A DNA stretch of 64,000 nucleotides from Verrucomicrobiota bacterium. GTDB taxonomy: Bacteria; Verrucomicrobiota; Verrucomicrobiia; JABWAM01. Shown here one piece after another: positions 1 to 64,000 of the stretch. Position numbers and translations under genes: made by a program. The first letter of the stretch is position 1. Each line of letters opens with the position of its first letter. Location of the stretch: assembly GCA_023269615.1 (NCBI GenBank), contig JAHFSY010000003.1, forward strand, positions 87,665 to 151,664. Reading direction: 5' to 3'. The notes below the pieces were generated by a model that ran no database searches, was not told the DNA's origin, and worked only from the letters and a program-made list of their open reading frames with translations.

Positions 1-1
1 G

Positions 2-310
2 ATGGCCGAGAGCGGGATCTTTCCTCATTTGAAAGGCATGTCGCACGGCGACGAGATGGAGACATCGAGCCTGTTGCATCTGCGCCCCGAAACCGTCCGC
101 CTGAAACTCGCGGTGGACCCGAAGGTGGAGCCTGACCGCGAGATGCTGAGATATCTGCCATTCAAGGAGTTCAGCAAATGGACGCATTCCGGAGTGCCGA
201 CGAAATCGTCTGCGGCGCAGGGGCGTCGCGCGATCGAGTTCATGATCTCCCATTGCGTGAAAACCATCCGCAACTCGATTCGCAAAGTCGGATCGCGGCA
301 GAAGAAATAA
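2..310 (+). CDS. Creatininase-family amidohydrolase, C-terminal part (5' end lies outside the window)
   Basis: The motif 'MSHGDEMETSSLLHL' matches the creatininase HGGxxETS block. The ORF is open to the window start. Confidence 0.5.
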   Translation: MAESGIFPHLKGMSHGDEMETSSLLHLRPETVRLKLAVDPKVEPDREMLRYLPFKEFSKWTHSGVPTKSSAAQGRRAIEFMISHCVKTIRNSIRKVGSRQKK

Positions 311-502
311 AACCGGGGCGATCATTCTTGCGCTTCTTGTGCCTCTTCGTGGGCATATTCCGAAGCACCGAACGCAGAGATTGGCCGCGAAGAGGCGCAA
401 AAATCACAAGGCTGCCAACAGCAACTCCATGCCCACTCCAGATGCGTAAGCCCTGCGCTTTGCGGTTGCATGAGGGGCAAAAGCAGATAGATTGATGATT
501 CC

Positions 503-1012
503 ATGACCGCTGCACCCCAGTTGGCTTACGACTCAAAGATCGAGGGCAATGTCGTGGTCACGCGCCTGGATTCGGCGGTCAACTGGGTCCGTAAAAATTC
601 GCTCTGGCCGATGCCCCTGGGGCTGGCCTGTTGCGCGATCGAGTTGATGGCGGCGGGCGCTTCGCGGTTCGACATCGCGCGCTTTGGCGCCGAGGTGATG
701 CGCTTTTCGCCCCGTCAGGCCGACCTTCTCATTGTGGCGGGCACGGTCACCTATAAGATGGCTTCTGCGGCTAAACGGATTTACGACCAGATGCCCTCCC
801 CGAAATGGGTGATTGCGATGGGCGCGTGCGCTTCCACGGGCGGCATGTATCGCAGCTATGCGGTGTTGCAGGGCATTGACCAGCTTCTGCCGGTGGACGT
901 TTACATTTCCGGCTGCCCGCCGCGACCCGAGGCCCTGCTCGAGGGCTTGATGAAGCTTCAGAGAAAGATCGAGATGGAGCCCTCACTGCAGAGGCTCAAA
1001 GTGGCGTCGTAG
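503..1012 (+). CDS. nuoB: NADH-quinone oxidoreductase subunit B (NuoB/Nqo6, 20 kDa Fe-S subunit)
   Basis: Carries the 'GLACCAIE', 'GACASTGG' and 'SGCPP' N2-cluster cysteine motifs. It is 169 aa with full-length similarity to NuoB. No other nuo gene is adjacent. Confidence 0.9.
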
Positions 1013-1063
1013 AAACGCGGAACGGGGAATGCCGGGTTCCGACTTCTGGATTCTGACTCCTGA

Positions 1064-1918
1064 CTACTTTTCTTGTGGCTTCATCTTCACCTCGCTCCAT
1101 TCCTTTTTTGCGTCCGTGAGGTCGGCGAGAAATGCCTTGTTGGACATCAGGATGTCCATGAGCTGATGCGCCAGGAGCTGCCCGGCGGCGGTATCGCTGG
1201 TGAAGTGGAAGCCGGCCATTTCGCGATCCCATGCCACGCGGAAGGCTTCGCGCTCAAAATCCTTCGCACCTTCCGGTTTGAGTTCACGGAAGATGCTGGC
1301 AAGCACGTGCATCTGGGTGGAGTGGCCGCTTGGGTAGGCGGGGTAGGGCGGAATTTCGATGGCGGGTTTGATGCGTGGATCGAGGGCGGACGGGCGCGCC
1401 CGCAGGTATTTTTTCTTGAGGATGAGCTGGATGGCCAGCACGTCCAGCATGGTGTTTTGGAGCAGCCGTTTGGTGGCCGGCATCTTCGACAGCTTGAAAT
1501 GCTCGTCGAGCAGCCAGCCAAACGAATCGATGCCATTGCCCACTTCGCGCTTGATGTCGGTGAGATGCTGGTCGGTGCGCTTTGACTGAAGATCGAGGAT
1601 GTAATCCAGTTCTGCCCGCGTGCGCGCGGAGGTGTTGGCTGGATAATCCGGCAGGACGACATGCTTGTCCCAGTCCCCCAGATAAGCCATCTTGCGCGTG
1701 CCGTATTGCTTGAAGAAGTCCTGCCAGGCCGGATTCGAATCAGGATAGCGCAGAGCTTCCATCTTCTCATCCAGCGGTTTTGTGGGCGCACCCGAAAGCT
1801 TGGAATAGGGATCGCTCTCCGTCCGAAACACGGGGTCCTTGAACAGGGCACGGCTTTGGGCAAGGGAGGCAAGCGGGAGGGCGGCGGAGAGCAGGAGAAT
1901 CATCAAGCAGTGTTTCAT
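1064..1918 (-). CDS. Secreted PAP2-family acid phosphatase/haloperoxidase-like protein
   Basis: PAP2 signature motifs KX6RP ('KKKYLRARP'), 'PSGHS' and SRX5HX3D ('DREMAGFHFTSD'). N-terminal signal peptide 'MKHCLMILLLSAALPLASLA'. Confidence 0.7.
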   Translation of the reverse strand: MKHCLMILLLSAALPLASLAQSRALFKDPVFRTESDPYSKLSGAPTKPLDEKMEALRYPDSNPAWQDFFKQYGTRKMAYLGDWDKHVVLPDYPANTSARTRAELDYILDLQSKRTDQHLTDIKREVGNGIDSFGWLLDEHFKLSKMPATKRLLQNTMLDVLAIQLILKKKYLRARPSALDPRIKPAIEIPPYPAYPSGHSTQMHVLASIFRELKPEGAKDFEREAFRVAWDREMAGFHFTSDTAAGQLLAHQLMDILMSNKAFLADLTDAKKEWSEVKMKPQEK

Positions 1919-1932
1919 GTGCGATGGCCTTG

Positions 1933-3255
1933 TTAAGGGATCTTGTTTGGGCGGGTGTTTCCTGCGGCGGTCGGCTCGGATTGGGACAGGTAACCCAGCA
2001 GCACGAAAATGGGCCACGAATTGCCCGCCATGTAAAGGTCATAGTCCACGAGCGAATGCAACGCGAAGACCGCGCACGCGCACCATATGAGAAGGGGGGA
2101 AATCCGTTCGCGGGAAGGTGCGAGACGCCAGCGGCGCAGCCAGAGCAGGAGGGTGCCCGGCAGCCAGAGCGCAAAAGTCACGAATCCCGGCAGGCCGCTG
2201 TCCGACCACATTTGCAGATAGTTATTGTGAACCAGGCGCGTCTCCTCCGCCTCGGGGGATTTGTAGCGCGGGTACATGGCTTGGAAAGTGCCGGGCCCGG
2301 TTCCGAGCAGGGGGTGCTCGCAGCCGATGTGTGCCGCAGCCTTATAGTATGCCAGGCGCGATGACCCGCTGGTCTCAAACCATTCCACCACGGAGCCGTG
2401 GCCGTGCCACAGATAAAAAATCGTCAACAGCCCGAAACAGATCACCGAGGGAACCAGCAGCGTCAGCAGGCTGCGGCGGGTGCTCCAGATAAAGGCGGCT
2501 GAGGCCAGGATGACGAACACGGCCAGGCTGGCCCTGGACTGGGATTTCCAAAGGCAGAAAAACAGGGCGGCTGACATGGCGGCCCCCACGATGCGGCGCC
2601 CCCTGCGTTCACTGGCACCCTCCGCATTCCAGCACCACCAGCCACCAATAAAGAGTGCTGCTGCCGCCCATGCGCCGAGTGCGTTGGGTGAGGTGAAAGT
2701 GGCAAAAATCCGCTTCATTTCGAGACGATGGAGCAGGTCTGTCTGCTGGGCGGTGGTGGATGGATGCTCCCGCACCATCCGTTCCATGGCTTCAAATCCC
2801 ACTGAAAGCTGAATGAGCCCGCTGGCCGTCACCAAAACGCCCGCAGCCAGCCAGCCGAATGCGAGCCAGTCCAGGTCATTGCGGTCGCGAATCATCCGCG
2901 CGCCCAGCCAGAAGGCGGCGGCGAGGCTGAAGAATAATCCAAGGACGGAACCGCTCGTTGTGGCGTCCACGCTTGCACCAGTGGAGAAGCACTGGGCCAC
3001 CAGAAAACCCAGCGGCATCCATCCCCAGCGGATGCTCCATGATTCCTTTCCCGCAACCATGACTGCAGCTGCAAGGAGCATCACCCACAGGACGTGGAAA
3101 ACGACGATGGGCCACGGCTGGAAAATCCAGTTCGCCAGGCCGGAAGGCCAGGGAGTGAGATGGTGGAGAACGGCGGCCTCGGTGAATTTCAAGGGGGCGA
3201 GAAACGATAGCGCGGCAATGCCGATCACCACTTTGTTCCGATGGGATTTGCTCAT
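1933..3255 (-). CDS. O-antigen ligase (WaaL/Wzy_C) family polytopic membrane protein
   Basis: Has 10 or more predicted TM helices. The periplasmic-loop motif 'HNNYLQMWSDSG' is typical of the O-antigen ligase domain. Start taken at the MSKSHRN codon. Confidence 0.6.
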   Translation of the reverse strand: MSKSHRNKVVIGIAALSFLAPLKFTEAAVLHHLTPWPSGLANWIFQPWPIVVFHVLWVMLLAAAVMVAGKESWSIRWGWMPLGFLVAQCFSTGASVDATTSGSVLGLFFSLAAAFWLGARMIRDRNDLDWLAFGWLAAGVLVTASGLIQLSVGFEAMERMVREHPSTTAQQTDLLHRLEMKRIFATFTSPNALGAWAAAALFIGGWWCWNAEGASERRGRRIVGAAMSAALFFCLWKSQSRASLAVFVILASAAFIWSTRRSLLTLLVPSVICFGLLTIFYLWHGHGSVVEWFETSGSSRLAYYKAAAHIGCEHPLLGTGPGTFQAMYPRYKSPEAEETRLVHNNYLQMWSDSGLPGFVTFALWLPGTLLLWLRRWRLAPSRERISPLLIWCACAVFALHSLVDYDLYMAGNSWPIFVLLGYLSQSEPTAAGNTRPNKIP

Positions 3256-3290
3256 AATTATGACGGAAAACAGTAGGCTCCATAAACGTT

Positions 3291-3310
3291 CAAAAAAAAA
3301 CAAAAAAAAG
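3291..3310. repeat. A9-C-A8 homopolymeric tract in a divergent promoter region
   Basis: 'caaaaaaaaacaaaaaaaag' lies between the O-antigen ligase (minus strand) and an OMP gene (plus strand) in a 60 percent GC background. Confidence 0.4.
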
Positions 3311-3350
3311 TATTGCCAGACTTCACCATATTCATTAATCTTTGCGCCCT

Positions 3351-4325
3351 ATGAAAAAAATCAAAGTTTTTACCCTTTCCGTTCTTTCCATTTCCATGCT
3401 GTTTTGGGCCAACTATCGCTCTGCGATCGTCGGCGTCGGAGCAGCAAACATGCTTTGCCTGATCAGTCAGGCGTCCATGTACAACATCCCTACTGCGGAC
3501 GAGGCGGCAGACCGTGCCACCACCCAGAATAGCAGCCCCAGCATGACGCAGTCCGATGGCACGATCGGTGCCTTGGGCGGCTCGCTTGCCAGTCCTCGCG
3601 GAAACGGCAAGGGCTTCCAGTTCAAGAATCCCGTGGTGACCCCTGGGTTTTCGTATCGCTCGTACGATGACGGTGCGACTGGCGGGTTCGCCGGCAATGA
3701 AATGGGCGGCGACATCAGCATGGACGCTGACATCTACGACGGCCTGATCGCGGGTCTCTTTTACCAGCACCTCTATCGTGGCGGCTCCAACCAGTTCGCC
3801 ACCAGCGAGCGTCTCGAATCAAACGGAATCTCCCTCTATGCGGGCAAGCGTTTCTTCGACCTGATGAACGTCGGCTTGTCCTACAACCACGCCTGGACCG
3901 ATCATCGGCTGACTCGTGGCGTGACCCGCAACCTGGATCGCGATTCCGATGGTTTCACGGTATTGTGGGGTGCCAGCGATCGCATGGGTCACTGGAGCTG
4001 GAATGTGACTCCTTCGCTCACCTACGTGCACGATGCCTATTCCAAGCAGAAGGCCTTGGACACCTCCCGCATGACCGTGGGCATGGGGCTCAACTATGAT
4101 GCCGCGAAGTGGCTCACTGTGGGCGGCGCGCTCAATTACAACGTGTTCCTCCAGCAAGATTCGTTCACGGGTGGGGCTCTCGATAATGACTACATCACCA
4201 TCGGGCCTCGCTTGCGGTTCATCCCCCTGGAGAACTTCGCCATCAACTTGGATTTCGACGACCAGGAAGGCTTCAAGAACTACCGTTCCTACGCAGCTCA
4301 CATCGGATTTGAATACGCATTCTGA
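3351..4325 (+). CDS. Hypothetical outer-membrane beta-barrel protein
   Basis: Signal peptide, alternating amphipathic beta-strand pattern, and C-terminal 'FEYAF' ending in an aromatic residue. Confidence 0.4.
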   Translation: MKKIKVFTLSVLSISMLFWANYRSAIVGVGAANMLCLISQASMYNIPTADEAADRATTQNSSPSMTQSDGTIGALGGSLASPRGNGKGFQFKNPVVTPGFSYRSYDDGATGGFAGNEMGGDISMDADIYDGLIAGLFYQHLYRGGSNQFATSERLESNGISLYAGKRFFDLMNVGLSYNHAWTDHRLTRGVTRNLDRDSDGFTVLWGASDRMGHWSWNVTPSLTYVHDAYSKQKALDTSRMTVGMGLNYDAAKWLTVGGALNYNVFLQQDSFTGGALDNDYITIGPRLRFIPLENFAINLDFDDQEGFKNYRSYAAHIGFEYAF

Positions 4326-4355
4326 TCCTGGGTTTGCTTCTCACCTGGGTTTCCA

Positions 4356-5405
4356 TTGAAAAAACTCCTTCACGCCCTTGCGGGCCTTCTGGCCCTGCAA
4401 GCGGCGTCGGTGTTTGCCGACGATAATAAGTTCGAGTCATTCTCCATTCAGAAGGTGAGTGGGAGTGCCTCGAAGATCAAGGCGGCCGGGGCTTCCGACT
4501 TCAAGGCGGCCCAGCCAAGCGAAACCTACAAGGCTGGATCGGTTGGGAAAACGGGCGACCAGAGTACCATCACGATCGCGTTTGACGCCGAGAACCAATT
4601 CCGTCTCCTGCCCAACACCGAGGTTTCCATTTCCACTTCCACGCGGGATCCCAAGTTCCGTAAAGTCGTGGACCTGACGATGGAAAAAGGAGGGGTCAAG
4701 GTGGACCTCGATAATTTTCCTAAAAATTATCAGCTCAGGGTCCAGACTCCCACAGCCGTATGCGGCGCAGTTGGAACAAGATTTGAGGTGACGAGCAGCA
4801 AGGACGGCACATCAAACAATTTTCAGTGTGACCGCGGCTCGATCTCCGCCAAGTCCATTGATGACAATGGTTTTGATGCGCCCGTGATCAGCAAGGGGCA
4901 GACCCTTCAGGCCAAAGCCGCACCGGGCAAGGACAATTCCTACACGCAGCTCAGCACCCAGGGCGGCGACATGCAGGTTGCGGTGGGATCATCCGAAAAA
5001 GTCAACGTGGCTGAAAACAGTTCGTTTGAGTACGCGAAGGAACGTGGTAACAACCCGGTCGCCCTGCATGTCAAAAAGGGCAGCGTGGGTGGCAATAAGG
5101 AAGGCCACTATCTTGTGGATGGTGACAAAGTTCAGGATTTCGCAAAGAAAGAAAATGGCCCCGCCCTTATGGACGATTATATCGTTGCCGCGCAAAAGGA
5201 AGGCGATACCAAGGCCAAACTGGGCATGGCGAAGGATGACGCAACAAAGGAAAAGTTGGAGGAACAGCTCGACAGGGACGCCAAGGATGCCAATGAAAAA
5301 CGGAAGGCCATGATGGAATTCCGACGGGTTCTTGGTGATACGATTGGCAGCGGATTGCGCCAGACGATGGGTGGGAGTCGTCCTACGTCGTCGATGGGAC
5401 ACTGA
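4356..5405 (+). CDS. Secreted hypothetical protein with a Lys/Glu/Asp-rich C-terminal tail (TTG start)
   Basis: Classic signal peptide 'MKKLLHALAGLLALQAASVFA'. No recognisable catalytic motifs. Charged, repetitive C-terminus. Confidence 0.4.
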   Translation: MKKLLHALAGLLALQAASVFADDNKFESFSIQKVSGSASKIKAAGASDFKAAQPSETYKAGSVGKTGDQSTITIAFDAENQFRLLPNTEVSISTSTRDPKFRKVVDLTMEKGGVKVDLDNFPKNYQLRVQTPTAVCGAVGTRFEVTSSKDGTSNNFQCDRGSISAKSIDDNGFDAPVISKGQTLQAKAAPGKDNSYTQLSTQGGDMQVAVGSSEKVNVAENSSFEYAKERGNNPVALHVKKGSVGGNKEGHYLVDGDKVQDFAKKENGPALMDDYIVAAQKEGDTKAKLGMAKDDATKEKLEEQLDRDAKDANEKRKAMMEFRRVLGDTIGSGLRQTMGGSRPTSSMGH

Positions 5406-5457
5406 GTTGGTGCGGGCGTTCGTTCCCGCTTCTGTATCATTTCATGGTGTCCCTTCC

Positions 5458-6294
5458 ATGTTGCTTCGTAACCTCCTGGCGTGTTGTCTTGGTCCGTTGC
5501 TGGCACCTTTCGTCCTGTCCGCGCCACCCTACGAATGGGCCACACCGGTCCGGCTGACCTCGGCCACCTGCACGGAATTTTCCGGGGTCAGCAGCCTTCC
5601 TCTCACCGCGGAGACGGTTTCTTTGCTGAAATTCTCTGCGGACAACGGTCTCGCCCTGCCCATGCGCGGGAGTGATGTGTGGAGCAATGGCTCGGGCGAC
5701 GAGATGTTGAAATGGCTGGGCTCCCTTGCAGAACAAAACCAGCCCGACACCACGCTGATTCTCTATTTCTCGACGCATCAGCTCAAGGACGGAAACACCC
5801 GCTTTACCGATGGCCCCGACCTGGAGCCGACACGACTGGTGGACGCCATCAACAAGGCTGCTGGACATTACAAGCGGGTTCTCTTCATCAACGACAGTTG
5901 TTACGGCACTGCGCTCGAAAGGGGCGGGAGTTTTGCAGACAATGTCATCCGGCTTTATTCCGCGAGGAGCGACGAGCTTTCCATGGAATTCAAATTCAAC
6001 AAGGGCCCCTACGGGCTGGAGGAATTTGTGGAGAAGGAGAGGGTTTTTCTTCGCGCCAACTGGAATTGGGATCCACCCGGCATGGGCCTCCTCGGAATCA
6101 TGGGACTCAAGGCCGGACTGCATTTCCGCGAGGAATCCCCCGCCACGATTGACCTCCAACATTTTGTAGATGAGTTGAGCCGCTTCCGTGATCTCTATAA
6201 CGAGGAAATCCGGCAGGCACGCGCCCAGCACCTCACGCTGATCCCCGCCAGCGCCAATTTCGACATCCTGAAACGCTCGCATCCCCCGGAGTAG
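5458..6294 (+). CDS. Caspase-like (peptidase C14/CHAT-type His-Cys dyad) domain protein
   Basis: 'LILYFSTHQ' matches the caspase His block and 'FINDSCYG' the catalytic Cys block. Hydrophobic N-terminus. Lies directly upstream of the CHASE2 cyclase. Confidence 0.4.
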   Translation: MLLRNLLACCLGPLLAPFVLSAPPYEWATPVRLTSATCTEFSGVSSLPLTAETVSLLKFSADNGLALPMRGSDVWSNGSGDEMLKWLGSLAEQNQPDTTLILYFSTHQLKDGNTRFTDGPDLEPTRLVDAINKAAGHYKRVLFINDSCYGTALERGGSFADNVIRLYSARSDELSMEFKFNKGPYGLEEFVEKERVFLRANWNWDPPGMGLLGIMGLKAGLHFREESPATIDLQHFVDELSRFRDLYNEEIRQARAQHLTLIPASANFDILKRSHPPE

Positions 6295-6309
6295 GTTTCC
6301 AGGCACACC

Positions 6310-8784
6310 ATGAAGCGATCCCATCGAGCCATCTTTCTCATCTGTGTGATCATCTGGCTCATTGCCGCCGGGGCGATGCAATTCGGATGGGTCGAAAACC
6401 TGGAAATGAAGACCGTGGATGCGAGGTTTCGTCTTCGTCATCTAGTGATGAAATACTTCAAATGCGTCACGGTTTCCGACCAGGTGATTCTCGTGGGGGT
6501 GGACGAAAAATCGGTGGATCCCTTGAACAGCCACGCCGACCGATGGGGCGTCGGGGGCTGGTTGACCCGCGACCACTGGATTGATGCGTTGGGCCCGCTG
6601 GTCAATCATTTCAAGCCCAAGGTGGTGGCTTACGACATCATTTTTTCTCCGTTTCGCACCCCACATCGAGTCCAGGACAAGTCGGGCGGCGATGATACGC
6701 TGGTTGATACCACTCTGCAGAAAAGCAAGGAGACATTTTCAAAGCTGATCAATGATCCGGATTTTCCAAGAATCAAGTTGCTCAACCTGCTGGATGAAGC
6801 CTGCAACACGACCATGGCGTCCAGGTTTTACGACATTGAGGATTCCCGTGCTGCCGGCAAGACGATGCCTCATTTCATCACGGCTTGCTCGTTAACCTAC
6901 ACGAATATTGATCACGCGGTATTGTGGGACCCGTTGAAGGAGTCGGACAAGAAGAAGATTGGGCGGCTGGTGCCACGGCAAATTTCCTCCGAATGTCTCG
7001 GGCCGGTGCCATCGGACTATCTCTATGGACACAACGCGGGACTCCCCTTCGACGATCTGGTGGATTCCCCGATCCGCATGGCCTCCATCAATGTCCCGCG
7101 CGATGAGGACGGCACCTTGCGGCGTGTCCCCCTGGTGATCGGGTTCCGCAATCCGCTTGATGGAGACAAACCTGTATTCATCCCGTCCATGTCGCTCATG
7201 GCGTGCCTGATTTATCTTGGCCTCGACGCCGATCCATCCCAGTGGAAGGGTGATCCCAGGTCTCCCCAGGGCATGCACGTGGACTTTGGCAGGGAGCTTC
7301 ATGTGTGGGCTCCCGGGCGGGACATCCGGATCCCCATTGATTCGCAGGGAAGGATGTTTTTGAATTTTGCCGGCACGATCCCGGATTATTACCAGGTTCC
7401 CTACGTGGCGGTTTCGGATTACGGCGAGGTGCTGGCCGCGGAAAACTCGCTGAGTCCGGAACAGCGAAAGCAGGCGGAGGTGGCGCTGGACACCGCCCAC
7501 CGGATGCAGAAACGGTTGCAGGGCAGGATTGCCCTCATCGGATTGACGTTCACCGGTGGCACCGACGTGGGGCCATGCGCGGTGGATTCCAACACGCCGC
7601 TGGTTTTCATTCACATGACGGCCATTGACAATATTCTGCGGGAGAGTTTTTTGCGTCCGATGAACCATGCCTGGACCGTGGCGCTGCTCACCGTGTTGCT
7701 GGGGTTGATCGGCTGGATCAACACGCATCGCAGCGCAGGGGCGTCGGCGCGCAACACGGTGGCGTTATTGCTGGGCACGGAGCTCATGGCGTTGGTCTTG
7801 TTTTTTGCGAACATCACGATCGTGCCGATGATGGTGACAGGGTTGCCCATGCTGGTCGCCGTTGGGGCCATCTCGCTTTTTCGCTACGGGGTGGAGCAAA
7901 AGGGAAGAATGGAAATCCGGAAAAAATTCTCGGCGATGGTTTCTGGAAAGGTGCTCCAGTACATGGAGGAGCATCCGGAAAAAATTTCCGGCGAACGCCG
8001 CGAAGTCACGATGTTCTTCTCGGACGTGGCGGGTTTCACCAGCATGTCCGAAAAACTTTCGCCGGAAAAACTCGGCAAGATTCTGAACGATTACCTCACG
8101 CCCATGGCTGACCTGATCCTGGCTCATGATGGCTACTTGAATAAATTTGCAGGGGACGGGATCATGGCCGTATGGGGCGTGCCTTACCCGGATCTCAACC
8201 ACGCCTCGCTGGCCTGCATGGCCGCGTTGCAACAACAGGTGAAGATTCAGGAGTTGAAGCCTGTTTTTCGCGAGCAATTCGGTTTGGAGTTGAAGGTCCG
8301 CATGGGATTGAATACGGGTGTGGTTTCGGCGGGAAACATGGGGTCCAAAAACCGCTACGAATACACGGTGATGGGCGACGCCGTGAATTTTGCAGCGCGC
8401 CTCGAGCCTTCCAACAAGGAATACGGCACCTCCATCATGATCGGCGAACAAACGCATCTTGAGGCGAAGGATGTGGTCATCACGCGACGTCTCGACCGCC
8501 TTGTGGTCACGGGCAAGACGGAACCCGTGCAGGTGTATGAGCTGGTGGGTCGCAAAGGGGATGTTTCCGAGGAAAAGATTCGCGGTCTCCGGGTCTTCGA
8601 GGAGGGTTTGGAATTGTATTGGAAGCGCGAATGGGAGAAGGCGCTGGAGGCGTTTCATGAAACACAGCGTCTCATCCCGCACGATCCCCCTGCCCAGGTT
8701 TTCATCCATCGGGCCAAACATTTCCAGTTGCATCCCCCGCCCGAAGGCTGGAAGGGCGAATACAAACGCGCCAGCAAGGATTGA
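6310..8784 (+). CDS. CHASE2 sensor-domain class III adenylate/guanylate cyclase with a C-terminal TPR-like region
   Basis: N-terminal TM plus a large extracytoplasmic CHASE2-like region, then TM helices, then a cyclase domain ('FFSDVAGFTSMSE', 'FAGDGIMAVWG', 'YTVMGDAVNFAARLE'). Confidence 0.8.
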   Translation: MKRSHRAIFLICVIIWLIAAGAMQFGWVENLEMKTVDARFRLRHLVMKYFKCVTVSDQVILVGVDEKSVDPLNSHADRWGVGGWLTRDHWIDALGPLVNHFKPKVVAYDIIFSPFRTPHRVQDKSGGDDTLVDTTLQKSKETFSKLINDPDFPRIKLLNLLDEACNTTMASRFYDIEDSRAAGKTMPHFITACSLTYTNIDHAVLWDPLKESDKKKIGRLVPRQISSECLGPVPSDYLYGHNAGLPFDDLVDSPIRMASINVPRDEDGTLRRVPLVIGFRNPLDGDKPVFIPSMSLMACLIYLGLDADPSQWKGDPRSPQGMHVDFGRELHVWAPGRDIRIPIDSQGRMFLNFAGTIPDYYQVPYVAVSDYGEVLAAENSLSPEQRKQAEVALDTAHRMQKRLQGRIALIGLTFTGGTDVGPCAVDSNTPLVFIHMTAIDNILRESFLRPMNHAWTVALLTVLLGLIGWINTHRSAGASARNTVALLLGTELMALVLFFANITIVPMMVTGLPMLVAVGAISLFRYGVEQKGRMEIRKKFSAMVSGKVLQYMEEHPEKISGERREVTMFFSDVAGFTSMSEKLSPEKLGKILNDYLTPMADLILAHDGYLNKFAGDGIMAVWGVPYPDLNHASLACMAALQQQVKIQELKPVFREQFGLELKVRMGLNTGVVSAGNMGSKNRYEYTVMGDAVNFAARLEPSNKEYGTSIMIGEQTHLEAKDVVITRRLDRLVVTGKTEPVQVYELVGRKGDVSEEKIRGLRVFEEGLELYWKREWEKALEAFHETQRLIPHDPPAQVFIHRAKHFQLHPPPEGWKGEYKRASKD

Positions 8785-8823
8785 TTCTGGCCGATTCCGT
8801 AAAAAGTCCCCTTTAAAGTCGGC

Positions 8824-8852
8824 TTGCCCCAGGACCTTGAATCGGGTATAGT
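8824..8852 (+). promoter_or_regulatory. Sigma-70-like promoter candidate (TTGCCC-N17-TATAGT) upstream of nifS
   Basis: Hexamer spacing read directly from the sequence. Lies 30 nt upstream of the nifS ATG. Confidence 0.25.
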
Positions 8853-8881
8853 GAAAAGTCCCACCCGAAAAGGACCTCCGT

Positions 8882-10144
8882 ATGCCTGTATTGCCCAAAG
8901 ACATCATCTATCTCGACAACAATGCCACCACGCCTGTCGCTCCCGAGGTGGTGGATGTCATGATTCCCTTTCTGCGTGATTTCTGGGGCAACCCGTCAAG
9001 CGCCTACAGTTTCGGAAGCCAGGTCCATGCGTACGTCGAAAAAGCCCGCGACCAGGTCGCCGCCCTCATCGGCGCCGATCCCAAGGAAATCTTTTTCACC
9101 TCCTGCGGCACCGAAAGCGACAATTCGGCGATCAACTCGGCCCTCGAAGTCACGGGCAAAAAGAAGATCGTCACCACCGCCGTCGAGCACTCCGCCCTCA
9201 TCAACCAGTGCGAAAAACTCCAGAAGAAGGGGATCGAGGTGGTCTTCATGCCGGTGCGCCCCGATGGGACACTCGATTTCAAGGAGGTCGAAAAGGCCGT
9301 GGACGAGGACACCGCCATCTGCAGTGTCATGTGGGCCAATAACGAAACGGGCGTGATCTATCCCGTCGAGGAAATCGCCGAGTTCTGCAAGCTCAAGGGC
9401 GTGCTCTTCCACACGGACGCCGTCCAGGCCGTTGGAAAGATCCCGATCAATCTCAAGAAGAACAAGATCGATATGCTCTCCATCGTGGGACACAAGCTCC
9501 ACGCGCCCAAGGGCGTCGGCGCACTCTACATCCGCCGCCGCACGCGCTACTCGCCCACGATCATCGGCGGGCAGCAGGAGCGCGGCAAGCGCGGCGGCAC
9601 TGAAAACGTGGCCTCCATCGTCGGCTTCGGCAAGGCATGCGAACTCGCCGGGCAGCGCATGGACGAGGAAAATACGCGCGTGAAAGCGATGCGCGACCGC
9701 CTCGAAAAAGCCATCCTTGAAAAAATTCCCGACGTGTTCGTCAACGGTGATCGCAAGCACCGTCTGCCCAACACGGTGAACTTTGCATTCGATTTCATCG
9801 AGGCCGAGGCAATCCTGCTCATGCTCGACAAGACCGGCATCTGCGCCTCGTCGGGTTCAGCCTGCACCACGGGTTCGCTCGACCCCTCCCACGTGTTGAA
9901 AGCCATGGGCCTCACGCCTGCGCGCGCCCGCGGCGCCGTTCGCATCAGCCTTTCCACCTACAACACCGACCGCGACATTGACAAATTGATCGAGGCGCTC
10001 CCTCCCATCATCAAGAGACTCCGCGCCATGTCCCCCTTGAGTCGCGAGCATCGTGACAACGACAGCTACGATGTCGCCGCCGCCCGCGCCAAATTCGAGG
10101 AGGAGCAGGTGAAGGAAGCAAAAAAAGAGCTCACTTCAGCCTGA
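8882..10144 (+). CDS. nifS: Cysteine desulfurase (NifS/IscS, class V aminotransferase)
   Basis: 'IIYLDNNATTP', 'SIVGHKLHAPKGVGALYIRR' (PLP-Lys) and 'SSGSACT' (catalytic Cys loop). Has a 30-aa charged C-terminal extension. Confidence 0.9.
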   Translation: MPVLPKDIIYLDNNATTPVAPEVVDVMIPFLRDFWGNPSSAYSFGSQVHAYVEKARDQVAALIGADPKEIFFTSCGTESDNSAINSALEVTGKKKIVTTAVEHSALINQCEKLQKKGIEVVFMPVRPDGTLDFKEVEKAVDEDTAICSVMWANNETGVIYPVEEIAEFCKLKGVLFHTDAVQAVGKIPINLKKNKIDMLSIVGHKLHAPKGVGALYIRRRTRYSPTIIGGQQERGKRGGTENVASIVGFGKACELAGQRMDEENTRVKAMRDRLEKAILEKIPDVFVNGDRKHRLPNTVNFAFDFIEAEAILLMLDKTGICASSGSACTTGSLDPSHVLKAMGLTPARARGAVRISLSTYNTDRDIDKLIEALPPIIKRLRAMSPLSREHRDNDSYDVAAARAKFEEEQVKEAKKELTSA

Positions 10145-10149
10145 CTGAC

Positions 10150-10209
10150 GTAGCCGAACTCGCAAGAGTTTGGCGGCAGGGGATCCGCGTTCTGGCGAAC
10201 GCAGCTACA
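10150..10209. repeat. REP-like palindromic element (TGTAGC...GCGTTCGCCAGAACGCGGATCC family), copy A
   Basis: The arm 'ggatccgcgttctggcgaacgcagctaca' is the reverse complement of the arm seen at 33005 and 34575. Located between the convergent ends of nifS and dxr. Confidence 0.5.
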
Positions 10210-10217
10210 ATCCGTGG

Positions 10218-11357
10218 TTATTTCGCCGCTTCCTCACGCGCCCACTGATCCGCAGCGATGATCGTATCCAGCGGGGCGTGTTCGATGGTTTTATGTGCGG
10301 AAAGAACGCGCCCCACGGTTTCCCAGATCTGCGGAAAACGAATTTCACCTTTCACAAATCGCTCGACGGCGATTTCATTGGCGGCATTAAAGACGGCGGG
10401 CGTGGTGCCTCCCCGCTCACCGGATTCGCGGGCAAGCCGCAACGCGGGAAATCGGTCGTGGTCGGGCATTTCAAATTGTAATGAGGCCATGCGGTTGAAA
10501 TCTGCCTCGGGAAGGGTGTTGGCGACGCGGTCGGGATAGGTGAGCGCAAACTGGATCGGCAGCCGCATGTTGGGTTCGCAAAGCTGGGCAAGAAGCGAGC
10601 CATCCACAAATTCCACCAGCGAATGAATGATGCTCTGGGGATGGATCACCACCTGCACCCGGTTCATCTCGATGTCGAAAAGCCAGCGCGCCTCGATCAT
10701 CTCGAGCCCCTTGTTCATCATCGTGGCCGAATCAATCGTGATCTTCCCCCCCATGTTCCAAGTGGGATGTTTGAGTGCGTCAGCGAGCGTGATCTTGTCA
10801 AAGTCGGCCTTGGGCGTTTTGCGAAAGGGGCCGCCGGACGCGGTGAGCCAGAGGTTGCGCACTTCGTGGTTGGGTTTGCCGTCGAGGCATTGCCAGATCG
10901 CGTTGTGCTCGCTGTCCACGGGCAGGATGCGCACGCCCTTGCGTTTTGCGGCGGTGGTGACGGCCTCCCCGGCCATCACGAGAATTTCCTTGGAGGCGAC
11001 CGCGATGTCCTTGCCCGCCTCGATGGCTGCGAGCGCGGGCCGGAGTCCGGCCGTTCCCACGATCGCGATGAGGACGACATCAGCCTCGGGCATCGTGGCA
11101 AGTTCGATCAACCCCTCGGGACCAGAGGAAAGGCGGGTTGCGCCATTCACCTTGGAGCGGAGTTCCGAGAGCTTGTCGGATTTGAAGACGCATGCGGCGG
11201 AAGGTTTGCAGGTGTTGATCTGCCTCGCAAATTCATCCACGTTGCCGCCGCCCGCGGCGAGCCCGACGAGCCGAAGCCGGTCCGGCAGGTCTTCAACAAC
11301 CTTGAGCGTGCTCTGACCGATCGAGCCCGTGGAGCCAAGAAGAACAACGCGTTTCAT
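10218..11357 (-). CDS. dxr: 1-deoxy-D-xylulose 5-phosphate reductoisomerase
   Basis: 'VVLLGSTGSIGQSTL' NADPH-binding N-terminus and full-length Dxr similarity (379 aa). Confidence 0.9.
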   Translation of the reverse strand: MKRVVLLGSTGSIGQSTLKVVEDLPDRLRLVGLAAGGGNVDEFARQINTCKPSAACVFKSDKLSELRSKVNGATRLSSGPEGLIELATMPEADVVLIAIVGTAGLRPALAAIEAGKDIAVASKEILVMAGEAVTTAAKRKGVRILPVDSEHNAIWQCLDGKPNHEVRNLWLTASGGPFRKTPKADFDKITLADALKHPTWNMGGKITIDSATMMNKGLEMIEARWLFDIEMNRVQVVIHPQSIIHSLVEFVDGSLLAQLCEPNMRLPIQFALTYPDRVANTLPEADFNRMASLQFEMPDHDRFPALRLARESGERGGTTPAVFNAANEIAVERFVKGEIRFPQIWETVGRVLSAHKTIEHAPLDTIIAADQWAREEAAK

Positions 11358-11498
11358 GAGATTTCATCGTAACGGATGCGAGAGGCAGTTCAAGAACGGA
11401 AGGTCTCGCGCAACCCGCGCTACGCCGTAGGCCTGGCGAGGCGAGAGGCGCAAAGGAAGAAGAGAGTTTTCACGCAGCGGTCGCTGCGTGAAAATTGC

Positions 11499-11545
11499 TG
11501 TCCTGTTAATCTTGGAAATCCAGTCAATCCTGTCAAAAAATCCGA
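11499..11545. repeat. Solo copy of the CCTGTCA/AATCCTGTCAAAAA repeat family
   Basis: 'gtcctgttaatcttggaaatccagtcaatcctgtcaaaaaatcc' shares the AATCCTGTCAAAAA(T)TCC core with the right IR of the GxxExxY cassette at 59075..59089. Confidence 0.35.
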
Positions 11546-11556
11546 TGGGATCGAAA

Positions 11557-12951
11557 TCAACTTGCGCGGAAAAAAAGCCACCACACGGCGACCAGCATGG
11601 GCAGCAGGATGGGCAGGGTGAATTTGAAGATGAAGCCGAAAAAGGAAGGAACCTTCACGCCGGCATGCTCGGCGATGCTCTTCACCATGAAATTCGGGCC
11701 GTTGCCGATGTAGGTGCAGGCGCCAAAGAAAACCGCGCCGATGCTGATCGCGGCGATGTACTTCGCGTAATTCACCAGGAGCCATGCGATTTGGATGTCG
11801 GAGTCTGTCGGGCTCGAAACATTGTGATGAGTGATGAAATCCGCAGTGCTGCTTTCCGGAGTTGGTACAAATGCGGACACGACGATGCTGGGTTCGCTCA
11901 CGATGTGACGGATGTTTTCAATCGTTTGAGGAGAAGGGCCGTAAATGCCTCCCGCCGCGCTCAGGAAATTCAGGTACGTTGGCGCGTTGTCGAGCACCGA
12001 GGAGAGAGAGCCGCTTCCCCAGTAGAAACTTGATACAGAATGGATGCCGAGGCCCCGGGCATTTGCTTCCAGCCAATCGAGCGCGGGCATCATGGTCATG
12101 AAGATTCCCGCGAACAGGATCGCCACTTCGCGCACGGGCTTCCATGAGAAATCATTTCTCTCGTAAATCTCCGGGTCGGTGAAGAATCGCGAGGCGATCA
12201 TCGCAATGATCATCATGATCTCGCGCAGAAACATGGGTGACTGGATGAAAAGCGACCACAGGATCAGCCCGATCATCGCAATGTTGGGAAGCCCCTCGAT
12301 CTTCCATGTTTTGTTTTCGGTTTCCTTTTCGCGGACGGACTCGGGCGCACGACGGAAATTCAAGGTGTCCACGATGAAAAACACGACGAGCAGCCAGGCG
12401 ACACCCACGCTCCACATGGGAAGGAGTTCGTACAATGTCCACATGAACGGGATGCCCTTGAGAAATCCGAGGTAAAGCGGCGGATCACCAATGGGCGTGA
12501 GCGCGCCGCCGACATTGCTCACGATGAAGATGAAGAAGACAACGTGGTACGAGGTGATCCGGTATTTGTTGGCCCGCAGGTAGGGGCGGATCAGCACCAT
12601 CGAGGCGCCCGTCGTGCCGATCAGGTTGGCGAGGACGGCGCCGAATCCGAGAAGCAATGTATTGAGAAGCGGCGTGGATTCACCCTTTACGCGGATGAGA
12701 ATGCCGCCCGAGACGACGAACAGGGCACCCGTGAGGCAGATGAAGCTGAAATAATCATGGGCGCTTTCCAGTGGCCGCCCCGTCTGTTTGAGAACGACAA
12801 GATAATACCCCAGCGTCAGGAGCGAGAGGACGAGTACGACCTTGGGATAATGACGTTCCCACCATTCGTGGGCGAGCAGGGGCATGATCGCGATGCAGCC
12901 GAGCAGGACCGCGAAGGGCAGGATCATCCACGGATTGACGGAGGGATGCAT
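11557..12951 (-). CDS. Ion-transporter superfamily permease (ArsB/NhaD/CitMHS-like)
   Basis: 464 aa, about 12 TM helices, with the internal duplication typical of ArsB/NhaD-fold anion/cation permeases. Confidence 0.55.
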   Translation of the reverse strand: MHPSVNPWMILPFAVLLGCIAIMPLLAHEWWERHYPKVVLVLSLLTLGYYLVVLKQTGRPLESAHDYFSFICLTGALFVVSGGILIRVKGESTPLLNTLLLGFGAVLANLIGTTGASMVLIRPYLRANKYRITSYHVVFFIFIVSNVGGALTPIGDPPLYLGFLKGIPFMWTLYELLPMWSVGVAWLLVVFFIVDTLNFRRAPESVREKETENKTWKIEGLPNIAMIGLILWSLFIQSPMFLREIMMIIAMIASRFFTDPEIYERNDFSWKPVREVAILFAGIFMTMMPALDWLEANARGLGIHSVSSFYWGSGSLSSVLDNAPTYLNFLSAAGGIYGPSPQTIENIRHIVSEPSIVVSAFVPTPESSTADFITHHNVSSPTDSDIQIAWLLVNYAKYIAAISIGAVFFGACTYIGNGPNFMVKSIAEHAGVKVPSFFGFIFKFTLPILLPMLVAVWWLFFRAS

Positions 12952-12952
12952 G

Positions 12953-12990
12953 AGGAGAATGAAGAATGAAAAATGAAGAATGAAAAATTA
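12953..12990. repeat. GAATGAA octamer-repeat element (AATGAAGA/AATGAAAA tandem), copy R1
   Basis: 'gagaatgaagaatgaaaaatgaagaatgaaaaatta' lies immediately 5' of the transporter start codon. Confidence 0.6.
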
Positions 12991-13080
12991 GAAATTATCC
13001 TGAAACAAACAGGGGTCGCGGACGGCCACGTGAAACGTGGTGAACATCGCCTCTCACATTTGGATTCCACGCTCTGCGTT

Positions 13081-14274
13081 TTAAAACTGCTTCGACATCT
13101 GGGCGAAAAACTCCTGGCCGCCATTGCCGTTGCCGCGCTGGGCGTTGATGCCGTAGCCGTAGCCGAAGAGCCACTGGGTTTCCCACCATCCGTTGAAACT
13201 TACGCCGGTGCCCACGCCCGACCAGAGATGGACTGCGCGGTCGGGGATGTCGCTGCGTTTGGTCATCGCGCCATCGCCGTAGAAGTGCAGGGCGAGCTCC
13301 TGCTCGTTGTGAAGGGGGACCACGTAATCGAGATTCAAAAGGGCGTAGTCCTCGGCGAAAATTTCACGCGTGTAATACCCGTGCATCACGAGCGCGTTGG
13401 GCCAGCCCGTGAGGGCGCCGCCGAGCTTGAACGCGGCAAGGCGGTCCACGCCATTGCCCACGCCGCCGCCGAATTTTGTGACGAGCTTCTGGTCGTCGAA
13501 GGACCCGGCCACATACGTGCCATCCATCGAAAACTTCTGGAACTGCGAAGGCGAATCCCAGCGGTTGGGCGGCCCCCAGGCGCGCCAGTGGTCGCGGAAG
13601 GTGGCCTCGAACCCGAAATTGAAGTCCCATCCCGTCGGTGAAAAATTGGAACGCTTGAGGGTGCCCGTGCCACCGCCAAATTTAGCCGATTGGAACATGC
13701 CGCTCGTCGCGATCTGGAACGTGGGCGCGGTGTCGTCATCGTGATAATATTCCTCGTAACCGTTTTCGTAGGTGGCGCGCAATTTGGCAATCTCCGTGAA
13801 GTTGGCCACGATGTGTTGCTGCACAAACACGCGTCCGCCGTAACGTTCGACGCCCATGCGGTTGCCGAGCCGAAGCTGTCCGCGGTTGTACTCCTCGAAG
13901 CGCCCCATGGTCTGCCACGACCCGCCAAAGCCCAGGTCGGTGTTGTCGGCGATCAGGCCGCGCATCGTGAGCTCGACGTCACCGACCACGCCCGCAAAGA
14001 CGAGCTTGAAATCGGTTGAGGGACAGGGCCACGAGGTGCGTTTCCAGAGAAAATATCCGTAGCCCAGGGGATAACCCCTTCCATCATCCACGGGCCAGGA
14101 AACGCCGGCGTGGAGGGATTTGCGGTCATTGGCAGCTTCGGATGCCTCCGCCCCGGTCTCCTTGAGCGATGGCTGCGCGCGAAGACGCGCCTTTTCCGCG
14201 GGCTGATCCGCAATGGCAGCGCCGGCGAAGGCAAGTGCCGCGAGAAAGAGGGGAAATCTGAGCCTGTGAAACAT
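13081..14274 (-). CDS. Hypothetical outer-membrane beta-barrel/porin-like protein
   Basis: Signal peptide 'MFHRLRFPLFLAALAFAGAAIA', Gly/aromatic-rich alternating strands, C-terminal '...MSKQF'. Confidence 0.45.
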   Translation of the reverse strand: MFHRLRFPLFLAALAFAGAAIADQPAEKARLRAQPSLKETGAEASEAANDRKSLHAGVSWPVDDGRGYPLGYGYFLWKRTSWPCPSTDFKLVFAGVVGDVELTMRGLIADNTDLGFGGSWQTMGRFEEYNRGQLRLGNRMGVERYGGRVFVQQHIVANFTEIAKLRATYENGYEEYYHDDDTAPTFQIATSGMFQSAKFGGGTGTLKRSNFSPTGWDFNFGFEATFRDHWRAWGPPNRWDSPSQFQKFSMDGTYVAGSFDDQKLVTKFGGGVGNGVDRLAAFKLGGALTGWPNALVMHGYYTREIFAEDYALLNLDYVVPLHNEQELALHFYGDGAMTKRSDIPDRAVHLWSGVGTGVSFNGWWETQWLFGYGYGINAQRGNGNGGQEFFAQMSKQF

Positions 14275-14386
14275 AAAGGGGCGTTAACCCTACGCGAACC
14301 CGGTGGCGGAAGCAATCCTTACGAGGAAATATACGCTGGTCGCAATCATTTGAAAATTTGATGTTGTCTGGTAACGATCATGTTGT

Positions 14387-15031
14387 ATGCTATGCAACTC
14401 GATGAAAACGCAGCTTCCCCCCCATAAACGATGGGACATCATTGAAATCCAGGTGGCGGACCGCATGAGGCGGTTGCGGCATGACAAGGGTTTGACGCTG
14501 CGGGGGCTGGCCCGGGCATCGGGGATTTCCGAGGCTTATCTGTCGCGCGTGGAGAATCACAAGGCATCGGTCACCATTGCGGGGTTGCAACGGCTGGCGC
14601 GGGCGCTGGGGGTGGCCATCTCGGTGTTTTTCGAGGGAACGGGCACCAACCCGACCATCAATGTCTGCCGCGCCGGGCACGGCCACAAGGGGCAGCTCCG
14701 TGGCCCAAGGGGATTTCCGTACGAGCTCATGGCGGCTGAAAAGAAGGGGAAGCTGATGGAACCCCTGCTCCTGGATGTCACCTCCGGTTCGCGGCAAATG
14801 CCGTTGAAAGCCCACTCAGGGGAGGAGATGGACTTTGTTCTTGAGGGAGAATTCGAACTGCTTTACGGCAAGGAGAAGATCCGTTTGAAGCAGGGGGACG
14901 CGGTTTATTATGACGCCACGATTCCGCACGCGGCGAGACCAGTGAAGGGAAGCTCCTGCCGCCTTCTGGTCGTGGTCGCGTCGCGCGAATATCTTTTTCA
15001 CGGGGACCTCACACGCCTGCTCAAGGGGTGA
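14387..15031 (+). CDS. XRE-family HTH transcriptional regulator with C-terminal cupin sensor domain
   Basis: HTH_3 motif 'LTLRGLARASGISEAYLSRVENHK'. The C-terminal cupin region includes 'GDAVYYDATIPHA'. First gene of the plus-strand catabolic supercluster. Confidence 0.75.
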   Translation: MLCNSMKTQLPPHKRWDIIEIQVADRMRRLRHDKGLTLRGLARASGISEAYLSRVENHKASVTIAGLQRLARALGVAISVFFEGTGTNPTINVCRAGHGHKGQLRGPRGFPYELMAAEKKGKLMEPLLLDVTSGSRQMPLKAHSGEEMDFVLEGEFELLYGKEKIRLKQGDAVYYDATIPHAARPVKGSSCRLLVVVASREYLFHGDLTRLLKG

Positions 15032-15053
15032 CCCGTCTCACATCAACCCATCA

Positions 15054-15905
15054 TTGAAAGGAAAAACCATGAAACTTAAATTCGCCGGCGCCGATTTCAC
15101 CTTCCCGCTTCTGCCCCATGACAGCGCGCTCGACATTGTCGCCCTCCTCGGTGTGCAGGGCGTGGACATTGGTGTATTTGGCGGACGCTCGCATATCCGT
15201 CCAGAAAACATTGTCAAGGACCTCGCCGGCTCGGCTCGGGAGCTTTCCGCGAAGGTGCGTGACCGCGGACTTGAGTTTGCGGACATTTTTTTGATTCCCG
15301 GCGCGTTTGAGGTTCTCGCGCCAAACCACATAGACCCGAAGGAACGCCGCAAATCGCGGGACCTTTTCCTGCGCATACTTGAGTTCACCGCGCGGCTGAA
15401 TGCCCGCCACATGGGCGGCCTGCCGGGCACTCCCTGGAAGGGGGAGTCGGGCGCAACCTCCTTGAAGCGCAGTTCCGAGGAGCTGGCGTGGCGGGTGACG
15501 CGCGCGCAGGAAATGGGCATCACCTTCTCAGTGGAAGCGCACATCGGCTCGATCGTGCCGTCGCCCGAGGAGGCGCTGCGTCTCGTGAAGATGACGCCCG
15601 GGCTTACGCTGACGCTGGACTACACGCACTTCACGCGGGTGGGGATCCCCGATTCGAGAATCGAGCCGCTGGTTGCGCACGCCACGCATTTCCACGTGCG
15701 TGGCGGATGCAAGGGGCGGCTTCAGGCACCATTCAAAACCAACACGATTGATTACGCGCGGGTCCTCAAGGCGATGAAGAAATCAAATTATCCCGGCTAT
15801 CTTGGGCTCGAATATGTCTGGATTGACTGGGAACATTGCAATGAGACGGACAATCTCTGCGAGACGATCCTGTTCCGTGACTTCTTGAAATCCGTAAAAC
15901 TGTGA
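15054..15905 (+). CDS. Sugar phosphate isomerase/epimerase (xylose-isomerase-like TIM barrel)
   Basis: AP-endonuclease-2/xylose-isomerase-like TIM-barrel pattern, about 283 aa, with conserved E/H metal ligands ('SVEAHIG', 'LGLEY'). Confidence 0.65.
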   Translation: MKGKTMKLKFAGADFTFPLLPHDSALDIVALLGVQGVDIGVFGGRSHIRPENIVKDLAGSARELSAKVRDRGLEFADIFLIPGAFEVLAPNHIDPKERRKSRDLFLRILEFTARLNARHMGGLPGTPWKGESGATSLKRSSEELAWRVTRAQEMGITFSVEAHIGSIVPSPEEALRLVKMTPGLTLTLDYTHFTRVGIPDSRIEPLVAHATHFHVRGGCKGRLQAPFKTNTIDYARVLKAMKKSNYPGYLGLEYVWIDWEHCNETDNLCETILFRDFLKSVKL

Positions 15906-17032
15906 AGATCCGCTCCATCACGGCGCATCCGCTGCGCTATCCCGAGCCGCATGACCATGGGGTGATCCGGTACGTGACCCTCGCGCGCGTGGAGGCCGAG
16001 GATGGAACGGTGGGTTGGGGTGAGTGCATTTCGCAGTTTCCTGAATCGTGCCTCGCCACGAAGATCATCATCGAGCAGGGCTATGCCCCGTTGCTCATCG
16101 GACAGGAGGCGCTGGATGTGGAGGCGCGCTGGGAGCAGATGAACAACCGCATCTGGTGGTATGGGCCGCAGGGCATCGCGGCTTTTGCGGTCAGTGCCGT
16201 GGACATGGCTCTTTGGGATTTGAAGGGCGGGCTGCTCAAGTTGCCGGTTTGCAATCTCATCGGCGGAAGGCTCTGCAACCGCGTCTCGGCGATGGCTTCC
16301 ATTCATCTCGACATGGACAATCTTGATTGGACGGTCAACGAGTTCCGCTGGTTCCGGGAGCAGGGTTACAAGATTGTGAAGGGCGGGTGGGGAACGCGTC
16401 CCGAGTCGGTGTTTGGAACGAATCGCAAACGTGATCTCGAGCTTGTCCGACGAATCCGCGGGGTGATTGGTGAGGATCTCGACCTGGTGCTGGACGTGCT
16501 TGGCGGGCGTGTGCGTTGGGACGTCAAGGAGGCCGAAGATCGCCTTCACGAGCTGGAACCGTATCGCCTGCTCTGGATCGAGGAACCATTGCCGCCGCAG
16601 GATTACAAGGCGCATGCATTGCTGCGGAGCCGCACTCGCACGCGGATCGGGACAGGTGAACAGGAATGGAATCTGGATGGATACCGCCGCATGATGGAGG
16701 CGGGCGGCGTGGATGTCGTGCAGATGGATCCGGGCCGTTGCCATGGCATTACGGGTTGCATCAAGGTGATCAAGCTTGTCGAGGCGGCAAACCTCCGGTG
16801 GACCGCGCACACGTGGAGCAGCGCGCTCAACACTGCCGCAAGCGTTCACCTGCTGGCCACCTCGCCCAAACATGGGTGGACGATGGACTTCAAGCCGCAC
16901 GAATCGCCGATGCAGCACGAGCTCGTGAGCGATCCGTGGATTCAGAAGGATGGCTTTATTGAAGTCCGCAACAATCCCGGCCTTGGTGTCACGGTGCGGG
17001 AGGACATTGTGAAGAAATACGAATTTTCCTGA
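15902..17032 (+). CDS. Enolase-superfamily sugar-acid dehydratase (mandelate racemase/muconate lactonizing enzyme family), GTG start
   Basis: MR/MLE N-terminal capping domain plus a barrel with 'KGGWG', 'WIEEP' and 'DVVQMD' metal-ligand blocks. Confidence 0.8.
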   Translation: MKIRSITAHPLRYPEPHDHGVIRYVTLARVEAEDGTVGWGECISQFPESCLATKIIIEQGYAPLLIGQEALDVEARWEQMNNRIWWYGPQGIAAFAVSAVDMALWDLKGGLLKLPVCNLIGGRLCNRVSAMASIHLDMDNLDWTVNEFRWFREQGYKIVKGGWGTRPESVFGTNRKRDLELVRRIRGVIGEDLDLVLDVLGGRVRWDVKEAEDRLHELEPYRLLWIEEPLPPQDYKAHALLRSRTRTRIGTGEQEWNLDGYRRMMEAGGVDVVQMDPGRCHGITGCIKVIKLVEAANLRWTAHTWSSALNTAASVHLLATSPKHGWTMDFKPHESPMQHELVSDPWIQKDGFIEVRNNPGLGVTVREDIVKKYEFS

Positions 17033-17034
17033 AC

Positions 17035-17823
17035 ATGAAACGCTTTCAAGACAAGGTGGTGATCGTAACCGGGGCTGCGAGTGGAATGGGTCGCGCGCTT
17101 GCACTTCTCGTCGTGCGCGAGGGCGGATCGGTCGTGGCCGCGGATCTCAACGCGGACGCCTTGGACAAAATCCCGGCTGAGGCTATGGAAGCCTCGGCAC
17201 GCATACGAACAATCTCCTGCGACTCCAGCGATGCCACCACCGGCAAACTCCTCGCCGACGCCGCGATCTCGAGCTTCGGACGGATTGACGGCTTCGTGCC
17301 GTGCGCGGGCATCATTCGTTTTGTCTCCGTCCGCGAACTGCCACCCAGGCAGTGGGATACGGTGCTCAACCTCAATCTGCGCGGCGTTTTTTTCCAGATC
17401 CAGGCCATCGGTGCGGCGATGATCGCGGGCGGCCACAAGGGTTCGATCGTCGCCATCTCCTCCACCTCGTGCGACGGAGCACGTCCCAACAACGCCGACT
17501 ACGGAGTGAGCAAGGCCGGGATCAATCACATCACGAAAACCTTTGCTTTGGAGTTTGCACCGGCAGGCATCCGTGTCAACGCCGTGAGCCCGGGCGTGAC
17601 CGAAACGGCAATGTGGTCTCAGGTTGATCGTGAGCGCGGTGCATTTCTTGGACTGCCGCCGGGCCAGCTCACGGAAAAGATGGTCTCAGAAATCCCGATG
17701 GGCCGGAGTTGCAAGCCCGAGGAGATCGCCTCGGTCATTGCGTTTCTGCTCACAGAGGAGGCATCCTACGTTACAGGCCAGATCATCACCGTGGATGGTG
17801 GCTTCAAATTGAATCACCCTTGA
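17035..17823 (+). CDS. SDR-family NAD(P)-dependent oxidoreductase (paralog 1)
   Basis: 'VVIVTGAASGMGRA' Rossmann motif, catalytic 'YGVSKAG', and 'PGVTETAM'. Confidence 0.85.
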   Translation: MKRFQDKVVIVTGAASGMGRALALLVVREGGSVVAADLNADALDKIPAEAMEASARIRTISCDSSDATTGKLLADAAISSFGRIDGFVPCAGIIRFVSVRELPPRQWDTVLNLNLRGVFFQIQAIGAAMIAGGHKGSIVAISSTSCDGARPNNADYGVSKAGINHITKTFALEFAPAGIRVNAVSPGVTETAMWSQVDRERGAFLGLPPGQLTEKMVSEIPMGRSCKPEEIASVIAFLLTEEASYVTGQIITVDGGFKLNHP

Positions 17824-17834
17824 AATTCTCAAGC

Positions 17835-19067
17835 ATGAAAACATCCCTTCCGCACATTGAGGAATTGGTTGGAACGCCGGAATTTTTCAAAAATCCATAT
17901 CCTGTTTATGCCCGTCTCCGGACGGAGGCGCCGGTTTACTGGTGCGCAAAGTGGAAGAGCTGGCTTATAACGCGCAACGACGACGTGATGAACATCATGC
18001 GCGATCCGCAGACATTTTCCAACGTGGGGCGTCATACCCTGCTCATCGACCAGTTGGAGGACTCATCGCGCTCGCGGCTGGAGGCGCTTCGGAAGCATTT
18101 TCAGGGGCGGGGAATCGTCAATTGCGATCCACCAGACCACACGCATTTGCGCAAGCTGGCGAACAAGGCATTCACACCGGGAATGATCGAGGCCTTGCGC
18201 CCCCGCGTGGAGCGCATCATGCAGATGCTCATCGACCGCATCGAGTCCGGGAAACCGTTCGACATCATCAGCTCCATCTCCTTCCCGCTGCCCGCCATCG
18301 TGATCTCGGAAATGCTCGGCGCGCCACGCGATGATTGGGAGCGCCTCAAGAACTGGTCGGAAGGCATCACCTCCTTCTCCCAGTCGGGAAAGGTGATGAT
18401 GGATCGTGCCGTTCACGCGGACCAGTGCATCCGCGAACTCACCGCGTACTTCAGCGATCTCATCCAGCAGCGGCGGAAAGAGCCAAGGGACGACCTGATC
18501 AGCACGCTCGCGGCGGTGAGCGAGGATGGTGAGACGCTGAACGACGGGGAGCTCTTTGACACGTGCGTGACACTGCTCATCGCGGGGCATGAGACGACAA
18601 CGAGCCTGGTCGGGAACGGGATGCTGGAATTGCTGCGCGACCCGGTCCAGTTGAACATGTTGCGCGAGGAGCCTGGGCTGATGAAATCAGCCGTCGAGGA
18701 GATGTTGAGGTTTCATTCACCGGTCCTCCTCATGCATCGACGCGTGGCGAAGGACACCACTCTTCGGGGACACGAAATTGCGAAGGGCGATCTGATTTAC
18801 ATGGTTCTCGCCTCGGCGAACCGCGATCCCGAGGTGTTCACCGAGCCCGACCGGTTCAACATCCGCCGTCCCACGTCGGAGAACAAGCATGTGGCGTTTG
18901 GATACGGCATCCATTTTTGCCTCGGCGCGCCGCTCTCACGGATGGAGGCACCCGTCGCCATTCGCGCCTTGTTGACACGTTTTCCCAACCTGCGACTGGA
19001 CGGTGAGCCGCATTGGAAAGCCAACGCCATGGTGCGCTTTCTCGAACACCTGCCGGTCCGCAACTAA
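17835..19067 (+). CDS. Cytochrome P450 monooxygenase
   Basis: Heme-binding loop 'FGYGIHFCLGAPL', 'AGHETT' I-helix and 'EEMLRF' ExxR motif. Confidence 0.85.
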   Translation: MKTSLPHIEELVGTPEFFKNPYPVYARLRTEAPVYWCAKWKSWLITRNDDVMNIMRDPQTFSNVGRHTLLIDQLEDSSRSRLEALRKHFQGRGIVNCDPPDHTHLRKLANKAFTPGMIEALRPRVERIMQMLIDRIESGKPFDIISSISFPLPAIVISEMLGAPRDDWERLKNWSEGITSFSQSGKVMMDRAVHADQCIRELTAYFSDLIQQRRKEPRDDLISTLAAVSEDGETLNDGELFDTCVTLLIAGHETTTSLVGNGMLELLRDPVQLNMLREEPGLMKSAVEEMLRFHSPVLLMHRRVAKDTTLRGHEIAKGDLIYMVLASANRDPEVFTEPDRFNIRRPTSENKHVAFGYGIHFCLGAPLSRMEAPVAIRALLTRFPNLRLDGEPHWKANAMVRFLEHLPVRN

Positions 19068-19077
19068 CCCCCCCATC

Positions 19078-19560
19078 ATGATACGACGATTTCACCACGC
19101 GGGCTTTACGGTTTCCAATGTGGATGCCGCCGAGCGATTTTTCACAAAAAACTTCGGCATGCGCCGCATCGGCGGTGGCGTGTACGATCTCCCCTACATG
19201 CGGCGGCAGGTGGGTTTCCCGAATGCCATCCTGAAAGTGGCCGTGATGGCGTTTCCCGAGGGAAAATCCTGGTCGCAGGTGGACCGCGTCGAGCTCATCG
19301 AGTACCTGCGCCCGAAGGGGAGGCCTGTCGGCACGGACACCAACCGGCCTGGTGGCGCGCACCTCTGCTTCCTCGTGGACGACCTTCACTCGATATACAA
19401 AAAGCTTCGCAGGCGCGGCGTGCGCTTCAAGTCGTCGCCCAATCACGTGACTTTCGGAATCAACAAGGGAGCGTGGGCTGTCTATTTCAACGGGCCTGGC
19501 GGGATCGCCCTTGAGCTGTTTCAACCACCGCCCAAAACCAAACAAAGGAAAAAATCATGA
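19078..19560 (+). CDS. VOC/glyoxalase-family protein
   Basis: 'MIRRFHHAGFTVSNVDAAERFFTKNFG' is a typical VOC beta-alpha-beta-beta-beta N-terminal module. 160 aa. Confidence 0.55.
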   Translation: MIRRFHHAGFTVSNVDAAERFFTKNFGMRRIGGGVYDLPYMRRQVGFPNAILKVAVMAFPEGKSWSQVDRVELIEYLRPKGRPVGTDTNRPGGAHLCFLVDDLHSIYKKLRRRGVRFKSSPNHVTFGINKGAWAVYFNGPGGIALELFQPPPKTKQRKKS

Positions 19561-20687
19561 GTGCCAAGGTATCCAAAGTCGGAATTCTCAGCCAGGACCA
19601 GATCAACGTTGCAGCCCGGCGTCCGCAATCGCGCAAACGCAAGGCGCGCATCGGGTTCATTGGCGTTGGCTGGTGGGCCACCACCAACCACATGCCGGTG
19701 CTGCTTGCGCGAAAGGACGTGGAACTTGTCAGCGCCTGCGGGCTCGACCCCGCGCTCAACAGGAAGCTCCAGCGCGACTTTGGTTTCCAGCACACGACGG
19801 CCAATTACCATGAGCTGTTGAAGCAGGACCTCGACGGCGTGATTGTCGCGTCGCCACATCGTTTCCATGGGGAACACACGCTCGCCGCGTTGAAGGCCGG
19901 CTGTCACGTGATGGTGGAGAAGCCGATGGCGACCAGCGCGACCGAGGCCCGCGCCATGGTGGCGCTGGCGAAGAAAAAACGCCTGCATCTCATGGTTCCG
20001 TACGGCTGGCATTACCGCCCCATTGGGATCAAGGCCCACGAACTCATGATGAAAAATCCCGTGGGCGAGATCGAGTATGTCCTTTGCCACATGGCGTCCC
20101 CTGTCAAAAATCTGATGTCAGGCAAGTCGTTTGATTTCATGGCGGGCTCCTACGTCGGCGCGAAACTCTCCACGTGGTCTGATCCCCGGGTTTCACACGG
20201 CGGCTATGGGCAGGGTCAGCTCTCGCACGCGCTCGGCCTGATGCTCTGGCTCACGGGTCTTCGCGCAAAGACCGTTTATGCGAACATGAACAACACGAAG
20301 TACTCGAAGGTGGACATGTATGATGCCCTCAGCGTTCGTTTTGACAATGGGGTCGTCGGATCAATCTCGGGCGCAGCGACGCTCCCGATGGGCACGCCGG
20401 GCGTGTTCCAGCTCGACGTCCGCATCTTCGGCAGCAAAGGGGTCCTCATCGTGGACATCGCCCGCGACCACGTCTCGCTGCACACGCACAAGGGACGTCA
20501 CGAGACGGTTCCTCTCAAGCCCGGCGACGGCGCATATCAGTGCGACACTCCGCCGCATCAATTCGTGGAGCTGATCCTCGGCCTGACGAAGGTGAATCCC
20601 TCTCCTGGAGAAGTCGGGATGCGTGCCACGGAAATTTTACACACCGCTTATCGGTCCGTGAAGAGTGGTCGGGTGGAAAAGGTATAA
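19557..20687 (+). CDS. Gfo/Idh/MocA-family NAD(P)-dependent oxidoreductase (sugar dehydrogenase-like)
   Basis: 'IGFIGVGWWA' Rossmann block, 'EKPMATS' catalytic block and a C-terminal alpha/beta domain. Confidence 0.85.
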   Translation: MSAKVSKVGILSQDQINVAARRPQSRKRKARIGFIGVGWWATTNHMPVLLARKDVELVSACGLDPALNRKLQRDFGFQHTTANYHELLKQDLDGVIVASPHRFHGEHTLAALKAGCHVMVEKPMATSATEARAMVALAKKKRLHLMVPYGWHYRPIGIKAHELMMKNPVGEIEYVLCHMASPVKNLMSGKSFDFMAGSYVGAKLSTWSDPRVSHGGYGQGQLSHALGLMLWLTGLRAKTVYANMNNTKYSKVDMYDALSVRFDNGVVGSISGAATLPMGTPGVFQLDVRIFGSKGVLIVDIARDHVSLHTHKGRHETVPLKPGDGAYQCDTPPHQFVELILGLTKVNPSPGEVGMRATEILHTAYRSVKSGRVEKV

Positions 20688-20696
20688 CGGGCAGTC

Positions 20697-21485
20697 ATGA
20701 AACGTTTCGCGAGCAAGGCGGTGATCGTGACCGGGGCCGGAAGCGGCCTCGGTCGCGCCGTCGCGCTTCGCGTGGCCAAGGAAGGAGGCTCCGTCGTGGC
20801 CGCGGACTTGAACGCCGACGCACTGGGAAAACTCGCGGCCGGGGTTTCGGAACCTGGCGTGCGCATTCACACGGTTGCGTGTGATGCCGGTGAGCCCACG
20901 ACGGGACAACGCCTGGCCGATGCTGCAATCAAGGAGTTTGGGAGGATCGATGGCTTCGTTCCGTGCGCGGGCATCATCCGCTTCAAGCCCGTCACAGAAC
21001 TTGATCTTGCCCAATGGGACTCAGTGATGAACCTCAATCTGCGTGGCGCATTTTTTGCCGTGCAGGCAGTTGCCAACACCATGATCGCGCGGGGATGCGT
21101 CGGGTCCATCATCAACATTTCATCGACATCGGGCGACGGACCGCGTCCCGACTGTGCGGATTACGGAATCAGCCGCGCGGGGATCAACCACATGACGCGC
21201 ACCTATGCGTTGAAGCTGGCGCCGAAGGGAATCCGCGTCAATGCGGTGAGTCCCGGCGTGATCGAAACGGCGATGTGGACGCAGGTGGATCGCGAGCGCG
21301 GGGCGATGCTTGGATTGAAGCCCGGGGAATTGATCCGGAAAATGGAGCAGGAAATTCCGATGGGACGCGTGGGAACGGCGGACGAAGTCGCCTCGCTCAT
21401 CGCATTCCTGCTCTCGGAGGAATCATCCTACGTGACGGGCCAGATCATCACGATTGATGGCGGCTACAAACTGAACCATGCGTGA
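20697..21485 (+). CDS. SDR-family NAD(P)-dependent oxidoreductase (paralog 2, collinear with the SDR at 17035)
   Basis: Nearly collinear with the other SDR ('VVAADLNADAL', 'IDGFVPCAGIIRF', 'YGISRAG'). Confidence 0.85.
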   Translation: MKRFASKAVIVTGAGSGLGRAVALRVAKEGGSVVAADLNADALGKLAAGVSEPGVRIHTVACDAGEPTTGQRLADAAIKEFGRIDGFVPCAGIIRFKPVTELDLAQWDSVMNLNLRGAFFAVQAVANTMIARGCVGSIINISSTSGDGPRPDCADYGISRAGINHMTRTYALKLAPKGIRVNAVSPGVIETAMWTQVDRERGAMLGLKPGELIRKMEQEIPMGRVGTADEVASLIAFLLSEESSYVTGQIITIDGGYKLNHA

Positions 21486-21487
21486 GC

Positions 21488-21538
21488 AAATGAAGGCAAA
21501 TGAAGAATGAAAAATGAAGAATGAAAAAATAGAACTGA
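21488..21538. repeat. GAATGAA octamer-repeat element, copy R2
   Basis: 'aaatgaaggcaaatgaagaatgaaaaatgaagaatgaaaaaatag' lies immediately after the SDR stop. Confidence 0.6.
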
Positions 21539-21625
21539 AAGACTCGGCGGAATATTTTTCGTGCTGGATCATCCGTTAGGCGAATGGGATAGCAGAATAA
21601 GCTGGGACATTTTTCATTTATTTTT

Positions 21626-23020
21626 ATGCGCATCGCATACCTGCCATTTTACGTGAATTACTACGAGGGCATCTGCCCGGATTTTCCGCGCGAGAAGACG
21701 GAAGCGGCCCGGCGTTGTGCCGGCGTGCTGGCGAAGCATGGCGAGCTGGTCTGGGATGGAAAGTTGATTTGCGACGTCGCGCAGGCGGAGGCCGCGGGAA
21801 AAGCGCTGGCCGGCCAGCAGCTCGATTGCGTGGTGGTTTTCACGAGCATCGCGGTATTTGGCGGAATTCCGTGGGCTGCGTTGAAGCACATTCAAGCGCC
21901 CATCCTCATCTGGAACGCGCAGGCGATCCCGAGTGTGGGGAAGGGCTACACGATGGTGGAGATCGTGCGCAACACGGGGCAGATCGGGACGCAGGCCCTC
22001 GCCAATACGCTTCTGCGCGAGGGGAGATGGTTCCGCGTGGTGACGGCGTATGAGAAAAGCCCGCGGACCGCGGCGGAACTCAAAAAGTTTTTCGGAGTCA
22101 TCCACGCCGTCTCTGCCGTGAAACGGGCCCGCCTACTCGCCGTGGGCGAATCGTTTCCGATGATGACGGATATTCTCATGGACGAGGCCGACCTTGCGAA
22201 ACACATCGGGGCAAGTGTCACGCATGTTTCAAACGCGGAACTCACCAGCCGTTACGAGTCGGTGCCCGATGGAGCCGTGAAAAAGACCATGCTTGAGATG
22301 AGGAATTCAAACCAGGTGAAGGAGTTGACGGAGGACGAGATTGTGCGCTCGTCGCGCCTTTGCGCGAGCCTCGACTCGCTGGTCGGGGAACATCGTGCCG
22401 ATGCGGGCACGCTCAATTGTCATGTGGGGGTTTGTTTGAGAAATCCAAAAATCGGCGTCACCGCGTGCTACAGCCTGGGTGTACAGAACAGCCAGGGACG
22501 TCCGTTCACCTGCACCGGGGACCTGCCGACGGCGGTGGCGATGCTGTTGCTCAAAAAAATGACGGGCATTGCGATGTACACCGAGGTGCAGGTGATGGAT
22601 GAGAAGCGGCGTGCGATCGTGATTGCGAATTCCGGCGAAGGCGAGGAAGGCATCCGCCGTCCCGGCTCCAAATCGCAGGTGCGCGGCAACACGAATTTCA
22701 AGGGGGTTCATGGGCGCGGCGCTTCGTTCGCGTATGCGTTGAAACCCGGTCCCGCCACGGTCATCAGCTTCACGCCTTCGCCGAAGAGCGCGAAGCCGTT
22801 CCGGCTCATCGTTGCCGAGGGGGAGATCTTGAAGGAGACATTGCCCGATGCCGGCGCGCTGGCCGGATTTTTTCGCTTTGCCCATGCCGACCTTCACACG
22901 GGTTACACGCGCTGGCTCGAGGCGGGTGCCGTGCACCACGCGGGAACCACCACGGGCCACTGGGCGCGTGAGCTTGCCGCGGCTGCGGAATTGCTGAACA
23001 TCGAATGCGTCCAAATCTGA
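21626..23020 (+). CDS. L-arabinose/L-fucose isomerase-family protein
   Basis: 464 aa. The N-terminal domain is arabinose-isomerase-like ('GESFPMM') and the C-terminus resembles the FucI/AraA C-terminal domain. Confidence 0.55.
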   Translation: MRIAYLPFYVNYYEGICPDFPREKTEAARRCAGVLAKHGELVWDGKLICDVAQAEAAGKALAGQQLDCVVVFTSIAVFGGIPWAALKHIQAPILIWNAQAIPSVGKGYTMVEIVRNTGQIGTQALANTLLREGRWFRVVTAYEKSPRTAAELKKFFGVIHAVSAVKRARLLAVGESFPMMTDILMDEADLAKHIGASVTHVSNAELTSRYESVPDGAVKKTMLEMRNSNQVKELTEDEIVRSSRLCASLDSLVGEHRADAGTLNCHVGVCLRNPKIGVTACYSLGVQNSQGRPFTCTGDLPTAVAMLLLKKMTGIAMYTEVQVMDEKRRAIVIANSGEGEEGIRRPGSKSQVRGNTNFKGVHGRGASFAYALKPGPATVISFTPSPKSAKPFRLIVAEGEILKETLPDAGALAGFFRFAHADLHTGYTRWLEAGAVHHAGTTTGHWARELAAAAELLNIECVQI

Positions 23021-23025
23021 TCATG

Positions 23026-24141
23026 AAAAAACAAATCATTCTTCCGCAGGTCGAGTTGAACATGGAAAGCTGCACGGTCGTGCGCTGGCTGGTGAAGGCC
23101 GGCGACGCCGTGAGGGCCGAGCAGCCGATCATGGAAGTTGAAACGCAAAAAGCCGTGGTGGAGGTTCCGTCCTCCGACGCCGGTTTCATCCGCAAACTCT
23201 GCGTGAAGGAAGGAGACTCGATTGGTGAGAAAGCGTTGCTCTGCATCGTCACCGACGCGGCCGACGAGCCGTTTGATTCTGAAGCTCCGCAGGCTGTAGC
23301 CGCGGTCGTTGACCGCGGTGGATCGGAAAGACCGCGGTCAACGACCGCGGCTACAGAGGAAGGCGGCGGAATCAAGGCCGCGCCCGCTGCGCGCAAGCTT
23401 GCAAAAGATCTCGGCGTTGATCTGGGAAGCGTGAAGGGCACCGGCCCGGGCGGAAGAATCACCGTCGAGGATGTGCAGGCATTTGATCCGAAGCTCCGTG
23501 CTTCCGTGTCCTCCGTCGTTGATTTCGTATCCCGGGTTGCAGGGGATTGGAATCCGCTTCCTGCTTCCCGCATCGCCCTCAACGCCCAGATGACAAAATC
23601 GCTTGCGGAGATTCCGCAGATCCACATCGTGCGACAACTGGATGTTGCGGCGATTTCAGTCAAGGCCGAGGGCGTCACCTTCACGCACCGGCTCGTTTGT
23701 GCCGTTGCCGCGGCGCTGGTGCGTCATCCTGCGCTTCGCATGGTCCTTGATCGCGATCGCGTGAAGACGGAACCCGTGAGCGTGGCGGTGGCGATGGACA
23801 CGCCGCGCGGACTGGTGGCGCCCGCGTTGCGGAATGCTGACAAACTTTCCCTGCAGCAGGTTGCCGCGGCGACCAAGGATTTTCGTGCGCGCGCCGAGGC
23901 GGGGACGCTGAAGCGCGACGAACTGGTGAACGCGCCTTTTGCGATCACCAACCTCGGAATGCTGGGGGTGGATTTCTTCAGCGCGTTTGTGTTTCACGGG
24001 CAGACCGCGGTCCTTGCCGTGGGGCGTTCGGTCGGGGGCAAGGCATGGTTCAGCCTTGCCGTGGACCATCGCATTGTGGATGGCGCGGAGGGGGCGAGAT
24101 TCCTGGAGACGCTGCAGCAGCAAATGCAAAATGCAGAATGA
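23026..24141 (+). CDS. 2-oxoacid dehydrogenase E2 (dihydrolipoamide acyltransferase): lipoyl domain, PSBD and catalytic domain
   Basis: Lipoyl domain with lipoyl-Lys in the variant block 'EVETQKAVVEV'. PSBD 'ARKLAKDLGVDLGSVKGTGPGGRIT'. Catalytic 'DHRIVDGAEGARFL'. Confidence 0.8.
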   Translation, partial: KKQIILPQVELNMESCTVVRWLVKAGDAVRAEQPIMEVETQKAVVEVPSSDAGFIRKLCVKEGDSIGEKALLCIVTDAADEPFDSEAPQAVAAVVDRGGSERPRSTTAATEEGGGIKAAPAARKLAKDLGVDLGSVKGTGPGGRITVEDVQAFDPKLRASVSSVVDFVSRVAGDWNPLPASRIALNAQMTKSLAEIPQIHIVRQLDVAAISVKAEGVTFTHRLVCAVAAALVRHPALRMVLDRDRVKTEPVSVAVAMDTPRGLVAPALRNADKLSLQQVAAATKDFRARAEAGTLKRDELVNAPFAITNLGMLGVDFFSAFVFHGQTAVLAVGRSVGGKAWFSLAVDHRIVDGAEGARFLETLQQQMQNAE

Positions 24142-24155
24142 AGAATGCAAAATGA
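24121..24155. repeat. GAATGAA/AATGCAG repeat element, copy R3, at the E2/sucC-like junction
   Basis: 'caaatgcaaaatgcagaatgaagaatgcaaaatgag' encodes the E2 C-terminus 'QMQNAE' and the sucC-like start. Confidence 0.6.
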
Positions 24156-25363
24156 GATTACTTGAACATCAAGCGAAGAAGTTGCTGGCTCAATTTGGCC
24201 TGGCTTTCACGCGGTCGGTGGTCGTGAGCAGTCCCGAAGCCGCTGTTGATGCGGCAAAACAGCTGCAGAATTTTTCATTTTTCACTTTGCATTCTGCATT
24301 TGTTCTCAAGGCGCAGGTGCCTTTTGGTGGCCGGGGGAAGGCGGGTGCGGTTCGTTTTGCTGTGACGCCCGACGATGCGCGACGCGAGGCCGGAGAATTG
24401 CTCGCCATGAATTTGCGCGGGGTCCAGGTCACGAGCGTTTCCGTCGAGGAGAAGCTGGCGTTCACGAGGGAATTTTATGCGGGCGTGGCATGGGACACGC
24501 AGGCGAAACTGCCTGTTGCATTGCTCAGCATCGCCGGTGGTGTGGAGGTTGAGCAATCTTCGCATGAGAACCTGGCGCGACGGGCCTTTGATCCATGGAT
24601 GGGACTTTCCCCTTACATCGGGCGCGAGATGGCGGCGAGTGTCGGGCTGAAGGGAAGGACTCTCTCGGGCATGGGTGCGTTCCTTGAAAAACTCGCGCAG
24701 GCATTTCTTGCCTGTGATGCCGTGACGATGGAAATCAATCCTGTCGTGGAAACGACCGATGGCGTGCTCATCGGGCTCGATGCGCATGTGGAGATCGAGG
24801 ATGACGCCGCGTATCGGCAGAAGGAACGCCTCGCGGCCATTGGTGACATTGCGCCGACGGCGACGGGTCGCGCGCCCACGGCGCTGGAATTGGAATCGCA
24901 GAGGATCGACGCCATGGATCACCGCGGCGTGGCCGGGCGCGTGGTGGAATTTGATGGAGACCTGGCCCTTTTGATCGGCGGAGGTGGCGCGAGCCTGACC
25001 GTGTTCGACGCGGTGAGGCGCCACGGCGGCAAGCCCGCGAATTATTGCGAGGTCGGCGGCAACCCCACGGAAGAAAAGGTGGCGGCGTTGACCGCCCTGC
25101 TGCTTTCAAAAAAGGGCGTCAAAAAAATGGCTGTCATCATGAACGTGGTCAACAACACGCGTGCGGACGTGATGGCCCGGGGGGTTTTGATGGGAATTGA
25201 AAAAGCGGGACGAAAGCCGTCCGAGGCGATTTCCGTGTTTCGCATTCCCGGTTCGTGGGAACAGGAGGCGCGGGATCTCCTGGCCAAGGCGGGTGTCCGG
25301 GCGCTCGGGCGTGAAATCTCACTCGATGAGTCAGCTAGATTGGCGGTGCAACATGTTGCTTGA
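24152..25363 (+). CDS. Succinyl-CoA synthetase beta-subunit-like ATP-grasp ligase (ADP-forming acid-CoA ligase beta)
   Basis: 'MRLLEHQAKKLLAQFGL' N-terminus and 'VLKAQVPFGGRGKAG'. Carries a 12-aa in-frame insertion 'QNFSFFTLHSAF' encoded by an inverted copy of the GAATGAA/AATGCAG repeat. Confidence 0.75.
   Translation: MRLLEHQAKKLLAQFGLAFTRSVVVSSPEAAVDAAKQLQNFSFFTLHSAFVLKAQVPFGGRGKAGAVRFAVTPDDARREAGELLAMNLRGVQVTSVSVEEKLAFTREFYAGVAWDTQAKLPVALLSIAGGVEVEQSSHENLARRAFDPWMGLSPYIGREMAASVGLKGRTLSGMGAFLEKLAQAFLACDAVTMEINPVVETTDGVLIGLDAHVEIEDDAAYRQKERLAAIGDIAPTATGRAPTALELESQRIDAMDHRGVAGRVVEFDGDLALLIGGGGASLTVFDAVRRHGGKPANYCEVGGNPTEEKVAALTALLLSKKGVKKMAVIMNVVNNTRADVMARGVLMGIEKAGRKPSEAISVFRIPGSWEQEARDLLAKAGVRALGREISLDESARLAVQHVA
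24265..24308. repeat. Inverted copy (R3b) of the GAATGAA/AATGCAG repeat lying in-frame inside the sucC-like CDS
   Basis: 'cagaatttttcatttttcactttgcattctgcatttgttctc' is the reverse complement of the R3/R4-type sequence. Confidence 0.55.
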
Positions 25364-26243
25364 TCCAAAAGCGGGAATCCTCGTCCAGGGCATCACGGGC
25401 CGCGAAGCCACCGGAATGGTGGAGGACGCGCTTGCGTACGGAAGCCGGATTGTCGCCGGGGTCACGCCGGGAAAAGGAGGCCAGCAGGTTCACGGTGTGC
25501 CGGTGTTCGACACCGTGGCTGAGGCGGTCGCAAAGCATCAGCCGACGGTGAGCGTGATTTCCGTTCCCGCGCCGGCGGTTCTTGATGCGGCGCTGGAGTC
25601 GTTTGCGCACGGGATCCGGCTGTGCCTCATCATGTCGGAGCGCGTGCCACGACTCGATACGTGCAAGCTGGTGGAGGCCGCGAAACGCGTGGGATGCACG
25701 GTCATCGGGCCCAACACGCTGGGGCTCATCTGTCCGGGCGTTGCGAAGCTGGGCACGATCGGCGGGCGTCTCGACAACGTCAAACAGTCGTTCAAGTCCG
25801 GGAAGGTGGCAGTGCTTTCGCGGAGCGGGGGGATGACGACGGAGATCGCAAGTTTTCTCACAAGCCGCGGCATCGGGCAGAGCATCGCGATTGGCGTGGG
25901 AGGCGACCCGATCATCGGCGCAAATTTCACGGAGCTGATCGAGTTGCTGGAGAATGATTCCTCGACGGACGCCGTGGTGATCTACGGGGAACCGGGCGGG
26001 GCGGCGGAGGAGCAGCTGGCGGAGAGGTTGAAAAAGAAACCGAGTCGCCTGCGCATCAATGCTTTCCTGTCGGGTCGTTTCGTGGATGATCTGGAGGGAG
26101 TGCGCTTCGGCCATGCGGCGGTGATCGTGGAGGGAGGCCGCGGCTCGGTGCGGGGCAAGGCGGCGGCGCTGCGCGAAGCGGGCGTGTTTGTGGCGGATGC
26201 GTTTGATGACATCTTAAAAGGACTGCAGGCAAATGCAGAATGA
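25353..26243 (+). CDS. Succinyl-CoA synthetase alpha-subunit-like (CoA-binding, phospho-His) ligase subunit
   Basis: 'ILVQGITGREA' CoA-binding block, 'CTVIGPNTLGLI' and phospho-His block 'FGHAAVIVEGGRGS'. Confidence 0.75.
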   Translation: MLLDPKAGILVQGITGREATGMVEDALAYGSRIVAGVTPGKGGQQVHGVPVFDTVAEAVAKHQPTVSVISVPAPAVLDAALESFAHGIRLCLIMSERVPRLDTCKLVEAAKRVGCTVIGPNTLGLICPGVAKLGTIGGRLDNVKQSFKSGKVAVLSRSGGMTTEIASFLTSRGIGQSIAIGVGGDPIIGANFTELIELLENDSSTDAVVIYGEPGGAAEEQLAERLKKKPSRLRINAFLSGRFVDDLEGVRFGHAAVIVEGGRGSVRGKAAALREAGVFVADAFDDILKGLQANAE

Positions 26244-26262
26244 AGAATGAAGAATGAAAAAT
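26230..26262. repeat. GAATGAA/AATGCAG repeat, copy R4 (left inverted repeat of the 4HB cassette)
   Basis: 'caaatgcagaatgaagaatgaagaatgaaaaat' encodes the sucD-like C-terminus 'QANAE' and the 4HB start 'MKNEK'. Confidence 0.6.
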
Positions 26263-26612
26263 ATGATCTGGTTCCGAGGACCAAGGCATTCGCATTGCGA
26301 GTGATCAAAATGTATCTGTCTTTGCCAAATACCACGTTGGCCCAGGTTTTGGGAAAACAGGTGTTGCGATCAGGAACATCCGTGGGAGCAAATTATCGGG
26401 AAGCAAACCGTGGCCGATCGAAAGCGGAGTTCATATCCAAGATGGGAGATTGCCTCAAGGAACTCGACGAAACGGATTATTGGCTCGATTTGCTGGTGGA
26501 GTCCGCGCTGGTTTCAAAATCAAAAATGGAGGAATTAATTGACGAAACCCATCAACTTACCGCCATCCTTATCACCATCATCAACAAAGCCAAAAAGAAT
26601 GATGAGCAATAA
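26247..26612 (+). CDS. Four-helix-bundle protein (TIGR02436 / 23S rRNA intervening-sequence protein family)
   Basis: 121 aa. 'VLRSGTSVGANYREANRGRSKAEFISKMGDCLKELDETDYWLDLL' matches the conserved 4HB core. Flanked by inverted GAATGAA repeats. Confidence 0.75.
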   Translation: MKNEKYDLVPRTKAFALRVIKMYLSLPNTTLAQVLGKQVLRSGTSVGANYREANRGRSKAEFISKMGDCLKELDETDYWLDLLVESALVSKSKMEELIDETHQLTAILITIINKAKKNDEQ

Positions 26613-26662
26613 AATGAAGGTCAGCCATTCTTCATTTTTCACTTTTCATTCTTCATTTTCTT
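26612..26662. repeat. GAATGAA repeat, copy R5 (right inverted repeat of the 4HB cassette, opposite orientation)
   Basis: 'ttcttcatttttcacttttcattcttcatttt' is the reverse complement of the forward repeat. Confidence 0.6.
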
Positions 26663-27640
26663 ATGAGCACACGACAACTCAGTATGGCGGAAGCCATCAA
26701 CGAAGCGATCCGTCACGAGATGCGGCGCGATCCCAACATCATCCTGCTCGGGCAGGACATCGGAAACTACGGCGGCACGTTCGGCGTGTACAAGGGGCTG
26801 TTCGATGAGTTCGGCCCCGAGCGCGTGCGCGATGGACCGCTTTGCGAAGCGGCGACGGCCGGATTCGGCGTCGGGCTTGCGATCAGCGGAATGCCGACGA
26901 TCGTGGAGATCGAGTTCATGGATTTCATGACGCTTGCATCCGACGCGATGTGCAACCAGGCGGCGAAGATGCGTTACTTCTTCGGCGGCCAGGTGAAGGT
27001 GCCCATGATCATCCGCACGCCGATCGTGAACCGCCTCGGCCTTGGCGCGCAGCACTCGCAAAGCCTTGAGGCATGGATGATGCACATTCCCGGCTTGCGC
27101 GTCATCATTCCCTCGAACGCAGCTGATGCGAAGGGGCTGTTGCTGACAGCGATCCGCGAAGGAAATCCGACGGTGTTTGTCGAGCATGTACGCTTGTATC
27201 CGTCAAAGTCCCCCGTGGATGATGCCGACACGCCGATTCCGCTCGGCAAGCTGCGCGTTGCGCGCGAGGGAAAGGATGTGACGATTGCGACCTACAGCGG
27301 CATGGTGAAGCCTTCGCTGGATGCGGCGATCAATCTTGCGAACGATGGCATCGAGTGCGAAGTGCTCGACCTGCGCACGCTTGCGCCGCTCGATCGCGAG
27401 GGAATTTGCGCATCCGTGAAAAAAACCGGGCGGCTTGTCGTGGCGCATGAGGCGGTGAAGACCGCGGGGGCGGGGGCGGAGATTGCGCAGACAGCGATGG
27501 AGGGCGCGTTCGATTATCTGCAGGCGCCGATCCTGCGCGTGGCGTCGAAAGACCTGCCGATCCCGACCGGGAAACTGCAGGACCTCGTTTATCCGAACAG
27601 TGCGGATGTGGAGACGGCCGTGAGAAAGGTGATGGAATAA
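26663..27640 (+). CDS. 2-oxoacid (pyruvate/acetoin-type) dehydrogenase E1 component beta subunit
   Basis: Transketolase-like pyrimidine-binding and C-terminal domains ('EIEFMDFM', 'RTPIVNRLGLGAQHSQS'). Confidence 0.85.
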   Translation: MSTRQLSMAEAINEAIRHEMRRDPNIILLGQDIGNYGGTFGVYKGLFDEFGPERVRDGPLCEAATAGFGVGLAISGMPTIVEIEFMDFMTLASDAMCNQAAKMRYFFGGQVKVPMIIRTPIVNRLGLGAQHSQSLEAWMMHIPGLRVIIPSNAADAKGLLLTAIREGNPTVFVEHVRLYPSKSPVDDADTPIPLGKLRVAREGKDVTIATYSGMVKPSLDAAINLANDGIECEVLDLRTLAPLDREGICASVKKTGRLVVAHEAVKTAGAGAEIAQTAMEGAFDYLQAPILRVASKDLPIPTGKLQDLVYPNSADVETAVRKVME

Positions 27641-27658
27641 TTTGTTGAAAGGAAAATC

Positions 27659-28621
27659 ATGAAACACCAACCCGACATGAAAACGCTGCTCCACTGGCAT
27701 GAGCAGATGTGGACCATCCGTTATTTCGAGGACAACGCCATCAGCAGTTTCCGCAAGGGGCACTTCACCGGAAGCACTCATCCGTGCATTGGCCAGGAGG
27801 CGATCGCCGTCGGAGCCGGCGCGGCTTTGAAGCCGACCGACCAGGTGCTTGCAACTTATCGCGGTCATGGTCATGCGCTTGCGCGAGGGCTGGATCCCAA
27901 GCGCCTCATGGCCGAGCTTCTTTGCAAGGAGACCGGTTGCAGCGGGGGGCGTGGAGGATCGATGCACCTGTGTGACGTGAGCAAGGATTTCTGGGGGACG
28001 AATGCCGTGGTGGCCGCGCACATTCCCATCGCGGGCGGCGTGGCGCTTTCCAACAAGCTGAAGAAAAACGGACGCGTGACAGCCGTCTTCTTTGGCGACG
28101 GCGCCACGTGCGAAGGGGCGTTCTTTGAGACGCTGAACATGGCGACGCTCTGGAAGGTGCCGCTGGTGTTTGTATGCGAGAACAACGGGTTTGCGATTTC
28201 CGTGCCGACGCACATGGCGATCCCGATCGAAAACATCGCACAGCGCGCGCAGGGATTTGGCCTGCCCGGGGTGACGGTGGATGGAAATGATCCTCGTCAC
28301 GTTCACGAAGCCGTGAGCGCCGCCGCGGAACATGCGCGTCGAGGCGGTGGGCCGACGCTGGTGGAATGCAAGACCACGCGATGGGAGCGGCACAGCGCGA
28401 TCTCGGCGGGCAAGTACGAAAACGAGGATGAGGCGATGAAGTGGAAGAAGGTGGATCCCATTCCCCGCTTTGAAAAATTCCTGAAGGATCATGGCGTCAA
28501 GGCCGCGAAGCTCGATGAACAGCGCGAGCGCGCAAAAAAGCTGAACGACGAGGCGTTGGAGTTTGCGATGAAGAGCGACCACCCCAAGACGGAAACAGCC
28601 GGCGATTTTGTGTTTGCATGA
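27659..28621 (+). CDS. 2-oxoacid (pyruvate/acetoin-type) dehydrogenase E1 component alpha subunit (TPP-binding)
   Basis: TPP motif 'VFFGDGATCEGAFFETLNMA...VCENNGFA' and 'YRGHGHA'. Confidence 0.85.
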   Translation: MKHQPDMKTLLHWHEQMWTIRYFEDNAISSFRKGHFTGSTHPCIGQEAIAVGAGAALKPTDQVLATYRGHGHALARGLDPKRLMAELLCKETGCSGGRGGSMHLCDVSKDFWGTNAVVAAHIPIAGGVALSNKLKKNGRVTAVFFGDGATCEGAFFETLNMATLWKVPLVFVCENNGFAISVPTHMAIPIENIAQRAQGFGLPGVTVDGNDPRHVHEAVSAAAEHARRGGGPTLVECKTTRWERHSAISAGKYENEDEAMKWKKVDPIPRFEKFLKDHGVKAAKLDEQRERAKKLNDEALEFAMKSDHPKTETAGDFVFA

Positions 28622-29460
28622 AAACCATCCGGTTCGACCAGATTCGCGACGCGATCGCCGGGTTGTGCCAACGGGCCAACTTCGAGCTGACTGCGGACAT
28701 GCGGGCCGCGCTGCAGGCGGGTGTCGAGCGGGAAACAAGCCCGTTGGCGCAAAATACGTTGAAGAGGATCCTGCAGAACGCCGACATCGCGAAGGAGCGT
28801 TCCCTGCCCATGTGCCAGGACACGGGGCTCGTCATCGTGTTTGTCGACGTGGGGCAGGACGTTCATATCGAGGGGGGCACGCTGCGCGACGCGATCAACG
28901 AGGGGGTGCGCCACGGATACAAGGAAGGTTTTCTACGCGCGTCGGTGACGGGCGACCCGATCCAGCGCAAGAACACGGGAGACAACACGCCCGCCGTACT
29001 CCACACGGAAATTGTTCCGGGGGATGCATTGCGTCTCCAACTTCTTGCAAAGGGCGGAGGCTGTGAAAACATGAGCCGCTTCAAGATGCTGACGCCGGCT
29101 GACGGGCGCGATGGAATCGTAAATTTCGTTGTTGAAACCGCAAAGCTTGCCGGCCCGAACGCGTGTCCGCCGATTGTGGTGGGCGTAGGCATCGGTGGAT
29201 CGTTCGAGTATTCCGCTGTGCTGGCGAAGAAATCATTGCTGCGCAAGATCGGCGAACGCAGCGCGCTCCAGCACGTGGCGGAACTGGAGGCGGACATTTT
29301 GAAAAAGGTGAATGAAAGCGGGATTGGGCCGCAGGGTTACGGCGGAAAGACCACCTCATTGGCCGTGCAGATCGAGGTGGCGGCGTGCCACGTGGCGAGC
29401 CTGCCGGTGAGCGTCAACATCGAGTGTCATGCGCATCGTCACCAGGAAGTGACGCTGTAA
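28618..29460 (+). CDS. Fe-S hydro-lyase alpha subunit (class I fumarate hydratase / L(+)-tartrate dehydratase TtdA family)
   Basis: 'MCQDTGLVIVF', 'NACPPIVVGVGIGG' and 'IGPQGYGG' blocks shared with TtdA/FumA N-terminal domains. Confidence 0.85.
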   Translation: MKTIRFDQIRDAIAGLCQRANFELTADMRAALQAGVERETSPLAQNTLKRILQNADIAKERSLPMCQDTGLVIVFVDVGQDVHIEGGTLRDAINEGVRHGYKEGFLRASVTGDPIQRKNTGDNTPAVLHTEIVPGDALRLQLLAKGGGCENMSRFKMLTPADGRDGIVNFVVETAKLAGPNACPPIVVGVGIGGSFEYSAVLAKKSLLRKIGERSALQHVAELEADILKKVNESGIGPQGYGGKTTSLAVQIEVAACHVASLPVSVNIECHAHRHQEVTL

Positions 29461-29495
29461 ATGAAGAATGAAGAATGCAAAATGAAGAAAACGGA
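29461..29495. repeat. GAATGAA/AATGCAG repeat, copy R6, at the hydro-lyase alpha/beta junction
   Basis: 'atgaagaatgaagaatgcaaaatgaagaaaacg'. Confidence 0.55.
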
Positions 29496-30045
29496 AATTA
29501 ATTTGCCGCTGGCGGTTGATGTCGCGAAGGCGTTACGGATAGGCGATGAGGTTGAGTTAAACGGGTATGTTTATACCGGGCGGGACCAGGCTTGCGCGCG
29601 GATGTTTGAAATGCTCCAGGGCGGCGAAAAACTACCGATCGAACTGGAGGGGCAGTTGATTTATTTTGTCGGGCCGTCGCCTGCGAAGCCGGGGGAAGTG
29701 GTTGGATCTGCCGGGCCGACCACGAGCGGGCGCATGAATCCGTTCCTGCCGAAATTTCTGGGCCTCGGGCTGCGCGGATTCATCGGCAAGGGATATCTCT
29801 CGCAGGAGGTGAAGGACGCGCTGGTGAAACATGGCGGCGTTTATTTTGGCGCGATTGGAGGCACGGGCGCGCTGCTGTCTGAATGCATTGAATCGGTCGA
29901 GGTGATCGCATTCCCCGAGCTGCTCAGCGAGGCAATCCATCGGATGAAATTCAAAAGGTTTCCCGCCGTGGTGTTGAATGACGCCAGCGGCGGAGATCTG
30001 TATGCACAGGCGATGAAGTCGGAACAAACAACAGAAAATCCATGA
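29482..30045 (+). CDS. Fe-S hydro-lyase beta subunit (class I fumarate hydratase C-terminal / TtdB family)
   Basis: 'GPTTSGRMNPF' and 'GKGYLSQEV' match TtdB/FumA C-terminal domain blocks. Confidence 0.8.
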   Translation: MKKTEINLPLAVDVAKALRIGDEVELNGYVYTGRDQACARMFEMLQGGEKLPIELEGQLIYFVGPSPAKPGEVVGSAGPTTSGRMNPFLPKFLGLGLRGFIGKGYLSQEVKDALVKHGGVYFGAIGGTGALLSECIESVEVIAFPELLSEAIHRMKFKRFPAVVLNDASGGDLYAQAMKSEQTTENP

Positions 30046-30055
30046 AAGGACCAAA

Positions 30056-30373
30056 ATGAAATCAATCGGACTGGTATTGAAATTGCGGCCGGGTTGTTAT
30101 GACGAGTACAAGAAAAGGCACGACGAACTCTGGCCCGAGATGGACGTGGCGTTGAAGTCGTTTGGCATCAGCATGGTGATCTATCGGCACGAAGACCTTC
30201 TGTTTGTCCACGAGACGGCGCCCTCCGAGGAGTCGTTCAAGAAGATGGGCGCGCACGCCATCACCCCGCGCTGGAACAAGCACATGGCCGAGGTGTTGCA
30301 GACGAACGAGAAGGGCGAGCTCATCTTCATCATCTCGCCGCTGGCGTTTGCGTTCGGGGTGTTCAAGGAATAG
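30056..30373 (+). CDS. rhaM: L-rhamnose mutarotase (RhaM/YiiL family)
   Basis: 105 aa. 'YKKRHDELWPEMDVALKSFG' closely parallels the RhaM block '[20 protein letters not shown]'. Confidence 0.7.
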   Translation: MKSIGLVLKLRPGCYDEYKKRHDELWPEMDVALKSFGISMVIYRHEDLLFVHETAPSEESFKKMGAHAITPRWNKHMAEVLQTNEKGELIFIISPLAFAFGVFKE

Positions 30374-30395
30374 GCGCTTCCGCGAATTCATCCAC

Positions 30396-31544
30396 ATGAA
30401 AATCAAACACATCGAGGCGATTCCACTGGTCCGCAAGCTGGAGAGCATTTTCCAGGGCGGCACCTACAAGATCACGAGCCGCAATACCATCGTCACTCGC
30501 GTGGAGCTTGACAACGGCGTCATCGGCGAAACCTTTGGCGGTGACGAGGACCAGTACCAGTTTGACGTCTGCCGGATCGTGAACGACATCTTCGCTCCCC
30601 AGCTCATTGGCAGCGACGCGCGCGACGTGGAAGCACACTGGGAGCGTATGTGGGCGACGAACATTGACCTGAACAACCGCGGCATTCACTCGCTGGATGT
30701 CGCGAAGCATTGCGTCCACGCCCAGGCGATCGCGGCGGTGGACATCGTGTTGTGGGACGCTCTTGGAAAATCGCTGAAGCAGCCGGTTTACAAATTGCTC
30801 GGTGGTTTCCGTGATCGCGTTCCCGTGATCGCGATCGGCGGCTACGTGATGAAGGGGAAGACGCTGGCCGACCTGGGACCGGAGATCGAGTATTACAAGG
30901 AGCAGCAGATTTTCGGGATGAAATTGAAAGTCGGCAAACTTTCCGTGGAGGAGGACATCGAGCGGACGCGGCTGGCGCGCAAGGTGGGCGGTCCGAAGTT
31001 TCATCTTTGCACTGATTCGAATCAGTCGTGGGTGGTGTCCGACGCGATGAAATTTGCGCGCGGGGTGCAGGATTTGAATCTCGCATGGCTCGAGGAGCCC
31101 GTGCGCTGGCACGACCAGATCGAGGGCAACGCGCGTGTGCGCACGCTGGGCATTCCCGTCAATGCGGGCCAGGGCGAATGTTCGCGACACGGCTGCCGCG
31201 AACTCGTGGTGCGCGGCGCGGTGGACATCCTGAACGTGGACGCGACGATTGCGGCGGGGGTGACGGAGTGGAGGCGCGTCGCCGGGATGGCGCATTGTTT
31301 CGGCGTGGGCATGGCACATCACGAAGAACCGCAAGTCGCATTGCATCTGCTTGCCGGCGTGGCGAATGGATTGTGCGTGGAGATTTTTCCGAACTACCAA
31401 CGAGACCCGATGTGGTTTGATCTCCCAGCGAAACAGCCCACAGTCAAGGATGGCTTCATGCATCTGCCGGACGCCGCTGGTTTCGGCTTTCCGCTCCGCG
31501 CCGACACGATCCAGCAATGGCGCCAGGCGGTTCCAAAAAGCTGA
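30396..31544 (+). CDS. Enolase-superfamily dehydratase/racemase (MR/MLE family), second copy
   Basis: MR/MLE capping domain plus a barrel ('KLKVG', 'WLEEP', 'ILNVD'). Confidence 0.8.
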   Translation: MKIKHIEAIPLVRKLESIFQGGTYKITSRNTIVTRVELDNGVIGETFGGDEDQYQFDVCRIVNDIFAPQLIGSDARDVEAHWERMWATNIDLNNRGIHSLDVAKHCVHAQAIAAVDIVLWDALGKSLKQPVYKLLGGFRDRVPVIAIGGYVMKGKTLADLGPEIEYYKEQQIFGMKLKVGKLSVEEDIERTRLARKVGGPKFHLCTDSNQSWVVSDAMKFARGVQDLNLAWLEEPVRWHDQIEGNARVRTLGIPVNAGQGECSRHGCRELVVRGAVDILNVDATIAAGVTEWRRVAGMAHCFGVGMAHHEEPQVALHLLAGVANGLCVEIFPNYQRDPMWFDLPAKQPTVKDGFMHLPDAAGFGFPLRADTIQQWRQAVPKS

Positions 31545-31559
31545 GCGGCGGCAAACCAG

Positions 31560-32162
31560 ATGAAAACATGCCAGGAAATTATTGTGCCGCCGAGGTCGGG
31601 CAGGGCTTTCACTGTGCGTGCTGGCCAGACTGTGCGGATTGTGGATCTCGAGGGCAGGCAGCCGGGGGACCTTGTTGTCTTCAAGGCTGACGATCTTGCC
31701 GTCAAGATGTCGCAGGCGCGGACGCGGGTGGAGAGCCGCAAGGTTGCCGCGACGCAGGGGGACAGCCTGTGGACGAACACGTTCCCTCCCGAGGTCATGT
31801 TGACGATTGTCGGCGACACGCACGGCTCACACGACCTGCTGTATCCTCCGTGTTGCCGGTATGCATTGGAGAAGAGATTCGGGGTTTCGCGTGACGGATG
31901 CCTTGAGAACCTGGCGAAAGCTCTGGAAGCCTGGGGTGTGAAACCGCACGAAATCCCCGACCCACTGAATCTATTTTTTTCTGTTTCCGTGGACGATGTG
32001 GGTGGCATGAAGGTCTGTGAGCCGATGTCCAAAGCAGGAAGTTCGATTGATTTGCAGGCCAAAATGGATTGCATCGTGGCGGTTGCAACGTGCTCCGTTC
32101 CATTCCCCGCCAAGGAGCACACGGGATATCGCATCACGATTGGCGAGACATCATCGCTGTGA
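31560..32162 (+). CDS. DUF1989 (urea-carboxylase-associated) family protein
   Basis: 200 aa. 'RSGRAFTVRAGQTVRIVDLEGRQPGDLVVF' is the typical DUF1989 N-terminal block. Confidence 0.55.
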   Translation: MKTCQEIIVPPRSGRAFTVRAGQTVRIVDLEGRQPGDLVVFKADDLAVKMSQARTRVESRKVAATQGDSLWTNTFPPEVMLTIVGDTHGSHDLLYPPCCRYALEKRFGVSRDGCLENLAKALEAWGVKPHEIPDPLNLFFSVSVDDVGGMKVCEPMSKAGSSIDLQAKMDCIVAVATCSVPFPAKEHTGYRITIGETSSL

Positions 32163-32173
32163 GTCAGCGTCCG

Positions 32174-32956
32174 TCATCTCTCAATTTTCCGGATCGCGTC
32201 CGCGTCGCCCTTTGCCAGCCTGGCTTTGAGAAAATCGCCTTGTTGTGGCATTTCGAGGTGAAGGTTGGCGGTGTGATCCACCGCGATCTTCACGCCGTGC
32301 ATGCTGAAGGACGTCACGTGCCCGCCCCGGCTCTTGTCCTCGGATAGAAAATGGAGATGGTAACCCGGGACATTGATTCCCTGGGTGTAATCGGGGAACC
32401 GGAATCCGACCATGGTTCCCTTGATGTTTTTGAACTCGAAGAGAGACTGCTCCTCCACGACTTCCAGAAGGGGGCGGTACGGCTTTTTTTGTTTTGGAAC
32501 GCTGCGCGCCTTGATCAGGTCGAAGTGGCCTTCAACCTTCACCGAGTAAAAAAGATTGGTCGAGGGCACGACCTTGTCCAGCTGGCGGCCAAACTCCTCG
32601 TAGCTCATGGGCGTCGCCACGGACAGGTGCGCCTCGGGCTTGAAGAATGTGACGAGCGCGAAGGGTGTCTTTTGTTGTGGCTTCACCGCGTTTGCCTTGC
32701 CGGAGGAAAGGATCTGGTAAAAATTACCGTCGAAGGCGATCATCTCCCCGTCGAGCGCGTTGAACGTGCCGAGGCCGAAATCGCCGTGGGCGGCCAGTTC
32801 GCGATAGGAAAGGTTCCCGTCATAGATTCCTTTCAGCAGGGAGTTCAGGAGCGAGCTCTGGAAGATTTCGTGTCCCTTGTCTGCCTCGGCATGGAGGCGG
32901 GTGTGTTCGTGGCGATGCGAGTGCAGCGCCCGGATGAATTTTGTTTCGACGCTCAT
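32174..32956 (-). CDS. budA: Alpha-acetolactate decarboxylase
   Basis: 'GLGTFNALDGEMIAFDGNFYQ', 'GTMVGFRFPDY' and 'GYHLHFLSEDK' are ALDC conserved blocks. Confidence 0.7.
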   Translation of the reverse strand: MSVETKFIRALHSHRHEHTRLHAEADKGHEIFQSSLLNSLLKGIYDGNLSYRELAAHGDFGLGTFNALDGEMIAFDGNFYQILSSGKANAVKPQQKTPFALVTFFKPEAHLSVATPMSYEEFGRQLDKVVPSTNLFYSVKVEGHFDLIKARSVPKQKKPYRPLLEVVEEQSLFEFKNIKGTMVGFRFPDYTQGINVPGYHLHFLSEDKSRGGHVTSFSMHGVKIAVDHTANLHLEMPQQGDFLKARLAKGDADAIRKIER

Positions 32957-33004
32957 GGAGGGGCAATGATAGGGGGGATTGACCGTGGATTCCACAGATT
33001 TTCA

Positions 33005-33075
33005 TGTAGCCGCGTTCGCCAGAACGCGGATCCCTGGGCAAAAGCAGAAACCACGCTCTGGCGAGCGTGGCTACA
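33005..33075. repeat. REP-like palindromic element (TGTAGCCGCGTTCGCCAGAACGCGGATCC arms), copy B
   Basis: The two arms are reverse complements of each other, separated by a 17-nt spacer. Located upstream of fumC. Confidence 0.55.
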
Positions 33076-33156
33076 GGGCATCTGGCAGCCTGAAAGATTT
33101 CTTGGTGTCGCGGCGTTCTGATGCTTCAATTCTTTCCCGTAAATTCCATTTCAATC

Positions 33157-34569
33157 ATGAAAACGACCCCCACTTCCGCAAAACAAACCACACGAACCGA
33201 GAGCGACAGCATGGGCACGATTGAAGTGTCCACGAGTGTCTACTGGGGCGCGCAGACCGAGCGCTCGCTGCTGCATTTTGACATTGGACGCGACGTGATG
33301 CCGCCGGAGCTGATTCGTGCGCTTGGGATTTTGAAAAAGGCCGCGGCGCTGGTGAACCGCGACCTCGGCAAGTTACCGGAGGACAAGACGCGGCTCATCG
33401 CACAGGCTGCTGATGAAGTCATTGCCGGCAAGCTCGACGACCAGTTTCCGCTGCGCATCTGGCAGACGGGCAGCGGCACGCAGACCAACATGAATGCGAA
33501 CGAGGTGATTTCCAACCGCGCCATCTCGATCGCAGGTGGGGAGATGGGTTCCAAGAAACCCATTCATCCCAATGACCACGTGAACATGTCGCAGTCATCG
33601 AACGACACATTTCCCACGGCGATGCACATTGCGGCGGCCGAGCGCATGCACAACGACCTGATTCCCGCGATCCAGGGTGTCGCGGACGCGATCAATGCCA
33701 AGGCAAAGGAGTTTGCAGACGTGGTGAAGATTGGACGGACCCATCTGCAGGATGCGACACCGGTCACGGTGGGGCAGGAGATGTCCGGCTGGGCAAACAT
33801 GCTGGAGCGGGACATCGTGCGTTTGAAGCTGGGGCTTGACGGCATTTACGACCTGGCGATCGGGGGCACGGCGGTGGGGACCGGCCTGAACGCGCATCCG
33901 GAATTCGCGCAACGCGCGGCCGCGAAGATCGCGGAGTTGACGGGACTGCCGTTCCGGTCACACCCCAACAAATTCACGGCGCTGTCGGCGCACGATGAAC
34001 TGGTGTTTGCGCATGGGGCGATCAACACGCTGGCGGGATCGCTGATGAAGATTGCGAATGACATCCGCTGGCTGGCGTCCGGTCCGCGTTGCGGGCTGGG
34101 AGAGCTGAACATTCCGGAGAACGAACCGGGCTCCTCGATCATGCCGGGCAAGGTGAATCCCACCCAGTGCGAGGCGATGACGATGGTCGCCGTGCAGGTG
34201 CATGGAAACAACGCGGCCATTTCATTTGGCGGGTCGCAGGGGAACTTCGAGTTGAACGTGTACAAGCCGGTGATGATCCACAACTTCCTGCATTCGGTCA
34301 CCCTGATCCACGACGCGTGCCATGGCTTTGTGGATTACATGATCAAGGGCATCACGCTGAACCGCGCCCGCATTGACGCTTCGGTGAAAAACTCGCTGAT
34401 GCTCGTGACGGCGTTGAATCCGCATATTGGGTATGACAAATCCGCCAAGATCGCGCACACCGCTTTTGTGGATGACAGCAGCCTGCGCGAAGCGTGCGTG
34501 AAGCTGGGATTCCTGAGCGGTGAGGATTTCGACAAGTTTGTGAAACCGGAGCAGATGACGCATCCGTGA
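33157..34569 (+). CDS. fumC: Class II fumarate hydratase (aspartase/fumarase superfamily)
   Basis: '[20 protein letters not shown]' signature and N-terminal '[18 protein letters not shown]'. Confidence 0.85.
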
Positions 34570-34574
34570 GTGAT

Positions 34575-34637
34575 TGTAGCCGCGTTCGCAAGAACGCGGA
34601 TCCGGAGGGGAACCACGCTCTGGCGAGCGCGGCTACA
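34575..34637. repeat. REP-like palindromic element, copy C
   Basis: 'tgtagccgcgttcgcaagaacgcggatcc...ccacgctctggcgagcgcggctaca', immediately downstream of the fumC stop. Confidence 0.55.
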
Positions 34638-34701
34638 TGACTGAATGCCGGATTGCGGTTGTTTTTGGCGGCTGATTTGGTTTAGCTAAAATTCTGTTTT
34701 T

Positions 34702-35832
34702 ATGAAATATCGAATCAGCTTTGGTCATATCGAGATCGGCAGGACGGCGCGGAAATACCTGGGCGAGGCGATCCAGCGTCACTGGGTTTCCGAGGGGCGC
34801 AATGTGCGGCGGTTCGAGGCCGGGTTCGCCAGGAAATTTGGCTATAAGCACTGCGAGGCGACCAGTTCGGGGACGGACGCCGGCATCGTTGCCTTTGCGG
34901 CGCTATACGACCGCGGCGCAAAGCGCGGGGATGAGGTTATTACTCCCGCTCTCGCATTTGTCGCCACGGCCAACTGCATCCTCGCAGCCGGGCTCAAGCC
35001 AAGATTTGTGGACGTGGAGCTCGGTACACTCAACATCGATCCCGCGAAAATCGAGGAGGCGATCACGCCGCGCACGCGTGCGATCCAGGTGGTGCACACG
35101 ATGGGGCGTCCATGCAAGATGGGGTCGATCCTCAAGATTGCCCGGAAGCACAAGCTTGCCGTGATCGAGGATTGTTGCGAGGCGCATGGCGCGACGCTCA
35201 ACGGCAAGGTGATCGGCTCGTTTGGACTCGCGGGGCTTTTCAGTTTTTACGCCGCCCACATGATTTGCAGTGGCGAGGGCGGGATGATTTCGACCAGCGA
35301 CGCGGGTTTTGCGGCGCTATGCCGTTCGGTGCGCAGTCACGGCCGACGGGGCGGCCAGCTCTACTTTGCGTTCGACCGCATCGGCTTCAATTCCAAAATG
35401 AACGACCTCGAGGCGGCTGTCGGGCTCGAGGGGCTGTCGATGTTCGACTGGACTTTCAGCACCCGGCGCAAATACCTGGCGCGTCTTCACAAACTGCTCG
35501 CCCCACTCGAGGACCGGCTCATCTTGTATCGTGACGGGCCCGGCGAAGTGATCTGTCCCCACGCGTATCCCATCGTGATGCGCGACCCGAAGAAATCCAT
35601 GGACGAACTTTACCAGCTACTCGAAAGCAAGGGGGTGCAGTGCAAGACGCTTTTCGGAAGCCTTCCCACGCAACACCGGGCGTTTGACTTCATGAAGATC
35701 CGCAAGGGCAGCTTCCCGGTCTCGGAGCGGATCGGCCGCACAGGGCTCCATTTTGGGGTTCACCAATACCTCAAGGAAAAGGATCTCGAGTTCGTGGCCG
35801 GCATCATCAAGTCCTACTTCAGAAGAAAATAG
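34702..35832 (+). CDS. DegT/DnrJ/EryC1/StrS-family PLP-dependent sugar aminotransferase
   Basis: Consistent with the 'DAGIVAF', 'VIEDCCEAHGA' and 'SFYAAHMICSGEGGMI' (PLP-Lys replaced in the dehydratase subfamily) blocks. Confidence 0.8.
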   Translation: MKYRISFGHIEIGRTARKYLGEAIQRHWVSEGRNVRRFEAGFARKFGYKHCEATSSGTDAGIVAFAALYDRGAKRGDEVITPALAFVATANCILAAGLKPRFVDVELGTLNIDPAKIEEAITPRTRAIQVVHTMGRPCKMGSILKIARKHKLAVIEDCCEAHGATLNGKVIGSFGLAGLFSFYAAHMICSGEGGMISTSDAGFAALCRSVRSHGRRGGQLYFAFDRIGFNSKMNDLEAAVGLEGLSMFDWTFSTRRKYLARLHKLLAPLEDRLILYRDGPGEVICPHAYPIVMRDPKKSMDELYQLLESKGVQCKTLFGSLPTQHRAFDFMKIRKGSFPVSERIGRTGLHFGVHQYLKEKDLEFVAGIIKSYFRRK

Positions 35833-35860
35833 CTTTGCTTTTCGTCCAGCCATTGCCGCC

Positions 35861-36661
35861 ATGAAATCCGCCCAGATTCTCAAGCAGAAAATCCAGGGCA
35901 ACACCCTCACGACTGGTCTTCTCGCCACGTTTCATCTCTGGCCCGGGCTCGTCGAGATGGCGATGGATGCCGGCCTCGACTACCTGATCGTGGACCTGGA
36001 GCATGTGACGTTTGGCGATGAGCTTGTGATCCAATGTTGTTCGTTGGGGAGGTTGATGAATTTTCCGGTCCTGATCCGCCCACCCAACACGAACGCGGAC
36101 ACGGTCCGCCTGCTCATGGACAAGGGACCTTGCGGCATGCTGCTTCCCAGCATTCACACGGTGGAGATGCTCAACACGGTCCAGGAGGGCGTGTACATGC
36201 CGCCGCGCGGACGGCGCCGGCCCGGCGGCCACGGCAACAAATGGGTGAAGGATGTGAATTATGCGACGTGGAAGCGCGAGGTGGAGGATGATCTCATCAT
36301 GCTTCCGCAAATCGAGACCCAGCAGGGCGTGAAGAATGCGGAGGCGATCGCGGCGCATCCGTTGACCACGGCCATCGCGATCGGCCCGTACGATTTATCA
36401 GCGGACATCGGTTGCTGCTGGGAACCGCAGAATTCCACGTTGCTGGGCTCCATCGAGAAGATTCGCGAGGCGGGCCGCAAGGCGGGCAAGAACATGTGGA
36501 TGATCGGTGACGGCCCCACGCTCGTGCAGCGAGGTTTCACATTCCTGTGCATCACCGAGGCTGCGATGTTCCTGCAGGCGTCGCTCACCAACCTGGTGAA
36601 GCAGGTCAAAGGCGGCGGAACTGCGACGACAGCCGCAACGCCCGACAAACCGTTGCCTTGA
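35861..36661 (+). CDS. HpcH/HpaI-family aldolase (2-keto-3-deoxy-sugar-acid aldolase-like)
   Basis: 'LDYLIVDLEHV', 'VLIRPP' and 'LPQIETQQGVKNAEAIAA' blocks of the HpcH/HpaI/RhmA fold. Confidence 0.75.
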   Translation: MKSAQILKQKIQGNTLTTGLLATFHLWPGLVEMAMDAGLDYLIVDLEHVTFGDELVIQCCSLGRLMNFPVLIRPPNTNADTVRLLMDKGPCGMLLPSIHTVEMLNTVQEGVYMPPRGRRRPGGHGNKWVKDVNYATWKREVEDDLIMLPQIETQQGVKNAEAIAAHPLTTAIAIGPYDLSADIGCCWEPQNSTLLGSIEKIREAGRKAGKNMWMIGDGPTLVQRGFTFLCITEAAMFLQASLTNLVKQVKGGGTATTAATPDKPLP

Positions 36662-36671
36662 TTTTCAAAAC

Positions 36672-37907
36672 ATGACGACGACCGAACTTGAAATCGCGGA
36701 TGCGGCCTCGCGGGGCGTTCCTTCGGGCGAGGGGGTGGGCGAGCACCTGGTCTTGAACATGGGGCCTTCGCACCCGAGCACGCACGGGGTGCTGCGGATC
36801 ATTCTCGAGCTGGACGGCGAGGTGATCACGAAGGCGACGCCAGACATCGGCTACCTTCATCGCGGGGACGAGAAGATTGCGGAGAACATGACGTACACTC
36901 AGTTCATCCCGTACACGGACCGCCTGGATTATCTTGCCCCGCTGGCCAACAACGTGGCGTACGTGCTTGCGGTGGAAAAACTGCTGGGCGTGCAGGATCG
37001 CTTGACGCCGCGATGCCAGCATATCCGCGTGATGTGCTGCGAGCTGGCGCGCATCTCGGCGCATCTCCTGGGGATTGGCGCGCTGGCGATGGACACGGGA
37101 GCGCTGACCGTTTTTCTTTACACGTTCACGCAGCGCGAGACGATTTACAACCTGATCGAGGCGCTGACGGGCGCGCGCTTCACGACATCGTACACCCGGG
37201 TGGGCGGGTTGAGCCGTGATTTGCCGGAGGGCTGGCTCGACGCCGTCCGCAAATTCATTCCCGAATGTTGGAAGGCGATTGACGAGGTGGACCATCTGCT
37301 CACGCGCAACCGCATCTTTGTGGACCGCACGCGCAACGTGGGCGTGCTGAGCAAGGCGGATGCGATCGAGTACGGCGTCACGGGCCCCAACCTGCGCGGC
37401 TCCGGGGTTGCGTTCGACCTGCGCAAGGATCATCCATACCTGGCGTATCCAGAATATGATTTTGAGATCCCCGTGGGTTCCGTGGGCGATTCGTACGACC
37501 GCTACCTGGTGCGCATCGAGGAGATCCGCCAGAGCCTGCGCATCCTCAAGCAGGGGGCGGCGAACATGCCGGGCGGGCCGATCAACATTTCCGACAGCAA
37601 GACGGTGCTGCCGTCCAAGGAGAAGGTGCTCACGAAGATGGAGGAATTGATCCACCAGTTCATCCTGGTGACGGAGGGATTTGACGCACCACCGGGGGAG
37701 GTTTATTTCGAGGCGGAAAATCCGAAAGGCCAGCTTGGGTTTTACATTCACAGCAAGGGCGGGGGCGTGCCGCACCGGTTGAAAATTCGGGCGCCTTCGT
37801 TTGCCAATCTCAGCGTGCTTCCAAAACTTCTGCCCGGCAACATGCTGAGCGATGCCACCGCCATTTTGGGAAGCATTGATTTTGTGATGGGGGAATGTGA
37901 CCGGTGA
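36672..37907 (+). CDS. nuoD: NADH-quinone oxidoreductase subunit D (NuoD/Nqo4, 49 kDa)
   Basis: 'GPSHPSTHGVLRI' and 'RVGGLSRDLP', with C-terminal 'GSIDFVMGECDR'. It is an isolated gene. Confidence 0.9.
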   Translation: MTTTELEIADAASRGVPSGEGVGEHLVLNMGPSHPSTHGVLRIILELDGEVITKATPDIGYLHRGDEKIAENMTYTQFIPYTDRLDYLAPLANNVAYVLAVEKLLGVQDRLTPRCQHIRVMCCELARISAHLLGIGALAMDTGALTVFLYTFTQRETIYNLIEALTGARFTTSYTRVGGLSRDLPEGWLDAVRKFIPECWKAIDEVDHLLTRNRIFVDRTRNVGVLSKADAIEYGVTGPNLRGSGVAFDLRKDHPYLAYPEYDFEIPVGSVGDSYDRYLVRIEEIRQSLRILKQGAANMPGGPINISDSKTVLPSKEKVLTKMEELIHQFILVTEGFDAPPGEVYFEAENPKGQLGFYIHSKGGGVPHRLKIRAPSFANLSVLPKLLPGNMLSDATAILGSIDFVMGECDR

Positions 37908-37914
37908 GAAAGAG

Positions 37915-38096
37915 GGGACAGGTGACAGGAGACAGGAGACAGGAGTCAGAATTCGGAATCCAGATGCGAGGTGTCATTGAAGTTGGACATGCTTTGATTT
38001 CAGAAGCTGGGTTTCGTAACAGCGCATCTTCATTTGACGGTTCGGAATTCATGCCACGTCACCCTTCTGTCGCCTGTCACCTGTCACCTGTCACCT
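37915..38096. repeat. Inverted-repeat element built from tandem 7-mers (GACAGGN x3.5), CCTGTCA family
   Basis: Left arm 'gacaggtgacaggagacaggagacagg' at 37915..37945. Right arm 'cctgtcacctgtcacctgtcacctgg' at 38065..38096, the reverse complement with 2 mismatches. Confidence 0.55.
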
Positions 38097-38115
38097 GGGC
38101 ACCAGGGTCCGCCCG

Positions 38116-39384
38116 ATGAAATTCCTTCTTGCCACCTGGGGTTCTTCCGGCGATTTGCATCCCTTTCTCTCGCTGGGAGCGGAGCTGGTGCGGCGGGGGC
38201 ATTCGGTGAAACTGGTCGGGCTGGATTCATGGGCGGATCGGGTCCGATCCACGGGGATGGAATTTGTGCCATCGGGCTCGGATGTGCAACTCGAGGAGAT
38301 GAAACGGCATCCCGAGGTTTTTTCGCCGCGAAACCTGGGGCTCACCTCCCTGCGCGCGTTGATGAGGGATTTTGTGGCGCCCTCCTTTGCTCCCATGGCG
38401 GGGGCGATGATCGATGCGGCGAAAGATTGCGATTGCCTGGTGTCACACAGTTTCGTGCTGGTGTCGCCGCTGGTGGCGGAGAAGACAGGGGTCCGCTTCG
38501 CGTCGGTGAGCCTGGCGCCGGGCGTGATCCCGAGCCGTTGTTCGATGCCATCCGGCGCGCTGCTCGATCCGTTTCGTGGCGTCGTGGGAGAATGGATCAA
38601 CCGGGGCATCTGGCAGATTGGAAAGTGGATGAGCCGTCCGAGCGTGGACCCGATGTTGAACGAGTTCCGTGCCTCGCAGGGATTGCCTCCGGTGAAGGAC
38701 GCGATTTTCACGAGCGTGTCGCGCGAACTGCACCTCCAACTCTACAGCAAGAACTTTGCCCCTCCCGAGCCCGACTGGCATCCGTCGCTGAAGCAGGCGG
38801 GTTTTTGTTTCTGGGACGAACCGGAATCATGGACGCCGCCCGGGGAGTTGCTGCGCTTTCTGGAGGCGGGCCCGAAACCCATCCTGTTCACCCTGGGGAC
38901 GAGCGCGATTTTCAGCCCGATGGGATTTTACGAGGCTGCGGCGCAAGCCGTGCGGGGGACGGGCCATCGGGCGATTCTCCTGACGGGACTGGCGGAGAAC
39001 GCGCCCCGCGATCTGCCACCGGAAGTGTTGGCCGTGAATTATGCGCCTTACGGATGGATCATGCCGCGATGCGCGGCGGTGTCACACCAATGCGGGATTG
39101 GCACATCGTCACAGGCGTTGCGTGCGGGGCTGCCTTCCATTTTATGCCCGTATGCCTTTGACCAGCCGAACAACGCAATGCGAATCCAGGGGTTGGGCGC
39201 AGGGGTGGTGCTTCCGAGAAACCGTCGTGGCCCGGAGGATTTGCGCGTGGCGATTGGGCGGATCATGGGAGAGCCGGGTTTTCGTCAGTCGGCCGGCAAA
39301 ATCGCGCGCGGCATCGCGGCAGAGAACGGCCCCTCCGTTGCGGCGGATGAGCTGGAGCGGTTTGTGAAGAAGAAAACCAGCTGA
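38116..39384 (+). CDS. GT1-family UDP-glycosyltransferase (MGT/UGT-like)
   Basis: 'LLATWGSSGDLHPFLSLGAEL' N-terminus and C-terminal 'HQCGIGTSSQAL' donor-binding block. Confidence 0.75.
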   Translation: MKFLLATWGSSGDLHPFLSLGAELVRRGHSVKLVGLDSWADRVRSTGMEFVPSGSDVQLEEMKRHPEVFSPRNLGLTSLRALMRDFVAPSFAPMAGAMIDAAKDCDCLVSHSFVLVSPLVAEKTGVRFASVSLAPGVIPSRCSMPSGALLDPFRGVVGEWINRGIWQIGKWMSRPSVDPMLNEFRASQGLPPVKDAIFTSVSRELHLQLYSKNFAPPEPDWHPSLKQAGFCFWDEPESWTPPGELLRFLEAGPKPILFTLGTSAIFSPMGFYEAAAQAVRGTGHRAILLTGLAENAPRDLPPEVLAVNYAPYGWIMPRCAAVSHQCGIGTSSQALRAGLPSILCPYAFDQPNNAMRIQGLGAGVVLPRNRRGPEDLRVAIGRIMGEPGFRQSAGKIARGIAAENGPSVAADELERFVKKKTS

Positions 39385-39445
39385 TGGATCACATTCCAAT
39401 TTAAAGGGTTGCAATCCAAGGGTTGGAAAATAGAGTCTGGACATC

Positions 39446-40237
39446 ATGGAATGGTATTACGCTGAAGGAGAAAACCGGGTTGGGCCTGTTTCTGATACCG
39501 ATATGAATGCGCTGGCTACGTCGGGAAAAGTCCGCCCGGAAACGCTGGTCTGGCATGACGGCATGGCGGGATGGCAGCCGTACTCGAGTGTTCGCCCGGG
39601 TGGGGCGCCCGCGACGGCGCCGGGACTTCGCCTCAAACCATACGCGGCCCCCGAGGCCACGTTACCGGGTTCCCAGACACCCCACGCTTGTTCGGTGTGC
39701 GGCAAGCCTTTTCCCGCGGACGAGATGATCCAGTATCAAAACTCGTGGGTGTGCGCGGCATGCAAGCCGATTTTTTTTCAGCGGGTGAAAGAGGGGGCCA
39801 GTGTGCCGGGCGTGATGGACTACGCCGGCTTTTGGATTCGCGTGGGGGCGCGTTTTGTGGACGGAATCATTCTGTACGTGGTGAACACGCTGGTGGGCGT
39901 GGTGGCGGGCGCCGGCATCGCGGCCGGTGGCAGTCGGAGCGCGCTCCACGTGGGCCTGCAAATCATTCTCATGTTCATTGGCATCGGCATCGGCGCCGCG
40001 TACACGATCTGGTTTACCGGCAAGTACGGGGCCACCCCCGGCAAGATGGCTTGCAAGATCAAAGTGGTCCGCGCAGACGGCAGCCCGCTGACCTACGGCC
40101 GCGCCTGCGGCCGGTATTTTGCGGACATGGTGAACGGATTAACGCTGGGAATCGGCTACATCATGGTGGCCTTTGACGAGGAGAAGCGCGGCTTGCACGA
40201 CCGCATTTGCGACACCCGAGTGATTCGAATCCCGTGA
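39446..40237 (+). CDS. RDD-family membrane protein with N-terminal DUF4339 (GYF-like) domain
   Basis: 'MEWYYAEGENRVGPVS...LVWHDGMAGWQPY', then a zinc-ribbon, then an RDD domain ('GFWIRVGARFVDGIILY', 'RGLHDRICDTRVIR'). Confidence 0.6.
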   Translation: MEWYYAEGENRVGPVSDTDMNALATSGKVRPETLVWHDGMAGWQPYSSVRPGGAPATAPGLRLKPYAAPEATLPGSQTPHACSVCGKPFPADEMIQYQNSWVCAACKPIFFQRVKEGASVPGVMDYAGFWIRVGARFVDGIILYVVNTLVGVVAGAGIAAGGSRSALHVGLQIILMFIGIGIGAAYTIWFTGKYGATPGKMACKIKVVRADGSPLTYGRACGRYFADMVNGLTLGIGYIMVAFDEEKRGLHDRICDTRVIRIP

Positions 40238-40824
40238 CCGCCACCCTCTTTTCACTCGACTGCCCGAAATGCGGCGACCCGATTTCCCCGACGGCCTGCA
40301 ACACCGGAGAGATGACGCCCTGCGGGCGATGCGGCACGCGCTACCAGGCGCTTGTATTTCCGGCGATCCTCCGGACATTCGAGATGCCCGCCGCAGGCGC
40401 GGGCGTGATTCAGGCGGAAGAGTCGAGCTGCTATTACCATTCCGCAAAAAAAGCGGTGACGGTCTGTGAAAGTTGCGGAGTCTTCCTGTGCGCCCTCTGC
40501 GATGTGTCGCTCAACAACCAGCATCTTTGTCCCAAGTGCATCGAGAAGGGAAAGGCAAAGGGACGGATGAAACACCTGGAGAACCAGAGAATATTGTATG
40601 ACGACATGGCATTGCGGCTCGCGCTCTACCCTGTCCTGCTGGTGATCACCGTGTATTTCACATTCATGACCGCCCCGGCCGCCCTCTTCATCGCCATCCG
40701 TTACTGGAACGCCCCGGGCAGCATCATTGGGCGAAGTAAATTCCGCATGGTCCTTGCCATCCTTTTTGCCACGCTCCAGATCCTTGGCTGGATCATGCTG
40801 TGTGTCTGGTTTGCAACCCATTGA
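40207..40824 (+). CDS. Zinc-ribbon membrane protein (hypothetical); start uncertain
   Basis: Two CxxC pairs ('CPKCGD', 'CGRCG'; 'CESCG', 'CPKC') followed by 2 TM helices. Confidence 0.4.
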   Translation: MRHPSDSNPVTATLFSLDCPKCGDPISPTACNTGEMTPCGRCGTRYQALVFPAILRTFEMPAAGAGVIQAEESSCYYHSAKKAVTVCESCGVFLCALCDVSLNNQHLCPKCIEKGKAKGRMKHLENQRILYDDMALRLALYPVLLVITVYFTFMTAPAALFIAIRYWNAPGSIIGRSKFRMVLAILFATLQILGWIMLCVWFATH

Positions 40825-40833
40825 AATTTCCAC

Positions 40834-41859
40834 ATGGCACGACAACCCAAGGAATATGTTCGCCTGCCTGGCCGTGGCCAGAAAGTGGTCGGTGTCCTGA
40901 GTGCCGGGAGAACCAGCCTGTGGCTTGGGAATGACCACCTGCTGCATGTCTCCGACCAATGGTTCACTGAAACCTACAAGCGGTTTTATTTCCGCGACAT
41001 CCAGGCCATCATGCTCCGCAAAACGCGCGCTGGAAAAATCATCAACCTGGTTTGCGGCCTGGTGGCGCTGCTGGTTTTTCTGTTTCCGCTTGCCGGGAAA
41101 CTGTATTGGGCATGGGATGCGGCCGGCATGATCGTGGGCGGTTGCTTCGGGGGATTTTTTCTTCTCATCGTCGTCGTCAACAGCCTCATGGGCCCCACCA
41201 GCTCGTGCAAACTCAAGACGGCGGTGCAGTCGGAGGAACTCCCCTCGCTGGCCCGCCTGTGGAGGGCGCGCAAGGTGTTGCGCATCCTGAGGGCCAGGAT
41301 CGATGCAGAGCAGGGCGTTCTCAGCCAGGAGGAGATCGCGTCCAATCGTGAAGCCATTCTCGCAGCTGGCGCGCTTGGGGCGGGGAATCCGCTCAAGGCC
41401 GCGGGCCCCCCGGAACTCATGCGGCACTGCGACGACCGTTTTCATGCGGCCATGCTTTACATCCTGTTGTTCGACGGCGTCCTGACCATCATCAATATTT
41501 TCATCCAGAACAAGCTGATCGATGCGATCTCCGCGTGCGTCCTCCTGGGCGGGATCACCTGCATGACGACCGCCCTCTTCAAGCAGCAGCGGAGCGACCT
41601 GCCTTCGGGATTGAAAAATCTGACCTGGGCCACCCTGGCATACACGGTTGCCTTCATGATTGTTGCAATCGGCTATGGGGTGATCCTGGCCCTGGAGAAT
41701 CCCGGGAAAATCGGGACCCAGCTTTCGCCATTCGATCATCCCGTGATCATGGCCATGGACCTGGTCTCGGCCATCTGCGATTTTTCGATTGGCGGATGCG
41801 GCGTGTACCTGCTCCAGAAATTCCGCCGTGAATCAGCGGCGCCCGACGCCCAGCCTTGA
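40834..41859 (+). CDS. Hypothetical polytopic membrane protein
   Basis: At least 6 predicted TM segments and no recognisable motif. Translationally coupled (ATGA overlap) to the next gene. Confidence 0.4.
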   Translation: MARQPKEYVRLPGRGQKVVGVLSAGRTSLWLGNDHLLHVSDQWFTETYKRFYFRDIQAIMLRKTRAGKIINLVCGLVALLVFLFPLAGKLYWAWDAAGMIVGGCFGGFFLLIVVVNSLMGPTSSCKLKTAVQSEELPSLARLWRARKVLRILRARIDAEQGVLSQEEIASNREAILAAGALGAGNPLKAAGPPELMRHCDDRFHAAMLYILLFDGVLTIINIFIQNKLIDAISACVLLGGITCMTTALFKQQRSDLPSGLKNLTWATLAYTVAFMIVAIGYGVILALENPGKIGTQLSPFDHPVIMAMDLVSAICDFSIGGCGVYLLQKFRRESAAPDAQP

Positions 41860-42182
41860 TGCAACATCTCGCACAACAACGCTGCCACCATCACCTCGCC
41901 CGCGAGGCGGTGGCACGCTGTCCCGAGTGCGCGCGGTTTTTCTGCCGCGAGTGCATCACGGAGCATGACGACCGGGTGATCTGCGCCACCTGCCTGAAAA
42001 AAATCACGGGCGCGTCCGGCGGGAGGAAACAGCGCCTGCGTGGCGTGATGACCCTGGCGTACGCGCTCTTCGGGTTCCTGTTCCTGTGGATGTTTTTTTA
42101 TTGCATCGGCCAGGGGCTGCTTTCGATGCCCTCCTCGTTCCATGAGGGAACGCTCTGGAAAAAAATTCAGGACGAGCCCTGA
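41856..42182 (+). CDS. Small zinc-ribbon membrane protein (hypothetical)
   Basis: 'CPECARFFCRECI...CATC' followed by 1 TM helix. Confidence 0.4.
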   Translation: MMQHLAQQRCHHHLAREAVARCPECARFFCRECITEHDDRVICATCLKKITGASGGRKQRLRGVMTLAYALFGFLFLWMFFYCIGQGLLSMPSSFHEGTLWKKIQDEP

Positions 42183-42204
42183 CCTCCCATCTGGAAGGGT
42201 CTTC

Positions 42205-43869
42205 ATGAAACAGGCGAGATCAAAAAACCAGAGGTGGCGCAACAAGGGGGCGCTGGAACTTGTGGAGGAATCAGTCCACCTGCTGCGAATGGCGCCGCTG
42301 GGATTTTTATTCAGCTATTACACGGGCAGCCTGCCCTTCGTGCTGGGGCTTTTGTTTTTCTGGGCGGACATGAGCCGCAGCGCATTCGCGGGGCGGCATT
42401 GCGCACGGGCCGCTTTTTTTCTGGCGCTGCTCTATCTCTGGATGAAGTGCTGGCAGGCGGTGTACGCCGGCCAGCTTCGGGCGCGCGTGGCAGGATCGGA
42501 ACCCGTGCGATGGAGCGTGTCGCGTGTTGCGCGCATGCTCGCGACCCAGTCCATCGTGCAACCCACGTGCATGGTTGTGCTCCCGATCTCCTTCCTGATC
42601 ACCCTGCCCTTTGGATGGGTGTATGCATTTTACCAGAACCTTTCGGTGACGGGCGATGGCGGGGAGGAGAATGTGCGGGAGTCGGTACGGAAGGCGTCGC
42701 GGCAGGCGTCGCTCTTTGCGGGGCAGAACCACCTTCTGATCGTGATCCTGTTCTCGTTCGGCGTGGTGATTTTCATGAACCTGACGCTTGCCTTGTTCAT
42801 GCTGCCGCATTTGCTCAAAATGTTTTCCGGCGTGGAGAATCTTTTCACGCGGAGCGGGATGAACATGCTGAACAGCACCTTCTTTGCGGTGACCGGCGGC
42901 CTGACGTACCTGTGTGTGAACCCGCTCATCAAGGCGGCCTACGTGTTGCGCTGTTTTTACGGCGAGTCGTTGCAGACGGGCGCCGATTTGCGGTCGGATC
43001 TGGGGCGTTTCGCGCGTGCGCCGCGCACCCTGGTGGCGGCGCTGGCGATTTTCGTGATGATGTCCGTGTGTGCAATGGCCGATGACCCGGCGGGCGGGAC
43101 TCCGCCTGCGAATGTGGAGGCCGGCGAACTGGACCGTTCGATCCGCGAGGTGATTGACCGACCCGAATACACGTGGCGTCTGCCGAGGGAAAAGCTGCCG
43201 GAGGATGACGTCGAACGGGGATTCGTCGGAAAATTCATGGATGACGCGCTCAACACCATCAAGGAACTCCTGCGGCCGATCAAGGTCTGGATAAAGGATA
43301 CGTTGGCATGGATCGAGGACTGGATGAAACGGCATTCGCCTGATCCGCAACCGCACGAACGTGGATCGTGGGACTGGCATTTCACGGCCCAGGCCTTGAT
43401 TTTCGCCCTGCTGGCGCTCGTGGCGAGCATCCTGGCCATCCTGCTGTTGAGAATGTGGCGGCGGCGGCGCATGTCGTCGCCCGAGGTGGTTGGACGAGCC
43501 GTGGCGGCAGCACCGGACCTGACGAAGGAGGATGTGCAGGCCGACGAGCTTCCGTCGGACGAATGGCTGGCCCTCGCCCGCGAGTTGCTGGCGAAGGGCG
43601 AGCTGCGCCTTGCGTTGCGCGCATTTTACCTCTCGACGCTTGCCGGGCTCGCGCAGCGGGAGATCATCACGCTCGCCCGGTTCAAGTCCAACCGCGACTA
43701 CGAGGGCGAGGTGAAGAGGCGCGCCCATTCGCAGCCGGAAGTGATCGAGGCCTTCGCGCAGAACATGACCGTCTTCGAAAGCGCATGGTACGGGATGCAT
43801 GAGGTGACCCGCGAGGCGGTCGAACATTTCATCACGAACCATGAAAGGATCCAGACCCATGCGTCGTGA
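42205..43869 (+). CDS. DUF4129-domain membrane protein
   Basis: N-terminal multi-TM region. The C-terminal segment 'LAKGELRLALRAFYLSTLAGLAQREIITLARFKSNRDY' matches the DUF4129 core. Confidence 0.55.
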   Translation: MKQARSKNQRWRNKGALELVEESVHLLRMAPLGFLFSYYTGSLPFVLGLLFFWADMSRSAFAGRHCARAAFFLALLYLWMKCWQAVYAGQLRARVAGSEPVRWSVSRVARMLATQSIVQPTCMVVLPISFLITLPFGWVYAFYQNLSVTGDGGEENVRESVRKASRQASLFAGQNHLLIVILFSFGVVIFMNLTLALFMLPHLLKMFSGVENLFTRSGMNMLNSTFFAVTGGLTYLCVNPLIKAAYVLRCFYGESLQTGADLRSDLGRFARAPRTLVAALAIFVMMSVCAMADDPAGGTPPANVEAGELDRSIREVIDRPEYTWRLPREKLPEDDVERGFVGKFMDDALNTIKELLRPIKVWIKDTLAWIEDWMKRHSPDPQPHERGSWDWHFTAQALIFALLALVASILAILLLRMWRRRRMSSPEVVGRAVAAAPDLTKEDVQADELPSDEWLALARELLAKGELRLALRAFYLSTLAGLAQREIITLARFKSNRDYEGEVKRRAHSQPEVIEAFAQNMTVFESAWYGMHEVTREAVEHFITNHERIQTHAS

Positions 43870-45238
43870 TTCCAGATGGATGTTCGTACTCCTGCCACTC
43901 ATCGTGGCCCTGTTTGCGTTTGGCCTGGCGCAGCTGTTGCGGCTGCGGTTTGAGACGGGCGATGCCTATCCGCCCTACTCCTCGCTGCGTTCCGATCCGC
44001 TCGGGACGCGGGCATTTTACCAGAGCCTTGAGCGCCTCGACCGTGTTGCGGTCGAGCGCAATCACCTGCCGCTCGAAAAACGGCACGACGACGCGCCCAC
44101 CACGCTTTTTCTTTTCGGCTTGGATGTAACCAGCATGAATTACATGATGGAGCAGGAAGTGCTCGATCTGGAGACGCGCGTCCGTGCTGGTGAACGCCTT
44201 GTCCTCACCTTCCTGCCTGTCAGTCAAAAACCAAACCTGATCCGCTGGTTGGACAAACAGGAGAAGGAAGAGTTTGAAAAAAACGAGAAGGAGCGGATGG
44301 AAGGGGAAAAGAATGCGGCTGGAACAAATGAAACTGCAAAAGTGGAATCGCCGGTGAAGGAGGATCCTCTGGCGCAGCAGCCCCCGCCGGCTGGGGAGAA
44401 ATCGGAAGAACCTGCACCGGCGGAACAGAAACGGCCCGCGACGAAACATGCCTCCAAGGACACCCTCGATCCATCGGGTGAATCTCTTTCATTGAAGCAG
44501 CGATGGGGGGTTGGCTTCGATTACTCGGATTTGAAAGCCACTCCTGATGACAAGCCCGTGCCGGAGACTGCATTGAAGAAGGATGCGCCGGATGAATTTG
44601 ACAAGGTGTCCTGGCACTCGGCGCTTTATTTCAAGGACCTCACGTCCGACTGGCGCGTGGTGTACGTTCGCGGAGAGCTTCCGGTCATGATCGAGCGCAA
44701 GCTGGGTGCGGGCACCATGGTGCTGGTTTCCGACTCCTATTTTCTGAGCAACGAGGCGATGCGCAACGAGCGCCACCCCCCGCTGCTGGCCTGGCTGGCC
44801 GGGCCCCATCCAAAAATCATTTTCGACGAGACACATCTTGGCGTGCACGAAGACCAGGGCGTGGCGCTTCTCATGAGGAAGTACCGCCTGCACGGCCTTT
44901 TCGTGGGACTCTTCCTGCTGGCAGGGCTTTTCATCTGGAAGAACTCGTTCAGTTTCGTGCCGCCTCACGAGGACGAGCGCCAGGAGGAGGCGCAGGGTTT
45001 TGCGGCGGGACGCGACGACGAGTCGGGCTTCGTCAATCTCCTGCGCCGCAACATTCCGGCCTCGGCCATTTTGAAAACCTGTTTCGACGAGTGGAACAAG
45101 TCGTTCAGCCACCTTCGCAAACTCCCCGCATCCGACGTGGGGCGCATCCAGTCAGAAATCACCCAGCCTCCCTCGAAGGAGCACAACCCAGCAACCAGCT
45201 ACAACGCCATCACCCAAATCCTGGCGGAAAGGAAATAA
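43859..45238 (+). CDS. DUF4350-like membrane-anchored protein
   Basis: N-terminal TM, a central acidic/Lys-rich insert, the DUF4350-like block 'IIFDETHLGVHEDQG' and a C-terminal TM. Confidence 0.5.
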   Translation: MRRDSRWMFVLLPLIVALFAFGLAQLLRLRFETGDAYPPYSSLRSDPLGTRAFYQSLERLDRVAVERNHLPLEKRHDDAPTTLFLFGLDVTSMNYMMEQEVLDLETRVRAGERLVLTFLPVSQKPNLIRWLDKQEKEEFEKNEKERMEGEKNAAGTNETAKVESPVKEDPLAQQPPPAGEKSEEPAPAEQKRPATKHASKDTLDPSGESLSLKQRWGVGFDYSDLKATPDDKPVPETALKKDAPDEFDKVSWHSALYFKDLTSDWRVVYVRGELPVMIERKLGAGTMVLVSDSYFLSNEAMRNERHPPLLAWLAGPHPKIIFDETHLGVHEDQGVALLMRKYRLHGLFVGLFLLAGLFIWKNSFSFVPPHEDERQEEAQGFAAGRDDESGFVNLLRRNIPASAILKTCFDEWNKSFSHLRKLPASDVGRIQSEITQPPSKEHNPATSYNAITQILAERK

Positions 45239-45239
45239 C

Positions 45240-46208
45240 ATGGAACCCGTGAATACCAATGAATTGAAGGAAGTGCTCGCCAAGGCGCGGCAGGAGGTGG
45301 CCAAGATCATCATCGGCCACCAGGACATCGTGGACAAGGCGCTGATCGTCATCATCACCGGCAGCCACGCGCTCATCGAGGGTGTGCCCGGGGTGGGCAA
45401 GACGCTTCTCGTCCGCACGCTTGGGCATGTGCTGGGTTGTGATACGGGCCGCATCCAGTTCACGCCCGACCTGATGCCCTCGGACATCATCGGCACCAAC
45501 GTCTTCAACCTGCAGAAAAATGAATTCACGCTGGTGAAGGGGCCGGTCTTCACCACGTTCCTGCTGGCGGATGAAATCAACCGCGCGCCTGCGAAGACAC
45601 AGTCGGCCTTGCTGCAGGCGATGCAGGAGAGGCTGGTGAGCATTGACCGCGAGACGCACCGTCTTTCGGAAAACTTCACGGTCTTTGCAACGCAGAACCC
45701 GATCGAGTACGAGGGCACCTATCCGTTGCCCGAGGCGCAAAAGGACCGCTTCATGCTGAAAATCTCGATGGGCTGTCCCGGGCGCGAAGAGGAGCTTACG
45801 CTCGCGCAGCGGATGCTGGGAGGAAAGTCGCCCGAGGCCGCGCTTCGGGACGGACAGGTGCAGACGGTGATTCACAACGATGCGCTCTCACGTCTGCGAA
45901 AATCCCTGGATGGAATTCTGATGAAGGAGGAGCTTGTGGGTTACCTGGTGGACCTGGTGAGGGGGACACGCACGCACACGAGCATCCTCGTGGGCGCGGG
46001 CCCTCGCGCCACGCAATCCCTCCTCCTCGCCAGCCGCGCGTACGCGGCGTTGTCAGGGCGCGATTTTGTGACGCCCGACGACATCAAGGCGATGGTGACC
46101 CCCGTGCTCGAACACCGCGTGATCCTGCGTCCCGAGTTTGAGATCGAGGGCGTGACGGTGGGCGAAGTAATCCAGCAGATCGTGCAGGGAGTGGCGGTGC
46201 CACGCTGA
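45240..46208 (+). CDS. MoxR-family AAA+ ATPase
   Basis: Walker A 'GVPGVGKT', Walker B 'LLADEINRA' and 'TQNPIEYEGTYPLPEAQKDRF'. Confidence 0.9.
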   Translation: MEPVNTNELKEVLAKARQEVAKIIIGHQDIVDKALIVIITGSHALIEGVPGVGKTLLVRTLGHVLGCDTGRIQFTPDLMPSDIIGTNVFNLQKNEFTLVKGPVFTTFLLADEINRAPAKTQSALLQAMQERLVSIDRETHRLSENFTVFATQNPIEYEGTYPLPEAQKDRFMLKISMGCPGREEELTLAQRMLGGKSPEAALRDGQVQTVIHNDALSRLRKSLDGILMKEELVGYLVDLVRGTRTHTSILVGAGPRATQSLLLASRAYAALSGRDFVTPDDIKAMVTPVLEHRVILRPEFEIEGVTVGEVIQQIVQGVAVPR

Positions 46209-46210
46209 AG

Positions 46211-47554
46211 ATGGAATTCAGAAAATCCGCCCCCATGCTCCTTCCCCAAAATCGTCTTCTTCTCTGGGTCGGCTTCGCGTTGCCGTTTGCGGCGATCGGG
46301 ATGATGACGTCGTCAGCCGCGGTGGTTTCGATTTCGGTGATAGCGCTGCTGGTCGTGGTGGCGGGCGTGGACGCGGCGATGGCGCGCGGGCAGCTTCGGG
46401 GGATCCGCGTGGAGCTTCCCGACGTCGTGCGTCTTTCCAGAAACCGCGAAGGGACGATTGCCCTGAGGATCCACAGGGAGGGGACGAACGCCCGCATGGT
46501 GCGGGTGGGGCTGCCATTCCCGAGGGAGATCAGCACGCCGAACGAGGATTTCCGCGTGGCCCTTCCCGAGGGCGCGGCTTGTTCGCAGATCGCGTGGCCC
46601 TGCACTCCCTCGAAGCGCGGCAATTACCGGCTGAGCCGGTGCCAGCTGGAGGTTTCGTCCCCCATGGGATTCTGGAGTGCACGCAGTGCAATGGAAGTGG
46701 CGTCGGAGATCCGGGTTTATCCCAACCTGCTCGACGATCGAAAGCGGCTTGCGGCGATCTTTCTCAACCGCGGAAGCTTCGGCGTTCACGCGCAACGGAT
46801 GATCGGGCAGGGGCGCGATTTTGAAAAGCTGCGCGATTACATTCCCGGCGACAGCTACGACCAGATCCACTGGAAGGCGACTGCGAAGCGCGGCTGCCCG
46901 GTGACGAAAGTCTTCCAGGTTGAGCGGACGCAGGAGGTCTATGTCATTCTCGATTACTCGCGTTTGAGCGGGCGGAAGCTGGACAACGACACCGTGCTTG
47001 AGCGATTCATCACTGCGGCGCTGGTGCTGGGCCTGGTGGCGGAGCAGCAGGGCGATCTCTTCGGCCTGCTGACGTTCAGCGACCGGGTGAGTGGCTTCGT
47101 GCGCGCGCGCAACGGGCGGGCGCATTACGATTCCTGCCGCGACACGCTCTACACGCTTCACCCGAAGCGGGTGACACCGGACTTTGCTGAAGTCTGCGCC
47201 TTCATCCGCCAGCGCCTGCGCCGCCGCGCCCTGCTGGTGTTTCTCACCGACCTCGATGACCCCGTGGTCGCCGAGAGTCTCGTCAAGAATGTGGATCTCA
47301 TCGCGCGCCAGCATCTGATCCTCATCAGCGCCGTGCGTTCGCGCAATGCGGAACCCATTTTCAAATCCGAAAGCGCGGCTTCGCTGGACGACGTATATCG
47401 TCACCTGGGAGGGCATCTGTTGTGGCAGCGCGCCCGCGAGGTGGGGAAAGTGCTGCAGCGCCACGGCGTGCGCATGCTGCACCTGGACGATGAGAAAATG
47501 AGCGCGCAACTCGTGTCGCAATATCTCACCATCAAGCAAAGGCAGTTGCTGTGA
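46211..47554 (+). CDS. DUF58-domain protein (VWA-like partner of MoxR)
   Basis: 'GRDFEKLRDYIPGDSYDQIHWKATAKRG' is the hallmark DUF58 block. Has an N-terminal TM pair. Confidence 0.8.
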   Translation: MEFRKSAPMLLPQNRLLLWVGFALPFAAIGMMTSSAAVVSISVIALLVVVAGVDAAMARGQLRGIRVELPDVVRLSRNREGTIALRIHREGTNARMVRVGLPFPREISTPNEDFRVALPEGAACSQIAWPCTPSKRGNYRLSRCQLEVSSPMGFWSARSAMEVASEIRVYPNLLDDRKRLAAIFLNRGSFGVHAQRMIGQGRDFEKLRDYIPGDSYDQIHWKATAKRGCPVTKVFQVERTQEVYVILDYSRLSGRKLDNDTVLERFITAALVLGLVAEQQGDLFGLLTFSDRVSGFVRARNGRAHYDSCRDTLYTLHPKRVTPDFAEVCAFIRQRLRRRALLVFLTDLDDPVVAESLVKNVDLIARQHLILISAVRSRNAEPIFKSESAASLDDVYRHLGGHLLWQRAREVGKVLQRHGVRMLHLDDEKMSAQLVSQYLTIKQRQLL

Positions 47555-48570
47555 TCATCGATGTGCAAAAATTCGTGGAATCGGAGCGTACCCAGTGGGA
47601 ATCATTGGAGGCATTCCTGAAGCGCCTTGAGGCGGACCCCGATTACCGTATGGATCTCGCGGCGTTGCAGGAATTTCATCATCTCTACCGCAGGGCATCC
47701 GCGGACCTTGCGAAAATCTCGACTTTTGCCTCCGAGCAGGAAATCCGGCGTTACCTGGAGACGCTCGTTGCGCGCGCGTACGGCGAGATCCATGAAACGC
47801 GCGAGAAGCCGCACCGCCTCAAGCCGGTGGACTGGTTTTGCCGGACTTTCCCGCGGACATTCCGTCGTCACGTGCGTGCGTTCTGGCTTTCGCTCGCCAT
47901 CACGCTGGCGGGTGTGGCGTTTGGCGGCCTGGCGCTTGCGCTCGACCCGGAGTCCAAGGGTGTGCTTCTGCCCTTCTCGCATTTGCAGGGTGATCCTGCC
48001 GAGCGTGTGAAGCAGGAGGAGGCGAGCCTTGGTCAACGGCTGGAAGGGGGGAAGACCAACTTTTCATCGTTCCTGATGACCCACAACACGCAGGTTTCGA
48101 TTTTCACGCTCTCGCTTGGCATGACGTGGGGAGTGGGCACGATTGTGATGCTTTTTTATAACGGCGTGATCCTTGGCGCGGTGGGGATGGATTACATCCT
48201 GGCGGGGCAGACGAAATTTCTCCTTGGGTGGCTGATGCCGCATGGCGTGATTGAAATTCCGGCGATCCTGCTGGCGGGACAGGGCGGGCTGCTGCTGGGA
48301 GGCGCGTTGATTGGATGGGGAAGCCGAGCCTCGCTCCGCGCGCGCCTGCGAGCGGTGGGGCCGGACCTCGCCACCCTGATCGGCGGAGTCGCCGTGATGC
48401 TTGTGTGGGCCGGTTTCATCGAGGCGTTTCTCTCGCAGTATCACGAGCCGATCATTCCGTACGCGGCGAAGATCGCCTTTGGGGCGGTTGAACTCGCGCT
48501 CCTGGTCGCGTTTCTCAGCATGGCGGGACGCAAGGCAGGCAAGGACGAAACATTGAATGCGAAACTCTGA
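47551..48570 (+). CDS. Stage II sporulation protein M (SpoIIM/DUF95)-like membrane protein
   Basis: N-terminal soluble helical region followed by 5 or more TM helices ('LMTHNTQVSIFTLSLGMTWGVGTIVMLFYNGVILG'). Confidence 0.65.
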   Translation: MIIDVQKFVESERTQWESLEAFLKRLEADPDYRMDLAALQEFHHLYRRASADLAKISTFASEQEIRRYLETLVARAYGEIHETREKPHRLKPVDWFCRTFPRTFRRHVRAFWLSLAITLAGVAFGGLALALDPESKGVLLPFSHLQGDPAERVKQEEASLGQRLEGGKTNFSSFLMTHNTQVSIFTLSLGMTWGVGTIVMLFYNGVILGAVGMDYILAGQTKFLLGWLMPHGVIEIPAILLAGQGGLLLGGALIGWGSRASLRARLRAVGPDLATLIGGVAVMLVWAGFIEAFLSQYHEPIIPYAAKIAFGAVELALLVAFLSMAGRKAGKDETLNAKL

Positions 48571-49343
48571 TGCCTGGAACAAAAACCAACACGCTGGTCA
48601 TCCAAACCTCGGAGGGAATCGCATTTCCGCTGCTGCTGGCCAGCCCCGTGACACGGTTTCTGGCGTGGGCGATTGACGCCCTGTGCATCCTGGCGTTTTG
48701 CAATATTTGCAGCGCGGCGCTTGGATTTTTGAAATTCATCAGCTGGGACATCGCCTCGGCGGTCACGATCCTGGCGTACTTCGCCATTTCCATCGGTTAC
48801 GCCATGACGCTCGAGTGGTACTGGCGCGGGCAGACGGTTGGGAAGCGGGTGCTCCGCCTGCGCGTGGTGGACGCCCAGGGGTTGCGGCTGCAAATGAGCC
48901 AGGTCATCATCCGCAACCTGCTGCGGTTTGTGGATTGGCTGCCCGCGTTTTACATGGTGGGCGGGCTCGCGTGCCTGGTCAGTCATCGCGCGCAACGCCT
49001 TGGCGATCTCGCGGCCAACACGATTGTGACGCGCCACCCGCGCCTGACGGAGCCCGATCTCGAGCAGATCCTCGCGGGCAAATACAATTCCTTCCGCGAG
49101 CATCCGCATCTCGCCGCGCGGTTGCGCCAGCGAGTGTCGCCCGAGGAGGCGGGCATCGCGTTGCAGGCGTTGATGCGCCGCGACGAACTCGATCCCGTGG
49201 AGCGCGTCACCCTGTTTGAGCAGATCGCAAATCATTTTCGCGAGGTCCTCCGATTTCCCCAGGAAGCCACGGATGGGATCACGGATGAGCAGTATGTGAG
49301 AAACGTGGTGGACGTCCTGTTCCGCACGAAAATGAATCCCTGA
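48570..49343 (+). CDS. RDD-family membrane protein
   Basis: 'RFLAWAIDALCILA', 'YWRGQTVGKRVLRLRVVD' and 'QRLGDLAANTIV' RDD motifs. Confidence 0.7.
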   Translation: MPGTKTNTLVIQTSEGIAFPLLLASPVTRFLAWAIDALCILAFCNICSAALGFLKFISWDIASAVTILAYFAISIGYAMTLEWYWRGQTVGKRVLRLRVVDAQGLRLQMSQVIIRNLLRFVDWLPAFYMVGGLACLVSHRAQRLGDLAANTIVTRHPRLTEPDLEQILAGKYNSFREHPHLAARLRQRVSPEEAGIALQALMRRDELDPVERVTLFEQIANHFREVLRFPQEATDGITDEQYVRNVVDVLFRTKMNP

Positions 49344-49380
49344 TTTCCGTCGGGCAGCGTTTGTGTTACCCTTCCGTCGC

Positions 49381-51843
49381 ATGAAGAGGAAACCTGAATT
49401 GATCGCGCCTGCGGACAACATGGAATGCGCGCGCGCCGCCGTGGCCAACGGCGCGGATGCGGTTTACTTTGGCCTTCCGCGTTTCAACGCGCGCATGCGG
49501 GCGGATAATTTCACGGCGGAGGAATTGCCGGAGCTCGTGCGCTTTCTTCATGCGCACCATGTCCGGGCATTCGTCACCTTCAACACGCTCATTTTCACGG
49601 GGGAACTCGACGACGCGGAAAAGCAGTTGATCCTGCTCGACCGCGCCGGTGTGGACGTCGTCATCGTGCAGGACCTCGGCCTCGCGTGGCTGGCGAAGGA
49701 ACTCGGCGTGCGCATGGCGGTGCATGGTTCCACGCAGATGACCATCACCTCACCCGAGGGCGTCCGCTTCGCGCACAAGCTCGGGCTCCAGCGCGTGGTG
49801 CTCGCGCGGGAAACCTCGCTGCGCGAGCTCGCGAAATTTGAAAACCCGGAAGTTTCGCTTGAAACGTTTGTGCACGGCGCACTTTGCGTTGCGTATTCGG
49901 GTCAGTGCCTGACCAGCGAAGCGCTCGGCCAGCGCAGCGCCAACCGGGGCGAATGCGCGCAGGCGTGCCGTCTTCCATACGGGCTGATCGTGGACGGTGC
50001 GTTGAAGGAACTCGGCGACCGCCGCTATCTGCTTTCACCGCAGGACCTCGCGGCGGTGCATGAAATTCCGGAACTCATCCGTCTCGGCGTCACGGGCTTC
50101 AAGATCGAGGGGCGTCTCAAGACCCCGGAATACGTGGCGGCGACCACGCAGGTTTATCGCAAGGCCATTGACGCGGCGATGAAAGGGGTGGGCGATGTTT
50201 CGAAGGAGGACGAATACCAGCTAGAGATGGCCTTCTCGCGCGGGCTGTTTTCGGGGTGGATGCATGGGGTGAACCACCAGAAACTGGTGCATGCGCGCTT
50301 TGGAAAAAAGCGCGGTCCGTTTGCAGGGCTGATCACGCGCGTCGGAACGGAGAGCGTGGAGGTGAAGCTTGAAACTCCGTTGCGACCCGGCGATGGAATT
50401 GTCTTCGACACGGGCGGCGACACCGACCAGGAGCAGGGCGGGCGCGTGTACGAAATCCGTGGAAGCCATCTGTACTTCAAGCATGGACATCTGGATTTTT
50501 CGAGGATCAAGCCCGGCGACCGCGTGTGGAAGACAAGCGATCCGCAGCTCGAACGCGCGTTGAAAAAAACATTTGAAGGCGACATTCCCGAGCCCCGGGC
50601 GAACGTGGATTTTCAAGTGTCAGGCGCCGCTGGCAAAACGCTCGTGATCGAGGTGGTTGCGGGGGGCGAAACATTTCGGGCTGTTTCCACGATGTTGTTG
50701 CAGGCGGCGCTCAAACGGCCACTGACGCCAGAAATGCTTGGCGAACAATTGGGACGGCTGGGAGAGACACATTTCACACTCGGAAAACTTATCAGCAAAC
50801 TTGAAGGTGAAGTGATCCTGCCCGTGAGCGAGCTCAACCGGATGCGGCGCGAAATCATGACGCAGATGGAAGCGGCGCATGCCGTTTCAATTCAGAAAAA
50901 GACGGACAGTGGTGGTGAGTTGAGGCCGGTTCTGTCCAGCTTGCTGGCCGGGATTTCCCGTCAGCGTGACGTGGCAGATTCAGGCCCCGTGGAGCTGATC
51001 GCACTCTGCCGCAGCATGGAGCAGATCGAGGCGGCGCTTGCGAGCGGGTGTTCGACCATCTATGCCGACTTCGAGGACATCCGCCGCTATCATGAAGCCG
51101 TGGCTAGTGTCCGCAAGAAAGCGGGCGCGGCCATCCTTCTTGCCACGCCGCGCATCCAGAAGGCGGGCGAGCAGGGATTTTTCAAGCTCATCGAGGCCGC
51201 CGGGGCGGACGGCGTCTTGATCCGCAACCTGGGCGCGCTCGATTTTTTCAAGGACAGCGCGCTGCGAAAGATCGGTGACTTTTCGCTCAACGTCGCCAAT
51301 CCACTTTCTGCCGCGCTCCTCATGCGCGAGGGGCTGGAGCGGCTCACGATTTCGTACGACTTGAATGCGGACCAGGTGCTCGACTTGCTGAAGGCGGCTC
51401 CGCCTGCGTGGTTTGAGCTGACGGTGCACCAGCACATGCCGATGTTTCACATGGAGCACTGCGTCTTTGCGGCGTTTCTGTCCAACGGCACCGACCATAC
51501 CAATTGCGGTCGTCCATGCGATACTCACAAGTTGAAGCTGCGCGATCGGGTGGGAGTGGAGCATCCCGTGAAGGCCGACGTGGGCTGCCGCAACACCGTG
51601 TTTCACGCGAGGGCGCAAAGCGGCGCCGATTATCTGCGGACGTTCATGGATGCTGGCGCACACGCATTCCGCGTGGAATTCCTCGAGGAGAATGCAACCC
51701 AGGCGCGTGCCACCCTCCAGGCCTACCGTGAACTTCTCAACGGAACAATGAGCGACACCCTGGAACTGATCCGACAATTGAACGTGGTGAAACAACTCGG
51801 AGTCACGAGCGGCACACTGACGGTGCTCGCACGGGAATCATGA
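49381..51843 (+). CDS. Peptidase U32-family protein (long form with DUF3656 C-terminal region)
   Basis: 'ELIAPADNMECARAAVANGADAVYFG' and 'FVHGALCVAYSGQCLTS' U32 blocks. About 820 aa. Confidence 0.85.
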   Translation: MKRKPELIAPADNMECARAAVANGADAVYFGLPRFNARMRADNFTAEELPELVRFLHAHHVRAFVTFNTLIFTGELDDAEKQLILLDRAGVDVVIVQDLGLAWLAKELGVRMAVHGSTQMTITSPEGVRFAHKLGLQRVVLARETSLRELAKFENPEVSLETFVHGALCVAYSGQCLTSEALGQRSANRGECAQACRLPYGLIVDGALKELGDRRYLLSPQDLAAVHEIPELIRLGVTGFKIEGRLKTPEYVAATTQVYRKAIDAAMKGVGDVSKEDEYQLEMAFSRGLFSGWMHGVNHQKLVHARFGKKRGPFAGLITRVGTESVEVKLETPLRPGDGIVFDTGGDTDQEQGGRVYEIRGSHLYFKHGHLDFSRIKPGDRVWKTSDPQLERALKKTFEGDIPEPRANVDFQVSGAAGKTLVIEVVAGGETFRAVSTMLLQAALKRPLTPEMLGEQLGRLGETHFTLGKLISKLEGEVILPVSELNRMRREIMTQMEAAHAVSIQKKTDSGGELRPVLSSLLAGISRQRDVADSGPVELIALCRSMEQIEAALASGCSTIYADFEDIRRYHEAVASVRKKAGAAILLATPRIQKAGEQGFFKLIEAAGADGVLIRNLGALDFFKDSALRKIGDFSLNVANPLSAALLMREGLERLTISYDLNADQVLDLLKAAPPAWFELTVHQHMPMFHMEHCVFAAFLSNGTDHTNCGRPCDTHKLKLRDRVGVEHPVKADVGCRNTVFHARAQSGADYLRTFMDAGAHAFRVEFLEENATQARATLQAYRELLNGTMSDTLELIRQLNVVKQLGVTSGTLTVLARES

Positions 51844-51879
51844 CGAAACCGGGCATGTAACAGCAATGAAGGGACCTTC

Positions 51880-52407
51880 ATGAATTGCCCACGATGCGGG
51901 TCGGATCAAATGGTTGGGCTGCCAAGTCATCCAAAATACAAAAGATGGATTTTGTGGTGGGAACGAATTTTCTCAACAGGAGCCTGCTTCGCCGGATGCA
52001 AAAACTGTAAAGCTCGATTCCGCGTGGAAGAATCTGTCTGGAGTGGCCTGGAAAAAACCGCCTTCGGAAGCGAACAGGAAACCATGGTGGATCAGTATCG
52101 CCATGTCTTGAACGATGACATGAAGGGTCCACAGGCTTTCATTGTTCTGGGCGGCATAAGCATCGGCATGTATTTGAACCTGGCGATTTTCAAGATACCT
52201 GGAAGTCTTGCTGGAGCATTCGTTGTCTTAATTCCAACATTCCTCTCGTGGATATTTGGATGGTGGCTTTTTCGAAAACGGCAACAAGATGGCAAAAGTC
52301 CACTCAAGGTGGTCGCATGCGTTCTGCTCGCATGGATTTTCTATGTGCTGGTATTTTTTGCAGCATGGTTCATCCACCGCCTTTTGACGGAACCACTCAC
52401 GATTTGA
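51880..52407 (+). CDS. Zinc-ribbon membrane protein (hypothetical)
   Basis: 'MNCPRCGS...CKNCKARF' followed by 3 TM helices. Confidence 0.4.
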   Translation: MNCPRCGSDQMVGLPSHPKYKRWILWWERIFSTGACFAGCKNCKARFRVEESVWSGLEKTAFGSEQETMVDQYRHVLNDDMKGPQAFIVLGGISIGMYLNLAIFKIPGSLAGAFVVLIPTFLSWIFGWWLFRKRQQDGKSPLKVVACVLLAWIFYVLVFFAAWFIHRLLTEPLTI

Positions 52408-52433
52408 AGGCCAAGAGGGTGGGAATTCAGCGC

Positions 52434-52462
52434 TTGACGATATAATATACTGTTGCTATATT
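52434..52462 (+). promoter_or_regulatory. Promoter candidate TTGACG-N17-TATATT with an embedded AATATA...TATATT palindrome (putative HigA operator); implies a near-leaderless higB transcript
   Basis: Hexamers and spacing read directly from the sequence. The -10 element ends 6 nt before the higB ATG. Confidence 0.35.
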
Positions 52463-52468
52463 AGCGCA

Positions 52469-52750
52469 GTGATAAAAAGCTTTGCCTGTCACGAGACGGA
52501 AACGATATTTCAAGGAAAATTCTCGCGACGGCTGGCCCAGGACATGCAAAAGACGGCTTTACGAAAACTTGATCAGCTTCACCAGGCCCACGCTCTGACT
52601 GACCTGGCGGCGTTGCCTGGCAACAGGCTGGAACTGTTGAAAGGTGATCGCAAGGGACAACACAGCATACGCATTAATGGCCAGTGGCGCATTTGCTTTC
52701 GATGGACTGTGGACGGTGCTGAACAAGTTGAGATCGTGGATTATCACTAA
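52469..52750 (+). CDS. higB: HigB toxin (RelE/ParE superfamily, plasmid-maintenance killer protein)
   Basis: 'LRKLDQLHQAHALTDLAALPGNRLELLKGDRKGQHSIRINGQWRICFRW...VEIVDYH' matches the HigB_toxin family end to end. Confidence 0.8.
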   Translation: MIKSFACHETETIFQGKFSRRLAQDMQKTALRKLDQLHQAHALTDLAALPGNRLELLKGDRKGQHSIRINGQWRICFRWTVDGAEQVEIVDYH

Positions 52751-52763
52751 CGAAGAATTCCCC

Positions 52764-53087
52764 ATGAACATTAAAAGCCGATTCATTCCCATTCCCCACC
52801 CCGGTGAAACATTGACTGAAGATTTCATGAAGCCGCTGGGTCTTTCCACTTATCGCGTAGCCAAGGATCTGGGGGTCCAGGCGATCACCATCAGCCTGAT
52901 ATGTCGTGGCAGGCGCGCGATCAGCCCCGAGATGGCATTGCGCCTCTCACGCTATACGGGCACCAGTCCTGATTTCTGGCTCGGACTTCAGGAAAGCCAT
53001 GACCTGCGTCTGGCTGAGCGCAAAATGTCTTCACGCATCCACCGGGAAGTCAAACCCTGCCCGATGTTGCAACATGTCGCTGCCTGA
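52764..53087 (+). CDS. higA: HigA antitoxin (XRE-type HTH addiction-module antidote)
   Basis: 'HPGETLTEDFMKPLGLSTYRVAKDLGVQAITISLICRGRRAISPEMALRLSRYTGTSPDFWLGLQ'. Lies immediately downstream of higB. Confidence 0.8.
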   Translation: MNIKSRFIPIPHPGETLTEDFMKPLGLSTYRVAKDLGVQAITISLICRGRRAISPEMALRLSRYTGTSPDFWLGLQESHDLRLAERKMSSRIHREVKPCPMLQHVAA

Positions 53088-53118
53088 CGGGATGGGGGAT
53101 GATTCCGCAACTTGACTT

Positions 53119-53250
53119 GTCTGAGAGCGTGTCCGAAAATTCAGTATTCGAGGTAGGGACGGACCGCCGGGCCGTCCGCTACGCAGCGGCGCGCCCGGCG
53201 GTCGCGCCCTACCACGAGCAAGCAACTTACTTTCCGGACACGCTCTGAGA
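53119..53250. other. About 132-nt highly structured element with nested stems (candidate small RNA, MITE or REP-like element)
   Basis: Outer 16-bp stem 'gtctgagagcgtgtccg'/'cggacacgctctgaga', middle stem 'ggtaggg'/'ccctacc', inner 11-bp stem 'gaccgccgggc'/'gcccggcggtc'. Lies between higA and a convergent gene. Confidence 0.35.
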
Positions 53251-53293
53251 TAGGCGTCAGGCCAGAATGGCGCTGAAACTGGCAACCCTCCCG

Positions 53294-54367
53294 CTATTTA
53301 TTTTCCCGGGAAGTTTTTTCAGCTTCGTTGCTGACGAGAAGCAACTGGCTCTCAGAGCCTTTGACAAGGTCGAGGATCCACAACTCAGCATTTTCCCGGC
53401 GCATCACAATACGTGATGCATCAATCCATTTGAAATCGGAGAGACTTCCCGTGGCAACCTGTTTTGAAACCTGGGTATTCGGATCGAAAAGCATCAACCG
53501 TCCTTGTGAGCGGCGCTCTCCTTTAATCTGGTCAAGATAGAGGATCCCCGTGTTGTTCCATTGAACTTCGCCGAAGTAATGGTCGAACTCGAAGACTTTC
53601 CGGCTCTGGCGGTCCTTCAGGTTCATCAGGTAATACTGCCGGACAGGTGAGCCGACGGAATAGCCAAGCTGGCTACCATCCGGTGACACGCACAGGTCCG
53701 CGATTCTTTTGTCATCATTCCGGGTTTTATCGGATTCCACGATTACGGCAGGCCCGCCTGCTCCAAGTTGTTGAAACAGGATCCTGCCGTCGCGAACGCA
53801 GAACACGCCCTTTGAGTCCTTGGACCAGCACCAGGACCAATGATCGGCATTTTCGATGACCATTGGCTGGTTGGAATGCAGGTTTAAGATCAAAAGATCG
53901 GACGTCAGATGTCCGGGTGATGTCTTCAACAGCCGCGAAAACCCCAGCCACTTGCCGTCGGGTGAGTATTTCGGACATTTGCACGTCGACGGCGCGATTG
54001 TCCGGATTTTGCCGGTTAAAAGATCCCGCTCATGGAGTTCCCCAAAATGACTTTCTGTCCCGGCAAGAAAAGCGATCTTGGAGCCGTCAGGCGACCAACT
54101 CAGGCTGTTGATGCCAACGGCGACGTCGTCGCGCCATTCGACCGCTCGCATTTCAGGCAATGACAGCATCCAGAGCCGTGCAACAATCTCGTCTTTTCCC
54201 CGTTTGTGAACACCGATGAACGCCACCTGCTTTGCATTGGGAGAAACCTCGGTTTCGCAAACCATTGTGACGGGGTCGTCTCCCCAACTCAGGAGCGGTT
54301 TGCATAAAAAAAGGCCAATGACTGCAATCGCCAGAAACCACCAGCGTTTTTTGAGGGTCCTACCCAT
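53294..54367 (-). CDS. TolB-like periplasmic beta-propeller protein (PD40/WD40-like repeats)
   Basis: Signal peptide plus repeated 'SPDGSK', 'SPDGKW' and 'SPDGSQ' PD40 motifs. Confidence 0.65.
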   Translation of the reverse strand: MGRTLKKRWWFLAIAVIGLFLCKPLLSWGDDPVTMVCETEVSPNAKQVAFIGVHKRGKDEIVARLWMLSLPEMRAVEWRDDVAVGINSLSWSPDGSKIAFLAGTESHFGELHERDLLTGKIRTIAPSTCKCPKYSPDGKWLGFSRLLKTSPGHLTSDLLILNLHSNQPMVIENADHWSWCWSKDSKGVFCVRDGRILFQQLGAGGPAVIVESDKTRNDDKRIADLCVSPDGSQLGYSVGSPVRQYYLMNLKDRQSRKVFEFDHYFGEVQWNNTGILYLDQIKGERRSQGRLMLFDPNTQVSKQVATGSLSDFKWIDASRIVMRRENAELWILDLVKGSESQLLLVSNEAEKTSRENK

Positions 54368-54481
54368 CCATGGAATGTAGAAAAAGCAGTGCTGAGAGGC
54401 AATACCACCTTAAAGGATCAACAAATGCCTTTGGAACATACTTGGCATCCGTGGTTTTTTCATCCAGCCTTAAAAAATCTT

Positions 54482-55747
54482 ATGAGCCGATACGCACTTG
54501 TTCCTGATCGGGTTTGGGATGGGTCGGCTGACCAGCCGCAGGCTGGCGTTGCCGTGGTGGTGAAGGACGGTTTGATCGAGGCGGTGAAGCCGGCGGCTGG
54601 TATTCCCCCGGATGTCGAGCAGCGCGCTTTGCCGGGGTGCACGCTGCTGCCGGGGTTGATGGATGCGCATGTGCATTACAGCTCGATGATGGGGCCGGCT
54701 TTTCTCGCGGCGGGGGTCACCACGATCCGCGACGTGGGGAATGATCTCGATTGGATTCTCGACCAGCGGGCGCGTCATGACGCCGACCCGACGGCCGGGC
54801 CCGGCATTCTTTGCTGCGGGTTTTTGCTCGATGGCACGACGGCCCATTGGAAGATCATGGGGCGGGCCCATGCGGACGGGGAGGCATTGCGAGCGTCGGT
54901 CCGCGAAGAGGTGAAGCGCGGGGTGAACGCGGTGAAATTTTATGCGAACCTGAACCTTGAAATGTTGAGCGCCGGCGTGGACGAGGCGCGCAAGTTGAAG
55001 ACCTTTTGCACGGCGCACCTTGGCGCAATCACGGCGGAGGATGCGGCGCGTGCGGGGCTCAATGAAATCCAGCATCTCACGGGCTGCGGTCCGGCATGGA
55101 AGAAGAGTTCCACCGAGGAGCAGGACATCTTCATTGACCTGATGTTGAAGCACGGGATGATCATGACGCCGACGCTGGTGGTGTGGGACCGGCTTGGGCG
55201 CGTGTCAGACCTCGTGTTTGAATTCGACAGCCGCCGCGAATGGGTGCACCCGTGTCACCTGGGAATCTGGAATGAATACAAGAGCCGCTTCGGTCCTCCC
55301 GAGGGGCGGCTTCCGCTCCAGGAACCCGTGGCTCACATGAAGCGCTGCCTGAAGCGCATGCAGGATCGCGGGCTCACGATCGCGCTGGGGACGGACACAC
55401 CTTTTCCGCATCTGGTCCCGGGTTTTAGCGTGCATGATGAGCTGGCGATGTACGTGGATGCGGGCATGAAGCCCGTCGAGGCGTTGCGTTCCGCGACATC
55501 CGTGTGCGCAAAGATTTTTGGCATCGGGTCGAAGGCGGGGCGCATTGCAGCGGGATTCCAGGCGGACATGGTTGCGGTGAAGGGAAACCCGCTGGAGCGA
55601 ATCAACCAGATTGCGAACGTGGAACTCACGGTTCGGGCCGGGAGGATGTTTCGCTCCGCCGAGTTGCTCGGTCGGATTCGCGGGCAGGCATCGGAGCAGG
55701 CCGATGACCCGATCACACGCGATCTGTTGCGATTTCTTCGGGGTTGA
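54482..55747 (+). CDS. Amidohydrolase-family metal-dependent hydrolase
   Basis: 'PGLMDAHVHY' metal-binding start, then 'HLGA' and 'ALGTDTP' blocks. Confidence 0.75.
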   Translation: MSRYALVPDRVWDGSADQPQAGVAVVVKDGLIEAVKPAAGIPPDVEQRALPGCTLLPGLMDAHVHYSSMMGPAFLAAGVTTIRDVGNDLDWILDQRARHDADPTAGPGILCCGFLLDGTTAHWKIMGRAHADGEALRASVREEVKRGVNAVKFYANLNLEMLSAGVDEARKLKTFCTAHLGAITAEDAARAGLNEIQHLTGCGPAWKKSSTEEQDIFIDLMLKHGMIMTPTLVVWDRLGRVSDLVFEFDSRREWVHPCHLGIWNEYKSRFGPPEGRLPLQEPVAHMKRCLKRMQDRGLTIALGTDTPFPHLVPGFSVHDELAMYVDAGMKPVEALRSATSVCAKIFGIGSKAGRIAAGFQADMVAVKGNPLERINQIANVELTVRAGRMFRSAELLGRIRGQASEQADDPITRDLLRFLRG

Positions 55748-55859
55748 CCTGCTTCCGTAAACATCCGTTGACATCCATGCGGGAGGGATGTACCCAAATG
55801 GGTATGCACCCGCGGAGTCACGTCCGGACGACGCCTCCCGTGCAGAACCAGCCATTCAC

Positions 55860-57410
55860 ATGACAAAAGCCGACACCGGTTCCCAGGGGAAGAGAGCGTT
55901 GCGCAAGACCATGCGCGTCCAGGCCACGAAACCCCCCGAAGGCATGGACGAGAAGATGTTCAAGGCGGCGGCGTTGGGACAGATTGTAACGCTGGAAATG
56001 CTGTTGCCCAAGGCGACGAATGTGGACTGCCGTGACGCCAAGGGGCGGACGGCCTTGATCTGGGCGGCAGCCAACGGCCACCCGTCCGTGGTGAATCTCC
56101 TCCTGGATCGCGGGGCCAACATTGAAGCGAAGGACGAACTTGGGAGAACGCCGCTGATGTGGGCATCCGAGAATGGCCATATTGCCACGGTGCGCGTATT
56201 GCTCCAGCGAGGTGCGAACATTCATTCAAAGGACAAGGAGATGGCCACGGCACTCACTCTTGCCAGTGCCAAAGACCATAAGCAAATTGTGAACCAGCTC
56301 ACGCAGGCTGGCGCGGTGCTCGGAAGCTGGAATAACTGGAACGCCAGCCCGCGAGCGCGTCCTTTACGGCAGATGCCGGGCGGCGTATTCGATTCGGGCG
56401 CGCAGCCGGCCGTGGCTGTGGGTTCCATCAATCCGAAAATCAAGCGCAACGAGCCAGGCCCTGCGCGTCGGGTTGAGGCGGAGAAAGCCGCACCGCCTGC
56501 CAGATCGCTGAAAACGATCCCCGTCAACGTAACCCGCGCCCGCGTGGAACACGGCCAGCTTGCGTCCCTTGGCGACGCGATTTCCATTTCTCTCGAGGAG
56601 AAATTGGATGAGCTGGCGCGAAATTCCGATTACAGCCGGTCCTATATCAGGGCGTTCGCCATCCCGCTGATGACCAAGGGCAAGGTGAGGATCGACAAAG
56701 GCGACCACGTTGAACGCATCGGGATGGATCCAAAAAACCTCCTCGACCACGAAGAAGCAGAGGATCTTCTTGAAAGCTATTTGATCACGTTGCCACAGGA
56801 AGCGAAGGAAGCAGGGGGTGGAGCTCGCGGCGAAGCGCAGGCGTCTTACGCTCCGGGCGCATTGAGCGTCGAGACTTCCGCCGCGGGCGATGAAATGCAG
56901 GGCGGAGCGGCCTCGACCATGCCGCCCGGCAACGCCGCCATGATGCGGGCGGCAATGGAGGGGCGCACGACCACGCTGAAAATTCTCATCGAGGAAGGCG
57001 CCGACATCAACATCCGTCTGCTGGACGGATGGACGCCCCTGATGTGCTCCGTATGGAACGGCCACGGCGAGAGTGTAAAGATCCTCCTTGAACTGGGCGC
57101 TGATCTTGAAGCCCGCGGTGCCAATGGCTGGACGGCCCTCATGATCGCCGCCTGGAATGGCCACCCTGACATCGTCCAGCAGCTCGTGGAGGAAGGTGCC
57201 AACGTGCATGCATGCGACGAAACCGGCAAGACCGTGCTGATGTGGGCTGTGCAAAACGGCAATCCCGCCAGTGTGAAAATTCTTCTCGCGAAAAAGGTGG
57301 ACGTGAATGCCATGAACAACCGCGGCAAGACCGCTCTTTATTACGCTGCGCGCGAGGAACACCCTGCCATTGTCAAGCTGCTCGAAAAAGCCGGCGCAAA
57401 AGAGTCGTAG
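55860..57410 (+). CDS. Ankyrin-repeat protein (N-terminal 3-4 ANK, low-complexity middle, C-terminal 5 ANK)
   Basis: 'GRTALIWAAANGHPSVVNLLLDRGANIEAKD', 'GWTPLMCSVWNGHGESVKILLELGADLEA' and further repeats. Confidence 0.8.
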   Translation: MTKADTGSQGKRALRKTMRVQATKPPEGMDEKMFKAAALGQIVTLEMLLPKATNVDCRDAKGRTALIWAAANGHPSVVNLLLDRGANIEAKDELGRTPLMWASENGHIATVRVLLQRGANIHSKDKEMATALTLASAKDHKQIVNQLTQAGAVLGSWNNWNASPRARPLRQMPGGVFDSGAQPAVAVGSINPKIKRNEPGPARRVEAEKAAPPARSLKTIPVNVTRARVEHGQLASLGDAISISLEEKLDELARNSDYSRSYIRAFAIPLMTKGKVRIDKGDHVERIGMDPKNLLDHEEAEDLLESYLITLPQEAKEAGGGARGEAQASYAPGALSVETSAAGDEMQGGAASTMPPGNAAMMRAAMEGRTTTLKILIEEGADINIRLLDGWTPLMCSVWNGHGESVKILLELGADLEARGANGWTALMIAAWNGHPDIVQQLVEEGANVHACDETGKTVLMWAVQNGNPASVKILLAKKVDVNAMNNRGKTALYYAAREEHPAIVKLLEKAGAKES

Positions 57411-57452
57411 GCGCTGGATTTGGACGGGTGTTTGCGTCGCAGAAATGCCGCC

Positions 57453-58469
57453 ATGAAAACGTTGCGCGAAAAAATTCTTGGGTCGGCGCGCGGCCTGGGG
57501 TTCGATGCGGCAGGCGTTGCCCCGGCGATGGCTTCCGTGCATGGCGACCATCTGGATGAGTGGCTGGCGGATGGAAAGCATGGTGACATGAACTGGCTCG
57601 CCCGCGATCCCGCGAGGAGAAAGGATGCGCGGCAACTTTTGCCCGGGGCGAAGAGCGTGATCGTGGTGGCATTGAACTATTTTGTTCCCACACGGGATGA
57701 CATCAACGACGGAGTGGTGGCGCGTTATGCGCGGGGGAGTGATTATCACAAGGTGATGGAGCGGATGTTGAAACAACTGGCGCGTGCGGTGGAGGAGATG
57801 GGCGGCGGGGGAACTGTCGCGCGGATTGCAGTGGACACATCCGCCATTCTCGAGCGCGACCATGCGCAAAGGGCGGGCATCGCATGGGTGGGCAAAAGCA
57901 CGATGGCCCTGAGCCGTGGGTTGGGACAATGGTTCCTGCTGGGGGAGGTGATCACCACGCTGGAGCTTGAGGGAGATGAGCCCGCTGTGAATCGCTGCGG
58001 CTCATGCGTGCGTTGCATCGATGCATGTCCCACGCAGGCGATCACCGCCCCGTACCAGCTCGATGCGCGAAGGTGCATTTCATATCTCACGATCGAATCG
58101 AAGGACGACATTCCCGAGGAGTTTCGTGTGGCGGTTGGAAACCGTATTTTTGGGTGCGACGATTGCCTGGATGCATGTCCGTGGAATCGTTTTGCGAAGG
58201 AGGCCGGTGTTTTCAAAAAAACGTACCGCGAGGATCTCGCAAACCTGGACCCGCGCAAAATCCTGCGGATGGAAGAGGCGGATTTCAAAATAAAGTTTGG
58301 CGGGACGCCGATCCAGAGGCTCGGCCTTGAGCGATTACAACGGAACGCGTGCGTCGTCTTGGGGAACGTGGGCATAAAGGATGACGGGCCATTGTTGCGA
58401 GAGGTTGCGTCGGAGCATCCGAGTGAGATGGTTCGTCGCCATGCCGAATGGGCGCTGCGGGTAGGATGA
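57453..58469 (+). CDS. queG: Epoxyqueuosine reductase
   Basis: 'CGSCVRCIDACPTQAI' and 'GCDDCLDACPWNRFA' 4Fe-4S motifs plus the cobalamin-domain N-terminus. Confidence 0.85.
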   Translation: MKTLREKILGSARGLGFDAAGVAPAMASVHGDHLDEWLADGKHGDMNWLARDPARRKDARQLLPGAKSVIVVALNYFVPTRDDINDGVVARYARGSDYHKVMERMLKQLARAVEEMGGGGTVARIAVDTSAILERDHAQRAGIAWVGKSTMALSRGLGQWFLLGEVITTLELEGDEPAVNRCGSCVRCIDACPTQAITAPYQLDARRCISYLTIESKDDIPEEFRVAVGNRIFGCDDCLDACPWNRFAKEAGVFKKTYREDLANLDPRKILRMEEADFKIKFGGTPIQRLGLERLQRNACVVLGNVGIKDDGPLLREVASEHPSEMVRRHAEWALRVG

Positions 58470-58482
58470 AAGGGGAGTTTTT

Positions 58483-58568
58483 GACAGGATTTACAGGATG
58501 GACAGGATTTTTCGGAGGATGAAGCCGGATTGAACAGGATTTCAGAAAAGCCCGGGCGGGCTTTTCTG
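58483..58568. repeat. Left 85-bp inverted repeat of the GxxExxY cassette (CCTGTCA-family, ends in a GC hairpin)
   Basis: 'gacaggatttacaggatggacaggatttttcggaggatgaagccggattgaacaggatttcagaaaagcccgggcgggcttttctg'. Confidence 0.7.
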
Positions 58569-58634
58569 GGGTCGTTTTTAAGAAGGCGGAAATGGATTGC
58601 GCCTGACAGGAATCCAATATACATATGTATATGT

Positions 58635-59030
58635 ATGACAAATATGGACGATTTGACTGGAGCGATCATCGGGAGCGCGATGAAGGTGCATCGGGCGCTT
58701 GGACCCGGATTTCTTGAATCAGTTTACCAGCAGGCACTTCATCATGAATTGCGGAAGAACGGGCATCATTCGGAGAAGGAGAAGGCAATGGCAGTCTATT
58801 ACGATGATGCGGTGGTTGGCGATTTTGTAGCTGATCTGATTGTTGACCAACTGATCATTCTGGAGCTGAAGGCCGTTCAGAAACTGGCGGTCAACCATGA
58901 AGTCCAGCTGGTCAACTATTTGAAGGCCACTGGATTGGATATCGGTCTCGTCTTCAATTTCGGAGGCGGCAGTCTTGAGTTTAAAAGGAAATTTCGAACA
59001 CCGCAGAAAAGCCCGTCCGGGCTTTTCTGA
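58635..59030 (+). CDS. GxxExxY protein (TIGR04256; PD-(D/E)XK nuclease-like)
   Basis: 'LTGAIIGSAMKVHRALGPGFLESVYQQAL...VDQLIILELKAV' has the GxxExxY motif and PD-(D/E)XK-like D...E-K blocks. Its C-terminus is encoded by the right IR. Confidence 0.7.
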   Translation: MTNMDDLTGAIIGSAMKVHRALGPGFLESVYQQALHHELRKNGHHSEKEKAMAVYYDDAVVGDFVADLIVDQLIILELKAVQKLAVNHEVQLVNYLKATGLDIGLVFNFGGGSLEFKRKFRTPQKSPSGLF

Positions 59031-59089
59031 AATCCTGTCAATCCGGCTTCATCCTCCGAAAAATCCTGTCCATCCTGTAAATCCTGTCA
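59005..59089. repeat. Right 85-bp inverted repeat of the GxxExxY cassette (about 97 percent identical to the reverse complement of the left repeat)
   Basis: 'cagaaaagcccgtccgggcttttctgaaatcctgtcaatccggcttcatcctccgaaaaatcctgtccatcctgtaaatcctgtc'. Confidence 0.7.
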
Positions 59090-59100
59090 AAAATTCCCCG

Positions 59101-62100
59101 TCACCTCGCCGAACGGACCAGGACCTTCTTCAAAAAGCGCGCGGTGTGGGAGGCTTTGACCCTGGCCACCTCCTCGGGTGTGCCTGCGGCCACGACGCGG
59201 CCTCCGCCTTCTCCGCCTTCGGGGCCAAGGTCCACCACGTAATCGGCTTCGGCGATCAGGTCCATGTTGTGCTCGATCACGATCGCTGTATGCCCTCCAT
59301 CCACCAGCTGGTGCAGCACGCCGATCAATTTCTCGACATCCGCAAAATGCAATCCAATCGTCGGCTCCTCCAGCACGTAAAGATTTCCCTTCGCAGCAGG
59401 CCCGCGTCCACGCATCAGCTCGCTCACCAGTTTCATCCGTTGCGCCTCGCCACCCGAGAGGGTGGGGCTGCTCTGGCCAAGCGCAAGATAGCCGAGCCCG
59501 GTATCCGCGAGAAGCTGGAGCGGTTGCGCGATGCGACGGTCGAACGAGAAAAATTCCACAGCCTCCCCGGCCGACATTTCAAGCACCTGCGCGATATTAC
59601 GGTCACGATACAGAATTTCACGAGTCTCAGTCCCGAAACGCGCCCCGCCGCATGTTTCGCATGGCACATAGGCGTCCGGCATGAAACTCATCGCCAGTTT
59701 CACGCGCCCCTGCCCCTCGCACGTGTCGCAGCGCCCGCCCGGGACGTTGAATGAAAAACGGCTTGCCGTGTAGCCGCGGATCCTGGCGGCGGGCGTGGAG
59801 GCGAAGAGCCTCCGGATTTCATCCCAGATGCCGAGGTAGGTGGCCGGGCAGGAACGGGGCGTCTTGCCAATGGGAGCCTGGTCCACCTCGTAGGCGGAAG
59901 CGATGAGGCTCGAGCCCTTGAGAATTTTCCGCCATGGTGACGATGGATGCCTGAGCCCGTGCAGCAACGTCCCTCGCACCAGTGAGGATTTGCCCGCCCC
60001 GCTTACGCCCGTGACCAGCGTCAACCGTCCCGACGGAAACCGGACACGAACCTTTTTCAAGTTGTGGAGGGTGGCTCCCGCAACTTCGAACCATTCAGCC
60101 GTCTTCAGATCGCGTCGTTTTCCACGCAGGGGATGCCGCATCGGATTGGACAGGAACTCAAGCGTCCTTGAATGTGAAATCTCAAATTTCAAATTTGAAA
60201 TTCTGGGCCTCCCAGCCCAGACGACCTGTCCACCCTGTTTGCCCGCGCCGGGGCCGAGGTCAATGATCCAATCGGCGCGGCGCATCGTTTCTTCATCATG
60301 CTCGACCACGAGAAGGGAATTGCCCCGGGCCTTGAGACGGTCGAGGACGCGGAGCAGCCGTTCGTTGTCCCGGCTGTGCAGGCCGATCGTCGGCTCGTCA
60401 AGCACGTAGAGGACACCACGCAGGTTGGAACCGAGTTGCGAAGCAAGACGGATGCGCTGGGCCTCGCCACCCGAGAGCGTGACGGCGGCGCGGCCGAGGC
60501 CGAGGTAATCGAGGCCGACCTCGCCCATGAAGCGCAGGCGCTCCACGATTTGCGGGACGATGTCACGCGCAAGTTCCCGCTCGCGTCCTGAAAGGCGAAG
60601 CCGTGAAAACCATTCGCATGCGGCGCGTGAGCTCATGGCGTTGAGCTCCGGGGGCGCGAGATCACCGACGCGAACATGGAGCGAGTCGGTTTTCAACCGC
60701 GCCCCGTGACAGCGCTCGCAGGGGTGGGCGTCCTCATCGGATGTCCGCCGCTCGATGCGCAGGTCGCGTTCCGTTTCCTCCTCTCCATCGAGGTCTTCAA
60801 GGGCGTCTTTGCCCCAGGTCACGCCGTAGCCGAAACAATCCGGACACCAGCCGGCTGGGCTGTTGAATGAAAAATCGCGGGGGTCGAGCGGCGAAAACGA
60901 CCGTGCACAGGACGGGCATGTGCGCAAAGTGCTGATGACCCGTTCGCTGTCACCGCGGGAATCGGAAAGGACGATCATGCCACGGCCCGCGCGAAGCGCA
61001 TCGCGGATCCGAGAGGCGTTGCGGGTGTTTTTTTCAAAAAGCCCATAATCGAGCTCAATCGTGTGCTCGACATAGCGCGCCAGTTTTTTTCCTCCGAGCA
61101 GGCGCGGGGTTTCGATGAAGCGACCATCCACGCGCAGGCGACCGATGCCGTGGGCGGAAGCCCATTGAATGACTTCATCGTGAAACCCTTTTCGTCCACG
61201 CACCACCGGGGCGAGGATGTGGAGCGGCTGGCGGCGCAGGGCACTGAGGATCTGGTTCACCGCGGCATCCTCGGTTTGTTCGCGGATGGGCAGCTTGCAG
61301 CGCGGGCAATGTTGAACGCCGACCTTCGCGTAGAGGAGACGGATGAAGTGGTAGGCTTCCGTGATCGTGGCCACCGTGGACTTCCAGCCGCCGCGCGTGA
61401 CGCGCTGCTCGATGGCGACGGTGGGCGGGATGCCCTCGACGCGATCCATGTCGGGGCGCGGCATCTGCTCGACGTACTGGCGCGCGTAGGTGGACATGCA
61501 GTCGAGGAAGCGCCGCTGTCCCTCGGCAAAGACGAGATCGAAGGCAAGCGTGGATTTGCCGCTGCCGCTGAGGCCCGTGATGACGACAAACTGGTCGCGG
61601 GGGATTGAGATCGAGAGATTTTTGAGATTGTGTTCGCGAGCATTTGTAATGCGAATCTCTCCGCTATCCGCAATTGTAGGGCAACGGGCCCCGTTGCCTC
61701 TCCGTCGGACGGCAAGCGGGCCGCTTGCCCTACATAAGAGCGGACGAAGATATTTCCCGGTGTGCGAGGAAGGATGTTCGGCGATGGATTCGGGGGTGCC
61801 GCAGGCGACCACCTCGCCGCCGCGGTCGCCGGCCTCGGGGCCGAGGTCAACCAGCCAGTCGGCGCATTTCACGAGCTCCATGTTGTGCTCGATGACGAGC
61901 GCGGTGTGGCCCTGGTCCACGAGCTGCTGGAGGACATCCACGAGGCGGCGGACGTCATCGAAATGCAGTCCCGTGGTGGGTTCGTCAAAGATGAGAAGCG
62001 CCCGTTGCGGGGTTTTGCGCGTGAGCGATTCGGCGAGAAATCCGCAGAGTTTCAATCGTTGCGCCTCGCCGCCGGAGAGCGTGTTGATGGGCTGCCCCAG

Positions 62101-64000
62101 TCGCAGGTAATCCAATCCCACGCGATCGAGCAGCTGCAAAGTGGCGACCGCCTGCCGTTGCAGGCGGGCCCATGTCTTTCGTTCCGAGTCGTTGTTGCCG
62201 TGGGAGGGGAGCGATTGCAGAAGGCGCGTGGCGTCGGCAATCGTGGAAGCAAGAAGATCGGCCACGTTTTTTCCGCCGAGTCGGACCTTGAGAATTTCGT
62301 CGCGGAAACGCCTCCCGTGACAATCGGGGCATTCGATCTGGACGTCCGGCAAAAATTGCATCTCCACCTTTTCGTATCCAAGCCCGCCGCATCGCGCGCA
62401 ACGGCCTTCGCCTGCATTGAACGAAAAGCTGCCGGCGGTGAAACCGTTCCGGCGGCTCTCATCGAGGGCGGCTAGCAGCTCGCGAATCGAATCCCATGCG
62501 CCGACGTACACGGCGGGATTGGAGCGCGACGTACGCCCGAGCGGGGCTTGGTCCACAAGGATGACTTCGCCCAGCGCTTCGTGGCCTGCAACGCTTTCGC
62601 AACGTCCGGGTTCGGACGAGGATTTGCCGCGCAGCGCCTGCAGTTTTTCGTAAAGGACGCGGTGCACAAGCGTGGACTTGCCGCTGCCGGAGACACCGGT
62701 GACGCAGACGAATCTCCCGAGGGGAATATCCACGGAGACGCGTTTGAGATTGTTTTCCGCAGCTCCCCGGATCGAAAGCCTCGGCGTTGTTGCATTCACC
62801 GGGCGTGTCTTTCCCGGGAGAGGGATTTTCTTATGGCCCGAAAGATAATCGAGCGTCAGGCTTTGAGATTTGAGATGTGAGATCGTCGGCTGGCCCTGCC
62901 AGACGACCCTGCCGCCCAGCTCGCCGGCGCCCGGGCCAAGGTCCACGAGATGGTCGGCGGCCCGGATGACGGAGGGTTCGTGCTCCACGACGACCAGCGT
63001 GTTGCCCCGGTCGCGCAGGGCGTGGAGCACGCGGACGAGGCTGTCCACGTCGCGCGGATGGAGCCCCACGCTGGGCTCGTCGAGGATGAAGAGCGTGTTC
63101 ACCATGGCTGAGCCGAGGCAGGTGGTAAGGTTGACGCGCTGGACTTCACCGCCCGAGAGAGTGCGTGCCGACCGGTCGAGCGTGAGGTAATCGAGCCCGA
63201 CATCGCCGAGCAGCCGAAGGCGTGAAATGATTTCGCGAATGACGAGGGCGCAGGGATCTCCCCGGGGGGTGACAAACGCTTCCACGGTGGAGCGCAAGTC
63301 GCGGATGGACATGCCGTAGAGGGCGCCGATCGTTTTTCCCGCGAGACGGTAGTTGAGGGTTTCGGGCTGGAATCGCGTCCCCCCGCATGTCGCGCAGGTG
63401 CGATAAGTGCGATAACGCGAGAGCAGTACACGCATGTGCATCTTGTAGCTTTTGGATTCGAGCCAGCGAAAATAGCCGCGCACGCCGTACCATGGGCCAT
63501 AGCCGGTGTCACCGGGATCCCCGGGGTCGCCTTCCATCACCCATGTGTGGTGTTGCGCGGGGAGGCGGTTGAAGGGAGTATCCGGATTGACGCGCCGACG
63601 CCTGCACCACTTGAGAAGGTCATCCTGGCATTCCGCCGAGACGCCGCCCTGCCACGGCTTGATCACGCCCCCGCGCAATGAGAGGGAGCGGTTTGGAATC
63701 ACGAGCGCCTCGTCAATGTCGATGGTGCGGCCGAAGCCCCGGCATTTCGGACACGCACCGACGGGGCTGTTGAACGAAAAGAGCGAAGGCGTGGGTTCGG
63801 AAAAAGAACGGTTGCATGATGCGCAATGACGTCCGCGCGAAAACGGATACGACTTGCGGCTGTTGAGCGTGATGACCCAGAGATGTCCTTTGCCTGCACG
63901 AAAGGCGGTTTCGGCGGCCTCGATGAACCGGCCGCGCTGCGACGTGGAAAGCGTGATGCGGTCCTGGATGACGGGCAACAGTGAGGGTGGAGATTTTACC
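59101..64000 (-). CDS. uvrA: Tandem-fused double UvrA (excinuclease ABC subunit A-A): two complete UvrA units in one ORF; the 5' end lies beyond the window
   Basis: Three Walker A sites ('VTGVSGSGKSTLV', 'ITGLSGSGKSTLAFD', 'VTGVSGAGKSSL'), four LSGGE signatures and multiple CxxC zinc modules. Unit 1 ends '...SHTGKYLRPLL' at the canonical UvrA C-terminus. Unit 2 begins 'IRITNAREHNLKN' at the canonical N-terminus. There is no stop codon or start codon between them. Confidence 0.85.
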   Translation of the reverse strand, partial: VKSPPSLLPVIQDRITLSTSQRGRFIEAAETAFRAGKGHLWVITLNSRKSYPFSRGRHCASCNRSFSEPTPSLFSFNSPVGACPKCRGFGRTIDIDEALVIPNRSLSLRGGVIKPWQGGVSAECQDDLLKWCRRRRVNPDTPFNRLPAQHHTWVMEGDPGDPGDTGYGPWYGVRGYFRWLESKSYKMHMRVLLSRYRTYRTCATCGGTRFQPETLNYRLAGKTIGALYGMSIRDLRSTVEAFVTPRGDPCALVIREIISRLRLLGDVGLDYLTLDRSARTLSGGEVQRVNLTTCLGSAMVNTLFILDEPSVGLHPRDVDSLVRVLHALRDRGNTLVVVEHEPSVIRAADHLVDLGPGAGELGGRVVWQGQPTISHLKSQSLTLDYLSGHKKIPLPGKTRPVNATTPRLSIRGAAENNLKRVSVDIPLGRFVCVTGVSGSGKSTLVHRVLYEKLQALRGKSSSEPGRCESVAGHEALGEVILVDQAPLGRTSRSNPAVYVGAWDSIRELLAALDESRRNGFTAGSFSFNAGEGRCARCGGLGYEKVEMQFLPDVQIECPDCHGRRFRDEILKVRLGGKNVADLLASTIADATRLLQSLPSHGNNDSERKTWARLQRQAVATLQLLDRVGLDYLRLGQPINTLSGGEAQRLKLCGFLAESLTRKTPQRALLIFDEPTTGLHFDDVRRLVDVLQQLVDQGHTALVIEHNMELVKCADWLVDLGPEAGDRGGEVVACGTPESIAEHPSSHTGKYLRPLLCRASGPLAVRRRGNGARCPTIADSGEIRITNAREHNLKNLSISIPRDQFVVITGLSGSGKSTLAFDLVFAEGQRRFLDCMSTYARQYVEQMPRPDMDRVEGIPPTVAIEQRVTRGGWKSTVATITEAYHFIRLLYAKVGVQHCPRCKLPIREQTEDAAVNQILSALRRQPLHILAPVVRGRKGFHDEVIQWASAHGIGRLRVDGRFIETPRLLGGKKLARYVEHTIELDYGLFEKNTRNASRIRDALRAGRGMIVLSDSRGDSERVISTLRTCPSCARSFSPLDPRDFSFNSPAGWCPDCFGYGVTWGKDALEDLDGEEETERDLRIERRTSDEDAHPCERCHGARLKTDSLHVRVGDLAPPELNAMSSRAACEWFSRLRLSGRERELARDIVPQIVERLRFMGEVGLDYLGLGRAAVTLSGGEAQRIRLASQLGSNLRGVLYVLDEPTIGLHSRDNERLLRVLDRLKARGNSLLVVEHDEETMRRADWIIDLGPGAGKQGGQVVWAGRPRISNLKFEISHSRTLEFLSNPMRHPLRGKRRDLKTAEWFEVAGATLHNLKKVRVRFPSGRLTLVTGVSGAGKSSLVRGTLLHGLRHPSSPWRKILKGSSLIASAYEVDQAPIGKTPRSCPATYLGIWDEIRRLFASTPAARIRGYTASRFSFNVPGGRCDTCEGQGRVKLAMSFMPDAYVPCETCGGARFGTETREILYRDRNIAQVLEMSAGEAVEFFSFDRRIAQPLQLLADTGLGYLALGQSSPTLSGGEAQRMKLVSELMRGRGPAAKGNLYVLEEPTIGLHFADVEKLIGVLHQLVDGGHTAIVIEHNMDLIAEADYVVDLGPEGGEGGGRVVAAGTPEEVARVKASHTARFLKKVLVRSAR
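61675..61734. repeat. REP-like inverted doublet (two 19-bp palindromes GGCAACGGGCCCCGTTGCC and GGCAAGCGGGCCGCTTGCC inside TGTAGGG...CCCTACA) encoding the UvrA-UvrA linker
   Basis: Verified by hand against the ORF translation: this segment encodes 'CRASGPLAVRRRGNGARCPT' between the two UvrA units. Confidence 0.7.

Follow-up and report, generated by a model that had tools for sequence, protein, structure and literature searches.

A putative selfish cassette, bounded by inverted heptamer arrays and carrying a four-helix-bundle gene, in a sugar-catabolism operon

Introduction

How did a gene of the four-helix-bundle (4HB) protein family come to stand between two enzyme genes of a sugar-catabolism operon? 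The question arises in a window of 64 kb, by which I mean the whole stretch of DNA analysed here, where a single 4HB gene separates a sucD-like gene from the gene for E1-beta of a 2-oxoacid dehydrogenase. 4HB-family genes are already known inside cas operons, where they were taken as functionally associated (PMC3936711). An earlier note on this DNA took the gene for a selfish or mobile insertion flanked by inverted repeats and akin to the intervening sequences (IVS) of rRNA. The literature searched yielded no paper on array-flanked 4HB genes outside rRNA, and the locus, if the reading proposed below is correct, offers a testable lead both to the role of a large, functionally uncharacterised family and to the origin of bacterial heptamer repeats.

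Results

The 4HB gene and its flanking arrays

The cassette and its two host genes comprise the following features.

25353..26243, + strand: sucD-like CoA-ligase alpha subunit, upstream host gene, whose C-terminal ANAE and stop come from the left array
26228..26265, + strand: left arm, about five heptamers (GCAAATG, CAGAATG, AAGAATG, AAGAATG, AAAAATA), from repeat search and tandem-unit analysis
26247..26612, + strand: 4HB gene, 121 aa, from PF05635, TIGR02436 and 2rld matches and the family motif
26595..26619, + strand: degenerate forward copy of the array, AAGAATGATGAGCAATAAAATGAAG, at the 3' end of the ORF, from repeat search
26625..26660, - strand: right arm, reverse-complement heptamer array CATTCTTCATTTTTCACTTTTCATTCTTCATTTTC, from repeat search and fold
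26663..27640, + strand: E1-beta of a 2-oxoacid dehydrogenase, downstream host gene, start intact

The protein belongs to the PF05635/TIGR02436 family, also called 'S23p', whose members measure about 110-130 aa. It matches the PF05635 profile with 72.3 bits (E 4.6e-20, cut-off 33.8) and TIGR02436 with 93.5 bits (cut-off 24), and its residues 11-118 match PDB 2rld, an entry of five chains, by sequence (E 7e-25). The RxxxSxxxNxxE motif of the family (PMC3936711) is present as LRSGTSVGANYRE. The G+C content of the cassette is 43%, against 60% in the remaining operon, a composition foreign to its surroundings.

On both sides of the gene lie inverted tandem arrays of the heptamer AATGAAG, with the variants AATGCAG and AATGAAA. 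The repeat period is 7, which corrects the octamer of the earlier note, but the inverted repeats that it placed around the gene are there. Repeat searches, direct and inverted at 26100-26800 and inverted only across the window, recovered arms of 32 nt and 84% complementarity (26231-26262 / 26627-26658), inner arms of 24 nt and 92% (26239-26262 / 26634-26657) and a perfect 15-nt core (26246-26260 / 26643-26657). With two mismatches or fewer allowed, the window has 21 occurrences of the 13-mer AATGAAGAATGAA where 1.69 would be expected, and none of 100 shuffles exceeded 5.

The left array is at the same time coding sequence. The sucD-like gene takes its final codons and its TGA from it (26231-26243, read as GCA AAT GCA GAA TGA), and the roughly five AATGAAG-type units of the array overlap the 4HB ATG at 26247, 3 nt past that stop; the repeat does, as had been claimed, supply the end of one gene and the start of the next. 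The window protein consequently ends in GLQANAE, whereas 120 sucD-like orthologues end in ...FDDILxGL followed mostly by 0-3 residues, a few having longer repeat-derived tails. The same array-coded NAE-stop tail is shared by the sucD-like protein (QANAE), E2 of the operon (QQMQNAE) and the 4HB gene of a relative, L143 (QMQNAE). At the other end, the right arm stops 2 nt before the E1-beta ATG (26663).

In its sense orientation AATGAAG carries TGA and ATG in all three frames through the overlapping ATGA, so that an upstream ORF of whatever frame meets a stop in 21 nt or less, directly followed by a start codon; in the reverse orientation it has no stop codon in any frame. Units of the GAAAGTA type share the all-frame property, and GGAAAGC and CGGATTT, which are without stops or ATG, do not. 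I have therefore rejected a universal stop/start role: a property missing from some units does not explain the arrays in general. The degenerate forward copy at the ORF end allows AAAATGAAG (26611-26619) to pair locally with CTTCATTTT (26630-26638) as an alternative to the long-range stem. A third array of this sort, in forward orientation and located between the end of the ORF and the reverse arm, is clearer in the relatives L140 and L143, and was dropped as a general feature when only 5 of 64 loci proved to have one.

Both the MFE and the centroid fold of the cassette RNA are closed by an array stem of about 23-24 bp, which encloses the whole ORF together with the sucD-like stop and the 4HB start; the fold z-score of the whole cassette is modest (-2.0). 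Neither an intrinsic terminator nor a promoter was found on the + strand of the cassette. The cassette is flanked by protein-coding genes, and Rfam families gave no match at gathering score anywhere in the window.

The host operon and the history of the site

All ten genes scanned with Pfam over 21626-31544 are metabolic enzymes. Other neighbouring genes of the operon overlap or are separated by up to about 21 nt, roughly the 3-20 nt of the earlier note. The comparison covered 58 orthologous loci (about 900 kb), among them 16 operons in which the two flanking genes are both present, and L131, which is the closest relative (E1-beta 98% identical over 56 residues, sucD-like 88%). A 4HB homologue was found in none of them, at the same place or elsewhere; the same gene at the same place in other genomes was what the earlier note had named as evidence against an insertion.

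The junction is nevertheless not an empty one in other operons. In sixteen orthologous operons a citrate-synthase-like gene of 252-263 aa occupies it, and tblastn of the whole window found no such gene (best E = 0.3). L131, which is without the cassette, keeps a 26-codon stub of the citrate-synthase-like gene, and a pyrimidine stretch before its E1-beta ATG resembles the right arm at 11 of 16 positions, by eye. It is the nearest thing to an empty site; a perfect one was not found among the orthologous loci. Since the 4HB gene is absent from all 58 loci and the citrate-synthase-like gene stands at 16 junctions, the cassette is, as judged from these comparisons, a lineage-specific insertion at a site of gene loss. 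The earlier note's picture of an insertion that broke no reading frames needs amending: the E1-beta start is intact (MSTRQLSMAEA, identical in L131), but the insertion was not entirely harmless, lying as it does where an operon member, the citrate-synthase-like gene, has been lost. An assembly artefact is an unlikely origin: over 2163 nt across the cassette the window has 100% identity with L001, a metagenome contig that was deposited separately.

Arrays of the same family elsewhere in the window

The window contains one 4HB cassette and at least seven arrays of AATGAAG units, besides arrays of other families. The arrays are thus not confined to the cassette; those of the AATGAAG family occur without a 4HB gene at four other sites.

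12952..12995, + strand: solo array of the same AATGAAG family, between two minus-strand genes
21495..21531, + strand: array directly past the stop of an SDR gene, weak fold (z = -1.2)
24122..24157, + strand: array at the junction of the E2 and sucC-like genes, without 4HB gene, about 22 nt inserted in comparison with L131 and L138
24274..24301, - strand: reverse-complement partner of the preceding array, inside the sucC-like gene and in frame (fold z = -3.1)
29456..29491, + strand: solo array at the junction of two fumarate-hydratase subunit genes, about 25 nt inserted in comparison with L137 and L015

In the pair at the E2/sucC-like junction, the first arm encodes the E2 tail QMQNAE and stop, with the sucC-like ATG (24153) next, and the second encodes NFSFFTLHSAF at about codon 38 of the sucC-like gene, some 8 residues more than in L131, L132, L133 and L138; what the two arms enclose is native sucC-like 5' sequence. 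The array behind the SDR gene has a weak reverse partner at 21609-21625, immediately before the next ATG (21626). Read on the strand of its minus-strand neighbours, the array at 12952..12995 is a pyrimidine-rich arm ending 5 nt short of the ATG of the gene at 11557-12951. At the fumarate-hydratase junction, L138 has an array-like insert in the same place. The arrays in the window lengthen host proteins, at the C-terminus in three cases and internally, by about 8 residues, in one. Solo arrays, and an array pair around native coding sequence, are unexplained by a simple model in which arrays are the terminal repeats of a cassette.

Relatives of the cassette

Inverted tandem arrays of 7-, 9- or 10-nt units surround the ORF in about 50 of 62-64 metagenomic 4HB relatives. 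An inverted match with a score of 14 or more between upstream and downstream sequence was present in 55 of 62 4HB loci, the median being 21 against 10 for mismatched locus pairs. Two pairs of relatives reveal where the unit ends: L089 and L103 are homologous over 471 nt (79.6%) from the first array unit to the last, with unrelated flanks, and in L056 and L058 homology is likewise bounded by the arrays and the flanks are again unrelated. The array, ORF and second array thus form, in these alignments, one discrete unit that recurs in unrelated contexts, which supports the mobile origin proposed in the earlier note. No target-site duplication was seen, either at the window cassette or at the boundaries that these two pairs define exactly, and a transposase or recombinase was not found in the cassette, whose sole ORF is the 4HB gene, or in the neighbouring genes scanned.

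Array unit type tracks 4HB protein similarity. Outside the cassette too, contigs with a 4HB gene have 26 times the array density of the orthologous loci, 900 kb in all, that lack one (p = 3e-13). L140 and L143 have their cassettes inside operons, with the same arrays. In 48 of 58 4HB loci the gene upstream points the same way as the 4HB gene, usually 3-60 nt off; measured against a background assumed to be about 70%, the excess is weak (p = 0.02) and is supportive, not decisive. Most of the relatives lie on contigs shorter than 2 kb, and the arrays for that reason probably break up metagenome assemblies.

Discussion

What kind of element is this? The reading I consider probable, though by no means assured, is that of a promoterless, IVS-type selfish cassette in a protein-coding operon, akin to the ORF-bearing IVS of 23S rRNA. 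The unit would consist of a forward heptamer array, the 4HB gene and a reverse heptamer array. Read-through from the operon promoter would transcribe it, and the 4HB ORF would be translated by termination-reinitiation, starting as it does 3 nt past the sucD-like stop. Once transcribed, the arms would pair and RNase III would cut the stem, as in the Coxiella and Leptospira IVS, splitting the polycistronic RNA at the cassette; in rRNA, such cleavage may be what renders an IVS element harmless.

A competing view, although a rather unlikely one, is that the element acts purely at the level of DNA. The arrays would then be terminal inverted repeats, MITE- or transposon-like with the enzyme encoded elsewhere, or hairpins of single-stranded DNA; the RNA stem would be incidental and the 4HB gene cargo. 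Cassette homology that stops exactly at the arrays agrees with this, as do the ORF-less inverted pairs and solo arrays, which resemble non-autonomous derivatives, and the inverted repeats of IVS have been attributed to transposition before (PMC4990558). Arm mismatches on the sense strand agree with it too: across 55 loci and 1739 paired positions, G-U mismatches number 55 and A-C mismatches 46 (p = 0.43), and with no G-U excess over A-C nothing separates selection of pairing at the RNA level from selection at the DNA level, so the comparison is uninformative as a test of RNA-level selection on the arms. Against a DNA-level element stand the lack of a visible target-site duplication, the lack of a transposase in the cassette and neighbouring genes examined, and the pair at 24122-24301, which brackets native sucC-like sequence, an arrangement impossible for a single cut-and-paste unit. 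The DNA-level explanation is also compatible with RNA processing.

A wider and more tentative reading, which I regard as unlikely on present evidence, treats the 4HB genes as 'autonomous' representatives of a class of tandem-array palindromic elements that would be very widespread. A 4HB pentamer may recognise its own 7-10-nt units, as DNA or RNA, and drive or protect their spread, and ORF-less pairs and solo arrays, including those in coding sequence, may be non-autonomous derivatives. The reading is compatible with the data because unit type tracks the protein, because arrays are enriched 26-fold, and because they far outnumber 4HB genes. If true, it would join three hitherto separate observations: the ORF-bearing rRNA IVS, the excess of dispersed heptamers in bacteria such as Xanthomonas and Nostoc, and the 4HB genes scattered through operons such as the cas loci.

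That there is no cassette at all, and that polymerase slippage in the host made heptamer microsatellites at gene junctions with the 4HB gene merely between two of them (compare GGGAATC of Xanthomonas and the cyanobacterial STRR), seems to me improbable. Such dispersed heptamers are indeed documented without any link to 4HB genes, and frequently form convergent inverted pairs near the 5' neighbour ORF (PMC4692102); Coxiella strains differ in array copy number, and in this window arrays outnumber the single 4HB gene. Yet slippage would hardly pass on array, ORF and array as a block in unrelated contexts, match the unit type to the similarity of the 4HB proteins, repeat the inverted arrangement in so many relatives, or concentrate arrays on 4HB contigs as observed. 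Finally, a functional partnership of the 4HB gene with its neighbours, whether as a conserved member of the operon or as an Avd accessory of a diversity-generating retroelement, is highly improbable: PF05635 is homologous to Avd (PMC10053308) and the cas-operon genes were read as functionally associated, but the orthologous operons all lack the 4HB gene, and every gene scanned on either side of it (21626-31544) is a metabolic one, none encoding a reverse transcriptase.

If the IVS-type reading is true, rRNA IVS are just one habitat of a broader selfish element that colonises junctions in protein-coding operons too, and 4HB-family genes in cas or metabolic operons should not be taken as functional partners of their neighbours. 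Its arrays also coincide with losses of operon genes.

Comparison with known systems

The palindromic elements of Rickettsia, the Correia elements of Neisseria and REP/BIME are short inverted-repeat elements that lie at gene junctions or in frame, and their insertion leaves the host protein undestroyed. Correia elements are RNase III substrates. All of these are palindromes of unique sequence, with neither tandem sub-repeats nor an ORF, whereas the arms described here are tandem arrays and one version of the element bears a gene.

The heptamers of Xanthomonas (GGGAATC), Nostoc/Anabaena (GGGGAYT) and Calothrix (STRR) occur as a few tandem units, mostly intergenic, near the end of the 5' gene and between co-directional genes, and their length differs between strains. 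Convergent inverted pairs are frequent for GGGAATC in Xanthomonas, too. Those repeats are G-rich and have been studied as G-quadruplex formers, however, while AATGAAG has no G runs, and no link to 4HB genes has been reported for them, whereas here arrays flank one. Avd offers a likeness on the protein side, being a pentameric, nucleic-acid-binding protein of homologous four-helix-bundle fold, but its genes have not been described with flanking inverted tandem arrays, and a reverse transcriptase is missing from the neighbouring genes scanned here.

The counterparts in rRNA are the ORF-containing 23S IVS of Coxiella (S23p) and Leptospira. The helix-45 IVS of Coxiella burnetii is 428 nt long, carries an S23p ORF and has a 28-bp terminal stem that is cut by RNase III; 3-4 tandem GACAGAT heptamers, varying in number by strain, precede its ATG, and its authors doubt that S23p is translated in vivo (PMC4990558). 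The window cassette shares the PF05635 four-helix-bundle family, the size (about 430 nt), the terminal inverted repeats with a stem of some 24-32 bp around the ORF, the tandem heptamers directly before and over the start codon, and the standing of an element regarded as selfish. The kinship with rRNA intervening sequences suggested in the earlier note therefore extends to the tandem heptamers. The differences are these: RNase III cleavage is demonstrated in Coxiella and would be expected by analogy here, AATGAAG units stand in place of GACAGAT, the element lies in mRNA at an operon junction instead of a helix of 23S rRNA, and the array of the window cassette doubles as the stop of the upstream gene and the start of the ORF.

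Results

A four-helix-bundle gene bracketed by heptamer arrays

The open reading frame at 26247-26612 encodes a 121-aa four-helix-bundle (4HB) protein. In profile searches it hits PF05635 (E 4.6e-20) and TIGR02436 'four helix bundle protein', the latter with 93.5 bits where the cut-off is 24; among solved structures it matches 2rld (E 7e-25). The gene lies in a co-directional catabolic operon ordered arabinose-isomerase-like, E2, sucC-like (citrate-binding domain), sucD-like, 4HB, E1-beta, E1-alpha, two fumarate-hydratase subunits and enolase-superfamily. The inverted repeats that the earlier note placed around the gene are borne out: the 32-nt arms are 84% complementary, with a tighter 24-nt part (92%) and a perfect core of 15 nt. 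Its 'octamer' should read heptamer, because each arm is a tandem array of period 7 (AATGCAG AATGAAG AATGAAG AATGAAA ...). The left array does supply the last codons of the sucD-like gene (GCA AAT GCA GAA TGA) as well as the 4HB ATG, which sits inside it 3 nt past the sucD-like stop; the right arm is separated from the E1-beta ATG by 2 nt. The cassette has a G+C content of 43% against 60% for the operon. A separately deposited metagenome contig shows identity to the window over 2163 nt.

A two-unit 13-mer (up to 2 mismatches) occurs 21 times in the window against 1.7 expected, and AATGAAG-type arrays lie at four further sites.

Cassette arms and related arrays in the window
26231-26262, left arm of the cassette
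26627-26658, right arm, inverted
12952-12995, array between two minus-strand genes
21495-21531, array following the SDR gene; a weak partner lies ahead of the next ATG
24122-24157, array at the E2/sucC-like junction, encoding the E2 tail QMQNAE-stop; the sucC-like ATG is next
24274-24301, reverse partner of the preceding array, in frame within the sucC-like gene, encoding NFSFFTLHSAF
29456-29491, array at the junction of both fumarate-hydratase subunit genes

Alignment with relatives identifies the arrays outside the cassette as insertions of ~22-25 nt; the NFSFFTLHSAF segment is roughly 8 residues longer than in four related loci (L131, L132, L133, L138). The sucC-like pair surrounds the ribosome-loading region and the first 38 codons, all native sucC-like sequence by alignment, and in its fold the sucC-like start is enclosed by a long closing stem (z = -3.1). 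Reverse arrays of another unit, CTTCATC, occur in L014, a Verrucomicrobia MAG (4421-4457 and 5588-5627): at the identical sucC-like codon, where they give ASSFIPHPSSF, and in the sucD-like N-terminus. The shared codon may mark an insertion hot spot, or else an old insertion that each genome has homogenised.

Orthologous operons lack the cassette

The sucD-like C-termini of 120 orthologues read ...FDDILxGL followed mostly by 0-3 residues; in the window protein the end is GLQANAE. The earlier note had set against its insertion reading a 4HB gene at the same place in orthologous operons, and I found none detectable in 49 loci from species-representative genomes and 9 from the closest metagenomic relatives (sucD-like identity 85-90%). 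Instead, a citrate-synthase-like gene of 252-263 aa lies between sucD-like and E1-beta in 16 operons holding both, usually with overlaps or 10-20-nt gaps; this citryl-CoA-lyase-like gene was found nowhere in the whole window (interval 26243-26663 compared with L015, L132, L133, L135-L139 and L131). The closest relative, L131 (E1-beta N-terminus 98%, sucD-like 88%, arabinose-isomerase-like 83%), has neither the cassette nor the citrate-synthase-like gene, except a 26-codon stub. The cassette is therefore a lineage-specific gain at the place of an operon-member loss. With that gene missing, the ATP-citrate-lyase-like trio in the window may be non-functional, or another part of the genome may complement it. 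The SDR/isomerase-like interval is a second place where arrays go together with missing genes: in L131 (1584-2291) it holds a glyoxalase gene and an ORF of 70 aa, in the window nothing but a spacer of 140 nt bounded by arrays (21486-21625).

Most relatives of the 4HB gene are similarly flanked

A metagenome scan gave 80 loci with 4HB relatives (44-76% identity). Of these, 62 had 140 nt or more on each side, and in 55 of the 62 the upstream and downstream flanks gave an inverted match scoring at least 14 (median 21, against 10 in mismatched locus pairs). The arms are again tandem arrays, and their unit type tracks 4HB similarity: AATGAAG, AATGCAG, AAGGCAG or GGATGAA at 56-76% identity, GAAAGTA or GGAAAGC near 50%, CGAATTT near 48%, and 9- or 10-mers such as AAAGTGCCT at 43-48%. 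In unrelated contexts, two pairs of cassettes align from first array unit to last (L089/L103, 471 nt at 79.6%; L056/L058, 439 nt at 87%), with no target-site duplication visible at these boundaries or at the window cassette. Homology bounded in this way argues that array-ORF-array moves as a single unit. The upstream neighbour is co-directional in 48/58 loci, usually 3-60 nt away, and two Verrucomicrobia contigs (L140, L143) hold a cassette between co-directional genes, the 4HB ORF of L143 terminating in an array-coded QMQNAE-stop.

Counted with one strict detector, arrays numbered 0.04 per 10 kb in the 4HB-free orthologous loci (900 kb), 1.16 on 4HB contigs outside the cassette (ratio 26, p = 3e-13) and 0.94 in the window. 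Close 4HB relatives are mostly on contigs <2 kb, which fits a multi-copy repeat element breaking metagenome assemblies. L107 is an extreme case, with ~230 nt of compound repeats upstream of 4HB (2740-2990; AGTTTGG AGTTTGG AGTGCCTAAAGTGAGCTAA, ~7 times) and reverse-complement arrays downstream (3350-3490).

Other repeat elements

A second small-gene cassette in the window (58472-59099) carries a GxxExxY / PDDEXK_3 gene (TIGR04256, E 3.9e-40; ORF ~58635-59030) between ~100-nt arms (58472-58572 and 59000-59099; 95-98% complementary) with ACAGGAT-type sub-repeats and one G+C-rich terminator-like hairpin per side. In the close relative L132 (6880-6950 and 7700-8230), inverted CCAAACACGCTAAATGACGCC copies flank a PDDEXK_3 gene between the citrate-synthase-like gene and E1-beta; the unit also forms ORF-less hairpins past sucD-like and past E2, and the long C-terminal tails of two sucD-like orthologues (P0006, P0009) appear to read into it. 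An inverted pair without an ORF, built from a different heptamer (GACAGGA/GACAGGT; arms ~33 nt, 113-118 nt apart), lies at 37913-38099 and has a very strong fold (z = -5.8); its unit resembles the Coxiella heptamer GACAGAT. Short arrays of TCAAATT and TTTGAGA units occur at 60182-60204 and 62862-62885. A perfect 26-bp palindrome (CTGTAGCCGCGGTCGTTGACCGCGGT and its reverse complement, 23294-23356) is part of the E2 linker's reading frame and codes for AVAAVVDRG...RPRSTTAAT, a peptide conserved in L131; with related TGTAGCCGCG-type hairpins (34575-34637 and 61675-61734) it looks like a separate REP-like family.

Discussion

Comparison of loci shows the cassette as a discrete unit and a lineage-specific insertion. 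In sense orientation each of the three frames of an AATGAAG array holds a TGA and an ATG, so upstream ORFs are neatly closed and the next starts at once; in reverse the arrays have no stop in any frame, hence the tolerated array within the sucC-like gene. This stop/start property is not common to all unit types. The array stem closes both MFE and centroid folds of the cassette (z = -2.0, modest), and arm mismatches show no excess of G-U over A-C (55 vs 46). Operon transcription would also carry the cassette; its ORF, for an Avd-like and probably pentameric protein, could be translated by termination-reinitiation and its stem cut by RNase III, as in rRNA intervening sequences (IVSs).

A DNA-only MITE-like element would fit much of the data, and RNA processing could still occur alongside it. 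That the arrays are host microsatellites with a 4HB gene between them by chance is argued against by block inheritance of array-ORF-array and the 26-fold association of arrays with 4HB contigs. A functional operon member or an Avd of diversity-generating retroelements, whose Avd is homologous to the 4HB family (PMC10053308), is rejected because orthologous operons lack the gene and the scanned neighbouring genes include no reverse transcriptase.

To account for solo arrays, and for the pair that encloses native sucC-like sequence, a model is needed in which arrays spread by themselves; an implication is that 4HB cassettes and dispersed heptamer arrays may form one system. Published work on Xanthomonas and Nostoc describes dispersed heptamer arrays, often as convergent inverted pairs near the 5' gene, and links none of them to a 4HB gene (PMC4692102). 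Earlier studies noted 23S_rRNA_IVP genes within cas operons (PMC3936711) and in rRNA insertions of CPR bacteria; a literature search found no paper on 4HB cassettes with flanking arrays outside rRNA. In Coxiella burnetii the 23S IVS, a 'selfish element' of 428 nt, contains an S23p ORF, a terminal stem of 28 bp in which RNase III cuts, and three to four tandem GACAGAT heptamers, their number differing by strain, right before the ATG (PMC4990558). The anatomy is the same here. The earlier reading of a selfish or mobile IVS-like insertion was essentially right: the window cassette is a 4HB element of the IVS type, located in an mRNA operon.

Follow-up and report, generated by a model that had tools for sequence, protein, structure and literature searches.

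Results

Gene content and layout. Within the window, by which we mean the whole 64,000-nucleotide stretch of DNA that was analyzed, ten codirectional open reading frames occupy positions 39446 to 49343 of the plus strand, as the earlier note had described, and each junction is either an overlap or a gap of no more than 22 nt. The genes, here called g1 to g10, are as follows.

g1, 39446 to 40237, plus strand: 263 aa; from the N terminus, a GYF_2 domain, a Pro-rich linker, a zinc ribbon (CxxC...CxxC), and an RDD membrane domain
g2, 40234 to 40824, plus strand: about 196 aa; N-terminal zinc ribbon, B-box-like two-zinc module, about three TM helices
g3, 40834 to 41859, plus strand: 341 aa; PH-like domain split by a TM hairpin (residues 66 to 119), then a four-helix TM bundle (202 to 335)
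g4, 41859 to 42182, plus strand: 107 aa; two-zinc module resembling a B-box, a single TM helix, and a predicted periplasmic tail, PxxFHEGTxW
g5, 42205 to 43869, plus strand: 554 aa; polytopic N-terminal domain (about 10 to 255), predicted periplasmic segment (about 290 to 390), TM helix, C-terminal DUF4129 (about 445 to 554)
g6, 43859 to 45238, plus strand: about 459 aa; N-terminal TM anchor, DUF4350 (GldG-like) with a low-complexity insert, second TM helix, cytoplasmic tail
g7, 45240 to 46208, plus strand: 322 aa; cytoplasmic MoxR-type AAA+ ATPase
g8, 46211 to 47554, plus strand: 447 aa; DUF58 protein in which a TM hairpin at the N terminus precedes a predicted cytoplasmic vWA-type domain
g9, 47551 to 48570, plus strand: 339 aa; predicted cytoplasmic N-terminal domain (about 110 aa) followed by a SpoIIM/DUF95 polytopic domain
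g10, 48570 to 49343, plus strand: 257 aa; RDD membrane domain and, at the C terminus, a conserved soluble domain (about 100 aa) without a family match

The starts of g2, g4, g5, and g6 were revised by ortholog alignments, and the junctions from g1 to g10 then read -4, +9, -1, +22, -11, +1, +2, -4, and -1 nt, the widest being that between g4 and g5. Ortholog N termini place the g2 start at GTG 40234, in a GTGA overlap with the g1 stop, and g4 starts at ATG 41859, in a TGATG overlap with g3. The g8/g9 and g9/g10 junctions are GTGA and TGATG overlaps, respectively. For g5, the start at ATG 42205 gives 100% identity to a 554-aa database protein (P0001); a start at ATG 42142 was rejected, as exact-sequence look-up found no match and the database copy begins at 42205. 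The g6 start is probably ATG 43859 by alignment, and the alternative at ATG 43841 would give 465 aa. The close junctions reported earlier at 41856, 45238/45240, 46208/46211, 47551/47554, and 48570 are all real. A promoter scan was uninformative (4 promoter-like sites against 3.8 expected), and a terminator scan returned 34 weak sites against 18.3 expected, all inside coding sequence and none at a gene junction. Scanning the window for Rfam families and tRNAs gave no hits, and the window holds no second copy of the module.

All listed Pfam families, namely, GYF_2 plus RDD, DUF4129, DUF4350, AAA_3/MoxR, DUF58, SpoIIM, and RDD, matched above gathering score. Every DUF assignment, DUF4129 and DUF4350 included, thus passed the Pfam threshold when put to an HMM search, and the proposal of a unit built around MoxR and DUF58 with DUF4129, DUF4350, SpoIIM-like, and RDD partners is upheld as a codirectional, tightly coupled set. 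TM helices are predicted in nine of the ten products, MoxR being the sole soluble one. Topologies were drawn from hydropathy, the positive-inside rule, and AF2 helices rather than from a dedicated topology predictor, and nearly all soluble domains of the module are predicted to face the cytoplasm.

Upstream genes g1 to g4. The g1 product matches GYF_2 at 1.7e-16 and RDD at 4.2e-28, with CxxC motifs at residues 82 and 103, and its Cys ligands and RDD motifs are kept in 60 orthologs. No Pfam family matches g2 above threshold, but the protein has five CxxC motifs and most of its orthologs show B-box matches below the Pfam threshold. The g4 product has three CxxC motifs and subthreshold matches to ANCHR-like_BBOX (4e-4) and zf-B_box (0.019). 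When g2 and g4 were compared with the B-box, 34 of 41 orthologs matched zf-B_box and 26 of 41 matched ANCHR-like_BBOX at an E value of <0.01, all below gathering score. Eight zinc-ligand positions (C9, H12, C21, C24, C29, C32, C42, and C45) are invariant in g4 and g2 orthologs, the g2 and g4 HMMs match each other at about 1e-9, and the g4 tail motif is at least 90% conserved in orthologs. The earlier description of three small CxxC zinc-ribbon membrane proteins holds for g2 and g4 but not for g3, which has no CxxC motif and no Pfam match and belongs to a family without a Pfam model. Instead, the predicted model of g3 has the seven-stranded beta sandwich and capping C-terminal helix of a PH-like domain. 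The C-terminal tails of g3 proteins are Pro-rich.

Core genes g5 to g10. DUF4129 is the only Pfam match of g5 at an E value of ≤0.1 (E = 7e-7), such that no transglutaminase core was detected, and the domain is predicted to lie in the cytoplasm. The predicted periplasmic segment carries a YTWRxPREK motif. Predicted models gave two structural leads, both confined to the level of fold: a likeness of the g5 N-terminal domain to CysZ/CTL transporters and of DUF4129 to the helical bundle of HEPN proteins. A g5 profile search against PDB sequences returned no match. Alignment of DUF4129 with HEPN by hhalign gave a probability of 0.5%, a weak test because just six HEPN homologs were included. The Rx4-6H catalytic motif of HEPN RNases is absent from DUF4129, in which the conserved residues are KSNRDYE...RRxH.

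The g6 product matches DUF4350, a family related to GldG (PMC5898192), at 5.6e-13, and its TM segments (15 to 33 and about 348 to 373) bracket the DUF4350 domain, which is predicted to be periplasmic. The g7 ATPase matches AAA_3 (5.8e-61) and AAA_lid_2 (2.1e-23), and its Walker A (GVPGVGKT), Walker B (LLADEINR), and sensor-1 (ATQNP) motifs are intact and at least 90% conserved in 70 orthologs. Directly downstream, after a 2-nt gap, g8 matches DUF58 at 1.4e-21, with TM sequence at 16 to 53 and a degenerate MIDAS-like motif (DxSRLS...T...D). DUF58 is of the vWA type (PMC5898192, PMC3495828), and MoxR and vWA proteins are paired in a chaperone/cochaperone paradigm (PMC7159879, PMC3495828). The g9 product matches SpoIIM (PF01944) at 1.9e-34, and precomputed Pfam annotation of its orthologs assigns the N-terminal domain to DUF8413 (PF28475). 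Searches of PDB sequences with g8 and g9 gave nothing meaningful. The g10 product matches RDD at 6.6e-19, and motifs in its C-terminal domain are conserved in 53 orthologs.

Conservation of the module. All ten genes were present, colinear, and on the same strand in each of the 38 loci with enough flank, which are labelled Verrucomicrobiota, Desulfobacterota, Nitrospirota, Acidobacteriota, and Poribacteria. Each gene occurs in at least 93% of the loci where flank allows, median junction distances range from -23 to +4 nt (52 to 79 loci), and the window matches all ten family HMMs. The sharing of ten families, their order, and their strand is more than chance. Some Desulfobacterales loci have gaps of 100 to 1000 nt at several junctions, and a single transcript is therefore not guaranteed everywhere. 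The ten-gene module also occurs in cultured Pedosphaera parvula Ellin514 (ABOX02000012; locus L002, 7638 to 17185).

The zinc-ribbon proteins had been thought to be lineage-specific additions, a view that did not survive the wider sampling. The g1, g2, g3, and g4 genes were found in 49 of 50, 58 of 59, 64 of 65, and 75 of 76 loci with sufficient flank, in at least four phyla as labelled. The g1 to g4 genes are specific to the ten-gene variant and not to a lineage. A shorter variant lies on Rhizobium and Paracoccus replicons (L088 and L089) and encodes DUF805, a short DUF4129 protein, a DUF4350-like protein, MoxR, DUF58, SpoIIM, and RDD; its last six families have the order and strand of g5 to g10. 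That this alphaproteobacterial core has DUF805 in place of g1 to g4, and that the 22-nt gap in the window falls at g4/g5, might indicate two or more independent adjacent units, for example, g1 to g4 and the six-gene core. Such a division is highly improbable, however, as g1 to g4 were apart from the core in 0 of 38 complete loci, the median distance from g4 to g5 is -4 nt across 79 loci, and the N-terminal domain of g5 covaries with the presence of g1 to g4.

Genes flanking the module are unrelated among loci, with no family in more than 9 of about 82. In the window, a U32 peptidase (49363 to 51843) and a glycosyltransferase (38116 to 39384) adjoin the module, and both were excluded from the unit because no extra neighbors are conserved. 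We note that the window neighbors are housekeeping genes and that no mobile-element genes were seen in the ORFs scanned.

MoxR-vWA pairs control effectors in several conflict systems (PMC7159879), and the module might serve in anti-phage defense or abortive infection, with the HEPN-like DUF4129 or one of the membrane subunits acting as effector. Consistent with that idea are the modeled fold of the g5 C-terminal domain and the rarity of the module, which was found in 379 of 185,579 species genomes. Against it, a PADLOC search with the ten proteins gave two marginal matches only (E values of about 1e-3, 15 to 17 bits), of g2 to HEC-08 and of the g7 P-loop region to mad8, and a known defense system is therefore rejected. 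Moreover, DUF4129 lacks the RNase motif, gene content is invariant with no variable effector modules, the module tree largely tracks phyla, and the surroundings are those of housekeeping genes. We give a conflict role almost no credence.

Discussion

How the ten proteins act is best explained, in our view, if they are subunits of one MoxR AAA+-driven inner-membrane complex that is assembled or switched by MoxR and DUF58. We favor this explanation tentatively, at somewhat less than an even chance; content, order, tight coupling, and conservation were observed, and the subunit contacts are inferred from co-occurrence only. The degenerate MIDAS-like motif of g8 and the wide junctions in some Desulfobacterales count against it. 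By analogy with the protein families, the N-terminal TM hairpin of DUF58 would serve as an anchor while its cytoplasmic vWA-type domain couples a MoxR hexamer to partner proteins, and ATP hydrolysis would alter the conformation or assembly state of those partners. The partners may be the co-encoded polytopic proteins, that is, the CysZ/CTL-like DUF4129 protein, the SpoIIM-like protein, and the two RDD proteins, which appear transporter- or permease-like. The DUF4350 domain would be the main extracytoplasmic module. The DUF4129 bundle on the cytoplasmic side, also present at the end of TgpA-type proteins from other MoxR-DUF58 operons, would probably act as the docking or client domain. In g1 to g4, the GYF, zinc-ribbon/B-box, and PH-like domains could be cytoplasmic adaptors that hold the complex together or relay a signal. 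Overall, the complex may use ATP to assemble or switch a device for membrane transport or remodeling.

A more specific version of the complex, to which we attach a rather low probability, is an undescribed class of AAA+ inner-membrane machine. Here, a MoxR-DUF58 motor would gate or assemble a hetero-oligomer of the CysZ/CTL-like protein, two RDD proteins, and a SpoIIM-like protein, with B-box, GYF, and membrane-split PH domains exerting control from the cytoplasm. If that were true, it would provide a function for the widespread DUF4129/DUF4350/SpoIIM/RDD core, including Mycobacterium tuberculosis Rv3689-Rv3695.

Alternatively, the module could act in chaperoning or quality control, folding, inserting, or clearing external envelope proteins, with the membrane subunits as its platform. 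MoxR-DUF58-type operons are reported to be linked to envelope or stress phenotypes, for example, Riemerella MoxR (PMC11834572); in B. subtilis, SpoIIM scaffolds peptidoglycan hydrolases (PMC5898192); and Zhang and Aravind proposed that MoxR-vWA-TGL forms a degradation system close to the membrane (PMC3495828). A Pfam search of the module at an E value of ≤0.1, however, found no protease or transglutaminase domain; the neighboring U32 peptidase is not conserved beside it, and the flanks hold no conserved candidate client gene. The module also lacks an obvious client and an outer-membrane part, and the predicted cytoplasmic location of most of its soluble domains fits a self-contained, regulated membrane complex at least as well. 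We consider envelope quality control unlikely.

Why the module merits attention follows from its relation to the six-gene core. That six-gene module is known but uncharacterized, and the ten-gene form enlarges it by the four upstream genes and the N-terminal domain of g5. With occurrences in M. tuberculosis, on rhizobial replicons, and in many environmental phyla, the core is among the more widespread conserved operons that have no assigned function, and the ten-gene form, with invariant content, is its most complete version. With the fold readings (CysZ/CTL-like, HEPN-like, split PH, and B-box), what was a series of DUFs becomes an architecture open to testing: MoxR and DUF58 are predicted on the cytoplasmic side, the transporter-like subunits within the membrane, and a single large domain in the periplasm. 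The targets of MoxR-DUF58 pairs therefore become approachable by pull-downs and multimer modeling.

Comparison with known systems

The annotation of M. tuberculosis Rv3689-Rv3695, the MoxR2 region, is that of the same six-family core, and the core genes are co-downregulated in M. chelonae (PMC8191103). Occurrence in Mycobacterium and in Alphaproteobacteria bears out the claim of the earlier note that the core spans phyla. One membrane-protein pull-down yielded both Rv3694c (SpoIIM) and Rv3695 (RDD), in line with a shared complex (PMC8093794). The claim that the core is functionally unassigned also stands: the literature searched on DUF4129, DUF4350 with MoxR, and Rv3692-95 held only tables and passing mentions, and nothing functional on the six-gene core. 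The MoxR/DUF58 genes of the M. smegmatis SigF regulon (MSMEG_6606-6612) were set aside, as they appear to be a different MoxR operon.

The M. tuberculosis and Rhizobium/Paracoccus plasmid modules, likewise uncharacterized, share six families and their order with g5 to g10. SpoIIM-like proteins of the six/seven-gene modules align to about 87% of g9 with 27 to 31% identity, and their DUF4129 domains are 23 to 25% identical to that of g5, with invariant residues in common. Relative to them, the ten-gene variant adds GYF-ZnR-RDD, ZnR/B-box TM, split-PH TM, and B-box TM proteins upstream and carries, joined to DUF4129, a polytopic domain of about 290 aa that is CysZ/CTL-like, whereas the alphaproteobacterial variant includes a DUF805 gene and its DUF4129 protein is about 250 aa long.

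Archaeal arCOG01314 loci co-encode a DUF4350 anchor protein, a COG0714 MoxR, and a vWA/DUF58-type protein, as here, and bacterial SpoIIM homologs were noted beside vWA and COG0714 genes (Makarova, Galperin, and Koonin 2015, PMC5898192). Those authors proposed that the archaeal set is a secretion or surface-assembly system, predicted from its GldG-like DUF4350, MoxR, and vWA proteins, and g6 shares the anchor-domain-anchor layout. The archaeal loci also encode Ig-like and S-layer-type proteins (COG4743/PF07760), however, which none of the ten products matched, and DUF4129, RDD, B-box, GYF, and PH components do not figure in their description. Moreover, in these largely diderm phyla the module has no conserved association with a gene for a secretin, an outer-membrane protein, or a substrate, and the operon encodes no cargo with a signal peptide. 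A secretion role is very unlikely.

The ten-gene module can also be set beside three other systems. TgpA-type polytopic proteins end in DUF4129. The three-gene TgpA/YebA transglutaminase operon pairs MoxR and DUF58 with a polytopic membrane protein, as here (PMC3495828), whereas g5 lacks the transglutaminase core, has an N-terminal domain that is CysZ/CTL-like at the fold level, and is accompanied by seven further genes. Bat/aerotolerance operons (Bacteroides; Borrelia BB0170-BB0176) likewise place DUF58 after an AAA_3 MoxR and include membrane-associated partners, but Pfam matches of the BatA/BatB-type VWA and TPR kinds are absent from the ten proteins and the partner set is entirely different. 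Finally, B. subtilis SpoIIM of the DMP engulfment complex and the DUF95/SpoIIM proteins of circular-bacteriocin clusters belong to the same Pfam family as g9; the module has no SpoIID/SpoIIP or bacteriocin genes, and g9 instead adds DUF8413 and is coupled to MoxR and DUF58.

RESULTS

Ten ORFs occupy the plus strand across positions 39446 to 49343. When their products were searched by HMM, the check that the earlier note had itself named, no DUF assignment failed, since all of its domain calls matched Pfam-A above the gathering score.

Pfam-A matches above the gathering score
g1: GYF_2 (DUF4339), 1.7e-16; RDD, 4.2e-28
g5: DUF4129, 6.8e-7
g6: DUF4350, 5.6e-13
g7: AAA_3, 5.8e-61; AAA_lid_2, 2.1e-23
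g8: DUF58, 1.4e-21
g9: SpoIIM, 1.9e-34
g10: RDD, 6.6e-19

An NCBIfam search of the ten proteins added nothing specific to the Pfam calls. The description of g2 to g4 as three small CxxC zinc-ribbon membrane proteins holds for g2 (five CxxC) and g4 (three CxxC) and fails for g3 (341 aa), which has no CxxC motif and matches no Pfam family. Ortholog alignment refined the starts of g2 (GTG 40234, in a GTGA overlap with the g1 stop), g4 (ATG 41859, TGATG), g5 (ATG 42205; 100% identical to the 554-aa database protein P0001), and g6, which probably starts at ATG 43859. With these starts, the nine junctions from g1 to g10 measure -4, +9, -1, +22, -11, +1, +2, -4, and -1 nt, and consensus scans found zero promoters and zero convincing terminators at any of them.

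The ten genes travel together. More than 1,600 full-length g5 relatives are in the database at 43-57% identity, and when 185,579 species were scanned, each through a single genome, 379 genomes encoded a g5 relative. By label, the best 80 of the 379 belong to Verrucomicrobiota (the majority), Desulfobacterota (one locus lies on OY821638.1, a complete Smithellaceae chromosome), Nitrospirota (one lies on a contig of 2.46 Mb), Acidobacteriota, and Poribacteria, the phylum labels of a few MAGs being doubtful. HMMs of g1 to g10 were built and searched against six-frame ORFs of all loci, and all ten genes were colinear on a single strand in 38/38 loci with sufficient flank on both sides. Where flank allowed, g1 to g4 were present in 49/50, 58/59, 64/65, and 75/76 loci and g6 to g10 in 68/68, 60/62, 56/60, 51/54, and 47/49. 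Across loci, each of the nine junctions had a median stop-to-projected-start distance between -23 and +4 nt, with gaps of 100-1000 nt in some Desulfobacterales loci. That the genes instead make up independent sub-units seems to us highly improbable. A neighbor-joining tree of five concatenated proteins clusters the loci roughly by phylum, with the window inside the Verrucomicrobiota clade.

Precomputed gene calls give the identical ten-gene order in three orthologous contigs (Pedosphaera parvula ABOX02000012, a JGI metagenome contig, and an ENA contig), among which the neighbors on both sides differ, and the most frequent flanking gene family occurs in at most 9 of ~82 loci. Because the ten genes are colinear in 38/38 loci and no flanking family recurs at more than 9 of ~82, g1 is the first gene of the module and g10 the last. 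The upstream glycosyltransferase was rejected as a member, as flanking genes vary among loci, and so was a U32 peptidase, whose adjacency to the module is not conserved elsewhere. The peptidase gene may nonetheless be cotranscribed with the module in the window.

The peptidase and other genes in the window
49363-51843, plus strand: U32 peptidase with DUF3656, 826 aa, starting 19 nt after g10
36672-37907, plus strand: NuoD-like gene (Complex1_49kDa, 1.4e-114) between an HpcH/HpaI aldolase-like gene and a glycosyltransferase, with no other nuo genes adjacent
55761-57407, plus strand: ankyrin-repeat protein, 549 aa, nearly all repeats (Ank_2, 3e-71), adjoining a QueG-like epoxyqueuosine reductase gene
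59104-63999, minus strand: UvrA-like ORF, >1,632 aa, continuing past the window end, with multiple ABC ATPase regions and UvrA DNA-binding and interaction domains

Six loci (L025, L029, L033, L041, L063, and L087) have an incomplete module that appears truncated or split despite sufficient flank and no N runs; in L063, g5 is present and g1 to g4 are absent from 9.8 kb upstream. These loci could be rearrangements or assembly chimeras. One Verrucomicrobiota MAG (JBDSYB01) carries a module copy on each of two contigs (L009 and L010), either as paralogs in one genome or through a mixed bin. Eight loci, related to each other, have an ~814-aa ORF with a GYF-like start on the opposite strand just downstream of the module (L018, 17079-19520, minus strand, and seven others).

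Shorter versions also exist. A tblastn search of plasmids with g9 returned 49 records, from Rhizobium, Paracoccus, and Bernardetia. Two annotated examples read DUF805, a "hypothetical" of ~250 aa, another of ~430 aa, MoxR, DUF58, SpoIIM, and RDD; the two hypotheticals match DUF4129 and DUF4350 weakly in Rhizobium, and their Paracoccus counterparts match neither. Rv3689, Rv3691 (DUF4350), Rv3692 (MoxR), Rv3693 (DUF58), Rv3694c (SpoIIM), and Rv3695 (RDD) stand together, co-downregulated, in a Mycobacterium chelonae transcriptome table (PMC8191103), and a pull-down of the divisome-associated Rv0954 includes both Rv3694c and Rv3695 (PMC8093794). The Rhizobium and Paracoccus plasmid loci and the mycobacterial genes Rv3689 to Rv3695 thus bear out a six-gene core (g5 to g10) common to several phyla. 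The earlier note had also taken the zinc-ribbon membrane proteins for likely lineage-specific additions, a view we abandon because loci of the ten-gene variant carry the labels of at least four phyla. The variant is distinct and is defined by g1 to g4 and a long g5 N-terminal domain.

A zinc module common to the g2 and g4 products has invariant ligands at eight positions (C9, H12, C21, C24, C29, C32, C42, and C45), and the HMMs of the two proteins match each other at ~1e-9. At E<0.01, zf-B_box matched 34/41 orthologs and ANCHR-like_BBOX 26/41, every match below the gathering score, so the module appears B-box-like and not a B-box family member. Walker A, Walker B, and sensor-1 are kept at ≥90% conservation in g7, and g8 retains a degenerate MIDAS-like DxSRLS...T...D.

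The AF2 model of g3 (pLDDT 87) runs from five strands (15-63) through a TM hairpin (66-119) to two strands and a helix (122-160) and four TM helices. Given this layout and Foldseek matches that, while weak, are mostly PH domains, g3 is modeled as a PH-like domain interrupted by a membrane hairpin. A search of 1.84 billion clustered proteins gave 2,788 representatives of its family at E≤1e-3. Homologs are either long (~350 aa) or short (~200 aa), and neither the library searched nor their precomputed Pfam annotation has a Pfam model for the family. In an alignment of g3 homologs (A3), C-terminal tails are proline rich (NAPPRLNS or NLPPRIVS in short forms, PPxLP runs in long forms); the tail of the window g3 (40834-41859) has only AAPDAQP. 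Such proline-rich tails could be ligands for the g1 GYF domain. Zinc-ribbon modules appear to be shuffled among accessory subunits, as some short-form homologs (P0164, P0177, and P0183) have an additional zinc ribbon at the N terminus (MKKCxYCGKE...).

Fold matches of g5 came without aligned ranges and were assigned to domains by aligned length, which would place the CysZ/CTL group on the N-terminal polytopic domain and the HEPN group on DUF4129. Both similarities are at fold level only. Searching PDB sequences with a g5 profile returned zero matches, and hhalign against a small PF05168 alignment gave a probability of 0.5%. The conserved DUF4129 residues (KSNRDYE...RRxH...WYG) form no Rx4-6H RNase motif, and we find it hardly credible that the module is a conflict system. 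A stand-alone HEPN gene (PF05168; L004, 17392-17898, plus strand) follows the module after ~230 nt in one metagenome contig and in no other locus; its adjacency is probably coincidental.

From hydropathy, the positive-inside rule, and the helices of AF2 models, TM helices are predicted in all products except MoxR. The GYF domain and zinc ribbon of g1, the g2 and g4 zinc modules, the PH-like domain of g3, the g9 N-terminal domain (DUF8413 in orthologs' precomputed annotation), and the g6 and g10 tails are predicted to be cytoplasmic. So are DUF4129, which comes after a TM helix and the stretch RMWRRRR, and the body of DUF58, which an N-in hairpin precedes. Predicted to be periplasmic are the DUF4350 domain, the g5 segment at ~290-390 with its YTWRxPREK motif, and the g4 tail, conserved as PxxFHEGTxW.

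DISCUSSION

How the module might act is suggested by the general MoxR-vWA model, in which a vWA co-chaperone holds a partner-protein peptide and the hexameric ATPase remodels the partner for assembly or release (PMC7159879; PMC3495828). Here, the MoxR-DUF58 pair is membrane tethered and always accompanied by genes for eight other membrane proteins, and the module encodes neither a protease nor cargo nor any outer-membrane component. For these reasons, we think that the clients of the pair may be the co-encoded subunits themselves. Envelope quality control acting on external clients is rather unlikely, and a secretion system is improbable. We tentatively favor, at somewhat short of even odds, a complex in which MoxR-DUF58 would assemble or switch transporter-like subunits (the CysZ/CTL-like g5, the SpoIIM-like g9, and both RDD proteins, g1 and g10). 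DUF4350 would form the periplasmic face, DUF4129 would be the docking domain, and the cytoplasmic domains of g1 to g4 would serve as adaptors or regulators.

The operon itself will not surprise a specialist; its cross-phylum invariance and the fold-level annotations make a long-standing unknown testable. In the literature searched, DUF4129 is mentioned in only two papers and never combined with MoxR, and the function of the cluster was never tested. The closest described relatives are the unnamed six-gene core of Mycobacterium and Rhizobium, the arCOG01314 system predicted in archaea by Makarova et al. 2015, who remarked that bacterial SpoIIM adjoins vWA and COG0714 genes (PMC5898192), and the MoxR-vWA-TgpA/YebA operon. 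By Pfam search of the ten proteins, the module lacks the VWA/TPR proteins that define the Bat operon, the transglutaminase that defines the TgpA system, and the Ig/S-layer proteins that define the archaeal system.

Follow-up and report, generated by a model that had tools for sequence, protein, structure and literature searches.

A family of single-gene cassettes that recurs across phyla has been identified in the current analysis. Each member carries a gene for a GxxExxY protein of about 125 amino acids; the gene is flanked by arrays of GACAG(G/A)AT units (8-9 nt) in inverted orientation, each with a T-run at its outer end. One member is encoded in the 64,000-nucleotide stretch of Verrucomicrobiota DNA considered here, which is referred to as the window. 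This element looks like a long-lived selfish gene cassette that is new to the literature. We infer mobility for the cassette and nuclease activity for its protein. The explanation that we prefer, with a probability of roughly 0.4, is a hairpin-bounded nuclease cassette similar to the REPIN/RAYT systems, in which the gene is nested in its own dispersed repeat and the nuclease keeps and spreads the element.

The association of gene and arms has been assessed in an unbiased sample of 80 metagenome loci picked by protein similarity only, 69 of which have sufficient flanks. With a cut-off of at least 15 on the inverted-repeat score, a flank-to-flank inverted repeat is present in 51 of the 69 loci (74%) and at none of 203 shifted positions within the same loci that served as controls. 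Two or more inward-facing ACARRAT units are found on both sides of the gene in 42 of the 69 (61%), again against 0 of the 203 controls. Nearly all of the inverted flanks are ACAGGAT or ACAGAAT arrays. The arms are made up of GACAGGAT or GACAGAAT units and rarer variants, usually three units bordered externally by a T-run, and the gene starts a few to about 40 nt beyond the arm. A typical arm has about 35 nt and is 70-95% matched; among the long arms of the sample, those of the window copy (100 nt, 97%) are the best matched.

In six of 58 cassettes the gene reads through the right arm and ends at the terminal GTC-TAA. In the public calls many homologues are wrongly extended at the N- or C-terminus by translated arms, with DRINRIYRII, ILHNPVHPVSK, NPVNPVNPV and NSVNSV as examples (Table 1), and these extensions indirectly confirm the association of the gene with the arms. 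In a neighbour-joining tree of the proteins all the 22 cassettes with ACAGAAT arms form one clade, and ACAGGAT arms are found everywhere else. The arm type tracks the protein clade exactly, and gene and arms are inherited together.

The original prediction for this DNA had described one gene with inverted repeats of 85 bp. A discrete cassette of one gene and two inverted arms is indeed present, and the arms are longer than had been claimed, with 101 and 100 nt that are about 97% complementary. The BLAST alignment of the two arms extends over about 97 nt with one 1-nt indel and two substitutions; a third substitution lies outside this alignment, just within the end of the 101-nt arm. Within 58483-58568 and 59005-59089 there are exactly two differences, the number that had been reported: an extra A, and a G against an A in the hairpin loop. 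From outside to inside each arm comprises GGGGA(G/A), a T-run, six GGA-containing units with a 9-nt period that form a GACAGGATn array, and a 26-nt GC hairpin with the sequence CAGAAAAGCCCG(GG/TC)CGGGCTTTTCTG, so that the predicted sub-repeats and closing hairpins are both found. The two hairpins score as terminator-like, and they repeat each other in direct orientation as well. In the window a 27-nt stretch of the arm is confined to the two arms, against an expectation of 0 from shuffled sequences, and ACAGGATTT is counted 6 times against an expectation of 0.39.

The GxxExxY gene is the sole gene inside, as predicted; its final 8-10 codons and the stop overlap the hairpin part of the right arm, in place of the 12 codons claimed earlier. 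Public gene calls start at an alternative ATG (58644), which gives a protein of 128 aa. The AT-rich inner spacer preceding the gene is possibly the promoter and ribosome-binding region. A sigma-70 promoter in the arm was suggested by the terminal TTGACA; it was rejected, since there is no -10 element at the right spacing and a sigma-70 consensus scan of the arm and spacer region gave no promoter.

The left arm begins 2 nt after the stop codon of queG (58467-58469) and the right arm ends 1 nt short of that of the minus-strand uvrA-like gene (59101-59103). The arms reach almost to the stop codons of both neighbours and the cassette therefore constitutes the entire intergenic region between queG and the giant uvrA-like gene, where it had been placed before. 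At 1,826 aa in the public call, the uvrA-like gene is very large; it runs past the end of the window and matches ABC-ATPase, UvrA interaction and DNA-binding domains. The organism has a second, independent assembly in ENA (L123), which matches with 100% identity across 8 kb, and an assembly artefact is thereby ruled out. The relatives of its QueG mark the genome as a MAG of the Verrucomicrobiota.

Table 1. Positions in the window and sampled loci of the features described in the text
Feature	Position or loci	Strand	Description
Left arm	58472..58572	+	GGGGAG, T-run 58478-58482, unit array, GC hairpin 58543-58568
Left-arm array, six GGA-containing units	58483-58542	+	GACAGGATT TACAGGATG GACAGGATT TTTCGGAGGATGAAGCCGGATTGA ACAGGATTT
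Inner spacer	58573..58634	+	AT-rich; one further unit-like GACAGGAAT
GxxExxY / PDDEXK_3 gene	58635..59030	+	131 aa; TIGR04256 136.9 bits (cut-off 35), PF13366 132.1 bits (cut-off 22)
Right arm, reverse complement of left arm	59000..59099	-	Hairpin 59004-59029, ATCCTGT-unit array 59030-59088, A-run 59089-59093, TTCCCC
uvrA-like gene	59101-64000	-	Continues past the end of the window
Solo diverged arm	11467..11540	-	TTTTTTGACAGGATTGACTGGATTTCCAAGATTAACAGGACAGCAA then GC hairpin TTTTCACGCAGCGACCGCTGCGTGAAAA; no partner arm, no gene
Four-helix-bundle (PF05635) cassette	26230-26657		Gene 26247-26612; inverted AGAATGA-unit arrays 26230-26262 and 26626-26657
AGAATGA-type arms at sucC start	24123-24155, 24270-24302		First in the 5' leader, second inside the coding region
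Gene-less palindrome	37913-38097		Arms are GACAGGAG/GACAGGTG 8-mer arrays; 113-125 nt between arms
Separate REP-like palindromic family	23294-23356, 33002-33034, 34575-34640		TGTAGCCGCG…CGCGGCTACA; at least three places
cdsA-dxr cassettes	L144, L146, L148, L150, L152, L153, L163, L164, L167, L170, L173, L180, L188
JAOZVK01 palindrome	L002, L030, L040, L069, L073, L091		GGCTACACGTATAGTATTGGACA…TTTGACAGGATTTACAGGATT…GGGTAGCC
Homologues with false arm-derived extensions	P0002, P0004, P0010, P0016-P0018, P0020, P0021, P0049, P0114

The protein encoded by the cassette matches TIGR04256 and PF13366 far above the cut-offs, and PDDEXK_3 is its sole Pfam match. Six residues, E25, D64, E74, K76, Q88 and Y92, are invariant across 70 sequences and correspond to the PD-(D/E)XK motifs, that is, E in helix 1, D and ExK, together with QxxxY. 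The AlphaFold2 model of the protein (pLDDT 91) has its best match in the PDB with Cas4 SSO0001 (4ic1, E = 9e-4), followed by MGME1, lambda exonuclease and the AddAB nuclease; a search of the PDB with the sequence itself gave no homologue. These motifs and the modelled fold characterise the protein as a minimal PD-(D/E)XK nuclease of the RecB/Cas4 branch with predicted activity, and the PD-(D/E)XK-like nature anticipated for it is borne out. PADLOC gave no defence-system match for the protein and PHROGs none either. Exact-sequence look-ups of the 131-aa and 128-aa forms found no match; the nearest homologue shares 71% identity and there is no recent second copy of the cassette. The gene has a GC3 of 0.56 against 0.67-0.77 in host genes and is compositionally atypical for the host.

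The cassettes occupy short gaps that are often within conserved operons. In Nibricoccus sp. (GCA_047600805.1; L121, 2237-6393) the order is rpmI-rplT-[GxxExxY]-pheS-[four-helix-bundle gene]-pheT. This single conserved operon houses two different small cassettes, and the four-helix-bundle gene has inverted units of its own on either side, of the AAGCGA type. Another site has the order mreC-[unannotated ORF]-PBP2-[GxxExxY]-rodA. The arrangement cdsA-[GxxExxY]-dxr is found in 13 of the 80 sampled loci and is kept across about 40% divergence of Dxr.

At syntenic loci the identity of the gene is about that of the flanks, and the gene has a dN/dS of 0.04-0.26 with dS up to about 1.7, which indicates strong purifying selection. 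Three of the cdsA-dxr loci (L144, L146 and L152) have an identical left arm of 31 nt despite a synonymous divergence of 0.56-1.35, and the left and the right arms each retain their own spacer letters among syntenic loci. The syntenic cassettes have been inherited vertically and have resided for long under selection. The two genes of one pair share 91% identity and have unrelated flanks. The closest relative by QueG (76% identity; L124, 5581-5650) has the same start of the element after queG, with one ACAGGAT unit before the start of the CAGAAAAGCC hairpin. This contig ends 69 nt past queG inside the one-unit version of the element, the assembly having probably been broken by the repeat. The queG/uvrA synteny is lost outside this closest relative, and the 61-65% QueG relatives that were compared differ in synteny; no vacant queG-uvrA site came to light among these relatives.

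No consistent target-site duplication was found among 33 cassettes, and the window cassette is not bordered by direct repeats either, its flanks being ...GATGAAA (left) and GTCACCT... (right). The mobile or selfish element proposed in the original prediction is supported in so far as the same package is found at unrelated sites (rplT-pheS, pbp2-rodA and cdsA-dxr); signs of current mobility are lacking, the nearest homologue being at 71% and a target-site duplication being absent. The same prediction had named a conserved regulatory structure as the alternative. It had been tied to the lack of any other repeat copy together with the identical cassette in distant taxa, and related arms do occur elsewhere; the same gene and arms at unrelated sites fit an inserted selfish element better than a local regulatory structure. 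The label non-autonomous, also applied to the cassette at that time, is a guess.

Further copies of the repeat, which had been proposed as a check, are widespread. A scan of one genome per species with the pattern TTTGACAGGATTNACNGGAT, which has 18 fixed bases, revealed the arm motif at at least 120 genome loci where about 17 matches are expected by chance. The flanks of the motif hold further units, which shows that the matches are not due to chance. The matches listed include Verrucomicrobiota, Planctomycetota, Bacteroidota, Acidobacteriota, Desulfobacterota, Chloroflexota and other phyla as well as the archaeal Methanosarcinales and Methanoperedens. Among these matches an inverted partner lies within 3.5 kb in 74 of 137 occurrences, and the partnered occurrences are mostly compact gene-less palindromes of 49-250 nt, often with a central GC hairpin. 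A GxxExxY gene is present in 5 of the 136 motif-selected loci listed (120 genome and 16 viral); exactly one such gene lies between the arms in L043, L059 and L067, and L116 has a fragmentary match directly after the arm. None of the 16 motif matches in viral contigs has a GxxExxY gene. The gene-less hairpins and solo arms far outnumber the gene-bearing copies.

A long ORF terminates at the motif in 26% of the occurrences among the matches listed; for random positions the figure is 8%. The TGA within TTTGACAGG serves as the stop codon in 10 cases. The Bacteroidales MAG JAOZVK01 contains at least seven copies of a palindrome of 110-125 nt with the motif (Table 1), which carry 2-3 ACAGGAT units and lie at sites with unrelated flanks. 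This palindrome looks like a MITE-like derivative that has multiplied recently. In six other loci (L088, L104, L031, L033, L046 and L081) ACAGGAT hairpins are nested in palindromes of other short units (CACGAAGG, CACGGGGGA, GCAGGGAC), and this nesting suggests insertion into the centres of pre-existing palindromes.

The 64 kb read from the genome of the window cassette contain one solo arm and one related GACAGGAG hairpin. The solo arm lies in the gap that separates dxr, which starts at 11357, from the stop of a CitMHS transporter gene at 11557. As 13 of the 80 sampled loci hold a full cassette directly upstream of dxr, this arm is probably the remnant of a cassette that has decayed at the dxr site. 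The 8-mers of the gene-less palindrome in the window (Table 1) are relatives of the GACAGGAT unit. The separate REP-like family is also listed in the table.

A second type of cassette in the same window contains a PF05635 gene (four-helix bundle, 23S_rRNA_IVP; 121 aa, 72 bits) that is bracketed by inverted AGAATGA-unit arrays. It is wedged between sucD and an E1-beta-like gene, with the stop codon of sucD inside the left array, and the GC3 of the gene is 0.53 against about 0.75 in the neighbours. The presence of this cassette in the same window points to a general layout in which a small ORF lies between inverted arrays of short units, with its own unit for each family. The four-helix-bundle cassettes share the architecture without a nuclease, from which it follows that such arms need not serve a nuclease. 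A tblastn search with one four-helix-bundle query, of the limited sensitivity of a single query, gave no further copies in the sampled loci. AGAATGA-type arms also bracket the start of sucC, and the right one is translated in frame (…AAKQLQNFSFFTLHSAFVLKAQVPFGGRGK…); the repeat array is apparently tolerated as an insertion in this conserved enzyme.

According to the preferred explanation, the protein would specifically recognise the sequence of the unit arrays in its own arms and the nuclease would act on these arrays to maintain and spread the element. The spread could take place by break-induced copying (homing) of the gene into gene-less hairpins, or the activity could serve the dispersal and upkeep of the hairpin population. 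The logic would be that of a RAYT gene within its own REP/REPIN repeats, with another enzyme. The element would do little harm to the host, as it occupies intergenic gaps and its termini supply stop codons; in the window copy each arm may provide the convergent host gene, queG or uvrA, with a terminator-like hairpin. Deletion between the two directly repeated 26-nt hairpins would yield a gene-less palindrome as found elsewhere. The stable, vertically inherited behaviour of the syntenic cassettes speaks against this explanation, being unusual for a homing endonuclease. RAYTs are likewise stable and vertically inherited. The missing recent second copy of the window cassette, the missing target-site duplication and the four-helix-bundle cassettes, whose arms enclose no nuclease, also count against it.

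Some of these observations could be accounted for at the level of RNA, by an element similar to the rRNA intervening sequences whose arms pair as a double-stranded stem that is cut by RNase III, with excision or insulation of the cassette transcript and a protein function unrelated to the arms. In the fold of the 641-nt transcript the stem extends over about 100 bp (dG -327 kcal/mol, z = -15.6), many cassettes lie inside operons where read-through is certain, and the other ORF family of intervening sequences, PF05635, has the same architecture in the window; the 23S rRNA intervening sequences have this layout and are cut by RNase III (PMC4990558). The need for a stem alone leaves unexplained the conservation of the unit across phyla and the tracking of the protein clade by the arm type. 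The mismatches of the arms have no excess of G:U (35) over A:C (38), and the spacer letters of the compact hairpins are complementary in 29 of 63 cases where 23 are expected, which is not beyond chance; the constraint on the arms consequently looks like site recognition and not like RNA pairing. Typical arms, moreover, are short and imperfectly matched, and in the window copy a terminator hairpin between each array and the gene makes full read-through doubtful. We regard the RNA-level explanation as unlikely. Improbable also is a stable host module that is no longer or never was mobile, in which the arrays are operators for control of the protein's own gene or its neighbours, or recognition sites for a nuclease function of use to the host, and the distribution reflects old insertions followed by domestication. 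The purifying selection, the agreement of gene and flank identity at syntenic loci, the long retention of the cdsA-dxr cassette, the conserved arms of orthologues and the lack of recent duplicates of the window copy are all in its favour. It leaves unexplained why hairpins and solo arms with no gene are so much in excess and why one palindrome is present in several copies amid unrelated flanks, and likewise the nesting in other palindromes, the atypical composition and the many unrelated gaps that are occupied; the PADLOC result lends it no support.

The cassette could further be considered as a mobile insertion cassette or MITE whose ACAGGAT arrays are recognised by an unlinked transposase, which moves it in trans with the nuclease as cargo. 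In the manner of some transposon ends, its terminal inverted repeats are composed of several short sub-repeats, and gene-less derivatives are many. We consider this quite improbable: in the motif-selected genome loci examined no pair of matching arms encloses a transposase gene, a target-site duplication is absent, and the cargo is always of the same family with the arm type following its phylogeny, which is not expected of exchangeable cargo. The arms have also been considered as a small RNA or 3'-UTR sponge titrating CsrA/RsmA through repeated A(N)GGA motifs and a terminator, since six GGA motifs per arm lie on the sense strand of the upstream gene ahead of the terminator hairpin and there is a weak match to RsmY. 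This match has 11.3 bits against a gathering score of 57 (E = 5), the whole protein clade with ACAGAAT units is without GGA, the GGA motifs of the compact forms face the complementary arm, and the motif is present in archaea and Bacteroidota, which are not known to have CsrA. The sponge was rejected on the sub-threshold RsmY match, the ACAGAAT clade and the archaeal occurrences, and is hardly tenable.

In the literature we found no description of arms made of ACAGRAT arrays, of their co-variation with the protein or of the population of gene-less hairpins. The GxxExxY protein family is already known; the arms, the co-variation and the hairpin population appear to be new. Both families, PF13366 and the four-helix-bundle "23S rRNA IVS protein", are very large, and the GxxExxY proteins are now tied to a conserved DNA motif that co-varies with them, which poses the concrete question whether the protein binds or cuts ACAGGAT arrays. 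A single explanation is suggested for the intervening-sequence ORFs, for the small genes wedged in operons of Verrucomicrobiota, Planctomycetota and others, and for widespread intergenic palindromes. As a tool, a minimal Cas4-like nuclease that acts sequence-specifically at a known 7-9-nt site would also be of use. In practical terms the arrays break assemblies and make gene callers add false termini such as DRINRIYRI and NPVNPV.

Judged by the defining characters of each, the cassette is not an intervening sequence, a RAYT, a MITE or mobile insertion cassette (MIC), or an integron cassette. The integron gene cassettes, which have one attC at the 3' end and lie in an array next to intI, differ from it in that the present element has repeats on both sides and stands alone between housekeeping genes with no integrase nearby. 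With MITEs and MICs it shares the short length, the terminal inverted repeats, the presence or absence of a passenger gene and the intergenic dispersal. It differs from them in being without a target-site duplication and in having a passenger that is always of the same family and co-varies with the arms; a transposase-bearing parent element was not seen among the motif-selected genome loci examined.

In the 23S rRNA intervening sequences of Coxiella and Leptospira a small ORF is enclosed by terminal inverted repeats, RNase III cuts these sequences, and the PF05635 four-helix bundle is their ORF type, S23p (PMC4990558). According to the original prediction, GxxExxY genes have been noted in similar contexts as well. 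The cassette resembles them in its terminal inverted repeats, which form a stem around one ORF of about 120 aa, in its length of a few hundred nucleotides and in the selfish origin that has been proposed for them. In contrast to them, which are inserted in a helix of the 23S rRNA gene, it lies between protein genes (queG and uvrA) and its arms are unit arrays conserved across phyla; no Rfam match at the gathering score is present in the window, and 20 other sampled GxxExxY loci also show no rRNA. The free-standing PD-(D/E)XK homing endonucleases such as I-Ssp6803I are comparable as small nuclease genes inside the sequence that they might recognise, for which break-induced spread is plausible. 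The putative target of the cassette differs in being a repeated palindrome and not a unique conserved gene site, and the cassettes differ in their long residence under purifying selection.

The REPIN/RAYT systems ("REPtrons") are similar in that a single enzyme gene is bracketed by inverted short repeats, and the repeat is also scattered in intergenic regions as gene-less hairpin doublets. Like the RAYT genes, the cassette gene is flanked by an inverted repeat that is also dispersed as gene-less hairpins, and vertical inheritance, purifying selection and a repeat type that matches the enzyme lineage are further points of likeness. The enzyme of the cassette is a RecB/Cas4-type PD-(D/E)XK nuclease and not an HUH/Y1 (IS200/IS605-like) transposase as in RAYTs, and its arms are arrays of 8-9-nt units and not one imperfect palindrome. 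Also in contrast to REPIN/RAYT, the unit sequence is essentially shared across many phyla including archaea, and some genomes have more than one gene-bearing copy. If a wider proposal is made, it would be that the GxxExxY genes and ACAGRAT-array hairpins of bacteria and archaea represent a new cross-phylum class of elements, the PD-(D/E)XK counterpart of REPIN/RAYT, whose minimal Cas4/RecB-like nuclease would recognise the short unit arrays and propagate or maintain the hairpins, with the four-helix-bundle cassettes as a sister system that has units of its own. We hold this to be possible though doubtful; if true, the intervening-sequence ORFs of 23S rRNA would be explained as members of the same class of hairpin-nesting elements.
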